Source: Squalus acanthias (taxonomy: Eukaryota). Taken from it: a stretch of 64,000 nt of DNA. The stretch covers positions 155,002,001 through 155,066,000 of the forward strand of contig CM059431.1 in NCBI GenBank assembly GCA_030390025.1, written 5' to 3'. The position numbers and the translations under genes were made by a program. The notes beneath the pieces are model-generated. The model was not told where the DNA came from, made no database searches, and saw nothing but the letters and a program-made list of their open reading frames with translations. Below are positions 1-64,000 of the stretch, piece after piece (the first letter of the stretch is position 1; every line of letters begins with the position of its first letter).

Positions 1-1040
1 ATTTTGTTTTTGTGACTGGAGGCCTGTGTCCAGTGGTGTACCGCAGATTTCGGTACTGGGTCCCTTGCTATTTGTAGTGCACATTAATGATTTAGATATG
101 TATGTTGGAGGTAAGATCAGTAAGTTCGCAGATGACACGAACATTGCTGGAGTGGTAAATAGCGAGGACTGAAGCCTCAGGCTACAGGACGAAATAGACG
201 GGTTGGTCAGATGTGCAGAACAGTGGCAAATGGAATTTAAGTTGAAAGGTGTGAGGTGATGCATTTGGGTTGGACTAAGAAGGCAAGTGTATACATAATG
301 AATGGTAGGACCGTAGGAAGAACAGAGGATCAGAGGGACCTTAGTGTGCCTATACATAGATCTCTGAAGGCAGGAGGACAGTTAGATAAGGTGGATTAAA
401 AGGCATATGGGATACTTGCCTTCATTAGCCGAGGCATAGAATATAAAAGAAGGAAAGTTATGATGGAACTGTACAAAACGTTAGTTAGACCACAGCTGGA
501 ATACTGTGGGCAGTTCTGGTCGCCACACTATAGGAAGGACGTGATTGCTTTGGAAAGGGTGCAGAGGAGATTCACCAGAATGTTAATTGGGCCGGAGCGC
601 TTTAGCTACGAAGAGAGCCTGGACTGGCTGGGTTTATTTTCCATAGAGCAGCGAAGGCTGAGGTGGGACCTGATTGAGGTGTACAAAATTAAAAGGGGAA
701 TAGATAGGGTATGTAGAAAGGAATTTGTCCCCTTAGAAGAGGGATCAATAACCAGATGCCACAGTTTCAACGTAAGTCGCAGGGGGTTTAGAGGGGTGTG
801 AGGAAAAACTTTTTCACCCAGAGGGTGGTTGGAATCTAGAATTCTCTGCCTGAAAGGGTGGTAGAGGCAGGAACCCTCACAACATTCAAGAAGCATTTAG
901 ATGATCACTTGAAAGGCCATAGCATACAAAGCTAGGGACCAAGTGCTGGAAAATGGGATTTAGAATAGACAGGGCTTGATGGCGGGGGAAGGCACGATGG
1001 CCGAAGGGCATCTTTTTGTGCTGTATAACTCGATGACTCT
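1..1040 (+). mobile_element. CR1-clade LINE, 3' part of ORF2 (RT and C-terminus) plus 3' UTR, degenerate
   Basis: ORF 460-801 carries LVRPQLEYC.QFWSP..RKD...LERVQRRFTRM, typical of the CR1 ORF2 C-terminus. A KFADDT motif lies near 122. The CR1-type 3' tail ends around 1040. Confidence 0.93.
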
Positions 1041-1172
1041 AATCCAAAGAATTGGATTTAGGATTGACTGTTGTGCCTGTAAATGTACAAGTCATTCCAA
1101 AGACACTTGGAATGTCAGAGGCATGGAAGATGTGATTTAGTATCTGTAGGACAGGGCCTGGGATTTCACAGG

Positions 1173-3640
1173 ACTGCTGATGATACAAAGCAAGCTGGGT
1201 CAGTAAGTAGTGAGGAGAACAAAAAGAGTCTGCAAAGTGACATAGATAGACTGATTGACTGGGCAGTAGGGTGGCAAATGTATTATAATGTTGGGAAACG
1301 TGAGGTTATTCACGTTGTTATGAAGAATAGAAAAACAGATTTATTTTAAAATTGAGAGAAACTGCTAATGTAACACCCTTATTTAAAAAGGGTTGTAGGC
1401 AGAAGGCTGGGAATTATAGACCAGTTAGCCTAACATCTGTGGTGGGTAACATTTTGGAGTCTATTATTAAGGAGACAGTAACGGAACATTTAGATAAACA
1501 TAATTTAATAGGACAAAGTCAGCATGGCTTTATGAAGGGGAAGTCATGTCTGACAAATTTGCTTGAGTTCTTGGAGGACATAACGTACAGGGTGGTTAAA
1601 GGGGAATCAGTGGATGTAGTGTATTTAGCCTTCCAGAAGGCTTTCGACAAGGTGCCACTTAAAAGATTATTACTCAAGATAAAAAATCACTGGATTGGGG
1701 GTAATATTCTGGCATGGGTGGAGGATTGGTTATCCAACAGGAAGCAGAGAGTTGTGTAGAAATTGTTCATTCTCGGACTGGCAACCAGTAGCAAGTGGTG
1801 TTCCGCAGGGGTCGGTGCTGGGTCCCCAACTCTTTACAATCTATATTAACGATTTGGAGGAGCGGACCGAGTGTAACATATCAAAGTTTGCAGATGATAC
1901 AAAGATGGGACGGAAAGTAGAGAGTGAGGAGGACATAAAAATTCTACAAGGGGATATAGACAGGCTGGGTGAGTGGGCAGAGATTTGGCAGATGCAATAC
2001 AATATTGGAAAATGTGAGGTTATGCACTTTCGCAGGAAAAATCAGAGAGCAAGTTATTATCTTAATGGCGAGAAACTGGAAAGTACTGCAGTACAAAGGG
2101 ATCTGGGGGTCTTGGTGCAAGAAAATCAAAAAGTTAGTATGCAGGTGCAGCAGGTGATCAAGAAAGCCAATGGAATGTTGGCTTTTATTGCTAGGGAGAT
2201 AGAATATAAAAACAGGGCGGTATTGCTGCAGTTGTATAGGGTATTGGTGAGTCCGCATCTGGAGTACTGCATACAGTTATGGTGTCCATACTTAAGAAAA
2301 TACATACTTCCTCTCGAGGCAGTACAATGAAGGTTCACTCGGTTAATTCCGGGGATGAGGGTGTGGACATACGAGGAGATGTTGAGTAGATTGGGACTCT
2401 AGTCATTGGAGTTCAGAAGAATGAGAGGCGAGCGTATTGAAACATATAAGATTGTGAAGGGACTTGATCGGGTGGACGCGGTGAGGATGTTCCCAATGAT
2501 GGGTGAAACTAGAATTAGGGGACATAATCTTAGAATAAGGGGCTGCTCTTTCAAAACTGAGATGAGGAGAAACTTTTTCACTCAGATGGTAGTGGGTCTG
2601 TGAAATTTGCTACCCCAGGAAGCTGTGGATGCTATTTCATGAAATAAATTTAAAACAGAAATAGACCGTTTCCTAGAAGTAAAGGGAATCAGGGGTTACG
2701 GGGAGCGGGCTGGAAATTGGACATGAGTTTGAGTTCGGATCGGTCAAGGCCCTGTGGGTGGCGGAGCGGCACCAGGGGCCGAGTGGCCTGGTCCTGCTCC
2801 TACTTCTTGTGTTCTTTAGAGTTGAGGTTGGATCAGATCAGCCATGATCTCATTGAATGGCGGAGCAGCCTTGAGGGGCCGATTGGTCTACTCCTATTTC
2901 TTATGTTCTTATGTTCTTATGTAAATGTTATTGTGGTCAGAGTGATTTGGGGTTCCTCGTGCAAGAAACACAGAAAGCTAGCATGCAATAAGGAAGGTAA
3001 GTTATATGTTGGCCTTTATTGCAATGGATGTGGAGTATAAGGGTAAGGAAGTCTTGCTACAATTGTACAGGTTCTTGATTAGACCACAACTGGAGTACTG
3101 TGCACAGTTTTGGTCTCCTTATCTAAGAAAGGATATACTTGCCTTGGAGGCTGTGCATTGAAGGTTCACCAGATTGATTCCTGGGATGAGAGGGCTGTGC
3201 TATGATGACAGATTGTGTAGAATGAACCTATAATCTCTGGAGTTCAGAAGAATGATGGGTGATCTCATTCAAACATACAGGATCTAAATGGGATGGACAG
3301 GGTAGATGCTGAGATTTTGTTTCCCCCGCTTGGAGTGTCTAGAAGTATGGGGCACAGTATAATGATAAGTGCTAGGCCATTTAAGACATACATGATGACG
3401 AACTTCTTCACTCAGAGGGTTGTGAATCTTTCGAACTCTCTGCCCCAGAGAGCTGTGAATGCTGAGTCTTTGAGTATATTCAAGGTTGAGATACATAGAT
3501 TTTTGGATTCTTGGGGAATCAAGGGATAAAAAGATGGGGCGGGAAAGTGGAACTGCGGTCGATGATCAGGCATGACTTAATTGAATGTCTGAGCATGCCG
3601 ATAGGGCCGGATGGCCTACTCCTGCTCTTATTTCGTATGC
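1173..3640 (+). mobile_element. Older CR1 LINE fragment, split by a younger CR1 insertion
   Basis: ADDTK...LQSDIDRL..WA..WQM at 1173-1350. The same element resumes at about 2921 and runs through ORF 3293-3529 to a 3' tail. Confidence 0.8.
1363..2920 (+). mobile_element. Nested 5'-truncated CR1 LINE (RT domain, frameshifted)
   Basis: ORFs 1352-1759, 1695-2330 and 2406-2603 contain NYRPVSLTSV, QHGFMKGKSCLTNL, GVPQGSVLGP and KFADD. It ends in a (TTCTTATG)n tail. Confidence 0.93.
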
Positions 3641-4450
3641 ACTTTGTAGACAGGGGTAAGGTAGTAGTAGTAATATATCTATATTTATAAAATGCCTTTG
3701 ATATGGTATCACATAATAATCTAATGAATAAGGTGAGTGCATGCGGAGTCGTGGAACACGTAGCAGAATGGATAGCGAGGTGGCTGCAAGAGAGAAATCA
3801 GAGAGTAAGGGTAAAGGGTAGCTATTCAGAGTGGCAGAAGGTGGATAGTGGGGTTCCACAAGGATCAATGCTGGGAACACTGTTGTTCACAATTTATTTC
3901 ATGATTTAGACTTTGGAATCAAAAACACATTTTCTAAATTTGTAGACAACATCAAATTCAGAGGGACTGTCAATACTGAGGAGGACTTCAAGAAATTAAA
4001 AGAAGACATGAATAAACTTGTAGAATGGGCATATATTTGGCAAATGAATTTCAACATGGATTAGTGTGATGTATTATATTTAGGTAAGAAAAGTAAGACG
4101 TCTCATATTTTTTCGAAAATAAGAATCTATATGGGGCAGAGGAGGAAAGGGGTATCGGAGTACCAATACACACATCATTAAAAATTACGATGCAGGTCAA
4201 TAAGGCCATAACAAAAGCAACCAATCACAGGGGTTTATTTGTAGAGGGATAGAATTGGAAAGTAGAGAAGTAATGCTAAACATTTATCGAACCTTGGTTA
4301 GACCACACTTGTAGTACTGTGTACAGTTCTGGCCATATCATAGAAAAAGCATATAGAGGCACTGGAGTAGGTGCAAGAAAGATTTACAAGGATGCTACCA
4401 AAACTGCGAGGTTATACCAATCCCGAACGGTTGAACAGGCCGGGTCACTT
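3640..4450 (+). mobile_element. Degenerate CR1 RT fragment, similar to 29340-30150
   Basis: ORF 3703-3909 contains GVPQGSMLG, and the sequence is colinear with the 29-30 kb CR1 copy. Confidence 0.85.
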
Positions 4451-4464
4451 AACGTTAAAGTGTC

Positions 4465-6537
4465 ATTGCTGCGGGGGAGGGGCTGGGTCGGTGGGTAGAC
4501 GGGGATGGGTCGGTGATGGGGCGGGGTTGATTTGCTGAAAGGGAGGGGCTGGGTCGGTTGGGCGGCGGGGGATTGTTTTCTGAGGGAGCGGGGCTGTGTC
4601 GGTGGGTAGAGGGGGCTGGTTCGGTGGTGGGGCGGGGTTGGATTGCTAAAAAGGGCGGGGCTGGGTCGGTGGGGAGGCGGGGATTGTTTTCTGAGGGTGC
4701 TGGGCTGGGTCGGTTGTTAGAATGATCTGAGTCAGTTGGGGGTGGAGATGAATATCTGTTGTGTAGGAGATCGGTGAGGCTGGATTACTGAGGGTTCGGT
4801 TGGGGGGTCAGTGGGGAGGCGGGGCTGAGTGGGTGGGAGGCTGGACTGGGTCGGTGAGATTTGGTGATGGATGACTAAGGGGGCGGGGCGGATTCGGTGT
4901 GGGGCGTGGCTGGGGCGTTGCGGGGTGGGGATTGATTGCTGTCGGTGGGGTGTGAGTTTGGGTCGGTAGGGGTTGGGAATGGATTGCTGAGGGGGCGTGG
5001 TTGGGTCTGTGGGGGGGCGGATCTCGGTCGGTGGGGCGTGGGCCTGAATTGCTTGGTTCGTGGCTGGGTCGGTGGCTGGAAGGGGTTGTTCGGCAGGGTC
5101 TGGGGATGATTTGCTGTGGGGGAAGGTTGGGTTCGGTGAGTAGATGCGGCTGCTTCGGTGGGGGCTGGTGATGATTTGTCGAGGGGGCGGGTCTGGGTCG
5201 GTATGGGGGTGGGGCTGGGTCTTTGGGGGCGGGGCTGGGGCGGTGTGGGGTGGGAATGGATTGCTGAGGGGGCGGGGCTTTGTCGGTGTGGGAGGCGGGG
5301 CTGTGTCGGTGGGTGGTGTGGATGAGTTGCTGACGGGGCGGGGCTGGTATGGTAGGGGACGGGGCTGGGTCGGGTGCGGTGGGGAGAGTTTGTTCGCGGT
5401 GCGTCTGTGTCGCTGGGGGTCGGGGATTGGTCGGTGAGGGGTGCGGATGGAATCGCTGAGGGGGCGGGGTTTGTCGGTGGTTAGACGGGCCTGGGTCGGT
5501 GGGTGTTCGTGCTGGATTGCTGAGGGGCGGGGCTGGGTCATTGAGTATGCGGGGCTGGGTCGGTAGGGTGCAGGAATCGATTTCTGAGGGGGCGGGGATG
5601 GGTCATTGAGTATGCGGGGCTGGGTCAGTGGGGTGTGGGGATCGATTGCTGTGGGGGCGGGGCTGGGTCATTGAGTATGCGGGGCTGGGTCGGTGGGGTG
5701 TGGGGATCGATTGCTGAGGGGGCGGGACTAGTTCGGTGGTGTGGCGGGGATGTTTCGGGCGGGGGCGGGGATTTATTGCTGATTGCGGTGCTGGTTTGTT
5801 TGGTAGACGGGGCTGGGTCGGTGGGAATACTGGGCTGGGTCGGTGGGTGTTGGTGTGGGATTGCTGAGTGGGCGGGGCTGGATCATTGAGTATGCGGGGC
5901 TGGGTCGGTGGTGTGTGGGGATCGATTGATGAGGGGGCGGTTCTGGGTCATTGAGTATGTGGGCTGGGTCGGTGGGTTGTGGGGATCGATGGCTGAGGGT
6001 GCGGGGCTGGGTCGGAGGTGTGGCGAGGATGTTTCGGGCGGGGGCGGGGATTGATTGCTGAGGTTGCGGGGCTGGTTTGTTTGGTAGACGGGGCTAGGTC
6101 GGTGGGAATACTGGGCTGGGTCGTTGGGGGGTGGTGTTGATTTGCTGAGGGGTTCGGGGCAGGGTCAGTGGGTAGACGGTTCTGGTCGGTGGGGTTTGGG
6201 GATGATTTGATGAGGATGTGGAGCTGAGTGGGTTGGGTGGCTGGGTCGGTTGGAGGTGGGGATGTATTGCGGATGGGCGGGGCTAGTTCGCTGGGTAGAC
6301 GGGGCTGGGTCGGTGGGGGGGAGGAAGGTTCACTGGAATGGCAGAGTGAGGCTGTTTCCGTGGTTTGTGGGGTCTTGAACAGTGGTGTGCGGTGCTGGGT
6401 CAGGGGGTGTGGGGCTTGATCAGTGGGGTGTGCGGTGTGTCAGTGGGGTGTGGGGCTGGGTCAGTGGGGTTTGGTGTGTTCAGTGGGGTGTGGGGCTGTG
6501 TCAGTGGGGCTTCGATGTTTGGCTGTGTCAGTGGGAT
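4465..6537. repeat. Degenerate G-rich tandem repeat array (GGGGCTGGGTCGGTG core)
   Basis: Recurrent ggggctgggtcggtg and gattgctgagggggcgggg motifs with extreme G/T strand skew. Confidence 0.9.
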
Positions 6538-7009
6538 GGATGAACAAATGCACTTGAACTACATAGGGTCAATGGGTGGCAAGCTCGAGGTTACCGAACC
6601 TCACTGCAAAGAAAAGATGTATTTGAGGATAATATAGTTAAGCAAGAGGAAGAAAGGAATTGGAAGATTCTGCTGATAGGGTTAGACAAACAGGGACGGG
6701 AGGAGGTTCAGGTGGAGTATAAACACAGGCATGAACGAGTTGAGCGAATAGACTGTTTCTGAGCTGTACATTCTATGCAATTCTCTGTATTAAAAAAGAG
6801 AAGTGACGGCTCTGCATTTTCTGAAGCAGTTTTGTAAAAGGAGAATATCGGAAGCTTTGCTATAATTCTGTAACCTGCAGCACACAAACCCCTCCGCTTC
6901 AAATGGGAGATTCCAGTTGCCCTGCCAGAACACGTGGAATGTTTTGTCAAAGTAAAATGAGTTTAACAATGCCTGTACAATTAAACGCCAAATGAGACAT
7001 GTGTATTTC

Positions 7010-9920
7010 AGAGTATCCAGGGCAATTTGACACAGTGGATCCAAAATTGGCTTCGTGGCTGGAGGCAGAGCTTGATGGTCGAAAGCTGTTTTTGTGATTG
7101 GAAGCCTGTGTCCAGTAGTGTACTGAAGGGATCGGTGCTGGGTCCTTTGCTGTTTGTAGTGTACATTAATGATTTAGATATGAATGTAGGTGGTATGATC
7201 AGTAAGTTTGCAGATGACACGAAAAATGGTGGGGAGGTAAATAGCGAGGAGGGAAGCCTCAGGCTACAGGACACTATAGACGGGTTGATCAAATGGGACA
7301 AACAGGGGGCTATAAGGGGAGAGGAGCTAAACACGATCAAAATCACTAAGGAAGTGGTACTCGGTAAAATAATAGGACTCAAGGCGGATAAATCACCTGG
7401 ACCTGATGGCTTACATCCTAGAGTCTTGAAGGAATTGGAGGTAGGGATTGTAGATGCATTGGTAATAATTTTTCAAAACTCCCTGGATTCCGCTAAGGTC
7501 CCGGCAGACTGGAAAACTGCAAATGTAACACCCTTATTTAAAAAGGGCAGTAGACAGAAGGCTGGTAACTATAGACCGGTTAGCCTAACATCTGTGGTAG
7601 GTAAAATTTTGGAGTCCATTATTAAGGAAACAGTAACAGGACATTTGGATAATCATAATTTAATAGGACAAAGTCAGCATGGTTTTACGAAGGGGAAGTC
7701 ATGTTTGACAAATTTGCTGGAGTTCTTTGAGGAAGTAACGTATAGAGTGGATAAAGGAGAACCAGTGAACGTAGTGTATTTAGACTTCCAAAAGGCATTT
7801 GACAAGGTGCCACACAAAAGATTATTGCTTAAGGTAAAAAATCACGGGATTGGGGGTAATATTCTGGCATGGATAAAGGATTGGCTATCTAACAGAAAGC
7901 AAAGAGTTGGGATAAATGGTTCATTCTCAGACTGGCAATCAGTAACTAGTGGTGTTCCACAGGGGTCAGTGCTGGGTCCCCAACTCTTTACAATCTATAT
8001 TAACGATTTGGAGGAAGGGACCAAGTGTAACATATCAAAATTTGCAGATGATACTAAGATGGGAGGGAAAGTAGTGAGTGAGGAGGACATAAAAAACCTG
8101 GAGGGGACATAGACAGGCTAAGTAAGTGGGCAGAGATTTGGCAGATGGAATACAACACTGGAAAGTGTGAGGTGATGCACTTTGGCAGGAAAAATCCTAG
8201 AGCAATTTATTATCTTAATGGCAAGAAACTGGAGAGTACTGAAGTGCAAAGGGATCTGGGGGTCCTGGTGCACGAAACTCAAAAGGTTAGTATGCAGGTG
8301 CAGCAAGTGATTAAGAAGGCAAATGGAATGTTGGCTTTCATTGCTAGGGGGATAGAATATAAAAATAGGGAGGTATTGCTTCAGTTGTACAAGGTATTGG
8401 TGAGACTGCACCTGGAATACTGCATACAGTTTTGGTGTCCTTACTTAAGGAAAGACATCCTTGCTCTCGAGGCAGTGCAAAAAAGGTTCACTCAGTTAAT
8501 CCCGGGGAAGAGGGGGTTGTCATATGAGGAGAGGTTGGGTAGATTGGGACTCTACTCATTGGAGTTCAGAAGAATGAGAGGCGATCTTATTGAAACATAT
8601 AAGATTGTGAAGGGGTTGGATCGGGTGGATGCGGGGAGGATGTTCCCGATGACGGGTGAGACTAGAACTAGGGGACATAGTCTTAGAATAAGGGGCTGCT
8701 CTTTCAAAACTGAGATGAGGAGGAACTACTTCACTCAGATCGTGGAAGGTCCATGGAATATGCTGCCACAAAAAGCTGTAGAAGCTACATCATTAAATAA
8801 ATGTAAAACAGAAATAGACAGTTTCCTAGATGTAAAGGGCATTAAGGGTTACGGGGAGCGGGCAGGAATTTGGACATGAGTCTAGGTTCGGATCGGTCAT
8901 GGCCCTGTGGGTAGTGGAGCGGGCCCAGGGACCGTGTAGCCTGATTCTGCTCCTATTACGTGTGTGCAATTATTTTAGATGCAGGAGATGGTTCTGTGAT
9001 AGTACGCAGTAGATTGGCGGTAAGGATCAGATCAGCCATGATCTTATTGAATGGCGGAGCAGGCTCGAGGGGCCGATTGGCCTATTCCTGCTCCTTTTTG
9101 TTATGTTCTTATGTAACAGTGGCAAATGGAACTTAAGCCTGAAAAGATTGAGGTGATGAATTTTGGGAGGACTGACAAGGCAAGGGAATAAACAATGAAT
9201 GGTAGGACCCTAGGAAGGACCGAGGATCAGAGGGACCGTGTTGTGCATGTACATAGATCTCTGAAGGCAGCACGACAGTTAGATAAGGTGGTTAACAAGG
9301 CATATGGGATACTTGCCTTCATTAGCCGAGGCATAGATTTTAAGAGCAGGGAGGTTATGATGGAGCTGTGCAAAACGCTAGTTAGGCCACAGCTGGAATA
9401 CTGTGTGCAGTTCTGGTCGCCACACTATAGGAAGGATGTGATTGCATTGGAGAGGGTGCAGATGAGACTCACCAGGATGTTACCTGGGCTGCAGCGCTTC
9501 AGCTAGAAACTGGACAGGCTGCGGTTGTTTTCCTTAGAGCAGATAAGACTGAGGGGATACCTGATTGAGATGTACAAAATTATGAGGGGCATAGCTAGGG
9601 TAGATTGAATGGAACTTTTCACTTAGTAGAGTGGTCAATAACCAGGGGGCATAGTTTCAAAGTAAGGGGCAGGAGGTTTAGAGGGGATTTGAGGAAAAAC
9701 ATTTTCACCCAGAGGATGGTTGGAATCTGGAACTCACTGTCTGAAAGGGTGGCAGAGGGAGGAACCCTCACAACATTCAATAAACATTTAGATGAGCACT
9801 TGAAACGCCATAGCTTAAAAGGCCACAGACCAAGTCTGGAAAATGGGAATCAAATAGACAGGTCATGATGGCAGCGCGGTCCCGAAAGGCCTCTTTCTGT
9901 GCTGTATAACTCTATGACTC
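7010..9920 (+). mobile_element. CR1 LINE 3' fragment, host of a nested insertion
   Basis: RT motifs at 7027-7300 (GSVLGPLLF, KFADD). It resumes at 9115 (aacagtggcaaatgg) and continues through ORFs 9195-9506 and 9605-9868 to a 3' tail. Confidence 0.9.
7306..9114 (+). mobile_element. Nested 5'-truncated CR1 LINE with AACAG target-site duplication
   Basis: KSPGPDGLHPRVLKEL through the RT and C-terminus (ORF 8145-8879). AACAG occurs at 7301-7305 and 9115-9119. Confidence 0.92.
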
Positions 9921-9989
9921 TGTGAGAGAGTTTGATCCAAGGGATGCACACAGTTTGCCACGTGGCTGAAGAGTTAGACATGTGTATCG

Positions 9990-11370
9990 CCATCTCCAGC
10001 CTCCCTTTCCCCTCAATGTTTTGTCGCCTCACGAATCTCTGCCCATCTTTCTCACAACTTCATATTTGAATCTCTCCAATCGGGTTTCTGCTCCTGACAC
10101 AGCACTGAACTGACAATAATAAAAGTCAGAAATGAAACGTTCTATGCCTGCGAAAGTGGTAAATTATCCCCCCTCATTTTTCTTGAGCTCTGCAGCCTTT
10201 ACACGGTCCAGCACAACATCCTCCACCGCCTCTCCTCCGTTGTCCAGCACAGTGGGACTGTCCTTGCTTGGGTTCACTTTTAACCATCCAGTCGTACCCA
10301 GCTAATTTTCATCAAGGGCTTCTCTTCCCTCTGCCGCACTGTTACCCTGGAGACTCCCGTAGATCCCCTCTCTCCCCCTCTTATTTCTCATCTGCATGCT
10401 GCCCATTGGAGACATTATCCGAAGACAAGTGATCAGCTTTCACATGTACGCCAACAATTATCTTCTCCACCTCTCCACCACCTCTCCCGCCCCCTCCACT
10501 GACTCTGCTTTCTCACGCTGCTTGTCCGACAGTCAGTCTGAGATATGCTACACGTTTCTCCAAATAAACATTGGTAAGACCGAAGACATGGTCTTCGACC
10601 CCCGCCACAAATTGTCTTCCCTTGTGGTGATTCCATCCCCGTCCAGCTAGTGTCTCCGATTGAACCAGACTGTTTACAAGCTCAGCATTCTATATGACGA
10701 CAAGCTGAGCTTCCGACCCGATATTCTCTCCAACACAAACACCGCCTGCTTCCACCTCCGTAACATCACCCATCTTTATCCCTGCTTCAGTCCGTCTGCT
10801 GCTGAAATCCTCATCCTTGCTCTGATCACCTGTAGACTCGAGTTTTCTAGTGCTCTCCGGGTCGGCTTTGTCCTTTTACTCTCCGTAAACTTGGGTGGAT
10901 CCAAAATGCTGCTCACCGATCACCACTGTCCTTGCGAACCTACATTGGCTCCCGGTCCCCCAGCACCTCCAAATTACCATTCGCATCCTCGTTTAAATCC
11001 CTTCATGGTCCTTTTCCTTCCAGTCTCTGTCACATCCTTCAGCCGTACAAGCCCCCAGCACCAAGGTCTCTCTATTCCTCCGGCTCTGGGCGCGATTGCA
11101 TTTCTCCATCTCCTCAGTCCATCTATGGCGACTGTGTCTTCGGCTGTCCGGGTTCTCTTATCTGAAATCCCCCACCTAACGCTCTCCAGCTTCTTCCCCT
11201 CCTATTAAGATGCTCCTAAACCCGATTTATTTTACCAACATTTTGGACCACTCCTCCTTCTAAATCCTTTCTTCAGCAGCCATCTTTTATCTGATTCGGC
11301 TCCTGTGAAGCACCTTGGGATGTTTGTCGATGTTTAAAGCGCTGTGTAAAGGCAAGTTATTTTTGTGACT
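9990..11370 (+). mobile_element. L2-clade LINE 3' fragment, degenerate
   Basis: Remnants read MLP.GDII...SFHMYA..., LQINIGKTE and FHLRNI..L.P..S..AAE.LI.A. An L2-type tail (ctcctgtgaagcaccttggg) is present. Confidence 0.8.
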
Positions 11371-14076
11371 TATGTGTTTATTATACTAGGTATGAAAAAG
11401 CAGAAAAATGAATATTATAAGATTTCAAACTTAGTTCTAAATTAATTCCGGAAGATAACTTCAACTATAGTTTCGAGAGATTACTGAGCCGAGACTGAAA
11501 CTACATTTCTGCAGTTCGGAAAGGATAGGACGTGGCTAATAGTTTTATTGTACATACGTGTGTGGACGCACACACACATCGAGACACGCGCACAAGTGAA
11601 GAATTGTGATTGTGAAATAGCAGTCAAATCTACCACTTGTATATTTATGGCCAAATCTGAGATTGTCAGACACCGAAATATATTCCAGAAACCAATGTTG
11701 TGCATCGCTCACTGTTTAAAGTTACATGATTATTAACATTATTCATTAATGTTAATATTAGTGGATCAGCGGTAAACGTGCTCACCTCCTACAGTGCTCA
11801 TCAGTCAGGTGCTCACACCATATGGTCAATATATTCAAATAGAAGCAACAACCAGGACACATCTCCATGAACAAATGGACAATGTCACTGCCCATAGAGA
11901 ACGAAGACATCACACCCAGCTGTATATTGTGTGTGGAGAGATATCATACTCATAATCTAGCAGAATTTAATGTCAAAGTTCAGCAAATCAGAATTATTAA
12001 ACAAAATCTGTGAAACAATATATTATACCACCAGACTGTAAAACCGTGTGAAGGATCATTTAATTCATCAACGATCACCCGCTCCATATTTCCCTGCAGA
12101 ATTTTCTCCACCTCAGAAATAAGGCTGGTTTTCGCCTGCACTGTGTGAGTAAATCTCACCAATGGGGACTCCCAGTGCGGAGTCGTGGCCGACGGCAGCC
12201 TATCTGGAACTCCGTGGTGGATTTCAACAACACCAACTTGTATTTATATAGCGCTTCTAACGTAGTAAAGCGTCCCAACGCGCTTCACAGGAGTATTTTT
12301 GACAAACAATTGACACCAAGCCACATGAGGAGAAATTAGGGCAGATGACTAAAAGCTTGGTCAAAGAGGAAGGTTTCAAGGAGCGAGGTAGGTTTTAAGG
12401 AAGTTTATGTTGGGAAATCCAGAGCTTAGGGCCTAGGGAACAGAAGGCAGCGCCAGCTGTGGTTGAGCGAATATATTCAGGGATGCTCAAGAGGGCAGTA
12501 TTATAGGAGCGTATTTATCTCGGAGGTGGGGGTATGGTGGGGGGCATTTCTTTATTCGTTAATGGGATTGGGCGACGCTGGCAAGGACAGAATTTATTGG
12601 CCATCCCTAATTGACCTTGAGAAGGTGATGATGAGTTGCCTTCTTGAACCGCTGCTGTCGGTGGTGTGGCGAAGGTACTCCCACAGAGCTGTTAGTTAGG
12701 GAGTTCCAGGATTTTGAACAAGCGACGATGAACGAACGGCAATATGTTTCTATGTTAGGATGGTGTGTGACTTGGAGGGGAACTTGGAGGTGATGATGTT
12801 CCCATGCGCTTGCTGCCCTTGTCCTTCCAGGTGGAAGAGGTCGCGGGTTTGGGAGGTGCTGCCGAATAATTATTGGCGAGTTCCTCAGTGCATTTTGTAG
12901 ATGGTACAGACTGCAGCCACGGTACGACGGTGGCGGAGGGAGCGAATGTTTAAGTTGATGGATGGGCTGCCAATCAAGCGGGCAACTTTGTCCTGGATTG
13001 GGTCGAGCTTCTTGAGTCTAGTTGGAGCTGCACTCATACAGGGAAGTGGAGAGTATTCCATCACAATCCTTACCTGTTCCTTGTAGATGGTGGAAAGGAT
13101 TTGGGGAGTCAGGAGGCGAGACACTCGCCTCAGAGTACCTAGCCTCTAACCTGCTTTTATTGCCACAATATTTATGTGGCTGGTCCAGTTAAGTTTCTGG
13201 TCAATGGTGACCACAGGATGTTGATGGTATGGGATTCGGCGATGGTAATGTCGTTGAATGTCAATGGAGGTGGTTCGACTCTCGCTTGTTGGAGATAGTC
13301 ATTGCCTGGCACTTCTGTGGAGCGAACCTGCCACTTATCAGCCCAGGTCTTGTTGCATGCTAGCCTGGACAACTTCATTACCTGAGGAGTTGTGAATGGC
13401 GCTGTTCATGGTACATTCATCAGCGAATATACCCATTTCTGACCTTATGTTGGAGTGAAGTTCATTGATGAAGCAGCTGAGAATGGTTGGTCCTCAGGCC
13501 TCTGCCCTGAGGAACTCCTGCAGCGATGTCGTGGGGCTGTGATGATTGACTTTCAACCACCACAACCATCTTCCTTTATGCTAGGTATGTCTTCAACCAG
13601 TTGAGTGTTTTCCCCCCGATTTCCATTGACTTCAGTTTGAGTAAGTTTCCTTGATGCCACACTCGTCAAATGCTGCCTTGATGTGAAGGGCAGTCATTCT
13701 CACCTCACCTCTGGAATTTAGCTCCTTTGTCCATGTTTGGCCAAAGGCTATAATGAGGTTGGGAGGCGAGTGGTCTTTGCGGAACCCAAACTTGGCATCA
13801 GTGAGCAGGTTATTGGTGATTAAGTACTGCTTGACAGAACGGTCGAAGATGCCTAGCTGATTGCTCATGATTGACAGTAGACTGATGGGGCAGTAATTGG
13901 CAAGTTTGATTCGTCCTGCTTTTTGTGTACAGGACACACTTGCGCAGTTTTCCAGTCGTATAGATGCCAGTGTTGTAGCTGTACTGGAACAGCTTACATG
14001 GAGGCACGGCTAGTTCTGGAGCACAAGTCTTCAGCACGATAGCCGGGATGTTATCGGGGCCTATTGCCTTTGCTGA
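11340..14076 (+). repeat. Segmental duplication unit, copy 1 (matches about 25660-28403)
   Basis: Non-repeat sequence at 11370-12230 is colinear with 25680-26550, and the same L2 tail and nested LINE follow in the same order. Confidence 0.9.
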
Positions 14077-16530
14077 AAGCGATTGGAGGTAGGTAGCGGC
14101 AAAGCTATCTAGGGAATTGAAAACAAGGTTGACACTTTTGAAATCGAGGCGTTTTTTTTACCGGGAGCCAATGTAGGTCAGCGAGGACAGGGGTGATGGG
14201 TGAACAGTACTTGGTGCGACTTTGGACACAAGCACCCGAGATTTGGATGATGTCAAGCTTACGTAGGATAGAACGTGAGAGGCCTGCCAGGAGTGCGTTG
14301 GAATATTCAAGTCTAGAGGTACCAAGGCATGGATGAAGGTTTCAGCAGCAGATGAGCTGAGGGAGGGGTGAAGGCGGGTGATGTTACGGAGGTGGAAATA
14401 GGCGGACTTTGTTATGCGGCGAATATGTGGGCGGAAGCTCATTTCAGGATCAAATATGACACCAAGGTTGCGAACAGTGTGGTATGGCCTCACAGATGTT
14501 AGGGAGAGGGATGGAGTTGTCAGGGATCGAAAACAATATCTTCCCAATATTTAACTGGGGAAAAATGGATGTCGGTCAAGCAGTCTGACAATTTAGAGAC
14601 AGTGGCGGGTTCGAGAGAAGAGGTGGTGAGGTAGAGCTGGGTATCGTCAGCGTACATTTGCAGGGACGGAGGAGTCGAGGGTTGTTTGTTTTGAGGTGGG
14701 GGGGGGGTGATGACGGCAGATTGGAAGGAGAGGGGGACAGTACCCGAGGAGAGAGAACCGTTAACAATGTCAGCTTACAAAAGGAGCCAGAAAAGGAAGT
14801 TGGGTGATCAGCAGTTTGGTGGGAATAGGGTCGAGGGAGCAGGAAGTGAGTCTCATGGACAAGATGAGCACGAAGAGGTCAGGAGGGGAGATCGGAGAGA
14901 AGCTGGAGAAAGTTGCGATTTCAGGGCTATGGCAGGGGGAGCCAAAAGGGAAGGTTTGGCCTGGTGGGCTAGGGGACGGAAGAGAAGTGGCTGAGGCCAC
15001 TGATTGCATGCTCTCAATCTTAGAGTAAAGAAGTTCCTGAGCTCCTCGCACTTGTTGTTGGAGGTGAGGGTGGAGGAGACGTGGAAAGGGGCTTAAGAAG
15101 ATGGTTAGCAATGGAGAATAGAAACCAGGGTTTAGCTTTGCATTCCAGAATTATTCTGGAATAGTGAGCAATTTTGGCATAAGAGAGGTGGACCCGATAA
15201 TGCTTTATCTGGTCCAGCCAGATCTGGCAGCGAATGACTTAACCAATTTTCCACCATATCCTTTCAAGTCTGCATCGCTTGGACTCAAGGGAGTGAAGAT
15301 GAGTGCCGGACCAGTTGAAACAGCCAGGGTGAGACAGTGTAATTGGTTTAATAGGGACTACGGCATCGAAGGTGGTGGTGAGTGTATGGTAGAGCAGATT
15401 GGTAGGTGCGAAAATTTTGTGGTGAATGGAGTCCAAGGGCTGTATAGTTGGGATTTCGTAAGTGCATTTGTAAGAGAGTTGGGAGAGAGTTTTTTCCTGG
15501 GGCAGCATCAAAATGAAGTAGTCTTTGGGGTGAAGGGGATGTAGATGTAGAGCGATGGAAGGAAATGGTCAGAGATGGCTTTACTAGCGATTGACACGAT
15601 GGGAGTAGCGAGGCCAGGGGAGATGGCAATGTGGAGGCTGTGTACATGATTATGGGTTGGGGAGTTTACTTGGAGTTAGAGATTAAGGGCAGATAGGAGG
15701 GCAGTGAAATCAGAGCAGAGAGAGCATGATGAATTGCGAGGGAGTTTGAAATCACCGAGGATGAGAAGTCGCTCGGTGCAATTGCTGAGGGAAGAAAGCA
15801 GTGACTCTATCTCGGTGATAAATTATAATGGTACTTGGGTGGGCGGGAGAGAACGAGAACTTTAAATGAGAGGTGAGAGTTGTGCAATAAGGTGAGATGC
15901 TCAAAAGGAGGAGAACGTGGTGGAGGAGTAGGGTGGCAGACCAAGGCATGATTTGGTGATGAGAACCACACTGTCGCCATCGCAGTCTAGGCAGGGCAAG
16001 TGGTGAAAGGTATAGCCAGGCGGGGAGGCTTCACTTAAGGGTAAGGCTTCTACACGCCTCATCCAATTTTCCATCAGGGCCATGATGTCGATGCACTCAA
16101 TCACGATAAGCTCATGGTTAGAAAGGATCTGGTTCGCAAGAGAATGGCCCTGACGGAGGAAAATGGGGAGAGGTTCGGTGATGTCTAACCAACCGCCAGT
16201 GTCACAGTCTCAGCGCTGGGAGGAGGGAGTTGGACGGGAAGGAGATTGAGAAGATTAGCCCCCAGCCGGCGGCCTGGGCGGGAAGTTCGGGGGAAGAGTT
16301 GCATAATACAGTTGGGGTTGCTGCTCGTGAGGAGGCAGCAACGAGTGCCACGGTGGGCCTTTCGGAGGATGTCAAGAGAGGCACAGAGGGAAGCTGTAGA
16401 CTTATCTAAGATGGACGGCAGCAGGAGAGTAGGAAGGTCGAAGAGCAATGAATTGTTGGTGCAGGAATTTGGGAGTGCAGTGTATCTGAGATAGGAGAGA
16501 TGAAAGGAGGCATAATGACAGGAGAGAAGG
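12225..16530 (-). mobile_element. L2-clade LINE (endonuclease to 3' end, with deletions), interrupted at about 12545-14076
   Basis: Minus-strand ORFs contain VRNLGVIFDPEMSF..HI..ITKSAYFHLRNI (14158-14547), SCSLDPIPTKLL (14770-15111) and IDIMALMENW...PPGYTFHHLP (15901-16104). Confidence 0.85.
12545..14076 (-). mobile_element. CR1-group LINE 3' fragment nested in L2
   Basis: Minus-strand ORFs contain LKTCAPELA, NYCPISLLS, LHIKAAFD and LTPQILSTIYK.QVR..MEYS. Confidence 0.85.
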
Positions 16531-17277
16531 AAAGAATGAGTTTGCATTTACTGTTGCTTTCTTTAAATATCTGTGCATTATTTATTAGCTCTTTAGGCAA
16601 TCAATCGAGAGTTACAACTATTTCTAATTGCTCAGCAGCATCTGGTGATTCCAAGCAATAAATTTCGAACTGGATTCTCAGATCACCGACCGCAACCATC
16701 ATATGTTAATTTTCTGGATATATGATAACATATGAATATTTGCTCGTGATTTATCCACGCTTTTGTGAGGTTTAGACTCGATTCCTTAAACGACATTTGT
16801 GCACTGCCAGATAGAAACTCCAGAGCTCGACTGCTTCAATTCATCAATTCACCCTCATTTCCACTTATCCATAATCCCATTCGTCGGTGACCGACATTCA
16901 CTTGCTATCTCAGACAATTTGTGAAAGACTCCTACTCATCTACAATTCCCTTTACGTTCTCGAGCGTCATAATTTTACAGTCTTCTTCAGAAACCCTCTT
17001 TTATTTCTGGTCCATCCTCTCCCTTTGCTGTGGTCCCCAGATTATTGGTTCCTCTGCTCCGGACTCCAACAAAGTCGTCAGCAACACTGGTTGGAATCCG
17101 TTGCCTTGGGCTTCCACTCTTTACTTCCTACTTACTTTAAACAACCTCCACATGTTGCAAGATCTAGGTCGTTTCTCTTAACTCTACGAAAAAGAGGCAG
17201 CTTTAACTCTAAATTCCTGCTCTGTGAGGCGCCATTGGCCGTCTCACTGTTTGAAAGACTCTAAAGAAAAGCTGCTG
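16530..17277 (-). repeat. About 750-bp repeat, probably a decayed L1-like 5' UTR/ORF1 fragment (copy 1)
   Basis: Closely matches 23480-24222. The minus strand has an atggcgcc 5' motif and a broken DLE...NLL.GI.DAAE-like remnant. The family assignment is tentative. Confidence 0.55.
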
Positions 17278-17356
17278 CTCTAAAAGTTAGTTCAAATTAT
17301 TCATTGCTTCAAAGCAAACATAGTATTGTAACCTGTTCTCATTTACACTTTTACAG

Positions 17357-17526
17357 AAAATTCAGATACCAAAATGTTACTAATGTTGGCAAGCTACACG
17401 GATATCCAGCTTGGAAGAATTATCGGCTGCTACCGTCAGAGACTAGAATCGTCAATTGAAGAATTCGTGGAAGCTGTTAGTCAATCGCTCTTAGATGCAA
17501 ACGTGTTTACTGAAACAATTCATAAG
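17357..17526 (+). CDS. Exon A of a putative death-fold/CARD-like membrane-anchored protein (first half of the domain)
   Basis: Acceptor ttttacag|, donor aag|gtatgc, 170 nt, phase 1 to 0. Translates NSDTKMLLMLASYTDIQLGRIIGCYRQRLESSIEEFVEAVSQSLLDANVFTETIHK. Homologous to the exon at 59935. Confidence 0.85.
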
Positions 17527-17910
17527 GTATGCTACATATATGTTGGAATTGTCTAAATGGCCGCCTAAATTTAAGACGGGTTGGTGAGAGATTGTTCAAG
17601 TCGGTCTGGTACGGCAGGGCTTTGCTGGTTTAGAGGTTGTATTCTCTGGCGACTTTATGTTCGCGGCGCAGGTGTGGTGGTGCGAGAACTTGATAGCCAT
17701 GGGGTGAATGATAACAGCCTTCTCACGGATCACCCTTTTACATGCTCTTAGATTACAGCTAATATCGTCTCAAAGGAAACAGAACTTGTCGTTTTTAAAG
17801 CGTTAAATAAGAAGAGAACAGCATCTCATGTTATAACCATGAGTTCATCGTTGAAGAATCCTCGACACAAATATCGTCAGCTGCATCATCAATTATTTTT
17901 TTTCTGTCAT

Positions 17911-19219
17911 ACGGTCAGAATTTGGGCTGTACGCTGATGATTGCAGTGTTCAATTCCATTCCCAATTCCTCAGGTAACTAAACAGTCATGCCCGTATGCA
18001 ACAAGATCTGGTCAACATGCCAGTTTTGGTGGATAATTAGCAAGTAACATTTGTGCCGCATAAGTGACAGGCAAAAAGCATCTGCAGAAAGAGACTCTCT
18101 AATCAACTGATAATTCACTGGAAAACGTCTTGCAGTTAAGCTATTTACCTTGGCCGTATTTCTGCAGGGATTCGGGTTACTGTTGTTTCTGTAATCGGAC
18201 ATAAATGGCATCCTATCCAAGGAGCAATTAATCCAAATTTCAGGATTGCAAGGAACACGCCAAGACACAATGGCTCGTATTTTCCGATGCCTACGTGTGA
18301 GTACGCACTGTGTACACACCCGTAGGGACATCGGTAATGCCGGTTTCAGGCATGCGAAGCGCATGCGCTGAAAACCGGCATTTCCGATCTGTCAAGAATC
18401 ATCTTGACAGATCGGACGTTTGCCCCAGAGAAGGGCCTCTGCGGGTGGAGATTTCCACTTGCTGCAGGACATCCGCTCTTGAAAACACTTAAAAATCGTA
18501 CTCCTGGTAAAAGCAAGGCGTAAGGCCTGCTTTTCCCAGCACAAGAGTTTAAAAAAGTAAAAAAATACATATTTTTTCGCTCATTTATAATTTTAAAGTA
18601 CTTCTAAATAAGGTAAGTTTAATTTTAGCTCCGTAAAAATCTTTAATTATTTTTTTCAAAACATTAAATTTTTGTTTAAAATATTTCAATTAATATAAAT
18701 GTTACTCATTTTAAAAACGCGATGCTTTTTAAAAATGTATTTATTGTTTTGATTTGTTTTTGGGGTGATCTCCATTCATACCTTTGACAGGTCTATCTGT
18801 CAAAGGTATGAAGGGAGATTCCCTTCTATTCTCTCGCCTGTCCACCTATCTCAGGGGCTCATGAGCTTCGCAAGCGTCCCTGGGATAAGGTGGGCCCTGC
18901 GCATTTCTACTGTGGACAGGCGCAGGATCGGAAATGGCTCCTCCTCGTGAGCCCTCAGGAAAGGGCGTAGATTTCTTCCTGATAGGAGGCATCCACATGC
19001 AGGAAGCCTCCTAACGGAAGTTACGGGCCAAATATTGTAAAGAATATTTGAATAAGATACCACTAGCAGCACAAGCATCAAGCGTCCTCAGCAAAGACCC
19101 AATGGATATCCTGGAGCTAGATAGAACATCTAATAGCCACATATATCTAATCTCAGGAAAATAAATTAACTGACATATTTAAAATAAGCTGTCACTCACG
19201 GCCGAGAAATTCTGTCCGT
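17911..19219. mobile_element. MITE-like non-autonomous DNA element (outer), containing a nested element
   Basis: Terminal inverted repeats acggtcagaattt (17911-17923) and aaattctgtccgt (19207-19219) match at 12 of 13 positions. Confidence 0.6.
18272..19029. mobile_element. MITE-like element with TIRs and internal hairpins
   Basis: Ends are ggctcgtattttccg and cggaagttacgggcc. Internal palindromes are present and a related copy lies at 19799-20616. Confidence 0.75.
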
Positions 19220-19798
19220 TCTTTAGCAAAGCAGACGTGCATTTTAATTAAACGAGACGATTCGTGTGAGTCACTGCCGGTGGCACCAATTTCTAGAACT
19301 TTCTACTGAACATATCCAAGTCGTTGCTTCCATTTCTTTTCTCCTTCCAACTTCACTGCATGGCTGATTCTAGCTGCCTATCTACCAACTTCCCTGCCAC
19401 AGTTATTACTTATAATTTACAACCCCAAAAAATCTGCATTATTCTACGTCTCACCAAGCACTCGCAAAATTCATCCAGTCCATGGGTTACGCAACTTTAA
19501 GCCTTCACGTTCATTCTTCTGCCCAATGCTCAGGGACATCAACATTACCGGCATCTCCTGTCATGACAGCCATCATGTCCTATTTTAAATAAAATTCCGA
19601 GTCTCATCCATGATGTCTATCTGATCTCTTTTCGAATATTTCCTGAAGTTATGTAACACATATATTAATAAAGCATGGTGAATAAAGCTGATTAGTTGAA
19701 GGTAGCGATTGTCTGATGATGCTCTAGGAAGTTATTATATGAAGACTTTAGCACCTACGTGTTAATGTAAGCGGCACGGCTGGGAGCTTGGCGTTAAT

Positions 19799-20616
19799 GG
19801 GCCGGATACTCCGATCCTTACGGATGTGTACGCGCTGTGTACACAACCGTAGGGACATCGGAAATGCCGGTTTCAGGCATGCCAAGCGCATGCGCTGAAA
19901 TCAGTAATTTCCGATCTGTCAAGAATGCTCTTGACAGATTGGACGCCTAGCCTGGAGAAGGTCCTCTGCGGACGAGTAGTTCCGCTTTCTGGAGAACCCC
20001 CGCCTGCAGAAAACCCTTAGAAATCGTATGCCTGCTAAAAGCAGGGCTAAGGCTAGCTTTTACTATGTTTTGGGGGTGAATTCCATTCATATATTTGACA
20101 GGTCTTCCTGTCAAATGTATGAAGGGAGATTCCCTTCTCTGATTGGCTCCCTACGTGATCCCAGGGACGCTGCGAACCGCCTGCGCCGCTGGGATACGTG
20201 GCCCTGCGCACCGGAAGTTTGGAGAGACCAAGCAACGGAACTCTGCGCCTCCCGGGACCCTCCGGTCCAGGCACAGATTTTTCCAGATCGCAGTCCTCCG
20301 CCCGCGGGCGGCCTGCGAAAGGAATTTCTGGGCCACTTTGTTTTTGGGGTGATCTCCATTCATATATTTGACAGGTCTTCCTGTCAAGTGTATGAATGCA
20401 GTTTTCCCTACTTTGATTGGCTCCCCATGGCCCACATGATCCCAGGCACCCTGTAATCTGCCTGTGCCTCTGGGATAATAGGGCCCTGCGCAAGTGGGGA
20501 TTGGAGAGGTCCAGGATCGGAATCGTGTGCGTCCCGGGATCCCGAAGGTAACGGCTTAGATTTTTCCAGATTGCAGACCTGCGCACCCAGGATTCCTGCG
20601 ATCGAAAAAACTGGCC
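19799..20616. mobile_element. MITE-like element, same family as 18272-19029, with an internal duplication
   Basis: Shares tgtgtacac..ccgtagggacatcgg and gatctgtcaagaat..tcttgacagat. The right-hand module occurs twice (about 20065 and 20340). Confidence 0.75.
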
Positions 20617-22083
20617 ATTAACTATGAGGAGTTCATTATCATGCACAAGTGGTGGGACAAGAATTGCGGAAGCGACATATTGAAAAAATTGAGACATTTT
20701 AGCGAGGGTATCAGAGATATGGATGACTTTAAATATCTAAAGTATAGAAGTGATGTACGGGTGGAAGAGGGAGTGTGCTATCTGCCACGTATCCAGGACG
20801 TGAGATAGATGGGTACGTTTCCAGAACAACAGGGAAGGAATGAGTATTGGATCCATTTCTGCAAACGGATAACGGATATCTAAGAAGCAATGATATCATT
20901 AGAATTCAGAAGATCAGTAAATCAAAGCAATATATATGTACAGGATAACCAATTTCAACAAATCAAGAACACACTGGCCCAAATATATTGGGACGGAATG
21001 GATCAGGCAATTCCGTCGGGAAGCAATACGATGGTACCAAGTAGGAAATGATTGCGATACGATATATAGGAATTACACGATAATAAAACGGGTGGAGCAC
21101 ATACAAGAATTACTTGGATGTGCATAGAAAAGGAAATGAAAAGTAGATTTACAAATTGAATGTAGGATGTTGATTATATAAATCAAATCAAAGAAACATA
21201 GAGGTTAACGAGCAGAAGGTAAAACGTTGACATTTTAAGAATTTTGGAGATTGGCATGAGACAGTATTCGGGACAATGATCACATTTCATAAACACTTCA
21301 AATAAAATACTTACTCATAAGACAGGACTATTCAGGTATTCAAAGCAAATGGTTCACATAGAAGATGAAGGATTGACTGATAAGTTTTTGCTGCTGTTTC
21401 GATGAATGATACTTGAAATGAAAGGAATTCTATTTGCAATCAATGGTAAAGAAATACGGACGCGTGGAACACGAGCCGACCATTCGCTATCAGCACCTGT
21501 CATGTGACTGGCCGATTCCAATTTCATCCGCATTGTTTTACAATCTGTGCAGTTTGAGTTTCTAAAAGCACGTTGTGAGCTTTCCAGAACATTGCTGTTA
21601 CTAACAACAAATAATGCTTCATTTTGCACGAACCATATTCCTGAAATCTGACTTTTGCCCTTTTATTTGGCACTTAACATTTTTTCATATCAGTTGAGAA
21701 AATTCAGCTTCCCTCGGTGACTCAACGCTGCTCCTCTCTATCTCTGCAACATCCTCCAGCCCTACAATCCTCCGTGATCTCTGTGCTCATCAAATTCTGA
21801 ACCATTGCGCAACCCCGATTCTCTTCACGCCACCATTGGTAGCCGTGCGTTGTGCTGCCTCGGTCCAAAACAAGGAATTAACTCTGTAATCCTCTCCGGC
21901 CGTCTGCCATTCTCTGCTCTTTCGAGACGCTCCTTAAAACTTATCTCGTTGACATAGATTTTGGTCACCTCATTATGAGCTTTTCTATTCATTCCTCCCA
22001 TAAAGAGGGTGAGAAACAAAACCGACGTTTCTTAGCTCATTTTGTAAAATACTTTGTTCAATTTGATTGCAATATTTTTTTAG

Positions 22084-22282
22084 GAAATCAGTACACTTGC
22101 TGAAAGTCAGCGCAGAAACGATGCTTCCCAACGCATTTTCGATACCGTGCTGGAAAAGGGAGCTCGGGGAGAAAGAACAATGTGGAACATATTTCTTCAA
22201 TTGCAGAATACAAAACCCAAACTGAACGCGACATTGTCAGAGATACAGAACAGAGATACAGGGACAAAACATGATCTAGAAG
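22084..22282 (+). CDS. Exon B of the putative CARD-like membrane-anchored protein (second half of the domain)
   Basis: Acceptor tttttttag|, donor aag|gtaggc, 199 nt, phase 0 to 1. Translates EISTLAESQRRNDASQRIFDTVLEKGARGERTMWNIFLQLQNTKPKLNATLSEIQNRDTGTKHDLE, in frame with exon A. Confidence 0.85.
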
Positions 22283-23479
22283 GTAGGCGATGTCAAAATC
22301 TAATTGCAAAAGATCTCGTTTACTTTCAGAGTAAGAGAGTTCATTATTTATGTCGAGGAACTTATTTTAATTTAATGTCCAGGAGGATGAAATTCTAATT
22401 GTCGGGGACACACAATGGCCGGGTCACATTTGCCGACAGTTACACACGCCCGATATTCAGCTCAATTCAAGTTTATTCGCGCGCAACATATAATCGGCGA
22501 TGGATGCGATACGGCCTGTGTTTTCTCCTCGCCATAAAACGGCCGGTATTGCATCTGCTGCCCGTTCTTCGCTCGGTCCTATGATCCCTTCCTTTGACTC
22601 CAATAAAATTTGAGAGGCTGCGCTGTGCCCACACAGAGCCGGTAATCAGGGAAATCTCTCAATTCAGGGAAACTGATGTAATCTTCGTCTCTTTCACGGT
22701 AATTGCGCTCTTGAATTCCCCACTAAAAGTTTGACTGAAAGGGAAGGGTGTAACTGGATTGCAACAGCGTATTGAATTCTAAACAAATGTGATGGCCAGA
22801 AAATCTAATTTTGATTTTGTGCAGAGACAACTTTATTCATTTAAATAAAAATTAACATTATTCTGAAAATGTAATTATTTTAAAAGATTTTTCCTCCTCA
22901 TTTCTGCTTTGCATTTTCCCCATGTTAGAGCCCCAATATTTGTTTCTTTCGCTGAATCATTTTTTTAAATGTTAGAAGTTTAACAGCTTATTCACTTCCT
23001 TGTTCGCTGTCTGGAAGAATTCGGCGTTTTGGTTCGATGCTTAAACAGCCTGTTGACTTCACAGCAGCTTGCACTCGGGATTCCCAATGATGCTCCGTTG
23101 ATTTGAATTACACTTCGGAAAACCTGATTGCGAGATCTTTGTGTCAAGCTTACTTTGTGGCCGCAGCAAATGCCTTTGCTTCGCGCTGACCGCTAATTCC
23201 GGGCCGTTCTTTATTTAGTATCTCTCAGGTCTTTCTACTTCCATCGATAGGCATTTTAGAATCAGGTACATTCAATTATGATTCCTACCAGCTATTGTCA
23301 TGTTTCAGATGTGGTATTTGAGATTTAGTTATTATTTCAATTTGATATCAATAACTTTTTCCCAATGGTGTGTTCTTGTAATTGTTGTATTGATAGCTAT
23401 CAAATTTACTTTGAGTACATTTAGATTCACAGTATTTCAATTTCTCCGGTCCGTATCGCAGTTTAGTTTTCCCAAGAAA

Positions 23480-24222
23480 GAAGGAATGAGCTTGCATTTA
23501 CTGTTACTTTCTTTAACTATCTGTGCATTATTTATTAGCTCTTTAGGCTAACAAGCGACAGTCACGACTATTTCTAATTGCTCAGCAGCATCTGGTGATT
23601 CCAAGCAATACATTTCGAATGTATTCTCAGATCACCGTTCGCAACCATCATATTTTAATTTTCTGGGTATATGATAACATATGAATATTTTCTCGTGATT
23701 TAGATACGCTTTTGTGAGGTTTAGACTCGATTCCTTAAACAACTTAAGGGCACTGCGATATAGAATCTCCAGAGCTCGACTGCTTCAATTCATCAGTAGA
23801 ACCTCATTTCCACTTATCCATAATCCCATTCGTCGGTGACCTACATTCAGTTGCTATCTCAGACAATTTGTGAAAGACTCCTACTCATCTACAATTCCCT
23901 TTACGGTCTGGAGCGCCTTAATTTTACAGTCTTCTTCAGAAACCCTCTTTTATTTCTTGTCCATCTCTCCCTTTGCTGTGGTCCCCAGATTATTGGTTCC
24001 TCTGCTCCGGACTCCAACAAAGTCGTCAGCACCACTGGTTGGAATCCGTTGCCTTGGGCTTCCACTCTTTACGTCCTACTTAATTTAAACAACCTCCACA
24101 TGTTGAAAGTACTCGGTCTTTTCTCTTAAATCTACGAAAAAGAGGCAGTTTAACTCCAAATTCCTGCTCTGTGAGGCGAAATTGTCCGTCTCACTGTTTG
24201 AAAGTCTCTAAAGAAAAGCTGC
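23480..24222 (-). repeat. About 750-bp repeat, copy 2 of 16530-17277
   Basis: Direct colinear match along its length; compare ORFs 16887 vs 23836 and 16921 vs 23870. Confidence 0.85.
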
Positions 24223-24430
24223 TATTCTTCGCAACATTATATGCTTTTATTCTCAAGTTGACACCATCCTTTACTTTCTTACATATTCACGGATGGTTCA
24301 TCTTTCTCTTAGAGTCTTTATTTTCTCTGACTGTTATGAAATAACAGCAGCTTTTCGAATTGTTTGAGACTCTTTGGACTGTCAATGAATACTTGAAAAA
24401 CTAATCTCAAACATATTCTATAATTTACAG

Positions 24431-24612
24431 AGATTGACGATACTGCAATAATGGACGAACAAGGCAAGATAATCGTCACGGTTGCAGTCTCATTTGCAAT
24501 ACTGGTGGGAGCAGTCGGAGTTCTGGTGACGTGTTGTTGTCAAAACCGGAAAAATCGCGGTAAGATTGCACCGCCGACAGTAAAGATGCAGGAAATACAA
24601 GTAGTGAAATAA
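24431..24612 (+). CDS. Exon C: linker, transmembrane helix and basic tail (terminal coding exon, or TM exon ending at 24559)
   Basis: Acceptor aatttacag|, phase 1, in frame with exon B. Translates EIDDTAIMDEQGK-IIVTVAVSFAILVGAVGVLVT-CCCQNRKNRGKIAPPTVKMQEIQVVK*. An internal donor cgcg|gtaaga lies at 24559/24560. Confidence 0.8.
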
Positions 24613-25659
24613 CCAGTTGTATTTTGGTGGAGAAAAAGACATACACTTATCACTTTGTTATTCTCTCCCTAAATTATCCACCTCTACGTCCCCTGGTAAT
24701 CATTAAACTTATGCTCAAAAACCTACTTTTTTAACAGCACTTCATCTATATCTTCTTGAACCCTTATTATCATTTTCGTTGTAGCGGGTGTGTGCGTTCT
24801 TGCATCAGTAAAACTTCCTTTAGGCGCCTTGGAATATTAATTTTCCACGTTAAAGACGCCGTACAAATGCAAGTTGTTGATGATGAGGTTTTGTCTTTAT
24901 TAATAGAGATAACTCTCACGCCTTTCTCCGACCCGACTCCCGCAAATACCTCTGTGTTTTATAATGATGTACGTTCAGTTCTTTAATTATACCAGCAACA
25001 GTCATGTATTGGCTAAATTGTTGATGACTGCGTGATTATTTTCTATTCATATCCCAAACTGTTTTCCCAAAATTATGTCCTTATTACTCGTTGTAATGAT
25101 ATCCACAAAAATTAGTGTGATTGCAATTGAGTTCACAATATTTCCATTTCACTTGTTAACCCGATCAACGTTTCCTTTCGCTGTTCAATGGTATGTTTTG
25201 TACTTTTGAGCACCCGCTTGATCTTGGAGTTAAGGGAAAGAAATGATTGTAAATTCATCAATCGATGGGTTTCGAGTCGGACGCCCCCGTAAACTGCCAA
25301 CGCCGCATCCCTGCCAATAAAAGGAAGATAACTATTTTATTATCTGATAAACTAATTTCATTTAAATCACAGCTGGATGCCGGTTAATTAAGCAACGACA
25401 AGAGGAAGCATCTTTGTCGGCGGGGGGAATAGAGGGAATAACGAAATACATGTGAACCATAAGGAGTTAGTTAAGCATGGGGAGGAAGAATTAACAAAAA
25501 ATAAAGTAGGCAGATGCCCGGATGAAGTAGAGTACGATGCGAGAAAAGTATGGAGTGCGAAATGTGAATTACATACGATTACATAGGAGATACCTCAAAG
25601 AACAGGCGATTCCGCCCAACCAGACGATGCCGGCGTTTGTGCTCCACTCAAGCTGTGGA

Positions 25660-28403
25660 AATGCAAGTTGTTGTTGTGACTTATGAGACTTATTTCTTTG
25701 TTATATGAGGTATCAAACAGCAGATAACTGAGTTTTACAAGGTCTCAAACTTAGTTCTAAATTAATTCCGAAAAATAACTTCATTTATATTTTGGAGACA
25801 TTACTGATCCGAGACTGAAACTACATTTCCCCAGTGGGGAATGGAAAGGACACTGACTGAGAGTTTGCTTGGACGCACGTGTGTGAACACACACAGCGAG
25901 ACACGCGCACAAGTGGGGAATTGTGATTGTAAAACAGCAGTTAAATCTACCACTTGTATATTAATGGCCAATTCTGAGATTGTAAGACCCCTTAATATAT
26001 TCCAGAAATCAATGCTGTGCATCATCTCACTGTTTAAAGTTACATGATTCATAATATTATTCATAAGTGTTAATATTTGTGCAACAGTGGTAAGTGACCT
26101 CACTTTCTACAGTGCTGATTACTCAGGTGCTGACACCATGAGAGATATGGTCAATATATTCAAATACATGCACCAGACAGGACACATCACCAGTAACACA
26201 CGGACCATGCCACAGCCCATAGAGACCAGAGGGATCACATCTAGACATATATTGTGTGTGGATAGATATCATAGACATAAACTACCAGAATTTAATATCA
26301 AAATTCAGCAAATCCAAAATATTAAACAAAAATCGGTGAATAAATATAATATTATACCGCCAGAGTGTAAAAACTAGTGAAGGATCATTTAATTCATCAA
26401 TAATCACAAGCTCCATATTTCCGTGCAGAATATTCTCCACCTCAGGAATAAGGCTGGTTTTGGCGTGCACCGTGAGTAAAGCTTACAAACGGGCACTCTC
26501 AGTGCGGAGTCCCGGCCGACGGGAGCACATCTGGAACTCGGTTGTGGAGATCAACAACAAATTGTATTTATATAGCGAGTCGATAGGAGTAAAACGTCCC
26601 AAATGCGCTTCACAGTTGTATTATAAGACAAAAACTTGATACCGAGCCAGGTAAGGAGAAATTAGGGTAGATAATTAAAAGCTTGATCAAAGACTTAGGT
26701 TTTAAGGAGCGACTTAAAGACGGAAAGTGAATTGGAGAGTCGGAGAGGTTTAGGGAGGGATTTCCAGAAATTAGGGCCCAGGCAACAGGTGGCACGGCCA
26801 CCAATGCTTGAGCGATTATTATCAGGGATGCTAAAGAGGGCAGAATTATAGGAGCGCATTTATCTCGCGGCTAGCGGGGGGGACTTTTTATTCGTTTACG
26901 GGATGTGGGCGTTGCTGGAAAGGCCAGCATTTATTGCACAAGCCTAATTGCCCTTGAGAAGGTGCTGGTGACCTGCCTTCTTGAAAAGCTGCAGTCCGTG
27001 TGGTGAAGATACTCCCATAGTGCTGTTATTTACAGAGTTCCAGGATTTTGATCCAGCGACGATGAAGGATCAGCGATATACTTCTAAGTCAGGATGGTGT
27101 GTGACTTGAAGGGGAACCTGGAGGTGGTGGTGTTCCCATGCGCCTGCTTTCCTTGTCCTTCTAGGTGGTAGAGGTCGCGGGTTTGGGAGGTGCTGCCAAA
27201 GTATCCTTGACGAGTTGCTGTAGTGCATCTTCTCGATGGTACACACTGCAGCCACGGTACGCCGGTGGCGGAGGGAGTGATTGTTTACTGTGTTGGATGG
27301 GGTGCCAATCAAGCGGGCTGCTTTGTCCTGGATTGTGTCGAGTTTCTTGAGTGTTGCTGGAGCTGCACTCATCCAGGCAAATGAAGAGTATTCCATCACA
27401 CTCCTTACTTGTGACTTGTAGATGATGGAAAGGTGTTGGGGAGTCAGGAGGTGATACACTCGCCGCAGAATATCTAGCCTCTGAAATGCGCTTGTTGCCA
27501 CAGTTTTTATGTGGCTGATCTAGTTAAGTTTCAGGACAACGGTTACCCCCAGGGTATTGATGGTTGGAGATTCGGCGTTGAATGTCAAGGGGAGATGGTT
27601 AGACTCTCACTTGTTGGAGATAGTCATTGCCGGGCACTTCTGTGGCGCGAATGTTACCTGCCAATTATCAGCACAAGCCTGAACGTCGTCCAGGTCTTGT
27701 TGCATGCGGGCATGGAAAGCTAAATCATATTAGGAATTGTGAATGGCGCTGAGCACTGTGCAGTCATCAGCGAACATCCCCATTTCTCACCTTTTGTTGG
27801 AGGGAAGGTCATTGATGAAGCAGCTGAAGATGGTTGGGTCCAGGACACTGCCCTGAGGAACTCCTGCAGCGATGTCCTGGGGCTGTGATGATTGAGCTTC
27901 AATCACCAGAACCATCTTCCTTTATGCTGGATATGACTGCAACAATGGAGCGTTTCCCCCGCGATTCCCAGATGACTTCAGTCTTACTTGCGCTCCTTGA
28001 TGCCACACGCAGTCAAATGCTGCCTTGATGTCAAGGGCAGTTACTCTCACCTCCTTTGTCCATGTTTGAAACAAGGCTGTGATGAGGTCGGGAGCTGAGT
28101 GGTCTTGGCGGAATCGGAACAGGGCAACAGTGAGCAGGTTATTGGTGAGTTAGTGCCGCTTGATAGCAATATCGATGACACATTCAATCACATGGCTGAT
28201 GAATGAGAGCAGTCTAATCGGGCGGTAACTGGCTGGGTTGGATTTGTCCGGCTTTTTGTGGACAGGACATACCTGAGCAGTTTACCAGTCGGATAGATGC
28301 CAGTGTTATAGCTGTACTGGAACAGCTTGGTTAGAGGCGCATCTAGTTCTGGAGCACAAGTCTTCAGCACGATAGTCGGGATGTTGTCGGGGCCCATAGC
28401 CTC
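25660..28403 (+). repeat. Segmental duplication unit, copy 2 (includes an L2 tail and a minus-strand CR1-group fragment at 26885-28403)
   Basis: Colinear with 11340-14076. ORFs 27070-27501 and 28188-28412 match those of copy 1. Confidence 0.9.
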
Positions 28404-29079
28404 AATCCACATCTGAGACTAGAGAGCGGAATTTATAAAACTGTTGGAGCTGAAACAGAATATTTATGAAATATTGAAAAATTACTAGCAGGGAAATGGA
28501 AGGCTGTGTTCGAGTGTGAGAGATGAGGTGACTCGATGTTAAAAAATGCAATTAAAATAGGATCAACATTACAAAGATTTGGATTGAGGATTGACTGTTA
28601 TGCCTGTAAATGTACAAATCATTCCAAAGATATTTGGAAAATCAGAAGGATGAGAGATGTGATTTAGTATCGATAGGACAGGGCCTGGGATTTCACTGGA
28701 CTCAGAGATATGCTCCTGGTCATAACATTTTGAGGAGGAGAAAAATAAATGTGGACGCCATAATCAATAAAGGGTTCCAGGACAGCGCCAGAAGAACAAT
28801 AAAACACTTTTATTTCTATAGCATCTTTAACGTATTAAAACGTCCTAAGGCGCTTCACTGGAGCGTTATCAAACAAAATGTGATACCGAGCCACATAAGG
28901 AGATATTCGGACAGGTGACCAAAAGCTTCGCCAGAGAGGGAGGTTTTAAGGAGCGTCTCAAAGGAGGAGAGAGATGTTTTGAACAAAAGGATCTTCCTGG
29001 GCGCTATATTAAGGTAGAATCCGTGCATTTTAAAGTAAAATAGTGAAAAGACACTATTACACATATTGAATAATTCGTT

Positions 29080-30560
29080 TGATAAAGGTGTCATGCCAGA
29101 GGACTCGCGGATGGCTAACGTTGTACCTATATTTAAGAAGAGGGATAGAACATATCTCGGAAACTAAAGACCAGTCAGCTTGAATCAGTAGTAGGAACAA
29201 TAATGGAATCTGTACTAAAAGAGAAAATAGAAAAAAATCTAGAAAGCAAAAATATAATAATGAATAGTCAACATGGATTTCAATGGGAAATTCTTGCTTG
29301 ACCAGCTTCATTGAATTCTTTGACGAGGGAACAGAGAGAGTAGACAGAGGTAATGTGGTAGATGTAATATCTGTGGATTTCTAAAAGGTCTTTGATAAGG
29401 TACCACATAATAAACTAATGAATAAGGTGAGAGCATGAGGAGTCAGGGGACAAGTAGCAGAATGGATAGCTTGGTGGATGCAGGACAGAAATCAGAGAGT
29501 AGGGGTAAAGGGTAGCTATTCAGAGTTGCAGAAGGTGGATAGTGCTGCTCCACAAGGATCAGTGCTGGGATCACTGTTGTTCACTATTTACTTTAACGAT
29601 TTAGACTTTTGAATCAAAAACAAAATTACTCAATTCGTGGAAAACCTAAAATAATGATGGATAGTCAATACTGAGGAGGACTTCAATAATTTACAGGAAG
29701 CCATTAATAAACTTGCAGAATAGGCATGTCATTGGCAAATATATATCAACATAGATAAGTGTGTTTTATCACATTTTGGTTAGAAAAGTAAGAAGGTCAC
29801 ATATTACTTAGAAATAAGAATCTTTATGGGGTAGTGGAGCAAAGTGATCTCGGATTAAAAATACACAAATCATTAAAAGTTACAACGCAGGTTAATAAAG
29901 GCATAACAAGAGCAAAACAAGCACTGGGTTTTCTTTGTAGAGGGATAGAATTGAAAAGTAGGGAAGTTATGAGAAACTTGTATCGAACCTTGGTTAGACC
30001 AGACTTGGAGTACTGTGTACAGTTCTGGTCGCCGTATTATAGAAAAAGCATACAGAGGCAATGGAGTAGGTGCAAAAAGGATTTACAAGGGTGATGCCTA
30101 AACTGCCTGGTTCTAAATATCAGGAAAGTTTGAACAGGCTTGGTCTCTTTTCTCGTGAAAAGAGAGGATTTAGGAGTGACATATTACAAGTCTTTAAAAT
30201 TCTGAAAGGTTTTGATACAGTAGACAAAGTGCTTCCACTTGTGGTGAAGAGCAAAACTAGAGGCCATCAATATAAGATAGTCACCAAGAAATGAAATAGG
30301 GAATTCAGGAGAAACATCTTTAGCCACAGAGTGCTGAGAATGTGAAATTCACTACCACAGGGAGTGGTTGAAGCGAATAGTATAGATGCATTTAAGGGGA
30401 GGCTTGATAAGCCTATGAGGGAGAAGGGAATACAGGGTTATGCTGATAGTTGGATGAGGAAGGATGGGAGGAGGCTGGAGTGGAAAATAAATGGACTGGT
30501 TGGGCCGAATGGCCTGTTTCTGTGCTTTATATTGTTTGTAATTCTAAGTAATCCATATGT
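29080..30560 (+). mobile_element. Degenerate CR1 LINE 3' half
   Basis: ORF 29834-30094 contains LYRTLVRPDLEYCVQFWSP. RT remnants lie upstream and a 3' tail downstream. Confidence 0.88.
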
Positions 30561-31289
30561 ATAAAGGTAAGCATTAAGATGGTAAAGAGCAATGTTCCCC
30601 CTGATATTTTTTAGGTGCGGCTCCCTTTAATGAGCTGCGCAGACCATTCACAATTTCGCGCATGTGCCAAATCTACCATAGAAAAGTCGGTAAGCGGCCT
30701 GAGCAGGATCTCCAGATAGCTGCGCGGTCGTGCAGCTGAGCAGGAACGTTGCAGTGGAGGTGAGATAGAGGGGGAGCTGGGAGAAACTCGTGGACGGTGA
30801 AGGTTTTGCAGATAAAAAATAGTTCCTTTGATAGAGGAAGTGAAAATGTTGATGTAATGGAGGAGGATGTGGGTCCACAGTTAGAGATCACATTACAGAA
30901 GGAATTGGATCAGAGAAAAATAGCTGAGGTGGATAAGTCACTGGACCGAGAGATAATGCACCTCAGGCTGTTAAAGGAAAAATCAGTGGGGAGATAAAAA
31001 GGACTCTGAGCACAATTTTTCTATCCTCATATAATATCGGAAATGTACAGGTGGACTGAAGAGCCCAAACAATGTCGCTGTTAAAATGCGCTAGAGAAGG
31101 ATCTGCGGGTAACTGAAGACCAATTCATCTGTTGTTTGTGAGAAAGCTGTTCGAACCTGTAATTCCAGGTTGAATTAATGAACATTTAGAGATAAAGCCG
31201 AGGCTGGAACAGATTAGCTGTAGACAAGTTGTATTTGACGAATTTGATGCAGCTTTTCTGAGACGTGCCTGTATAGATCTGCTATTGAA

Positions 31290-31700
31290 AGCATCAATCA
31301 CCCGTGTGCATTCTGACCTACATTTGCTCACGATCCGGCAACACCTCGATTTAAAAATTCTCATCATTGTTTTCAAATCCCTCCATGTCTCGCCACTCCC
31401 AATCTGTGTCACCTCCTCCAACTCTAAACCGTCGAGATCTCTGCGATCCCGTAATTCTGGCCACTTACGCATCCCCGAATTTAATCACTCCGCCATTGGT
31501 GGCCATGCCTTCTACTGCCCTAAAGTCTGGAATTCCATCTCTCTCCTTATGACGCTCCTTAAAACCTACCTCTTTGGCCAGGCTTTTGGTCACCTGTCCT
31601 AATATGTGGCTCGGTGTTTAATTTTGTTTGATAGCGCTCCTGCGATGTTCCTTGGAACATCTTATTACGTTTAAAAATCTTTATAAATTAAAGCTGCTGC
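31290..31700 (+). mobile_element. L2 3' end fragment
   Basis: DLH.L.IRQ.LDLKILI.VFKSLH and LLKTYLF..AF, followed by an L2 tail. Confidence 0.8.
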
Positions 31701-31944
31701 TGTGGAGATTGTAATTTTGCCTCATCAATCGGTTAAGTCGGGTATTTGGCTGTTCTACCCAGACAGGACCTTTGCTGTACGCCATGTCATTCGGAATCAG
31801 TCCCTGGATCCTGCAGATACTTTACAGCACATTCATCTTGTACGCAACCTTTTGCCAGGAAAGCTACAGTTCCATCATGTGGGCTCGGTGCCCTAGAATA
31901 TTGAGCCCGACCTCTTGTGACAGACATGGTGTGCTGCCATTCTG

Positions 31945-33272
31945 TGGGGTGGGGCTGGGTCCGTGGATTGTCAGTGTCGGGCTGGGTGAGTGCAGTGTTC
32001 GGTTGTGTGAGTGGGGTTTCGGTGTTGGGTTGGGTCAGTGGAGTATCGGTGATGGGCTAGGTAGTGAGGTGTCACTGTATGGCTGCGTCAGTGGGGTTTC
32101 GGTGTTGGGCTGTGTCAGTGAGGTGTCGGTTTTGGGCTGTGTCTGTGGTGTGTCGCTGTTGGTCTGGGTCAGTGAGGTGTCGGTTTTGGGCTGGGTCAGT
32201 TAGGTGTCTGTGTTGGGCTGGGTCAGTGGGGTGTCGGGGTTGCGCTGGGTCAGTGATGGTGCCGGTTTTGATCTGGCTCAGTGAGGTGTCGGTGTTGGGC
32301 TGGGTCAGTGAGGGTGTCGGTGTTGGACTGGGTCATTGGGTTGTCGGTGTTGGGCTGGGTCAGTGAGGGTGTCGAAGCTAGGTCAGTGGGGTGTCGGTGT
32401 TGGGCTGAGTCAGTGAGGGTGTCGAAGCTAGGTCAGTGGGGTGTCGGTGTTGGGCTGGGTAAGTGTGGTTTCGGTGTTGGGCTGTGTCAGTGGGTTGTCG
32501 GGTTGTGGCCGGGTCAGTGTGTTTCGGTGATTTGCTGGGTCAGTGTGGTATTGTTGTCGGGCTGGGTCAGAGAGGATGTCGGTTTTGGCCTGGGTAAGTG
32601 GTGTGTCGGTTTAGGACTGGGTCAGTGAGGGTGTCGGTGTTGGGCTGTGTCAGTTGGGTGTCGGTATAGGAGTGGATCAGTGGGGTGTCGGTGTAGGACA
32701 AGGTCAGTGAGGGTGTCGGTGTTGTGTCAGTGAGGGTATCGGTCTAGGTCTGGTCAGTGGGGTGTCGGTGTAGGAATGGTTCATGGGGTGTCGGTGTTGG
32801 TCTGGGACAGTGGGGTGTTGGTGTGGGGAATGGGTCTGTGGGGTGTCGGTGTTTGACTGGGTCAGTAGCGCGTCGGTGTTGGGTCAGTGAGGGTGCCGGT
32901 GTTGGGGTGGGTCAGTGGGGTCTTGTTGTTGGCCTCGGTGAGTGGGTTGTCGTTGACTAGCTGGGTCACTGAGGATGTCGAGGCTGGTCAGTGAGGGTAT
33001 TGTGGCTGGTCAGAGAGGGTGTTGGGGTTGGGTCAGAGAGGGAGTTGGGGTTGGGTCAGTGAGTGTGTCGGGACTGGGTCAGTGAGGGTGTCTGGACTGG
33101 GTCAGTGAGGGTGTCGGGACTGGGTTACTGAGGGTGCCGGGTCTGGGCCACTGAGGGATTTGGGGCTGGTCAGAGAGGGTGTTGGGGCTGGTCAGAGAGG
33201 GTGTTGGGGTTGGGTCAGAGAGGGTGTTGGGGTTGGGTCAGTGAGGGTGTCGCGGCTGGGTCAGTGAGGGTG
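31945..33272. repeat. G-rich minisatellite (about 27-bp unit, shortening to about 21 bp at the right end)
   Basis: Tandem variants of tcagtggggtgtcggtgttgggctggg. Confidence 0.93.
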
Positions 33273-33273
33273 T

Positions 33274-34497
33274 CCTACGATGCCACCTTCCATACCAGTG
33301 CTTCTGACATGTCTTCCTTTTTCCTCAACGAGGATTCCCCTCTATATTAGTTGACACGGCCCTTGACCATTTCCGTTCTATCTCCCGCACCTGTCCCCTC
33401 ATCCCTGCCCCTCCCTCCCGGAACCACGACAGAGTTCCCCTTGTCCTCACCTTTCACGCCACCAGCCTCCACATTCAACGGATCATCCTTCGCCATTTCC
33501 GCCATCTCCAGCGTGATGCCAACACCAAATGCATCTTCCCCTCACGTCCACTTTCAGCATTCCGTAGGGACCGCTCCCTCCGCGACACCCTAGTCCACTC
33601 CTCTATCACCCCCAACATCCCTTCCTCTTCGCCCGGCACCTTCCCGTGCAAGCGCAGGAGATGCAACACCTGCACTTATACCTCCATCCTTCCCACTGTC
33701 CAGGGCCCGAAACACCCCTTCCAGGTGAAATAGCGATTTCCTTGTACTTCTTGCAATTTAGTATAATGTATTCGCTGCTCACGATGTGGTCTCCTCTACA
33801 TTGGGGAGACCATACGCAGCTTGGGTGACCACTTTGCGGAACACCTGCTTTCATTCCGTAAGGGGAACCCCGAGCTTCCGGTCGCCTGTCACTTTAACTC
33901 ACTGCTTCACACCCACTCAGACCTCACTGTACTCGGCCTCTTGCATTGTTCCACGGAAGCTCAGCGTAAGCTTGTGGAACAATACCTCATCTTTCGATTA
34001 GGCACTTTCCAGCCTTCTGGACTCAAAATAGAGTTCAACAATTTCAGGTGATAACCTCGGCCCCTATCATATATATATATATTTTTTATCCACACTCTTT
34101 GTCTGTCTTTTTTGTCTTTTCCCCCACATGGCAGCTGTCTTTCATTCTGCCAGCGCAATTTACACTTCATCGAGAGCCATCGTTTGTTTCTTAACCTGTC
34201 CCATTACCATCTCCTTTTGCCTTGAATATCTCTTAATGTCTCTTAACCTCTTCCGCCTTATATCCTATCACAGACCTTCCCTTTTGTTCTTTCATCCCCT
34301 CCCCGCTTTCCTAACCTCAACACTTGCTAAAAAAATCTGTTTCATGTCCTGCTTTTTTCCAGTTCTGACGAAAGGTCATCGACCTGAAACGTTAATTCTG
34401 TTTCTATCTTCACAGACGCTGCCTGGCCTGCTGAGGTTCTCCAGCACTTTCTGTTTTTATTTCAGATTTCCAGCATCTGCAGTATTTTATTTTTGTC
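33274..34497 (+). mobile_element. Penelope-like element 3' part (GIY-YIG endonuclease remnant plus terminal repeat)
   Basis: CKRRRCNTC near 33647 and CSRCGLLYIGET near 33776. ORF 33821-34051 reads FAEHL...PVACHFN...HSDL...EQYLIFRLGTFQPSGL.IEF. Confidence 0.9.
34361..34397 (+). ncRNA. Minimal type I hammerhead ribozyme motif
   Basis: agtt-CTGACGA-a-aggtc-atc-gacct-GAAA-cg-TT-aatt: conserved core, 5-bp stem II, palindromic minimal stem III, and stem I agtt/aatt. Confidence 0.75.
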
Positions 34498-34569
34498 TTA
34501 CAATACTCCTGCGCAGTGCCTTGGGATGTTTCAGAACCTTAAATGCCCTATACAAATGACAGTTGTTGT

Positions 34570-37500
34570 TATAAGAAAATAAATTGACACCGTGCCACAT
34601 AAGGTGAAATTAGCGCAGATGACTAAAAGATTGGTCAAACAGGTAGGTTTTAAGGAACGATATAAAGGAGTGAAATAGAGGTAGAGAGGCGGAGTGGTAT
34701 AATGAGGGATTTCAACAGCTTAGAGCCTTGGCAACTGAAGGCACGGCCAGCAGTAGTTGAGCGAATATAATCAGGTATGCGCAAGTGGGCTGAATTATAG
34801 GTGCGCATCTATCTTGGGGTGGGGCGGCGAGGCTGGAAGAGATTAGAGGTAGGGAGGTGCGAGGCCATGGAGGGAATTGAAAAGAAGGGTGAGAATTTTG
34901 AAATCGAGGCGTTGCTTAACCGGGATCCAATGTCTCTTCTTCTTATGCAGTCCCTCGGAACCCAGGATGACTTGCTTCGACATTAAACATTAGTTCCCAG
35001 GTGACTGATGAGTTCAATGCGGTACCTACAGTTTCTGTCATAGGTGGGGCAGACGGTGGTTGAAGGGGCGGGTGGGTGGGGTGCTTGGTTTGACTTGCGC
35101 TCCTTCAGCTATTTGCACTTGGCTTCCGCTTGCTCCCGGCGAAGAGGCTCGAGGTGATCGGCGCTTTCCCGGGTGCTTCTCTTCCACTTTGTCTGGTCTT
35201 GGGCCAGGAATTCCCAGGTGTCGGTGGGGATGCTGCACTTTTTCAAGGAGGCCTTGCGGGTGTCTTCGAAGCTTTTCCTCTGCCCTTCTGGGTATCTCTT
35301 GCTGTGTCGGAGCTCCGAGTACAGCTCTTGTTTTGGGAGTATCGTATCGGGCATGCGGACGATGTGGCCCGTCCATCGGAACTAATCCAGCACGGTGAAA
35401 GCTTCGATGCTGGGGATGTTGGCCTGAGCGAGAACACTGATGTTGTTGCGCCTATCCAGCCAATAGATTTGCAGGATCTTGCGGAGGCAGTGTTGGTGTT
35501 ACCTCTCCAGATCTTTGAGGTGCTTGCTGTACTTGGTCCATGACTCCGAAGCATACAGGAGTTCTGGTATCACTACTGCTCTGTTGACCATTAGCTTGGT
35601 GCTGGGTTTGCGGTCCTGGTCTTCAAACACTCTCTTCCTCAGGCGAACGAAGGCTGCACTGGCACACTGAAGGCAGTGTTGGACTTCGTCATCGACGCCC
35701 TTGTTGACAGTAGTTTCCCGAGGTATGGAAAGTTGTCCACGTTGACCAAGGTCTGCGAGCTAAGGGGTGATGGGTGAATGGGACTTGGTGCGAGTTAGGA
35801 CACTGGCACCCGAGTTTAGAGTGGCCTCTAATTTATGTTGGGTAGAATGTGGGTGGCCAGCCAGGAGTGTTTTGGAACAGTCAAGTCTGGAGGTAACAAA
35901 GGCATGGATACGGGTTTCAGGAGCAGATGTTCTGATGCAGGTTTGGAGACAAGCGAGGGTGGAGGTGGAAATAGGCGGTCTTAGTTAGGCCGCGGATACT
36001 TTGTCAGAGGCTCCTTTCAGGCTCAAATCTGAATCCAAGATTGCAAAAAGTGTGGTTCAACCTCAGACAGATGTTAGGGAGCGGGATGGAGTCAGTGACG
36101 GGGAATGAAAAAAATGGCTTCCCAATATTTATCTGGAGAAAAATTCTGCTCATCCAGAACTGGATGTCGGACAAGCAGTCTGACAACTTAGAGACAGTGA
36201 AGGTATCGAGAGAAGTGGTAGTGAGCTGGAGCTGCGTGTCGTCATCTTAAACGTGGAAACTGAAGCTTTGTTTTCCGATGATGTTGTCAAGGGGCAACAT
36301 GTAGATGAAAAATAGGAAGGGGTCAAGGATAGATTCTTGGGGGAAACCAGAGGCAGTGATGCGCGAGTGAGAAGAGAAGCCATTGCACGTGATTCTCTGT
36401 CTATGATAAATAAGAATGGAACCAGACGAGTGCAGTCACAAACAGCTGAACGACGGTGGAAAGGCGTTGGAGGAGTGTGGAGTGGTCAACCGTGTCAAAG
36501 GGTGCTGAGAAGTCGAGAAGGCCGAGGAGGCATAATTTGTCTTTTTCGCTGTCACAAATTATTTCATTTGTGACCTTGATGAGAGCCGTTTCATTACTGT
36601 GGCAGGGGCGGAAACCCGATTGGAGGCACTCAAATATGGACTTCCAGGTAGTATGGAAATGGCTTTGGAAGGCAACAACATGTTCAAGGAAAATGCAGCG
36701 GAAAGGGAAGTTGGAGTTGGGGCGGAAATTTGCAAGGACGGAGCAGTCGAGAGTTATTTATTTGAGGAGAGTGGTGATGACGGCAGATTTGAAGGAGAGA
36801 GGGACAGTACCTGAGGAGAGAGAGCCATTATTAATGTCAGCTAACATGGGAGCCAAAAAAGGAAATGCGTGATCAGCAGATAGCTGGAAATAGGATCGAG
36901 CGAGCAGAAACTTGGTCTCATAGACACGATGAGTGAGGGAGAGGTCAAGGGAGGAGACCAGAGAGAAGTTGGAGAAAGATGCGTGTTCAGGGCATGGGCA
37001 GAGGGAACGCTATTGAATATTTTCCCGGTGGGATAGGGGACGGATGAGAAGTGGCAGAGGCAGCTGATCCGATGGTCTGAATCTTAGAGACAAATACATT
37101 TATGAGCCTCTCGCAATTGTTGTTGGAGGTGAGGGTAGAGGAGACAGGGGAGAGAGGTTTCAGAAGCTGTTTAGCAGTGGAGAATAGAAGCCGGGGTTTG
37201 TCTTTGCATTCCAGAATGACTTTGGAATAGTGAGCAATTTTTGCAGACGAGAGCAGGACCCGATAATGCTTTATGTGGTCCAGCCAGAACTGGCGGCAAA
37301 TGGCTAAACCCATTGTCCGCCATATCTGTTCAATTCTGCGTCTCTTGGAATTAAGGGAGAGATATGAGGGCTGTACCAATTAGAAAAGCCAGGGTGAGAA
37401 AATGTGATTGATTTAATAGGGAGTAGGGCATCGAAGGCGGTCGTCAGGGTGTGGTTGAGCTGATCGGGAGCTGTAGTAATGTTGTGGTGAATGGAGGGCC

Positions 37501-37700
37501 AAAAGCTGGATAGCTGGGATTTCGTAAATGCAGTTTTTAAGAGAGTTGGGAGAGAGATTTTTCGACACAGAATGAAGTAAGTTTGAGGGGGAAGGGGGAT
37601 GTGGAAGGATTGTAATAGGGATTTGGGAAGGCAGCGTATACGAAAGAGCAGAGATGAAAGGAGGTATGATGACTGGAGAGAGCGATCAGGTAGGTTTAGA
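34570..37700 (-). mobile_element. L2-clade LINE fragment, interrupted by an RTE fragment
   Basis: Minus-strand ORFs contain SDCLSDIQFWMS..FLQINIGK and AK.AHYSK.I.E.KD.PRLLFST. Similar to 14077-15650. Confidence 0.85.
34934..35748 (-). mobile_element. RTE-clade LINE 3' fragment
   Basis: MPDTILPKQELYSEL...GQRKSFEDTRKASLKKC (35109-35354). The L2 host joins seamlessly across it (ccaatgt|aggtc, as at 14170). Confidence 0.85.
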
Positions 37701-38199
37701 GAGAAAAGGAAAAAAGGGGAGAAAAACGTGGAAATAGAAGTGAACGGCTCGGGTCTGGAGCGGCACACAAAATGCACGCTCTAGATCAGCGGGACTCACT
37801 GGATTTCACTCGGCAGCTGTCTGTTTCACACCTGACCTGGAGTGGTGATGGTAACAGTCGGGAAATGCTGGTAACCAGAGCTAACAGTTTGCTGTACTGA
37901 TGGGTGAGGAGGGCCTGGATATCATGTTTAATATGGCAACATTCTGCTTCTCATCTTAATATTTCTGCCTAACCCTCCTATTAATGTATTTATTAAAGAG
38001 CATCATAACCTGGGAACGCCTGTCACCGGCATGGCCGAAGTTCGAAACAGGGGAAAGGATACAACAATTTCAGGAATAATGAGAAATAACAGAGGTAGGT
38101 TCACAAAAATAATTAAAATATAATTCCTGTACCGACAAAGGGAGCAGATCTCGTGCAGAACCTGCAGCTCACACAGGAAGAGGGAACAGGACATGAGCT

Positions 38200-38880
38200 G
38201 AGTACAAAATTGGAAGCGAGTGACCCTCTAGAGGGGCACCGCAGTCACAGGTGCAGGGAAAACTGAGTATTGGAACTGACCTATACATACCTGGTTTTTG
38301 GGGACAGTAAGCTAGATAGAGCTAGTGACTCGAAGGAGGGTTTTCCTGAGCAACAGTGTGACTCCAGAGAGCAGGAGGCCACCCCGAGTTGGGCAGAGGT
38401 GAGAGGCAGGTGGGAACAGAAATAGGATAGCAATAGTGGTGGGAGATTCTATAGTCAGGTGAATAGAAAGACTCGTCTTCAGACCTGAGCAGGTGCCAAT
38501 TGGGAATATGCATCCCTGGTGCCAGAGAGAAGAACAATCTGGGAAGGAAAGGAGAGAAGAAATTACCCATGGTCGGAATCAGTAACACGGATAGAAATAA
38601 GTTTACAGAGGGAATATTGAGACTGAGGCACTAGATTAAAGACAAGGTCTCAAGCTGGAGATCTCTGGATTGTTTTGCACTGGGCCGCATAATGAGGGAA
38701 ATATGAGGCAGGTCAATGTGAGACTGCTTGGCTGGAGTAAGGGGGAAGGGTTCAAATTCTTGGGGCATGAAGGTTGAGTTCAGGGAAAAGGGAAGGGACG
38801 GCCGCGATCTAAACCCACCAACAACAATGGTTTCACAGAATAGGTGAATGAAGCAGTGGGAAGGGTCTCAGCTGATATGA
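38200..38880 (+). mobile_element. Highly decayed CR1 ORF1 (esterase-like) remnant
   Basis: Broken AIVVGDSIVR...C.PGA motifs near 38430-38525. Confidence 0.55.
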
Positions 38881-39062
38881 TTCGTGTGACAAATATCCGC
38901 ATTTGAGACTACAGAGTGGAATTAATGAAGCTGTTGGAGCTGATACAGAATATTCATGAAATAGTGAAACATTTTGAGCGGGAAAAAGGAAGGTTGTTTT
39001 CGAATAGAGAGAGATGAAGTCACCTGGTGTTAATAAAAATGAAATTAAAAAGTGTCAATATT

Positions 39063-39722
39063 CGGTGGCAGTAAAAGCAGCGGGAGCGGCTGGAGAGCGC
39101 GAGACTTCGGCTGCAGAAAAAGCAGCGGGAGAGGCTGAAGAGCGCGAGACTTCGGCGGCAGAAAAGGCAGCGGGAGAGGCTGAAGAGCGCGAGACTTCGG
39201 CGGCAGAAAAGGCAGCGGGAGCGGTTGGAGAGTGCGAGACTTCGGCGGCAGAAAAAGCAGCGGGAGCGGCTGCAGAGCGCGAGACTTCAGCGGCAGAAAA
39301 AGCAGCGGGAGAGGCTGAAGAGCGCGAGACTTCGGCGGCAGAAAAGGCAGCGGGAGCGGTTGGAGAGTGCGAGACTTCGGCGGCAGAAAAAGCAGCGGGA
39401 GCGGCTGGAGAGTGCGAGATTTCGGCGGCAGAAAAGGCAGCGGGAGCGGCTGGAGAGCGCGAGAGTTCGGCTGCAGAAAAAGCAGCGGCAGCGGCTGGAG
39501 AGCGCTAGACTTCGGGTACAGTAAAAGCAGCGGGAACAGCTGGGGAGCGCCAGACTTCGGCGGCAGATAAAGCAGCGGGAGAGGCTGAAGAGCGCGAGAC
39601 TTCGGCGCAGAAAAGGCAGCGAGAGCGGCTGGAGAGCGCGAGACTTCGGGTACAGTAAAAGCAGCGGGAGCGGCTGGAGTGCGCGAGATTTCGGCGGCAG
39701 AAAAGGCAGCGGGAGCGGCTGA
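39063..39722 (+). repeat. 45-bp CpG-rich tandem repeat at the CR1 5' end
   Basis: Unit gagcgcgagacttcggcggcagaaaaagcagcgggagcggctgga, about 14 copies. Confidence 0.95.
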
Positions 39723-39899
39723 GATACAAAGGACCGGTGAGTGTAAAAAAGTAAAAAGTAATCGCAGTGTCACGTCAACAGTAATCAGGTAAATGATTGG
39801 TTGATGAGTATTACTCTATTTCTCGCTTTTTTCCAAACGTGGGCGTCTAAGTTTAAGTGCCTTGGAGTAGATTAAAATATATACGTGTTCCAAAGTGAC

Positions 39900-40337
39900 A
39901 TAGAAACATAGAAACTAGGAGCAGGAGTAGGCCATTCGGCCCGTCGAGCCTGCTCCACCATTCAATACGATCATGGCTGATCATCCAAATCCAGTACCCT
40001 GTCCCTGCTTTCTCACACAGAATCCCCATCGAGCCTCCACCGACACATATCCCACCCTATCCCCGTAACCCCACGTATTTAATTCCCCCTAACATATCCC
40101 ATCCTATCCCCGTAACCCCACATATTTAATCCCCCCCTAACACTAAGGGTCAATTTATCATAGCCAAATCAACCTAACCCGCACATTTTTGGACTGTGGG
40201 AGGAAACCGGAGCACCCGGAGGAAACCCACGCAGACACGGGGAGAATGTGCAAACTCCACACAGACAGTCACCCGAGGCCAGATTTGAACCCGGGTCCCT
40301 GGCGCTATGAGTCACCAGTGCTAACCACTGTGCCACC
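39900..40337 (-). mobile_element. tRNA-derived V-SINE (HE1-like) with a CR1-derived tail
   Basis: The minus strand has A box tggcacagtgg, B box ggttcaaatc, core gtgtggagtttgcacattctccccgtgtctgcgtgggtttcctccggg, and a (ttctatgt)n tail. GTGAC flanks both sides. Confidence 0.9.
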
Positions 40338-42282
40338 GTGACGTCGGCGCAGGGGAAGGAGCTGATTAGTGAATAGTGGTCGAGTGTTTTTTTTTCTTCA
40401 ATTTAAAAGTCTATTTTTTTTAAGTAGATCATAGTTAAGGTAGTTCAGGAGAACGAGAATCCGAGAGTTCAAATTTGAGGTAAGAGTTATTTAATTAAGG
40501 TAATGGCAGGGGACCTCAGTCCCGTGCGTTGCACGTCCTGCAGCATGTGGGAATTCCTAGACGCTTCTTGCAGTCAGGATGACCACATGTGCAGTAAGTG
40601 CCAATGGATTGACCAACTGGAGATCCGGTTTTCCGAGCTCGAGCATCAGCTGGAGGCTTTGCGGTGTATGCGCGAGCTCAGACTTACATGGATAGCACGT
40701 TTTTGGACGTGGTCACGCCGCAGAATTAGAAAGTGCAGTCAGAGAGGGAATGGGAGACCACCAGTCAGAAGAAGGGGGGCAGGCCAGTAGTCAGGAAAGC
40801 CCCAGAGTGCATCTCACTCAACAACTGTTATTCCGTGTAGGAAACACGTGAAAGTGACGGTTCCTCTGGGGAGAGCACCCTGAGCCAAGTTCACGGCACT
40901 GTGGGTGGCTCAGCTGCACAAGGGGGGCGGAGTAAAAGTGGAAGTGCAATAGTGGTAGGAGACTAAATAGTGAAGGGTGCAGACAGGCGTTTCTGCGGCC
41001 GCAGATGTGACTCCAGGATGGTAAGTTTCCTCCCTGGTGCCAAGGTCAAGGATGTAACTGAATGGCTGCAGGGCATTCTGAAGTGGCCGTGCGAAAAGTC
41101 CGAGGTCGTGGTTCATATTGGTACCAACGACATGGTTAGAAAGATAGATGAGGTCCTGCAACAAGAATTTAGGGAGCTAGGTAGCAGATTAAAAAGCAGG
41201 ACCGAAAAGGTTGTAATCTCTGGATTACTCCCGGTGCCACGTGCTAGTGAGTATAGGAATAGGATGATAGAGCAGATGAATGCGAGGCTAAAGAGTTGGT
41301 GCAGGAGGGAGGGCTTTAGTTTCCTGGATCATTCTGTCTGTTTCTGGGGAAGGTGGGCCCTGTACAAGTCGGACGGGTTGCACCAGGACCAATATCCTTG
41401 CGGGGAGGTTTGCTAGTGCTGTTAGGGGGAATTTAAACTAACTTGGTAGGCGGATGGGATACGGAGTGGAGCTATAGTAAGGGGTGATGCGCAGCCAAAT
41501 ATAGAGGAAAAAACAAGTCAGTTTGGAAGTCAGAGCAAATATGTAACGGCACAAGGGAGTATGGCAAGTCTGGCGGGCATTCATTTCAAATGCAAGTCGT
41601 CTTGCGAGTAAGGCAGATAAATTGAAGTTGTTGATGAACACATGGGAGTATGATATTGTTGCTATCACGGAGACAAGGTTGAGGGAGTGCCTGGACTGGC
41701 AGCTCAATATTACGGTATATAGAATCTTCAGGCGAGACTGATGTGGGTGTAAAAGAGGAGGGGGTGTCGAAATATTAATCAAGGAGTCAATTACTGCAGT
41801 AAGGAGGGATGATATCATAGCAGGTTCCTCTAATGAGGCAATATGGGTAGAACTTAAAAACAAAAAGGGGGCAAGCACTTTCCTAGGAGTGTACAAAAGG
41901 CCCCGAAACATTCAGGGGCGATAGAGGAACAGATATGTCGGCAAATCTCAGAGAAGTGTAGATATAATAGGGTAATAATAGTAGGGGTTTTCAACTTCCC
42001 CAATAATAACTGGGATAGTCAGAGTGTGAAATGCTTCGAGGGTGCGGAATTCTTAAAGTGCATCCAGGAGAGCTTTTTGAGCCAGTTTGTAGAAAGTCCT
42101 ACAAGAGAGGGGGCGGTACTAGAACTAATTCTAGGGAATGCAGCCGGGCAAGTGGTAGAAGTGTCTCTCGGAGAGCATTTCGGTGACAGTGACCGTAATT
42201 CGGTGATATTTAAGGTAGTCATGGAAAAGGACAAAGATGGACAGGAGATAAAGGTTCTAAATTGGGGGAAGGCCGATTTTAA

Positions 42283-45200
42283 TATAGAACATAGAACAGC
42301 ACAGCACAGTACAGCCCCTTCGGCCCTCGATGTTGTGCCGAGCATTGTCCGAAACCAAGATCAAGCTATCACACACCCTATCATTCTGGTGTGCTCCATG
42401 TGCTTATCCAATAACCGCTTGAAAGTTCCTAAAGTGTCCGACTCCACTATCACAGCAGGCAGTCCATTCCACACCACAACCACTCTCTGAGTAAAGAATC
42501 TACCTCGGACATCCCTTCTATATCTCCCCCCATGCACCTTATAGTTATGCCCCCTTGTAACAGCTACATCCACCCGAGGAAATAGACTCTGAACATCCAC
42601 TCTATCTATCCCCCTCATCATCTTATAAACCACGATTAAGTCGCCTCTCATCCTCCTCCGCTCTAAAGAGAAAAGCCCTAGCTCCATCAATCTTTCCTCA
42701 TAAGACCTCCCCCCCAAAACCAGGCAGCATCCTGGTAAATCTCCTTTGCACTCTGTCCAATGCTTCCAAGTCCTTCCTATAGTGAGGTGACCAGAACTGC
42801 ACACAATATTCCAAATGTGGTCTCACCAAGGTCCTGTACAGTTGCAGCATAACCTCACGGTTCTTAAACTCAAACCCCTTGTTAATAAACGCTAACTCAC
42901 TATAGGCCTTCTTTACTGCTCTATCCACTAGAGTGGCAAACTTCAGAGATCTGTGGATATGAACCCCCAGATCCCTCTGTTCCTCCACGTTCCTCAGAAC
43001 CCTGCCGTTGACCCTGCAATCCTTATTCAAATTTGCCCTACCAAAATGAATCACCTCGCAATTATCAGGGTTAAATTCCATCTGCCATTTTTCGGCCCAG
43101 CTCTGCATCCTATCAATGTCTCTAAGCAGCCTACAACAGCCCTCCACCTCATCCACTACTCCACCAATCTTGGTGTCATCTGCAAATTTACTGATCCACC
43201 ATTCAGTCCCCTCCTCCAAGTCATTCATAAATATCACAAACAGCAGAGGACCCAGCACCGACCCCTGTGGCACACCTCTGGCAACTGGTCTCCAGTCCGA
43301 AAATTTTCCATCCACCACCACCCTCTGCCTTCGATGAGATAGCCAGTTACTTATCCAATCGGCCAAATTTCCCTCTATCCCACAACTCCTTACTTTCTTC
43401 ATGAGCCGGCCATGGGGAACCTTATCAAACGCCTTACTAAAATCCATGTATACGACATCAACTGCTCTACCTTCATCTACACACTTAGTTACCTCCTCAA
43501 ATAATTCAATCAAATTTGTTAGGCAAGACTTACCCTTCACGAATCCGTGTTGACTATCCCGGCATAAGTTGCATCTTTCCAAATGGTCATAAAACCTATC
43601 CCTCAGGACCTTTTCAATTATCTTACCAACCACCGAAGTAAGACTTACCGTCCTATAATTACCAGGGTCATTCCTATATCCTTTCTTGAAGAGAGGAACA
43701 ACATTCGCCACTCTCCAGTCCTCTGGCCCCATCCCCGTGGACAGTGAGGACCCAAAGATCAAAGCCAAAGGCTCTGCAATCTCTTCCCTTGCCTCCCAAA
43801 GAATCCTAGGATATATCCCATCTGGCCCAGGGGACTTATCGACCCTCAGGTTCTTCCAAATTGCTAAAACATCTTCCCTCAGAACATCTACCTCCTCCAG
43901 CCTATCCACCTTTATCACACTCTCATCCTCAAAAACATGGCCCCTCTCCTCGGTGAACACTGACGAAAAGTATTCATTCATCACCTCTCCTATCTCTTCT
44001 GACTCCATGCACAAGTTCCCACTACTGTCCTTGACCGGCCCTACCCTCACCCTGGTCATTCTTTTATTTCTCACATAAGAGTAAAAAGTCTTGGGGTTTT
44101 CCTTGATCCGACTCGCCAAGGACTTCTCATGCCCCCTCCTAGCTCTCCTAAGCTCTTTTTTTTAGCTCATTCCTTGGTACCTTGTACCCCTCAATCGACC
44201 CAACTGAACCTTGTTTTCTCATCCTTACATACGCTTCCTTTTTCCTCTTGACTAGACATTCAACCTCTTTTGTGAACCATGGTTCTCTCACTCGGCCATT
44301 TCCTCCCTACCTGACAGGGACATACATATCAAGGACACGCAGTAATTGCTCCATGAAAAAGCTCTACTTTTCGTTTGTGCCTTTCCCTGATAGTTTCTGT
44401 TCCCATCTTATGCTCCCTAATTCTTGCCTAATCGCATCATAATTACCCCTCCCCCAATTATAAACGCTGCCCTGCCGTATGGCCCTATCCCTCTCCATTG
44501 CAATAGTGAAAGTCACCGAATTGTGGTCACTATCTCCAAAGTGCTCTCCCACATACAAATCAAACACTTGGCCCGGTTCATTACCCAGTACCAAATCCAA
44601 TGTGGCCCCACCTCTTGTCGGCCTATCCACATATTGTGTCAGGAAACCCTCCTGCAAACACTGTGCAAAAACTATCCCATCCGAACTGTTTGACCTATAA
44701 AGGTTCTAATCAATATTTGGAAATTTGAAGTCACCCATGACAACTACTCTGTGACCTCCACACCTAATCATAATCTGCTTTGCAATTTCTTCCTCCACAT
44801 CTCTATTACTATTTGGGGGCCTGTAGCAAACTCCTAACAACGTGACCGCTCCTTTCCTATTTCTAACTTCAGCCCATATTACCTCAGACGGCAGATCCCC
44901 CTCGAACTGCCTTTCTGCCGCTGTTAAACTATCCTTGATTAACAATGCTACTCCTCCACCTTTGTTACCACCTTCCCTACTCTTACTGAAACATCTATAC
45001 CCCGGAACTTCCAACAACCATTCCTGTCCCTGTCCTAACCATGTCTCCGTAATGGCCATCACATCGTAGTCCCAAGTACCAATCCACGCTCCAAGTTCTC
45101 CTACCTTATTCCGGATGCTCCTTGCATTGAAGTAGACACACTTCAAGCAACCTTCCTGTCTGCCGGTACATTCCTCCGACCTTGATACCCTCCTCAGTAC

Positions 45201-46490
45201 CTCCCTACACTCACCACTGGCTCCTGGACTACAGCCCTTTTTTCCCATCCCCCTGACAAATTAGTTTAAACTCCCCCGAAGAGCCGTAGCAAATTTCCCT
45301 CCCAGGAAATTGGTGCCCCTCTGGTTCAGGTGCAAACCTTACTGTTTGTACAGATCCCACCTTCCCCAGAATGTGCTCCAATTATCCACATAACTGAAAC
45401 CCACCCCCCTACATCATCCCTGCAGCCACGTGTTTATCTGCAGTCTCTTCCGGTTCCTCAACTCGCTAGCACGTGGCACCGGCAACAAACCAGGGATTAA
45501 AACATGGTTTGTACTGGCTCTCAGCTTCCAACCTAGCTCCCTAAATTCCTGTTTTAAATCCCCGTCCCTTCTCCTACCTATGGCGTTGGTACCGATGTGT
45601 ACCACGACTTGTGAATGTTCCCCCTCCCCCTTGAGGATTCTGAAAACACGGTCCGAGACTTCACGGACCCTGGCACCCGGGAGGCAACATCCCATCCGTG
45701 AGTCCATTTTGCTGCCACAGAACCTCCTATCTGTCCCTCTGACTATTGAGTCCCCATTAACTAATGCTCTCCTGGTCTCCCCCCTTCACTTCTGAGCCAC
45801 AGGGACGGACTCAGCGCCGGAGATCCGGTCACCGTGGCTTAACACTGGTAGGACGTCCCCCTCAATAGTATCCAAAGGAGTATACTTGTTACTGAGGGGA
45901 ACGACCACAGAGGATCCCTGCACTGACTGCTTCCTCCTAGCCCCTCTCACCGTCACCCATCTATCTTCATTCTTTGGAGTAACTACATCCCTGAAGATTT
46001 TTTCTATGACCACCTCTGCCTCCCGAATGATCCGAAGTTCATCCAGCTCCAGCTCCAGTTCCCTAACGCGGTTTTCGAGGAGCTGGAGATGGGTGCACTT
46101 CCCACAGGTGTAATCAGCAGGGACACCGACGGCGTCCCTCACCTCAAACATTCTGCAGGAGGAACATTTCACTGCCTCCCCTGCCATCCCCCCAGCTACC
46201 TTGCGGATTAAACTAGAACAAGAAAGAGCTTACCTGATATTCACTCACCCCCTTTAGGTTAGAGGAGGTGGAAGGGTGGGGGACACTACAAGTGTAGTGT
46301 CTCATGAAAAGGAACCTTCCAACTTATATATAGGTAAAGAATAATCACTTACCCAGCAACCACTGCGACACGCACTATAAAAGCACACAACAGGTCCGCC
46401 TCCGCCTCTGCTCCCGCGCTGCTCTAGGCCTCGCTGCCGCCTCGGGCTTACCTTTTGTACTCCGCTCTCCTCCGCTCCCTCACAGGTCCG
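42283..46490 (-). mobile_element. Essentially full-length CR1 LINE inserted antisense into the host CR1
   Basis: ORF1 pieces 46187-45786 and 45707-45414. Endonuclease at 45248-44364 (YFNARSI, ITETWL, YRPPN, MGDF, SDHN). A 473-aa RT ORF at 44119-42698. It has several stops and frameshifts and a gttctat tail. Confidence 0.95.
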
Positions 46491-47180
46491 TGAGGATCTG
46501 ACCAAACTGGACTGGGATCAGCTACTTGTAGGAAAATCCATATCAGAGCAGTGGGAGTTATTCAGAAAGGAAATAGAGAGAGTACAGCTCCAACATGTTC
46601 CCGTAAAGGTCAAGGGTGTGACCAACAAGGCCAGGGAACCCTGGATGTCAAGGGATATTCAAGAATGGATTTAGGAAAAAATGGAGCCTCTTGGCAGAAA
46701 CAAAGGACCAAAAACAGTGGAAGCTCTAGAGGAGTATAGAATGTGCAGAGGGGTACTTAAGAAAAAAAGTAGGAGTGCGAAGAGGGGTCAATAAAAAACA
46801 CTGGTGTGCAAACTAAAGGAATATCCCAAGGTGTTTTATAAGTATATTAAGGGCAAGAGGATAACCAGGGAAAGAGTAGGACCATTTGGGACAAAAGTGG
46901 CAATCTGTGTGCAGAGCCGGAAGATGTAGGTGAGGTTTTAAATGAATATTTTGCATATGTGTTCATTATAGAGAAGGACGAAGTAGGCATATAAATCAGT
47001 CAGGGGTGTTGTGATGTACTTGACCAAATTATCATTGAGAGGGAGGAGGCACTAGCGTTTTAGTCGGCTTAAATATGGATAAATCCCCAGGCCCAGACGG
47101 GATGTATCCCAAGATGCTGTGTGAGGCAAGGGAGGAGATTGCAGGGGATCTGACACAAATTTTCAGAAACTCTCTGGCCA

Positions 47181-47317
47181 TCCAATTTACTTCACCTGAG
47201 GAAGGAGCGATAGTTCCGAAAGCTTGTGATTTCAAATAAAACTGTTGGACTATAACCTGGTGTTGTGCGACCTCTCAATTTTGTCCACCCCAGTCCAACA
47301 CCGGCATCTCCGCATCA
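47181..47317 (+). mobile_element. Short Penelope-like terminal fragment inserted in CR1 ORF2
   Basis: Interrupts the host (tctctggcca|...|cacgggaggtgcca). Imperfect TSD tggcca/tgacca. Contains a hammerhead core and AATAAA. Confidence 0.7.
47192..47229 (+). ncRNA. Minimal type I hammerhead ribozyme motif
   Basis: tcac-CTGAGGA-a-ggagc-gata-gttcc-GAAA-gc-TT-gtga: conserved core, stem II, palindromic stem III (aagctt), and stem I tcac/gtga. Confidence 0.75.
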
Positions 47318-48811
47318 TGACCACACGGGAGGTGCCAGTGGGCTGGAGGTCAACTAACGTAGTATCATTATTCAAGAAGGTTAGTAGGGATAAAGCAGCG
47401 AACTGCAGACCAGTGAGCCTAACATCATTGGTAGGGAAATTATTGGAAACAATTCTGAGTGACAGAAATATTCTTCACTTCGAGAGGCAATAATTAATCA
47501 AGTATAGTCAGCACGGCTTTGTCAGGGGGAGATCATGTCTAACCAATTTGATTGAATTGTTCGAGGTGTAACTAGGTGTGTGGATGAGAGTTGTGCAGTT
47601 TATGTAGTCTACATGGACTTCAGTAAGGCTTTTGACAAAGTCCCGCATGGGAGACTGGTCAAGAAGTTAAGAGCCCATGGGATCCAGAGCAATTTGGTAT
47701 ATTGGATCCAAAATTGGCTTAGTGGCAGGAGGCAGAGGGTGAGGTCGAAGGTTGTTTTTGTGACTGGAGGCCAGTGTCCAGTAGTGTACTGCAGGGTTCG
47801 GTGCTGGGTCCCTTGCTGTTTGTAGTGTGCATTAATGATTTAGATATGTATGTAGGAGGTATGATCAGTAAGTTCGCAGATGACACGAAAATTGCTGGAG
47901 TGGTAAATAGCGAGGAGGGAAGCCTCAGACTACAGGACGATATAGACGGGTTGGTCATATGAGCAGAACAGTGGCAAATGGAATTTACCTCTGAAATGTG
48001 TGAGGTGATGCATTTTGGGAGGACTAAGAAGGCAAGGGTATACATAATGAATGGTAGGACCGTAGGAAGAACAGAGGATCAGAGGGACCTTAGTGTGCAT
48101 ATACATAGATCTCTGAAGGCAGGAGGACAGTTAGATAAGGTGGTTTAAAAGGCATATGGGATACTTGCCTTCATTTGCCGAGGCGTAGAATATAAAAGCA
48201 TGAAGGTTATGATGGAACTGTACAAAACGTTAGTTAGACCACAGCTGGAATACTGTGGGCAGTTCTGGTCGCCAAACTATAGGAAGGACGTGATTGCTTT
48301 GGAAAGGGTGCAGAGGAGATTCACCAGGATGTTACTCGGGCCGGAGCGCTTTAGCTATGAAGAGAGACTGGACAGGCTGGTGTTGTTTTCCCTAGAGCAG
48401 CGAAGGCTGAGGGGGGACCTGATTGAGGTGTACAAAATTATAAGGGGAATAGATAGGGTACATAGAAATGAACTTTTCCCCTTCGAAGCGGGGTCAATAA
48501 CCAGGTGCCATAGTTTCAATGTAAGTGGCAGGGGGTTTAGAGGGGATTTGAGGAAAACCTTATTCACCCAGAGGGTGTTTGGAATCTGGAATTCACTGCC
48601 TGAAAGGGTGGTAGAGGCAGGAACCCAGCCAAGATCTTTGCTGTACGTCATCGCATTCGGAATCAGTCCCTGGGACGTGCAGATATATTTCAGCACATTC
48701 AGCGTGTCTGCAAATTCCTGCCAGATTCGCTACAGCGCCAGCATGCGTGCTCGGTGCCCTAGAGTACACCGCCCGCCCTCTTGTGCCAGACACGGTGCAA
48801 TGCCATTCCGT

Positions 48812-51800
48812 GGGGTGGGGCTGGGTCCGTGCATTTTCATTGTCTAGTTGGGTAAGTGCACTGTTGGGCAGAGTGAGTGTGGTGTCGGTGTTGGTCTGGG
48901 TGAGACGGGTGTCAGTGTAGGGCTGGCTCAGTGGGGTGTCGGTCTTGGGCAATGTCAGTGGAGTGTCGGTGTTGGGCTGGGTGAGTGGAGTGTCGGTGTT
49001 GGGTTGCGTTTGTGGCGTGTAGGTATTGTACTGTATCAGTTGCGGTGCCGTTGTTTGGCTGGATCAGTGGGGTGTTGGTGTTGGGCTGGATGAGTGGCGT
49101 GGCAGTTTTGGGCTGTCAGTTGGCTGTCGGTGTTGAGCTGGGTCATTGCGGTGTCGGTATTTGATTGGGTCAGTGGAGTGAGGTTGTTGGGCTCGGTCAT
49201 TGGGATTTGTGTATTCATCTGGGTCAGTGCGGGGTCGCTAAGGGCTGTGGTAATGGGTTGTCGTTGTATGGCTGGCTCTGTGGGGTTTCGGTGTAGGGCT
49301 GGGTCAGTGGGGTGTCGGTGTTGCGCTGGGTTAGTGGGGTCTCGCTGACGGGCCATTGAGGAATTCGATGTTGAGCTGTGTCATAGGCGTGTCAGTTTTG
49401 GGCTCGGTCAATGTGGTGTCTGTGTAGAGCTGACTCATGGAGTGCCGTTGTAGGGCTGGGTCAGTGGTGTGTCGGTCTTGAGCAAGATCAGTGCGGTGTC
49501 GCTGTTGGGTCAGTGAGATGTCGGTGTTGGGCTCGGTCAGTGTTGTGTCGGTGTTGGATCAGTGAGGGCGTCTTTGCTGGGCTCTGTCAGTGGGGTGTCG
49601 GTGTGGGACTGTTTCATTGCGGTGTCAGTATTGAGCTGGGTCAGCGAAATGCCGGTGTGGGGCTGGGTCAGTGTGGTGTCGGTGTGGGGCTGGGTCAGTG
49701 GGGTTACGGTGTTCTGCTGGGTCTTTGGGCTATCGGTGTTGGTCTAAGTCAGTATGGTGTCGTTGTTGGGCTGAGTCAGCGGGTTGTCGGTTTAGGATTG
49801 GATCAGCGGGGTTGTCGGTGTTGGGCTGGGTGAGTGGGGTGTCGGTGTTGGGCTGTGTCAGTGGGGTGACGGTGTTTAGCTGTGTCAGTGGGGTGTCGGT
49901 GTTTGGCTGGGCTAGTGGGTTGTCGGTGTTGGTCTGGGTCAGTGAGGTATCGATGTTGGGCTGGGTGAGTGGGCTGTCGGTGTTGGGCTGGGTGAGTGGG
50001 GTGTCGGTGTTGGGCTGGGTCAGTGGGGTGTCGGTGTTGGGCTGGGTCAGTGGGGTGTCGGTGTTGGGCTGGGTCAGTGGGGTGTCGGTGTTGGGCTGGG
50101 TGAGTGGGGTGTCGGTGTTGGGCAGGGTCAGTGGGTTGTCGGTGTTGGGCTGGGTGAGTGGGATGTCGGTGTTGGGCTGGGTCAGTGGGGTGTCGGTGTT
50201 GGTCTGGGTCATTGGGGTGTTGGTGTTGGGCTGGGTCAGTGGGGTGTCGGTGTTGGGCTGGGGGAATGGGGTGGCAGGTTTGCGCTGGGTCCGTGTGGTG
50301 TCGGTGTTGGCCTTGGTCAGTGCGATGCCTTTGTTTGTTTGGGTCAGTGGGGTGACGGTGTTGGGCTGGGTCAGTGGTTTTTGGGTGTAGGGCTGGGTTT
50401 GTGGGGTTTCGTTTAGGGATGGGTCAGCGTGTTGTCGTTGTCTGTCTGTGTCCGTGGGGGTTCGGTGTAGGTCTTGGTCAGCGGGGTGCCGCTGTCGGGC
50501 CAGTGAGGGTTTCAGTGTTGGGCTGGGTCAGAGGGGTGTCGTTTTTGTGCTGTTTTAGTTTGTTTTTTGAGTAGGGCTTGCACAGTGGGGTGACGTTGCA
50601 GGTCTGGGTAAGTGGGCTATCGGTCTCTGGGCAAGGTGAGTGGGGTGCCACTATTGTGTCAGAGACGGTGTCGGTGTTGGATGGGGTCAATGGGCTGCCG
50701 CTGTAAGACTTTTCCAGTGGGGTGTCGGTGTTGGGCTGGGTCAGTGGGGTGTCGGTGTTGGGCTGGGTCGGTGCGGTGTCGGTGTAGGAGTGGGTCAGTG
50801 GGGTGTCGGTGTTGGGTCAGTGAGGTTGTCGGTGTTTTGCTGGGACAGTGGGGTGTCAGTGTAGGGCTGTGTAAGTGTGGTATCGGTGTTGGGCTGTGTC
50901 AGTGGTGTGTCGGTGTTGTGCTGGGATAGTGTGCTGTCGGTGTAGGTCTGGGTCAGTGTGGTGTCGGTGTTGGGCTGGGTAAGTGGGGTGTCGTTGTATG
51001 GCTGGCTCTGTGGGGTTTCGGTGTAGGGCTGGGTCAGTGGGGTGTCGGTGTTGCGCTGGGTTAGTGGGGTCTCGGTTTTGGGCCATTGAGGAATTTGATG
51101 TTGAGCTGTTTCATAGGGGTGTCAGCTTTGGGCTCGGTCAATGTGGTGTCTGTGTAGGGCTGACTCAGTGGAGTGCCGTTGTAGGGCTGGGTCAGTGGTG
51201 TGTCGGTCTTGAGCAAGATCAGTGCGGTGTCGCTGTTGGGTCAGTGAGATGTCGGTGTTGGGCTCGGTCAGTGTTGTGTCGGTGTTGGTTCAGTGAGGGC
51301 GTCTTTGTTGGGCTCTGTCAGTGGGGTGTCGGTGTGGGACTGTTTCATTGCGGTGTCAGTGTTGGGCTGGGTCAGCGAGGTGCCGGTGTGGGGCTGGGTC
51401 AGTGTGGTGTCGGTGTGGGGCTGGGTCAGTGGGGTTACGGTGTTGTGCTGGGTCTTTGGGCTGTCGGTGTTGGTCTAAGTCAGTATGATGTCGTTGTTGG
51501 GCTGAGTCAGCGGGTTGTCGGTTTAGGAATGGGTCAGCGGGGTTGTCGGTGTTGGGCTGGGTGAGTGGAGTGTCGGTGTTGGGCTGTGTCAGTGAGTTGA
51601 CGGTGTTTAGCTGTGGCAGTGGGGTGTCGGTGTTTGGCTGGGTCAGTGGGTTGTCGGTGTTGGTGTGACTCAGTGAGGTGTCGGTGTTGGGCTGGGTCAG
51701 TGAGGTGTCGATGTTGGGCTGGGTGAGTGGGCTGTCGGTGTTGGGCTGGGTGAGTGGGGTGTCGGTGTTGGGCTGGTTCAGTGGGGTGTCGGTGTTGGGC

Positions 51801-54800
51801 TGGGTGAGTGGGGTGTCGGTGTTGGGCTGGGTCAGTGAGGTGTCGATGTTGGGCTGGGTGAGTGGGCTGTCGGTGTTGGGCTGGGTGAGTGGCGTGTCGG
51901 TGTTGGGCTGGGTCAGTGGGGTGTCGGTGTTGGGCTGGGTGAGTGGGGTGTCGGTGTTGGGCTGGGTCAGTGGGTTGTCGGTGTTGGGCTGGGTGAGTGG
52001 GGTGTCGGTGTTGGGCTGGGTTAGTGGGGTGTCGGTGTTGGGCTGGGTCAGTGGGGTGTCGGTGTTGGCTTTGGTCAGTGCGATGCCTTTGTTTGTTTGG
52101 GTCAGTGGGGTGACGGTGTTGGGCTGGGTCAGTGGTGTTTGGGTGTAGGGCTGGGTTTGTGGGGTTTCGTTTAGGGATGGGTCAGCGTGTTGTCGTTGTA
52201 TGTCTGTGTCCGTGGGCTTTCGGTGTAGGTCTTGGACAGTGCGGTGCCGCTGTCGGGCCAGTGAGGGTTTCCGTGTTGGTCTGGGTCAGAGGGGTGTCGT
52301 TTTGTGCGGATTTAGTTTGGTTTTTGAGTAGGGGTTGCACATTGGGGTGACGTTGCAGGTCTGGGTAAGTGGGCTATTGGTCTCTGGGCAAGGTGAGTGG
52401 GGTGTCAATATTGTGTCAGAGAGGGTGTCGGTGTTGGATGTGGTCAATGGGCTGCCGCTGTAAGACGTGTCCAGTGGGGTGTCGGTTTTGGGCTGTGTCA
52501 GTGGGGTGTCGGTGTTGGGCTGGGTCGCTGCGGTGTCGGTGTCGGACTGGATCAGTGTGGTGTCGGTGTTGGACTGGGCCAGTGGGATGTCGGTGTAGGA
52601 CTGGGTCAGTGGGGTGTCGGTGTTGTGTCAGTGAGGTTGTCGGTGTTTTGCTGGGACAGTGGGGTATCAGTGTAGGGCTGTGTAAGCGTGGTATCGGTGT
52701 TGGGCTGTGTCAGTGGTGTGTCGGTGTTGTCTGGGTCAGTGTGGTTTCGGTGTTGGGCTGGGTCAGTGTGTTGTCGGTGTTGTGCTGGGACATTGGGTTG
52801 TCGGTGTAGTGCTGGGTCAGTGTGGTGTCGGTGTTGTGTATCTCAAGCTGTCGGGGATGGTGTGGGTCAGTGGGGTGTGGGGCTGGGTCAGTGGGGTGTC
52901 GGTGTGGGACTTTTTCATTGCGGTGTCAGTGTTGGGCTGGTTCAGCGAGGTGCCGGTGTGGGGCTGCGTCAGTGTGGTGTCGGTGTGGGGCTGGGTCAGT
53001 GGGGTGTCGGTGTTGTGCTGGGTCTTTGGGCTGTCGGTTTTGGTCTGGGTCAGTTTGGTGTCGTTATTGGGTTGAGTCAGCGGGTTGTCGGTTTACGACT
53101 GGGTCAGCGGGGTTTTGGTGTTTCGCTTGTTGAGTGGGTTGTCGGTGTTGGGCTGTGTCAGTTAGGTGTCGGTGTTTAGCTTTGTCAGTGGGGTGTCGAT
53201 GTTGGGCTGGGTCAGTGGGTTGTCGGTGTTGGGCTGTGTCAGTGGGGTGTCGGTGTTGGCCTTTGCCAGTGGGATGTAGGTGTAGGACTGGGTCAGTGGG
53301 GTGTCGGTGTTGTGTCAGTGTGGTTGTCGCTGTTTTGCTGGGACAGTGGGGTGTCAGTTGGGGGCTGTGTCAGTGTGGTATCGGTGTTGGGCTGTGTCAG
53401 TGGGGTGTCGGTGTTGTGCTGTGACAGTGGGTTGTCGGTGTATGTCTGGGTCAGTGTGGTGTCGGTGTTGGGCTGAGTCAGCGGGTTGTCGGTTTAGGAC
53501 TGGGTCAGCAGGGTTTTGGAGTTGGGCTGGGTGAGTGGGGTGTCGGTGTTGGGCTGTGTGAGTGAGGTGTCGGTGTTTAGCTGTGTCAGTGGGGTGTCGG
53601 TGTTGGGCTGGGTCAGTGGGTTTTCGGTGTTGGTCTGGGTCAGTGAGGTGTCGATGTTGGGCTGGGTTAGTGGGGTGTCGGTGTGGGGCTGGGTGAGTGG
53701 GGTGTCGGTGTTGGGCTGGGTGAGTGGGGTGTCGGTGTTGGGCTGGGTCAGTTGGGTGTCGGTGTTGGGCTGGGTCAGTGAGGTGTCGGTGTTGGGCATG
53801 GCTCAGTGTGGTGTCGGTGTTGGGCTGGGTCAGTGGGGTGTCGGTGTTGGGCTGGGTGAGTGGGGTGGCAGGTTTGCGCTGGGTCAGTGGGGTGTCGGTG
53901 TTGAACTTGGTCAGTGCGATGCCTTTGTTTGTTTGGGTCAGTGGGGTGACGGTGTTGGGCTGGGCCAGAGGTGTTTGTGTGTAGGGCTGGGTCAGTGGGG
54001 TTTCGTTTAGGGATGGGTCAGAGTGTTGTCGTTGTATGTCTGTGTCCGTGGGGGTTCGGTGTAGGTCTTGGTCAGTGGGGTGCCGCTGTCGGGCCAGTGA
54101 TGGTTTCAGTGTTGGGCTGGGTCTGCGGGGTGTCGTTTTTGTGCTGTTTTTAAGGCTGGTTTTTGGTGTAGGGCTTGCAAAGTGGGCTGACGTTGCAGGG
54201 CTGGGTATGTGGGCTCTCGGTCAGTGGGGTGTCACTATTGTGTCAGAGAGGGTGTCGGTGTTGGTTGGGGTCAATGGGACGGTTTAGGACTTGTCCAGTG
54301 GGGTGTCGGTGTTGGGCTGGTTCATTGGGGTGTCGGAGTTGGGCTGGGTCGCTGCGGTGTCGGTGTAGGGCTTGCATCAGTGTGGTGTCGGTTTTGGCCT
54401 GGGCCAGTGGGATGTCGGTGTAGGACTGGGTCAGTGTGGTGTCGGTGTTGTGCTGGGACAGTGGGTTGTCGGTGTTGTGCTGGGACAGTGTGGTGTCGGT
54501 GTTGGGTATCTCTAGGTGTCGGGGATGGTGTGGGTCAGTGGGTTGTGGGGCTGGGTCAGTGGGGTGTCGGTGCAGGACTGGGTCAGTGTGGTGTGGGTGT
54601 GGAGCTGTGTCAGTGGGTTGTCGGTGTTGTGCTGGAACAGTGGGTTGTCAGGGTAGGGCAGGGTCAGTGGGGTGTCGGTATAGTGTTGTGTCAGTGAGGG
54701 TGTCGGTGTAGGGCTGGGTCAGGGGGGGTCGGTGTAGGTCTGGCTCAGTGAGGGTGTCGATGCTGGGCTGGGTCAGTGGGGTGTCGGTGTTGTGCTAGGA

Positions 54801-57800
54801 CAGCGGGTTGTCGGTGTAGCTCTGGGTCAGTGGGGTGTCGTTGCTGGGCTGGATCAGTGTGGTGTAGGTGTTGGGCTGGGTCCGTGTGTCGTCGGTGTAG
54901 GGCTGTGTCAGTGGGGTGTCGGTTTTGGCCTGGGTCAGTGTGGTGTCGGTGTTGGGCTGTGTCAGTGGGTGTCGGTGTTGGGCCTGGTCAGTGTGGTGTC
55001 GGTGTTGGGCTGGGTCAGTGGGGTGTCGGTGTTGGGCTGTGTCAGTGTCGTGTTGGTGTTGGGCTGGGCCACTATGTTGCCGGTTTTGGGCTTTTTAAGT
55101 GTGGTGTTGGTGTTGGGCTCGGTCAGTTTGTTGTCGGTGTTGGGCTTGGTCAGTGTGGTGTCGGTGTTGGGCTGTGTCAGTGGGGTATCGGTGTTGGGCT
55201 GTGTCAGTGGGGTGTCGGTGTTGGGCTGGGTCAGTGGGGTGTCGGTGTTGGGCTGTGTCAGTGGGGTGTCGGTTTTGGGCTGTGTCAGTGGGCGTCGGTG
55301 TTGGGCTTGGTCAGTGTGGTGTCGGTGGTGGGCTGGGTCAGTGTGGTTTCGGTGTTGGGCTGTGTCAGTGGGGTGTCGGTGTTGGGCTGTGTCAGTGGGG
55401 TGTCGGTATTGGGTCAGTGTGGTGTCGGTGTAGGGCTGGGTCAGTGGGGTGTCGGTGTTGGTCTGGGTCCGTGGGCTTTCGGTGGTCGGTCAATGTAGTT
55501 TCGTTGTTCGTCTGGGTCAGTGGGGTGTCGGTGTCGGGCTTGGTCAGTGTGGTGTCGGTGTTGGGCTGGGTCAGTGTGGTGTCGGTTTAGGGCTGGGTCA
55601 GTGGGGTGTCGGTTTTGGGCTGGGTAAGTGGGGTGTCGGTGTTGGGCTGTGTCAGTGGGGTGTTGGTGTTGGGTCAGTGGGGTGTCGGTGTTGGGCTGGG
55701 TCAGTGGGTGTCGGTGTTGGGCTTGGTCAGTGTGATGTCGGTGTTGGGCTGGGTCAGTGTGGTGTCGGTTTAGGTCTGGGTCAGTGGGGTGTCGGTGTTC
55801 GGCTTGGTCAGTGGGGTGTCGGTGTTGGGCTGTGTCAGTGGGGTGTTGGTGTTGGGTCAGTGGGGTGTCGGTGTAGGACTGGGTCAGTGTGGTGTCGGTG
55901 TTGTGCTGGGACAGTGGGTTGTCGGTGTTGTGCTGGGACAGTGTGGTGTCGGTGTTGGGTATCTCTAGGTGTCGGGGATGGTGTGGGTCAGTGGGGTGTG
56001 GGGCTTGGTCAGTGGGGTGTCGGTGCAGGACTGGGTCAGTGTGGTGTGGGTGTGGAGCTGTGTCAGTGGATTGTCGGTGTTGTGCTGGAACAGTGGGTTG
56101 TCAGGGTAGGGCAGGGTCAGTGGGGTGTCGGTATAGTGTTGTGTCAGTGAGGGTGTCGGTGTAGGGCTGGGTCAGGGGGGGTCGGTGTAGGTCTGGCTCA
56201 GTGAGGGTGTCGATGCTGGGCTGGGTCAGTGGGGTGTCGTTGTTGTGCTAGGACAGCGGGTTGTCGGTGATGCTCTGGGTCAGTGGGGTGTCGTTGCTGG
56301 GCTGGATCAGTGTGGTGTAGGTGTTGGGCTGGGTCCGTGTGTCGTCGGTGTAGGGCTGTGTCAGTGGGGTGTCGGTTTTGGGCTGGGTCAGTGTGGTGTC
56401 GGTGTTGGGCTGTGTCAGTGGGTGTCGGTGTTGGGCCTGGTCAGTGTGGTGTCGGTGTTGGGCTGGGTCAGTGGGGTGTCGGTTTTGGGCTGTGTCAGTG
56501 GGCGTCGGTGTTGGGCTGGGTCAGTGTGGTGTCGGTGTTGGGCTGTGTCAGTGTCGTGTTGGTGTTGGGCTGGGTCACTATGTTGCCGGTTTTGGGCTTT
56601 TTAAGTGTGGTGTTGGTGTTGGGCTCGGTCAGTTTGTTGTCGGTGTTGGGCTTGGTCAGTGTGGTTTCGGTGTTGGGCTGTGTCAGTGGGGTATCGGTGT
56701 TGGGCTGTGTCAGTGGGGTGTCGGTGTTGGGCTGGGTCAGTGGGGTGTCGGTGTTGGGCTGTGTCAGTGGGGTGTCGGTTTTGGGCTGTGTCAGTGGGCG
56801 TCGGTGTTGGGCTTGGTCAGTGTGGTGTCGGTGGTGGGCTGGGTCAGTGTGGTTTCGGTGTTGGGCTGTGTCAGTGGGGTGTCGGTGTTGGGCTGTGTCA
56901 GTGGGGTGTCGGTATTGGGTCAGTGTGGTGTCGGTGTAGGGCTGGGTCAGTGGGGTGTCGGTGTTGGGCTGTGTCAGTGGGATGTCGGTGTTGGGTCAGT
57001 GGGGTGTCGGTGTTGGGCTGGGTCAGTGTGTTGTCGGTGTTGGTCTGGGTCCGTGGGCTTTCGGTGGTCGGTCAATGTAGTTTCGTTGTTCGTCTGGGTC
57101 AGTGGGGTGTCGGTGTCGGGCTTGGTCAGTGTGGTGTCGGTGTTGGGCTGGGTCAGTGTGGTGTCGGTTTAGGGCTGGGTCAGTGGGGTGTCGGTTTTGG
57201 GCTGGGTAAGTGGGGTGTCGGTGTTGGGCTGTGTCAGTGGGGTGTTGGTGTTGGGTCAGTGGGGTGTCGGTGTTGGGCTGGGTCAGTGGGTGTCGGTGTT
57301 GGGCTTGGTCAGTGTGATGTCGGTGTTGGGCTGGGTCAGTGTGGTGTCGGTTTAGGTCTGGGTCAGTGGGGTGTCGGTGTTCGGCTTGGTCAGTGGGGTG
57401 TCGGTGTTGGGCTGTGTCAGTGGGGTGTTGGTGTTGGGTCAGTGGGGTGTCGGTGTTGGGTTGGGTCAGTGGGTGTCGGTGTTGGGCTTGGTCAGTGTGA
57501 TGTCGGTGTTGGGCTGGGTCAGTGGGGTGTCGGTGTTGGTCTGGGTCAGTGTGGTGTCGGTGTTGGGCTGGGTCAGTGGGGTGTCGGTGTAGGGCTAGGT
57601 CAGTGTGTTGTCGGTTTTGGTCTCGGTCCGTGTGTTGTTGGTATTGGTCTCGGTCAGTGGGTGTCGGTGTTGGGCTTGTTCAGTGATGTGTCTGTGTTGT
57701 GCTGGGTCAGTGGGGTGTCGGTGTGGGGCTGGGTCAGTGGGGTGTCGGTGTAGGGCTGGGTCAGTGTGCTGTCGGTGTTGGGCCGGGTCAGTGGGATGTC

Positions 57801-58128
57801 GGTGTTGTGCTGGGTCAGTGTGGTGTCGGTGTTGGGGTGGGTCAGTGTGGTGTCGATGTTGGTTTGGGTCTGTGGGTTATCGGTGTAGGACTGGGTCAGT
57901 GGCGTGTCGGTGTTGGGTCAGTGGGTTGTCGGTGTTGGTCTGGGTCAGTGGGTTGTCGGTTTAGGACTGGGTGAGTGGGGTGTCGGTGTTTGGTCAGTGG
58001 GGTGTCGGTGGTGGGTCAGTGTGGTGTCTGTTTTTTTCTGGGTCAGTGGGTTGTCGGTGTAGGACTGGGTCAGTGGGGTGTCGGTATTGCGCTGGGTAAG
58101 TGGGGCGCCGATAGGGCTGGGTCAGTGA
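48812..58128. repeat. About 9.3-kb array of a 27-bp G-rich minisatellite with higher-order duplications
   Basis: Unit tcagtggggtgtcggtgttgggctggg. The 9-aa periodic ORFs in all frames reflect the 27-bp period. Confidence 0.97.
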
Positions 58129-58804
58129 TATATCCGAGAATGTGTACAGGAGAAAATATTGAACTCCTATTTCCCTGAATCCTTTCAAATTTACAAAGAT
58201 GTTGAGTATTTTTCCGATTTAAACATGGAGATGTACATGATCGTAGAGATTCTGAATGTTTCTGTTTATTATTCCCGACAAAGCCAGATAGTGAACCAAG
58301 GCTAGGAAAGGACATGGGTTGTAGTGATTTCGATTCTCTGATCTACAGTAGTGAACAAATTTTCCTTTTATTTGCACCATTGAGGAGCCGGCTGGAGTTC
58401 CGAAACTGAGATATGTCAGCGATTCAGGTTAATCCAGCGATGCAAAACAAATCTCTTAAATTTTACTCAATTACAGATCTGTAAGAAATAATTGCCATAA
58501 TATTGCCCGAGAAATTTCAGTCTGCGGTGTTGCTCCGGAGTATGACGCGGACCTGTCAAAAGATTAAGAATCTACCTGATGTGCGCCCTCCTACGTGAAC
58601 TAGCTCTCTGATGTTGCATACTGGAGGGCAGCGTAATGGCCCACAGATCCCAGGTACGCAGACTGTGTGCAAGCGGCCTTGGGACAATGTGGGCCTGTGC
58701 TGCAAATCAGTAAACAGATTTAGATTGAACATCATTTCAGAAGGGAATCCCATAATCAGATTTAATTACTGTTACTTTACAGGATTTGAATTTAATCCCT
58801 AATT

Positions 58805-59710
58805 AGCTTCTTTCCACCAATTCCACCAAAGCTTAGTTCTGTTAGTAAAACAACAATTTTGCTGATAATAATTATCAACATCATTAAAAATTCTAATCTT
58901 TGCAGAAGCAAAAAAATAACTCATGTGATTCAATTAAGCAATCTGTTTTCCAGATGAAAATGGTTAAAACAAGCATAAGGCCCTGTGTCTGCTTGTGCGC
59001 ACGCACATCCGGTCAGATTACTCTTTGTGTTGAACTGATATATCCGCCGGTATTTAAAATTTAATCAGTATACCTCAATCGGTGTTTTCAGTCTCGTCTC
59101 ATTCTGTTGTGATTTGCAACTGATCTGAGACTGCGAAATCGTTTATCATCAGCAATGAAGTAAAATGTAATCTAAATGGTATAGAAATCTTCATATTTCA
59201 TTTTTGTAGCTCTACCAAATCTTAGACTCAATCTTGTTTCAGCTATGTTTTCTGCGGTGAAATATGTGTGACGCCTCGGCTTTTGGTTAACTCAAAACAT
59301 CACCGACCACTTTGCCTGCGCTCCTAAATTATATAAATTCATTATTACACCTGATAAATGCTACTTTTTTGAAAAGAAATGGCTCTTCTATCTCCTGCTG
59401 GTCCCTTGCCAAAACTACTCCTAAAATTTCTTAAATATTTTACTTATAGACAAAAGTGCAGATTATGGCAATTGTAGAATTCTGCATGCTAGCTGCTTTC
59501 CACCAGTTCTACTAAATCTTATTTCTGTTAGTAAAAAATAATTTTGTTGATAATAATTATCGACATCATTAAAAACTCGAATCTTTGCAGAAACAGAACA
59601 AAATTCACGTGATACAATTAAACAGTCTGATTTCCGAGCTGAAAATGGTTAAAATATGCATAAGGTTTTCACTTACGCTGATGCAAACAGGCCCTGCGTC
59701 TGCTTGCATC
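58805..59710 (+). repeat. Local direct duplication of about 200 bp (58805-58995 vs 59490-59710) within probable decayed DNA-transposon sequence
   Basis: Both copies share tttccacca.ttc.ac.aaa...gataataattatc.acatcattaaaaa...aatctttgcagaa...gaaaatggttaaaa. Confidence 0.75.
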
Positions 59711-59934
59711 AAGCGTAACATTTTCGTACGTAATTTCTGGGAAAATAGACCAACTCTGCGCCTGAAATTGATTTTTCTTTGCTAGTGCAGATGATCTGTC
59801 AATGCGCACACAGACAGATCGCAAGTCCGGGATTTAGCGCATGCGCAAGCAAAGTTAGCGTTTTACCAGAGCAAATTCTAGTCCGTTATTTTTATTGTAT
59901 GCATTTTTCTTTCTCCTTTATCTCTCGACTGTAG

Positions 59935-60101
59935 ACCCTGAGGCTCAAATAAACGAACTACTGGCAAGTTTCAGAGACATTGATATTCGTAGAATTACAG
60001 TATTCTACCGTCAGAGATTGGAAGATGCTATTGAAGAATTTGCTGATTCTATTGGTTTGGCGTTACTGAATAAAGATATAATTGATGACATAGAATATCA
60101 G
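59935..60101 (+). CDS. Exon paralogous to exon A (first half of the CARD-like domain)
   Basis: Long polypyrimidine tract and ctgtag|, donor cag|gtaaaa, 167 nt, phase 1 to 0. Translates (D)PEAQINELLASFRDIDIRRITVFYRQRLEDAIEEFADSIGLALLNKDIIDDIEYQ. Confidence 0.85.
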
Positions 60102-61214
60102 GTAAAATGGATACCAGCGTTTGGCATTTTTAACGATTTCGAACTGAAACGTCAAATTCAGAATCAAAGGGTCATTGCAATTTACTTCTGGGATTTTGCG
60201 GTCCACTGAAACGTGTCCTAAGATCGCTTTTCAAGTCTGTAGTATATGTATTTACGCAACCTTCCCTCATAACTCTGATAATTACAATTAGCTTGGTAGC
60301 CGTTCTCTGTACAACTTCTAGCTCTTGGATGTTTCCTCTGTGCTTAAATAATCAGAACTGAATCAGGTACCCAATATGTGTCCTGACCATAATGCAATTC
60401 AGCGTCAAATCATACCTAGCGATTTGGCAAAATAATTTGCACTCTCTTTGCTTTACTGATAAGTTTTCTGCCATATTTCGTCATGGGAGCAGGTGTTTCT
60501 TTTGGCTTTTGTACCCCATGCCCATGCTGTATGTGGGCAAGCTGCACACCATTGTGGATGGACAATTAATTATGAAAATGCAAATTCTGGATATGTGGCC
60601 CCAGGGGTACAACTCCATCCTGGGTTCCTGTGGTCATCTTGAGCCTATTGGCACTTCAAGTCCTTCAGTCCCTCCCCTTCGCAAGTTCCAAATTGAATAT
60701 CAGCTCAATTTTCAATCTGCCAACTCGCAACCATGCTCATTGAATTTCAGCTGTCATAATTCTATTCACCTCAACGTTTTGTCTATGTTCCTCGCTAGTA
60801 CCTTGGCTGCCTCATCAATCTGGATTTTAACTCCTAATTTAATATGATCTTCCAATTTTGACCAATTTGTGTTGCACTTCAGAATTCAGGTAGGTTATGG
60901 TAAATATAAATATTACTGGGAAACAACGATCTTTAGAACGATCCATTCAATCTAACTCCCCTTAACATCACTCACCTTATGAGTCCGATTGATTCCTCTG
61001 TTTTACACAATTCCTCGTCCATTCCAAGTTTCACCTAGGTAGACTGTGTAGATAGTTTTTCAAGTGAATCTTCATTGAAGGTTTAAAAGAATCATAACTA
61101 TGTTATAACATCGGGCTCCTATCGTTCACTTCCTCACAAAGGATAATCAATTTATTCACACAGAAATTCACCCCTTTGAGTCCAATCGCCCTGGATATTT
61201 TCGTGTGATAGCCT

Positions 61215-62490
61215 CCCAAACGGCCCTAATGAAAGTTACAAATTACATCCTATGTGAATGTGACCGTGGCGATCTATCCTTCCTCATCCTTCTCGACATT
61301 TCTGCAGTCTTTGATACGGTTGACCACAGCATCCTCCTCCAACGCCTTTCCTTCGTTGTCCAGCTGGGTGGGACAGCCGTCACCTGTTTCCATTCTTATC
61401 CATCCAGTCATAGCCGGATAATCTCCTGCAATGGCGTCTCTTATCGCTACAGCACCGTTACCTCTGGAGTCCCCCAAGGATCCATCCTTTCCCTCCACCT
61501 CCTTCTCATCTATATGCTGTCCCTTGGCGACATCTTCCAAAAGCGCAACGTCAGGTTCCACATGTAGGCTGACGACACTCAGATCTGCATCACCATCACC
61601 TCTATGACACCTCCACTGCCTCTGCGTTTTCATGCTTCCTGTCCAACATCCAGGGTTAGATTAGCAGAAACAACCTCTAATGAATTAAAGGGAAAACTGA
61701 AGCCATTGCCTTCGTTCCCCGCAACAAAATCCGTTCCCTAGCCACCGAATCCATGCCTCTCCCTGGCCACTGCCTCAGGCTGAATCAGACATTTAGCAAT
61801 CTCGGTGTCCTATTGGACCCTGAGCTGAGCTTTCGACTCCATATCCACTCCATCACCAAGACCATCTACTTCCACCACCAAAATATGCCCGTCTCAGCCC
61901 ATCAGCTACAGAAACCATAATTCATGCTTTTGTTAACTCCATACTAAAGTATTGCAATGCTCCAATGGTCGGCATCCAGCCTTCCACATTCCAGAAAATT
62001 CAACTGATCCAAAACTTTTCTGCCGGTATCCTAATTCGCAACAATTTTCTCTCACCCATGTGTTATCTGGCCTACATTGGGTCCACTTCTAACAACGCCT
62101 CGAATTTAAATTTCTTATCCCAGTGCTCGAATGCGACCCGTGTACAGCACCTCCACCTTTATGCAAACTCCTCCAGCACTACAACCGTCAGAAATCTCCG
62201 CGTTCCTCTAATTCTGATCTCTTGTGCATCAACAATTTCCATCGCCCACCATTAGCTGCCCAGGCCTTAAGCTATGAATTCCTCCTCTGAACAACTCCGC
62301 CTCTCTACTTTTGCTCCTCCTTCAACACGCTCCTTAAAATCTACCTTTATGACCAAGCTTGTTGTCACCTCTCTTAACATCTCCTTATGTTGCTCGTTTA
62401 CAAATGTGTCTGATAACACTCCTGTGAAGCCCGTTGGGACGTTTTGTTATGCTAAATGCGCTATATAAATCCAAGTTGTTGATGTTGGTT
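61215..62490 (+). mobile_element. L2 LINE 3' fragment
   Basis: ORF 61205-61567 contains TALMKVTN...LLDISAVFDTVDHSILL...GVPQGSIL. An L2 tail follows. Confidence 0.9.
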
Positions 62491-62692
62491 ATACTCAATT
62501 TTTATTTTACCCAAGTGATAGATTGAGATAATTTAGCAATTATTTTAATTGAGACATTCTGGTTCATTTTCGTCTTCACCGCTTGCGAATTTAGCCGGGA
62601 AGACAGCAAGCCCATTGTAGAACCTGCCCAATTGTAATTGTGTTGACATTAATCGACTGAACGGCTGATGGTCTCTTTCACAGACTGTTCAA

Positions 62693-63280
62693 CAGCCCAT
62701 CCGCTGCTGAATCCGCCAGCCATGTATTTGTTACATCTAGACTTGACTATGCAAATGCACTCCTGGCTGGCCTCCCACATTATACCCTACATAAACTTCA
62801 GATGATCCAAAACTCTGCTTCCCGTTCATCCATCACTCGTTGACCTACATTGGCTAACGGTTAAGCAACGCTCTACTTCAAAATTCTAATCATTGTTTTC
62901 AAATCCCTCCATTGCCTCCCCCCTCCCTATCTCTGCAATCTCCTTCAGCCCCACAACGGCCCGTGATATCTGCGCTCCTCTAATTCTTGAGCATCCCTCA
63001 TTGTAATCGCTAAACCTTTGGTGGCCGTGCCTTCTGTTGCCTAGGCCCTAAGTCTGGAATTCCCTGCCTAAACCACTCCGCCTCTCTACCTCTTTTTCCT
63101 CCTTTAAGACGCTCCTTAAATCCTATCTCTTTGAAAAAGCTTTTGGTCACCTGCCCGAAGTACTCCTTATGTGGCTCGGTGTCAATTTCCTTTGTCATCA
63201 AATACTCCTGTGAAGCGCCTTGGGACGTTTTAATACGTTAAAGGCGTTATATAAATACAAGTTGTCGTTGTTATTGTTGG
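62693..63280 (+). mobile_element. L2 LINE 3' end fragment
   Basis: VTSRLDYANALLAGLP remnant near 62730 and an L2 tail (ctcctgtgaagcgccttgggacg). Confidence 0.85.
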
Positions 63281-63949
63281 TTATCAGCTCCGTCAGTTAC
63301 TGACCATTTGGTGAAGACTGAAATTATTCTATGGGACTTTAACAGCAAAGAAGGAGATCAATTGTCTTGTGGAATTTACGTTGGCACTCTGTGAGTGCAG
63401 TCCACTTTGCATGGCCCTTTCCCAATATTCTATTCCATTTTTTCAAATATTAGTTCACTTTCCATTGAAAAAGTAATACAGATCTGATTCCATCTCTGTC
63501 TCTCGTGAGGCATTCCATGTCCTTACAAGCCTCTGCGTTAAACAAAATAAAGTAACGATCCGAATATCTACATTTGCCTTTGATGCAAAGCTAATAAATT
63601 TGCAGTTAACTAGTTTTGTTTTGTAATTGTTTTGAATAGTGGTTCAACGTTACCTTGTTTTTAATCCACTGCTACCTCTAGTATTGAATAATTTCCTTCT
63701 TGAATGCCAATTCTCTCGATTTGTCATTCTTTATGCAGCACACTGTGGTGTATCATATCTACCACATTAAATTTATTGTTTTAATTCGGATCTATCAATT
63801 GCTAATACTGTTAAAACATCCTGAAATTCAGGTTCAGGATTAGTTTGATGAGTGAATGGTTCTTTTGGTCTTTTGATCGATCGAAGTATCGATCTATCAG
63901 TCTGTTGTGCTATTACTCTGTCGGTGAAATCATGTAACCTAAATATGTA

Positions 63950-64000
63950 AAACAAGGAAATAACTGCAAACGCTGGAAATCTGAAATGGAAACAAAAATG
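63950..64000 (-). mobile_element. Terminus of another Penelope-like copy running off the window
   Basis: Its reverse complement resembles 34445-34497. Confidence 0.6.

Follow-up and report, generated by a model that had tools for sequence, protein, structure and literature searches.

Exon structure of the locus

Three small exons of a Squalus acanthias locus encode a CARD and a membrane anchor, and their joined frame is open over 177 aa. They lie in a 64-kb window (the whole stretch of DNA analyzed), and every feature described here is on the + strand. Exon A (17357..17526, 170 nt) encodes the first half of the CARD unit, with the helices up to mid-domain, between a phase-1 acceptor (pyrimidine-rich and ending in AG) and a phase-0 donor (GTATGC). 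Exon B (22084..22282, 199 nt), with an AG acceptor in phase 0 and a phase-1 donor (GTAGGC), encodes the second half and a short linker. The coding part of exon C (24431..24612) follows an AG acceptor and supplies an acidic linker, a membrane segment, CCC, a basic tail and a TAA stop (24610-24612). Counted from the ATG at 17374, 153 + 199 + 182 nt join in compatible phases to 534 nt, i.e., 177 codons plus stop, and the product would comprise a CARD of ~110 aa, an acidic linker of ~20 aa, the 21-residue membrane segment, CCC and the basic tail. Splicing and translation thus bear out the original prediction of three AG/GT exons forming a stop-free frame of this length; the motifs that it quoted from exons A and B (YRQRLE..IEE; VLEKGARGERTMW; PKL; EIQ) are all found on direct reading. 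The AG and GT ends are kept in 5/5 copies of exon A and 7/7 copies of exon B examined, this locus being counted in both.

The putative start codon is the first of two in-frame ATGs in exon A (17374 and 17383). The frame is open from the acceptor up to this ATG, and the residues encoded there (NSDTK) match the internal linkers of multi-unit relatives, so that the structure of exon A is that of an internal exon, and a further exon may precede it. With an acceptor and conserved residues ahead of the ATG, the true N-terminus of the product may lie upstream.

The predicted transmembrane segment (24469..24531, protein residues 131-151) consists of 21 uncharged hydrophobic residues, and its Kyte-Doolittle mean over 19 residues (2.75) is the highest among 868 six-frame pieces of the window. 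Because chance pieces reach 2.5-2.6, the reality of exon C rests on its 12 conserved copies and not on hydropathy. The segment is followed by CCC (24532-24540), which reads CCW in most paralogues, and by a basic tail of 23 residues; from CCC to the end (24532..24609) there are 26 residues, with six K/R and one D/E. The hydrophobic segment, cysteines and short basic tail attributed to exon C from its letters are thus all there. With 26 of the 177 residues after it, the single segment lies within ~30 residues of the C-terminus, as in tail-anchored proteins. A protein started at ATG 17374 would lack a hydrophobic N-terminus (the best 9-residue mean is 1.58), and exon A itself has an acceptor. Exon C also contains a donor-like GTAAG (24560..24564) that is kept in 12/12 copies; if used, it would make exon C a symmetrical 129-nt exon of phase 1-1. 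The likely 3′ untranslated region (24613..25321) ends near an AATAAA (25316-25321), 704 nt past the stop.

At this locus, then, what comes after the CARD unit is the anchor exon with its stop, and no NACHT intervenes. As had been claimed, the CARD appears to stand outside the NACHT context: tblastn of four NACHT proteins (P0005, P0013, P0018, P0019) against the 64-kb window matched CARD exons only and no NACHT. The nearest NACHT exon (window-equivalent 67.95-69.4 kb) lies behind its own CARD exons. On the same strand, 35 kb downstream of the locus, the CARD exon A2 (59935..60101, phase-1 acceptor) opens a separate gene of classical NLR type, whose exon B (B2), FISNA, NACHT and LRR exons are located 0.2-10 kb past the end of the window.

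Family and fold of the CARD unit

Exons A and B together make up one CARD unit of an elasmobranch family whose units are split over two exons. An HMM of this family was derived from 26 homologous units in 19 database proteins, with the window's own sequence left out, and it matches only three six-frame pieces of the window: exon A at profile 1-56 (E 4e-17), exon B at profile 57-114 (E 2e-23) and A2 (window 59937-60101, E 1.4e-14). All other pieces score E 3.3 or worse, and this distance places exons A and B well beyond chance. Exon A meets exon B at profile position 56|57, and the two halves are contiguous (offset 0) and gapless in 26/26 units of the 19 proteins; exons A and B thus show the profile match, the intron at 56|57 and the phases 1 / 0 / 1 of a two-exon unit. 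Exon A is 57.9% identical to units of P0004 and P0008. Exon B has 23 database matches (best E 2.1e-38), nine of which carry a Pfam NACHT domain, and the named relatives of the unit are all sharks or rays, in support of the earlier reading as a CARD-like front module of expanded elasmobranch NLRs. These NLRs, automatically named 'NACHT, LRR and PYD domains-containing protein 3/6/12-like' by NCBI (e.g., XP_078087540.1 of Mustelus asterias, P0005), share the two-exon unit of ~116 residues at 48-59% identity, often in tandem and with a conserved inter-unit linker. However, they continue into NACHT and LRR, whereas here a membrane-anchor exon and a stop follow.

Pfam CARD (PF00619) is recognized in the relative P0009 (30.3 bits, cut-off 23.9), with P0007 (23.4) and P0008 (22.9) just under the threshold; exons A, B and C scanned singly, which splits the CARD into half domains, gave no Pfam CARD match. 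With hhalign, the unit alignment of 27 rows, the locus's own sequence among them, matched the eight bona fide CARDs of P0012 (Pfam CARD E 9.3e-93) with a probability of 90.2% and E 1.5e-6 over 59 columns. Neither exon B nor the family profile had a sequence match in the PDB, and exon A returned four chance-level rows (E 0.4 or more), none of them a CARD. In a protein atlas, exon B adjoins CARD clusters (scores 0.85, 0.79 and 0.78), which serves as a lead only.

The fold was examined on the AlphaFold model of the basking-shark homologue P0008, which is 52-58% identical to exons A and B and whose domain is modeled at pLDDT 92-98 over residues 149-258. This model, a six-helix antiparallel bundle, superposes on solved CARDs: CARD entries fill 45 of the first 46 VIA rows, at Z 6.0-11.8 and with rmsd 1.7-3.4 over 82-97 residues, among them ARC (Z 11.8), NLRC4 (11.4), NOD1 (11.4), Apaf-1 (11.0) and NLRP1 (10.9), and the first unrelated fold appears at Z 4.8. 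Foldseek comparison with CARDs gave target-normalized TM-scores of 0.71-0.83, with E-values of only 0.09-2. The death fold originally proposed, when checked by AlphaFold and Foldseek, is modeled as a CARD in the homologue (Z 11-12 to ARC, NLRC4 and NOD1). Judged by this model and by the hhalign result, the domain encoded by exons A and B is predicted to have the CARD fold.

Copies, arrays and transcripts

The locus had been described as a single hidden gene, a view that does not hold: it is one copy in a field where CARD units number at least 150 and anchor exons 12. All copies of exon B found in the genome (at least 150) lie on one chromosome arm, within a 6-Mb field, and the 12 copies of exon C lie on the same arm. 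Eleven of the latter are open and one has a stop; two have charged residues in the hydrophobic segment. A CARD exon B lies at most 9 kb upstream in 5/12 copies, and the other seven, including the L009 copy, are orphans with no CARD exon within 9 kb upstream. At the five loci, exon C stands behind the final unit of a CARD array that counts 1 to ~9 units, this locus being the one-unit case; among the matches listed, the arrays ahead of an exon C at the sister loci contain 9, 7, 6, and 5 copies of exon B. The distance from the last exon B to exon C is 2.0-2.2 kb at this locus, L015, L019 and L020, and 5 kb at L014. Exon lengths (170/199/182 nt) and AG/GT ends are kept in the sister copies, and at L015 the three exons join in an open frame. 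The CARD-then-anchor order thus recurs at four other loci of this genome, and also in one basking-shark gene model.

Array Q, a paralogue with nine units, is 94.3% identical to this locus across an entire 8.9-kb block that takes in the introns. The locus shares both the first-unit 5′ flank and the 3′ end of array Q at 94-95%. The 5′ flank (9115..16524, shared at 94.9%) would hold the leader exon or promoter, if there is one. It is followed by the 3′ part of an inter-unit intron (16525..17276), which also occurs before exon C (23475-24223) and by which exon A can be recognized as a member of a tandem array. The shared block extends ~8 kb beyond exon C, and the 20 kb after array Q's exon C contain no CARD or NLR exon, so that the anchor exon looks like the end of the gene.

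Open exons amid decayed repeats had been taken as an argument for selection, which fails here: the block shared with array Q is ~94% identical with its introns counted in, and the exon identities (93-98%) do not exceed that of the block, exon divergence being about equal to flank divergence. Among close copies there is no purifying selection by pN/pS on exon B (1.27 over 21 pairs) or exon C (~2; pS 0.041, pN 0.081 over 66 pairs), and exon A shows some constraint (0.42). At family depth exon B is clearly kept, with a stop in 2/112 listed matches at E ≤1.4e-12 (57-100% identity).

None of the listed sequencing runs is recorded as RNA; no read or contig was seen joining 22282 to 24431, and no locus-specific transcript was seen among their contigs. 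Positions 482-652 of a 734-nt contig of run X1 match 17354-17524, i.e., exon A almost end to end, as would be expected of a spliced family transcript. Because 6/171 letters differ and 481 nt precede exon A, the contig probably derives from a multi-unit paralogue and not from this locus. The bins 24046-24679 and 24680-25313 are covered by contigs of 4/4 runs, at family level only (≥90% likeness).

A proposed membrane-tethered CARD and its alternatives

A close counterpart is LOC144671995 of Cetorhinus maximus (XP_078390056.1, P0008), an automatic gene model with no described function, in which CARD units precede a hydrophobic segment and CC near the C-terminus. Its second unit is 58% identical to exon A and 52% to exon B, and its tail aligns in register with exon C at a score reached in 5/1000 shuffles; BLASTP of exon C against this tail gave no significant similarity. 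P0008 differs in having two CARD units, a 42-residue N-terminal extension, two glutamates in the hydrophobic segment, and 40 residues after CC as against 23 after CCC here.

Membrane anchoring of the CARD makes MAVS a signaling platform, and very few CARD proteins are built in this way. MAVS consists of a CARD, a proline-rich region and a C-terminal anchor on mitochondria and peroxisomes, and it resembles the product described here in its N-terminal CARD and in its only membrane segment, which sits at the very C-terminal end with basic residues behind it. In contrast, the 177 residues here include no visible proline-rich region or TRAF-binding motif, and the acidic linker of ~20 residues has no proline. 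By structure, the P0008 CARD resembles RIG-I/MDA5/MAVS entries (Z 9.5-10.9) no more than it does other CARDs such as ARC, NLRC4 and NOD1. A MAVS orthologue was rejected on the lack of proline-rich and TRAF motifs, the lack of PDB sequence similarity and a CARD that is not of the RIG-I/MAVS type. CARD19 (BinCARD) is described as a mitochondrial protein that has a CARD and, at its C-terminus, a transmembrane domain (PMC8997538). It is likewise small, with one CARD, a membrane anchor and little else, and its CARD superposes on the P0008 model with Z 10.7 and rmsd 2.0 over 91 residues, at 16-18% identity and with no sequence-level match. However, CARD19 is a single-copy conserved gene, whereas the family here is multi-copy, array-forming and lineage-specific. 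The CARD-only proteins ICEBERG and CARD16-18 are described as caspase-1 decoys (PMC3775265). They share with this locus a CARD devoid of an effector domain (ICEBERG aligns to the P0008 model at Z 9.6) and an origin by local duplication beside their targets, but they are soluble and have a single CARD, in contrast to the membrane anchor here and the up to ~9 CARDs of sister loci. By analogy, the family is best read as a lineage-specific variant of the membrane-tethered CARD of MAVS/CARD19 type.

Taken together, the three exons may represent the one-unit member of a lineage-specific shark family in which one or more CARD units are capped by an anchor exon, yielding a membrane-tethered CARD-only adaptor or decoy; to this reading we give about an even chance. 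It retains from the original prediction the CARD followed by an anchor with no NACHT, and drops the unique gene and the argument from selection. If exon B is spliced to exon C as proposed, the CARD would face the cytosol, with the C-terminal anchor holding the product on an organelle or the plasma membrane in the manner of a tail anchor. CARD-CARD binding would then recruit or sequester CARD-bearing NLRs of the same family, or their effector. The product could act as a membrane platform, as MAVS does, or, more likely, as a CARD-only regulator or decoy, since it has no effector motif of its own. A bolder and rather doubtful extension is that sharks carry membrane-anchored poly-CARD scaffolds, in which 1 to ~9 NLR-type CARDs on a C-terminal tail anchor, encoded in arrays of variable copy number, would serve as organelle-bound nucleation platforms or tunable sinks for the expanded NLRs; this would be an independent MAVS-like solution with signaling strength set by CARD number. 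If the family is expressed, cartilaginous fish have joined a lineage-specific NLR front module to a membrane anchor, with the number of CARDs varying from 1 to ~9 between neighboring arrays. Such a family would offer a natural system for how CARD valency and membrane localization tune NLR signaling, and would suggest that the NLR expansion of sharks reaches beyond receptors to what may be dedicated adaptors or decoys. Should it not be expressed, the locus is no more than a further by-product of a highly unstable tandem array.

The latter case, also rather doubtful, supposes a young, silent or decaying duplicate, left by unequal crossing-over, whose exons are open only because they have diverged by ~5% and which makes no functional protein. 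The block shared with array Q, in which exons are no more alike than the block as a whole, would fit this, as would the pN/pS ratios of exons B and C, the orphans, stop and charged segments among the exon C copies, and the lack of a locus-specific transcript among the run contigs. However, splice sites, frame, stop and AATAAA are all intact here with nothing disabling, exon A shows a low pN/pS, and exon B is kept at family depth. Exons A and B might instead be upstream CARD exons of the NLR gene at 59935, in which case exon C would either end a short, anchored isoform as an alternative last exon or go unused. A2 has a strong phase-1 acceptor and must therefore be preceded by another exon; exon B, with its phase-1 end, is compatible with A2 (the join, G + AC, is open), the NLR gene follows 35 kb on in the same orientation, and relatives with two or three CARD units before NACHT exist (P0005, P0011/P0027, P0015). 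Nevertheless, this arrangement is unlikely: a polyadenylation signal follows exon C, the block shared with array Q ends ~8 kb past exon C, no CARD or NLR exon lies in the 20 kb behind exon C of array Q, LINE fragments and 9 kb of satellite fill the intervening 35 kb, and A2 is of another CARD subtype, only 43% identical to exon A.

A type I membrane or secreted form, with an unseen upstream signal-peptide exon, the CARD(s) outside or lumenal and the basic tail cytosolic, is very improbable. To our knowledge, CARDs are cytosolic in every known case, and the same CARD unit heads cytosolic NLRs. In addition, tblastn with P0008 found no signal-like exon in the window, the frame from ATG 17374 lacks a hydrophobic N-terminus, and the short hydrophobic stretch with which P0008 begins, a feature that would suit a signal peptide, falls in first residues modeled at pLDDT 32-43. 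Exon C is acidic before the segment and basic after it, with juxtamembrane cysteines on the C-terminal side, and by the positive-inside rule these features would equally fit an N-outside topology. All exons are of phase 1, as in many receptor genes, and exon C would become a cassette if the GTAAG at 24560 were used. The protein-atlas neighbors of exon C (scores 0.88-0.90, leads only) are likewise small single-pass proteins, namely stannin, TMEM52 and glycophorin C.

The proposed three-exon gene and its CARD unit

Three exons that splice into a gene encoding a CARD-like domain and a membrane anchor, with no NACHT, had been proposed for the forward strand, and the exons, their splice ends and their single joined frame are present in the sequence as originally described. 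Exon A (17357-17526) has a pyrimidine tract and AG before it and GTATGC behind it, exon B (22084-22282) lies between AG and GTAGGC, and exon C (24431-24612), again preceded by a pyrimidine tract and AG, ends in TAA. Joined from the ATG at 17374, the pieces (153 + 199 + 182 nt) give 177 codons and a stop; the stretch between the acceptor of exon A and this ATG is likewise stop-free. An AATAAA occurs at 25316-25321.

Scanned one by one, the exons, each carrying half a domain, give no meaningful Pfam match. An exhaustive HMMER search with exon B retrieves 23 proteins at E <= 1e-3 (best 2.1e-38); the named ones are all from sharks or rays, and 9 of the 23 carry Pfam NACHT downstream of the matched region. 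Two matches, P0006 (3802 aa) and P0014 (BAR/SH3), were rejected as repeat-driven chance matches (per-stretch E >= 0.14), and the unit alignment leaves out both of these and P0012. Exon-A-like and exon-B-like stretches are always contiguous in the relatives (junction offset 0 in 26/26 units from 19 proteins), and the A+B product aligns to those 26 units without gaps. A family profile built from the relatives' units, with the window sequence left out, matches exon B (2e-23, positions 57-114) and exon A (4e-17, positions 1-56) among the pieces of the window, followed by an exon at 59937-60101 (1.4e-14); the next piece reaches only E 3.3. Given this adjacency and these profile matches, sequence homology makes the A-B splice as good as proven: two exons with phases 1/0/1 make up the unit. 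Searched against PDB sequences, exon A, exon B and the profile of alignment A1 return either no rows or chance-level ones (E >= 0.4). A word-indexed protein search scored none of 23 candidates for the longer exon B query and none of 159 for the longer exon C query, and found only itself with P0008, the index being too coarse to imply absence.

The Pfam CARD model recognizes the relative P0009 (30.3 bits, cut-off 23.9), P0007 and P0008 falling narrowly under. Compared by hhalign with eight bona fide CARDs, those of P0012, the family scores a probability of 90% (E 1.5e-6). The fold was predicted on a homologue, P0008 (basking-shark XP_078390056.1), the closest anchored relative (58% identity to exon A, 52% to exon B); its second unit has a pLDDT of 92-98. 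The best Foldseek rows for this model are the tandem CARDs of RIG-I and the CARDs of Apaf-1, NLRC4 and NLRP1, with TM-scores by target of 0.71-0.83 and weak E-values (>= 0.09). VIA-align ranks ARC (Z 11.8), NLRC4 and NOD1 (both 11.4) and Apaf-1 (11.0), on a scale where helical bundles with Z below about 13 may be common arrangements; 45 of the top 46 rows are CARD entries, and Z has fallen to 4.8 at the first unrelated one. Taken together, this almost exclusive ranking with CARDs, the full-domain cover and the sequence-profile result make it safe to call the A+B domain a predicted CARD, as judged from the homologue model and profile.

The anchor exon and its genomic copies

The product of exon C begins with an acidic linker, which leads into an uncharged hydrophobic segment of 21 residues; CCC comes next, and the tail contains six K/R and one D/E, so that 26 residues follow the hydrophobic segment. 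The Kyte-Doolittle 19-residue mean of the segment (2.75) is the highest of 868 six-frame pieces, chance pieces reaching 2.5-2.6. A GTAAG within the exon (24560-24564) is conserved in 12/12 copies and, if used as a donor, would create a symmetrical 129-nt phase 1-1 membrane-segment exon; there is no sign that it serves as one. P0008 has a comparable order of two units, a hydrophobic stretch and CC. BLASTP between exon C and the P0008 tail finds no significant similarity. The ungapped in-register alignment of the two scores 36, a value reached by 5/1000 composition-preserving shuffles, which modestly suggests an anchor exon older than S. acanthias.

In the 3.7 Gb genome, exon B yields 435 candidates and at least 150 scored matches, almost all of which lie on the window's chromosome, C7, at 153.7-159.6 Mb, commonly spaced 4.3-6.9 kb apart; the window itself is C7:155002001-155066000. 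CARD-unit exons form a tandem field about 6 Mb wide. Among the matches listed, 2 of the 112 exon B matches at E <= 1.4e-12 (57-100% identity) contain a stop. Exon C has 12 matches (69-92% identity, 11 open), every one in the same region of C7. When 9-10 kb around each copy is inspected, five of the 12 (the studied locus, L014, L015, L019 and L020) are preceded by an exon B at no more than 9 kb, in four cases at a distance of 2.0-2.2 kb; genome coordinates give runs of 9, 7, 6 and 5 exon B copies before the four of these exon C copies other than the studied one. The other seven (L013, L016, L017, L018, L021, L022 and L009) lack a CARD exon in the 9 kb before them (7.5 kb for L009). Among these orphans, L022 has a stop, L013 an arginine in the segment, and L021 an arginine and a glutamate there; in the array-attached copies the segment stays uncharged. 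Lengths of 170/199/182 nt and AG/GT ends are preserved in all copies examined.

Array Q, a sister array with nine CARD units that was read in parts only, matches window 16525-25407 at 94.3% identity with its last unit and exon C, and window 9115-19188 at 94.9% with its 5′ flank and first unit. Hidden CARD copies close upstream of the locus were considered and dropped, since neither window 1-17356 nor the 40 kb preceding the window holds any. Judged by the copies, the identity to array Q and the lack of an upstream unit, the studied locus is, at the level of sequence, an array gene in its one-unit form, sister loci carrying up to about nine CARD units before the same anchor exon. The methionine of exon A was ruled out as a marker of a first unit, since NSDTKM also occurs in internal units of array Q. 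The intron between exons B and C is homologous to the B-to-A inter-unit intron except for roughly the last 200 bp; exon C with its own acceptor thus takes the place of the next unit at the end of the array. An intron segment of about 750 bp is duplicated, lying at 16525-17276 before exon A and at 23475-24223 before exon C. Several arrays of 70-80% identity, among them those at 153.72-153.80, 154.62-154.71 and 155.45-155.51 Mb, lack such an exon C at their end.

In 66 pairs of close paralogues, exon C shows a pS of 0.041 and a pN of 0.081 and has diverged as much as the 3′ flank (0.072 against 0.079); pN/pS is 1.27 for exon B (21 pairs) and 0.42 for exon A (10 pairs), the pairs being non-independent and the counts small. 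The observation made originally is confirmed and its interpretation borne out in part. Open exons as an argument for selection fail at this depth. The exons are open through the youth of the duplication, and constraint is seen solely at family depth, across exon B matches of 57-100% identity.

Transcripts and alternative readings

The verdict on the locus hinges on RNA evidence, and none of the listed sequencing runs is recorded as RNA. Sampled words of exon B are present at 0.31 in one run, X1, and next to absent from five others. A 734-nt contig of X1 (depth 95.7) aligns at positions 482-652 to window 17354-17524 with six differing letters; it covers exon A nearly end to end and then continues into sequence that does not adjoin the exon in the genome, behaving like a spliced transcript. 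A multi-unit paralogue is the likely source, given the 481 nt that precede the match and the 3.5% difference. In all four runs compared with window 12000-31000, contigs cover the bins holding exon C and the following 700 nt, which fits a terminal exon with a 3′ UTR at family level only. Neither the absence of junctions 17526/22084 and 22282/24431 from the 15 joints listed, of a set with 170 more, nor the lack of cover in most of the four runs over bins 20876-21509 and 23412-24045 carries evidential weight.

That the locus yields a membrane-tethered CARD-only protein has about an even chance of being correct. Such a protein, having no effector motif, would act by CARD-CARD recruitment or sequestration of cognate NLRs. 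Its architecture resembles that of MAVS and CARD19, but it is an orthologue of neither: a proline-rich or TRAF region is missing, the sequences are not similar, and in structure it stands no nearer to them than to other CARDs. A tail anchor would suit the short C-terminal tail; acidic residues before the segment, basic ones after it and the juxtamembrane cysteines would likewise be compatible with an N-outside orientation. A type I form led by a signal peptide is very improbable. A silent young duplicate, in line with the paralogue divergences above, is a rather unlikely competitor.

It is less probable still that exons A and B are upstream exons of a downstream NLR gene, with exon C an alternative end. 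That gene, on the same strand, opens with CARD exon A2 (59935-60101) and continues at window-equivalent positions with exon B2 (~64.2 kb), a FISNA-like exon (65.0-65.3 kb), a NACHT exon (67.95-69.4 kb) and LRR exons (71.4 and 73.6 kb), forming a classical NLR; identity to the NACHT protein P0019 is 56-66% over the exons from A2 up to and including NACHT, and 42-63% over those encoding LRRs. The phase-1 acceptor of A2 needs an upstream exon, none was found for it, and exon B of the locus could in principle splice onward to it. Array Q speaks against such a join: the similarity to it stops about 8 kb past exon C, and its own exon C is followed by 20 kb free of CARD and NLR exons. A limited full-text literature search, including the whale-shark genome paper (PMC8455134), shows NLR expansions in sharks but found no description of membrane-anchored CARD arrays in cartilaginous fish.

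Repeats in the window

A 27-bp satellite occupies 48862-58127 (~349 copies over 9.3 kb, 74% matches), with shorter blocks at 31995-32952 and 32960-33273; it is open in several frames and so produces long spurious ORFs. A 45-bp tandem repeat (39061-39721, 14.7 copies, 88% matches) is open in several frames on both strands, and GC-rich repeats of 65/111/280 bp lie at 4479-6215. In the ORF list, a run of long open frames on the reverse strand (42361-46229) marks the putative remains of a LINE-type retrotransposon, with a 487-aa frame that is reverse transcriptase-like by eye and frames of 184 and 147 aa upstream; shorter LINE-like fragments lie on the forward strand at 400-2330, 6985-8879, 9192-9506 and 29792-30094.
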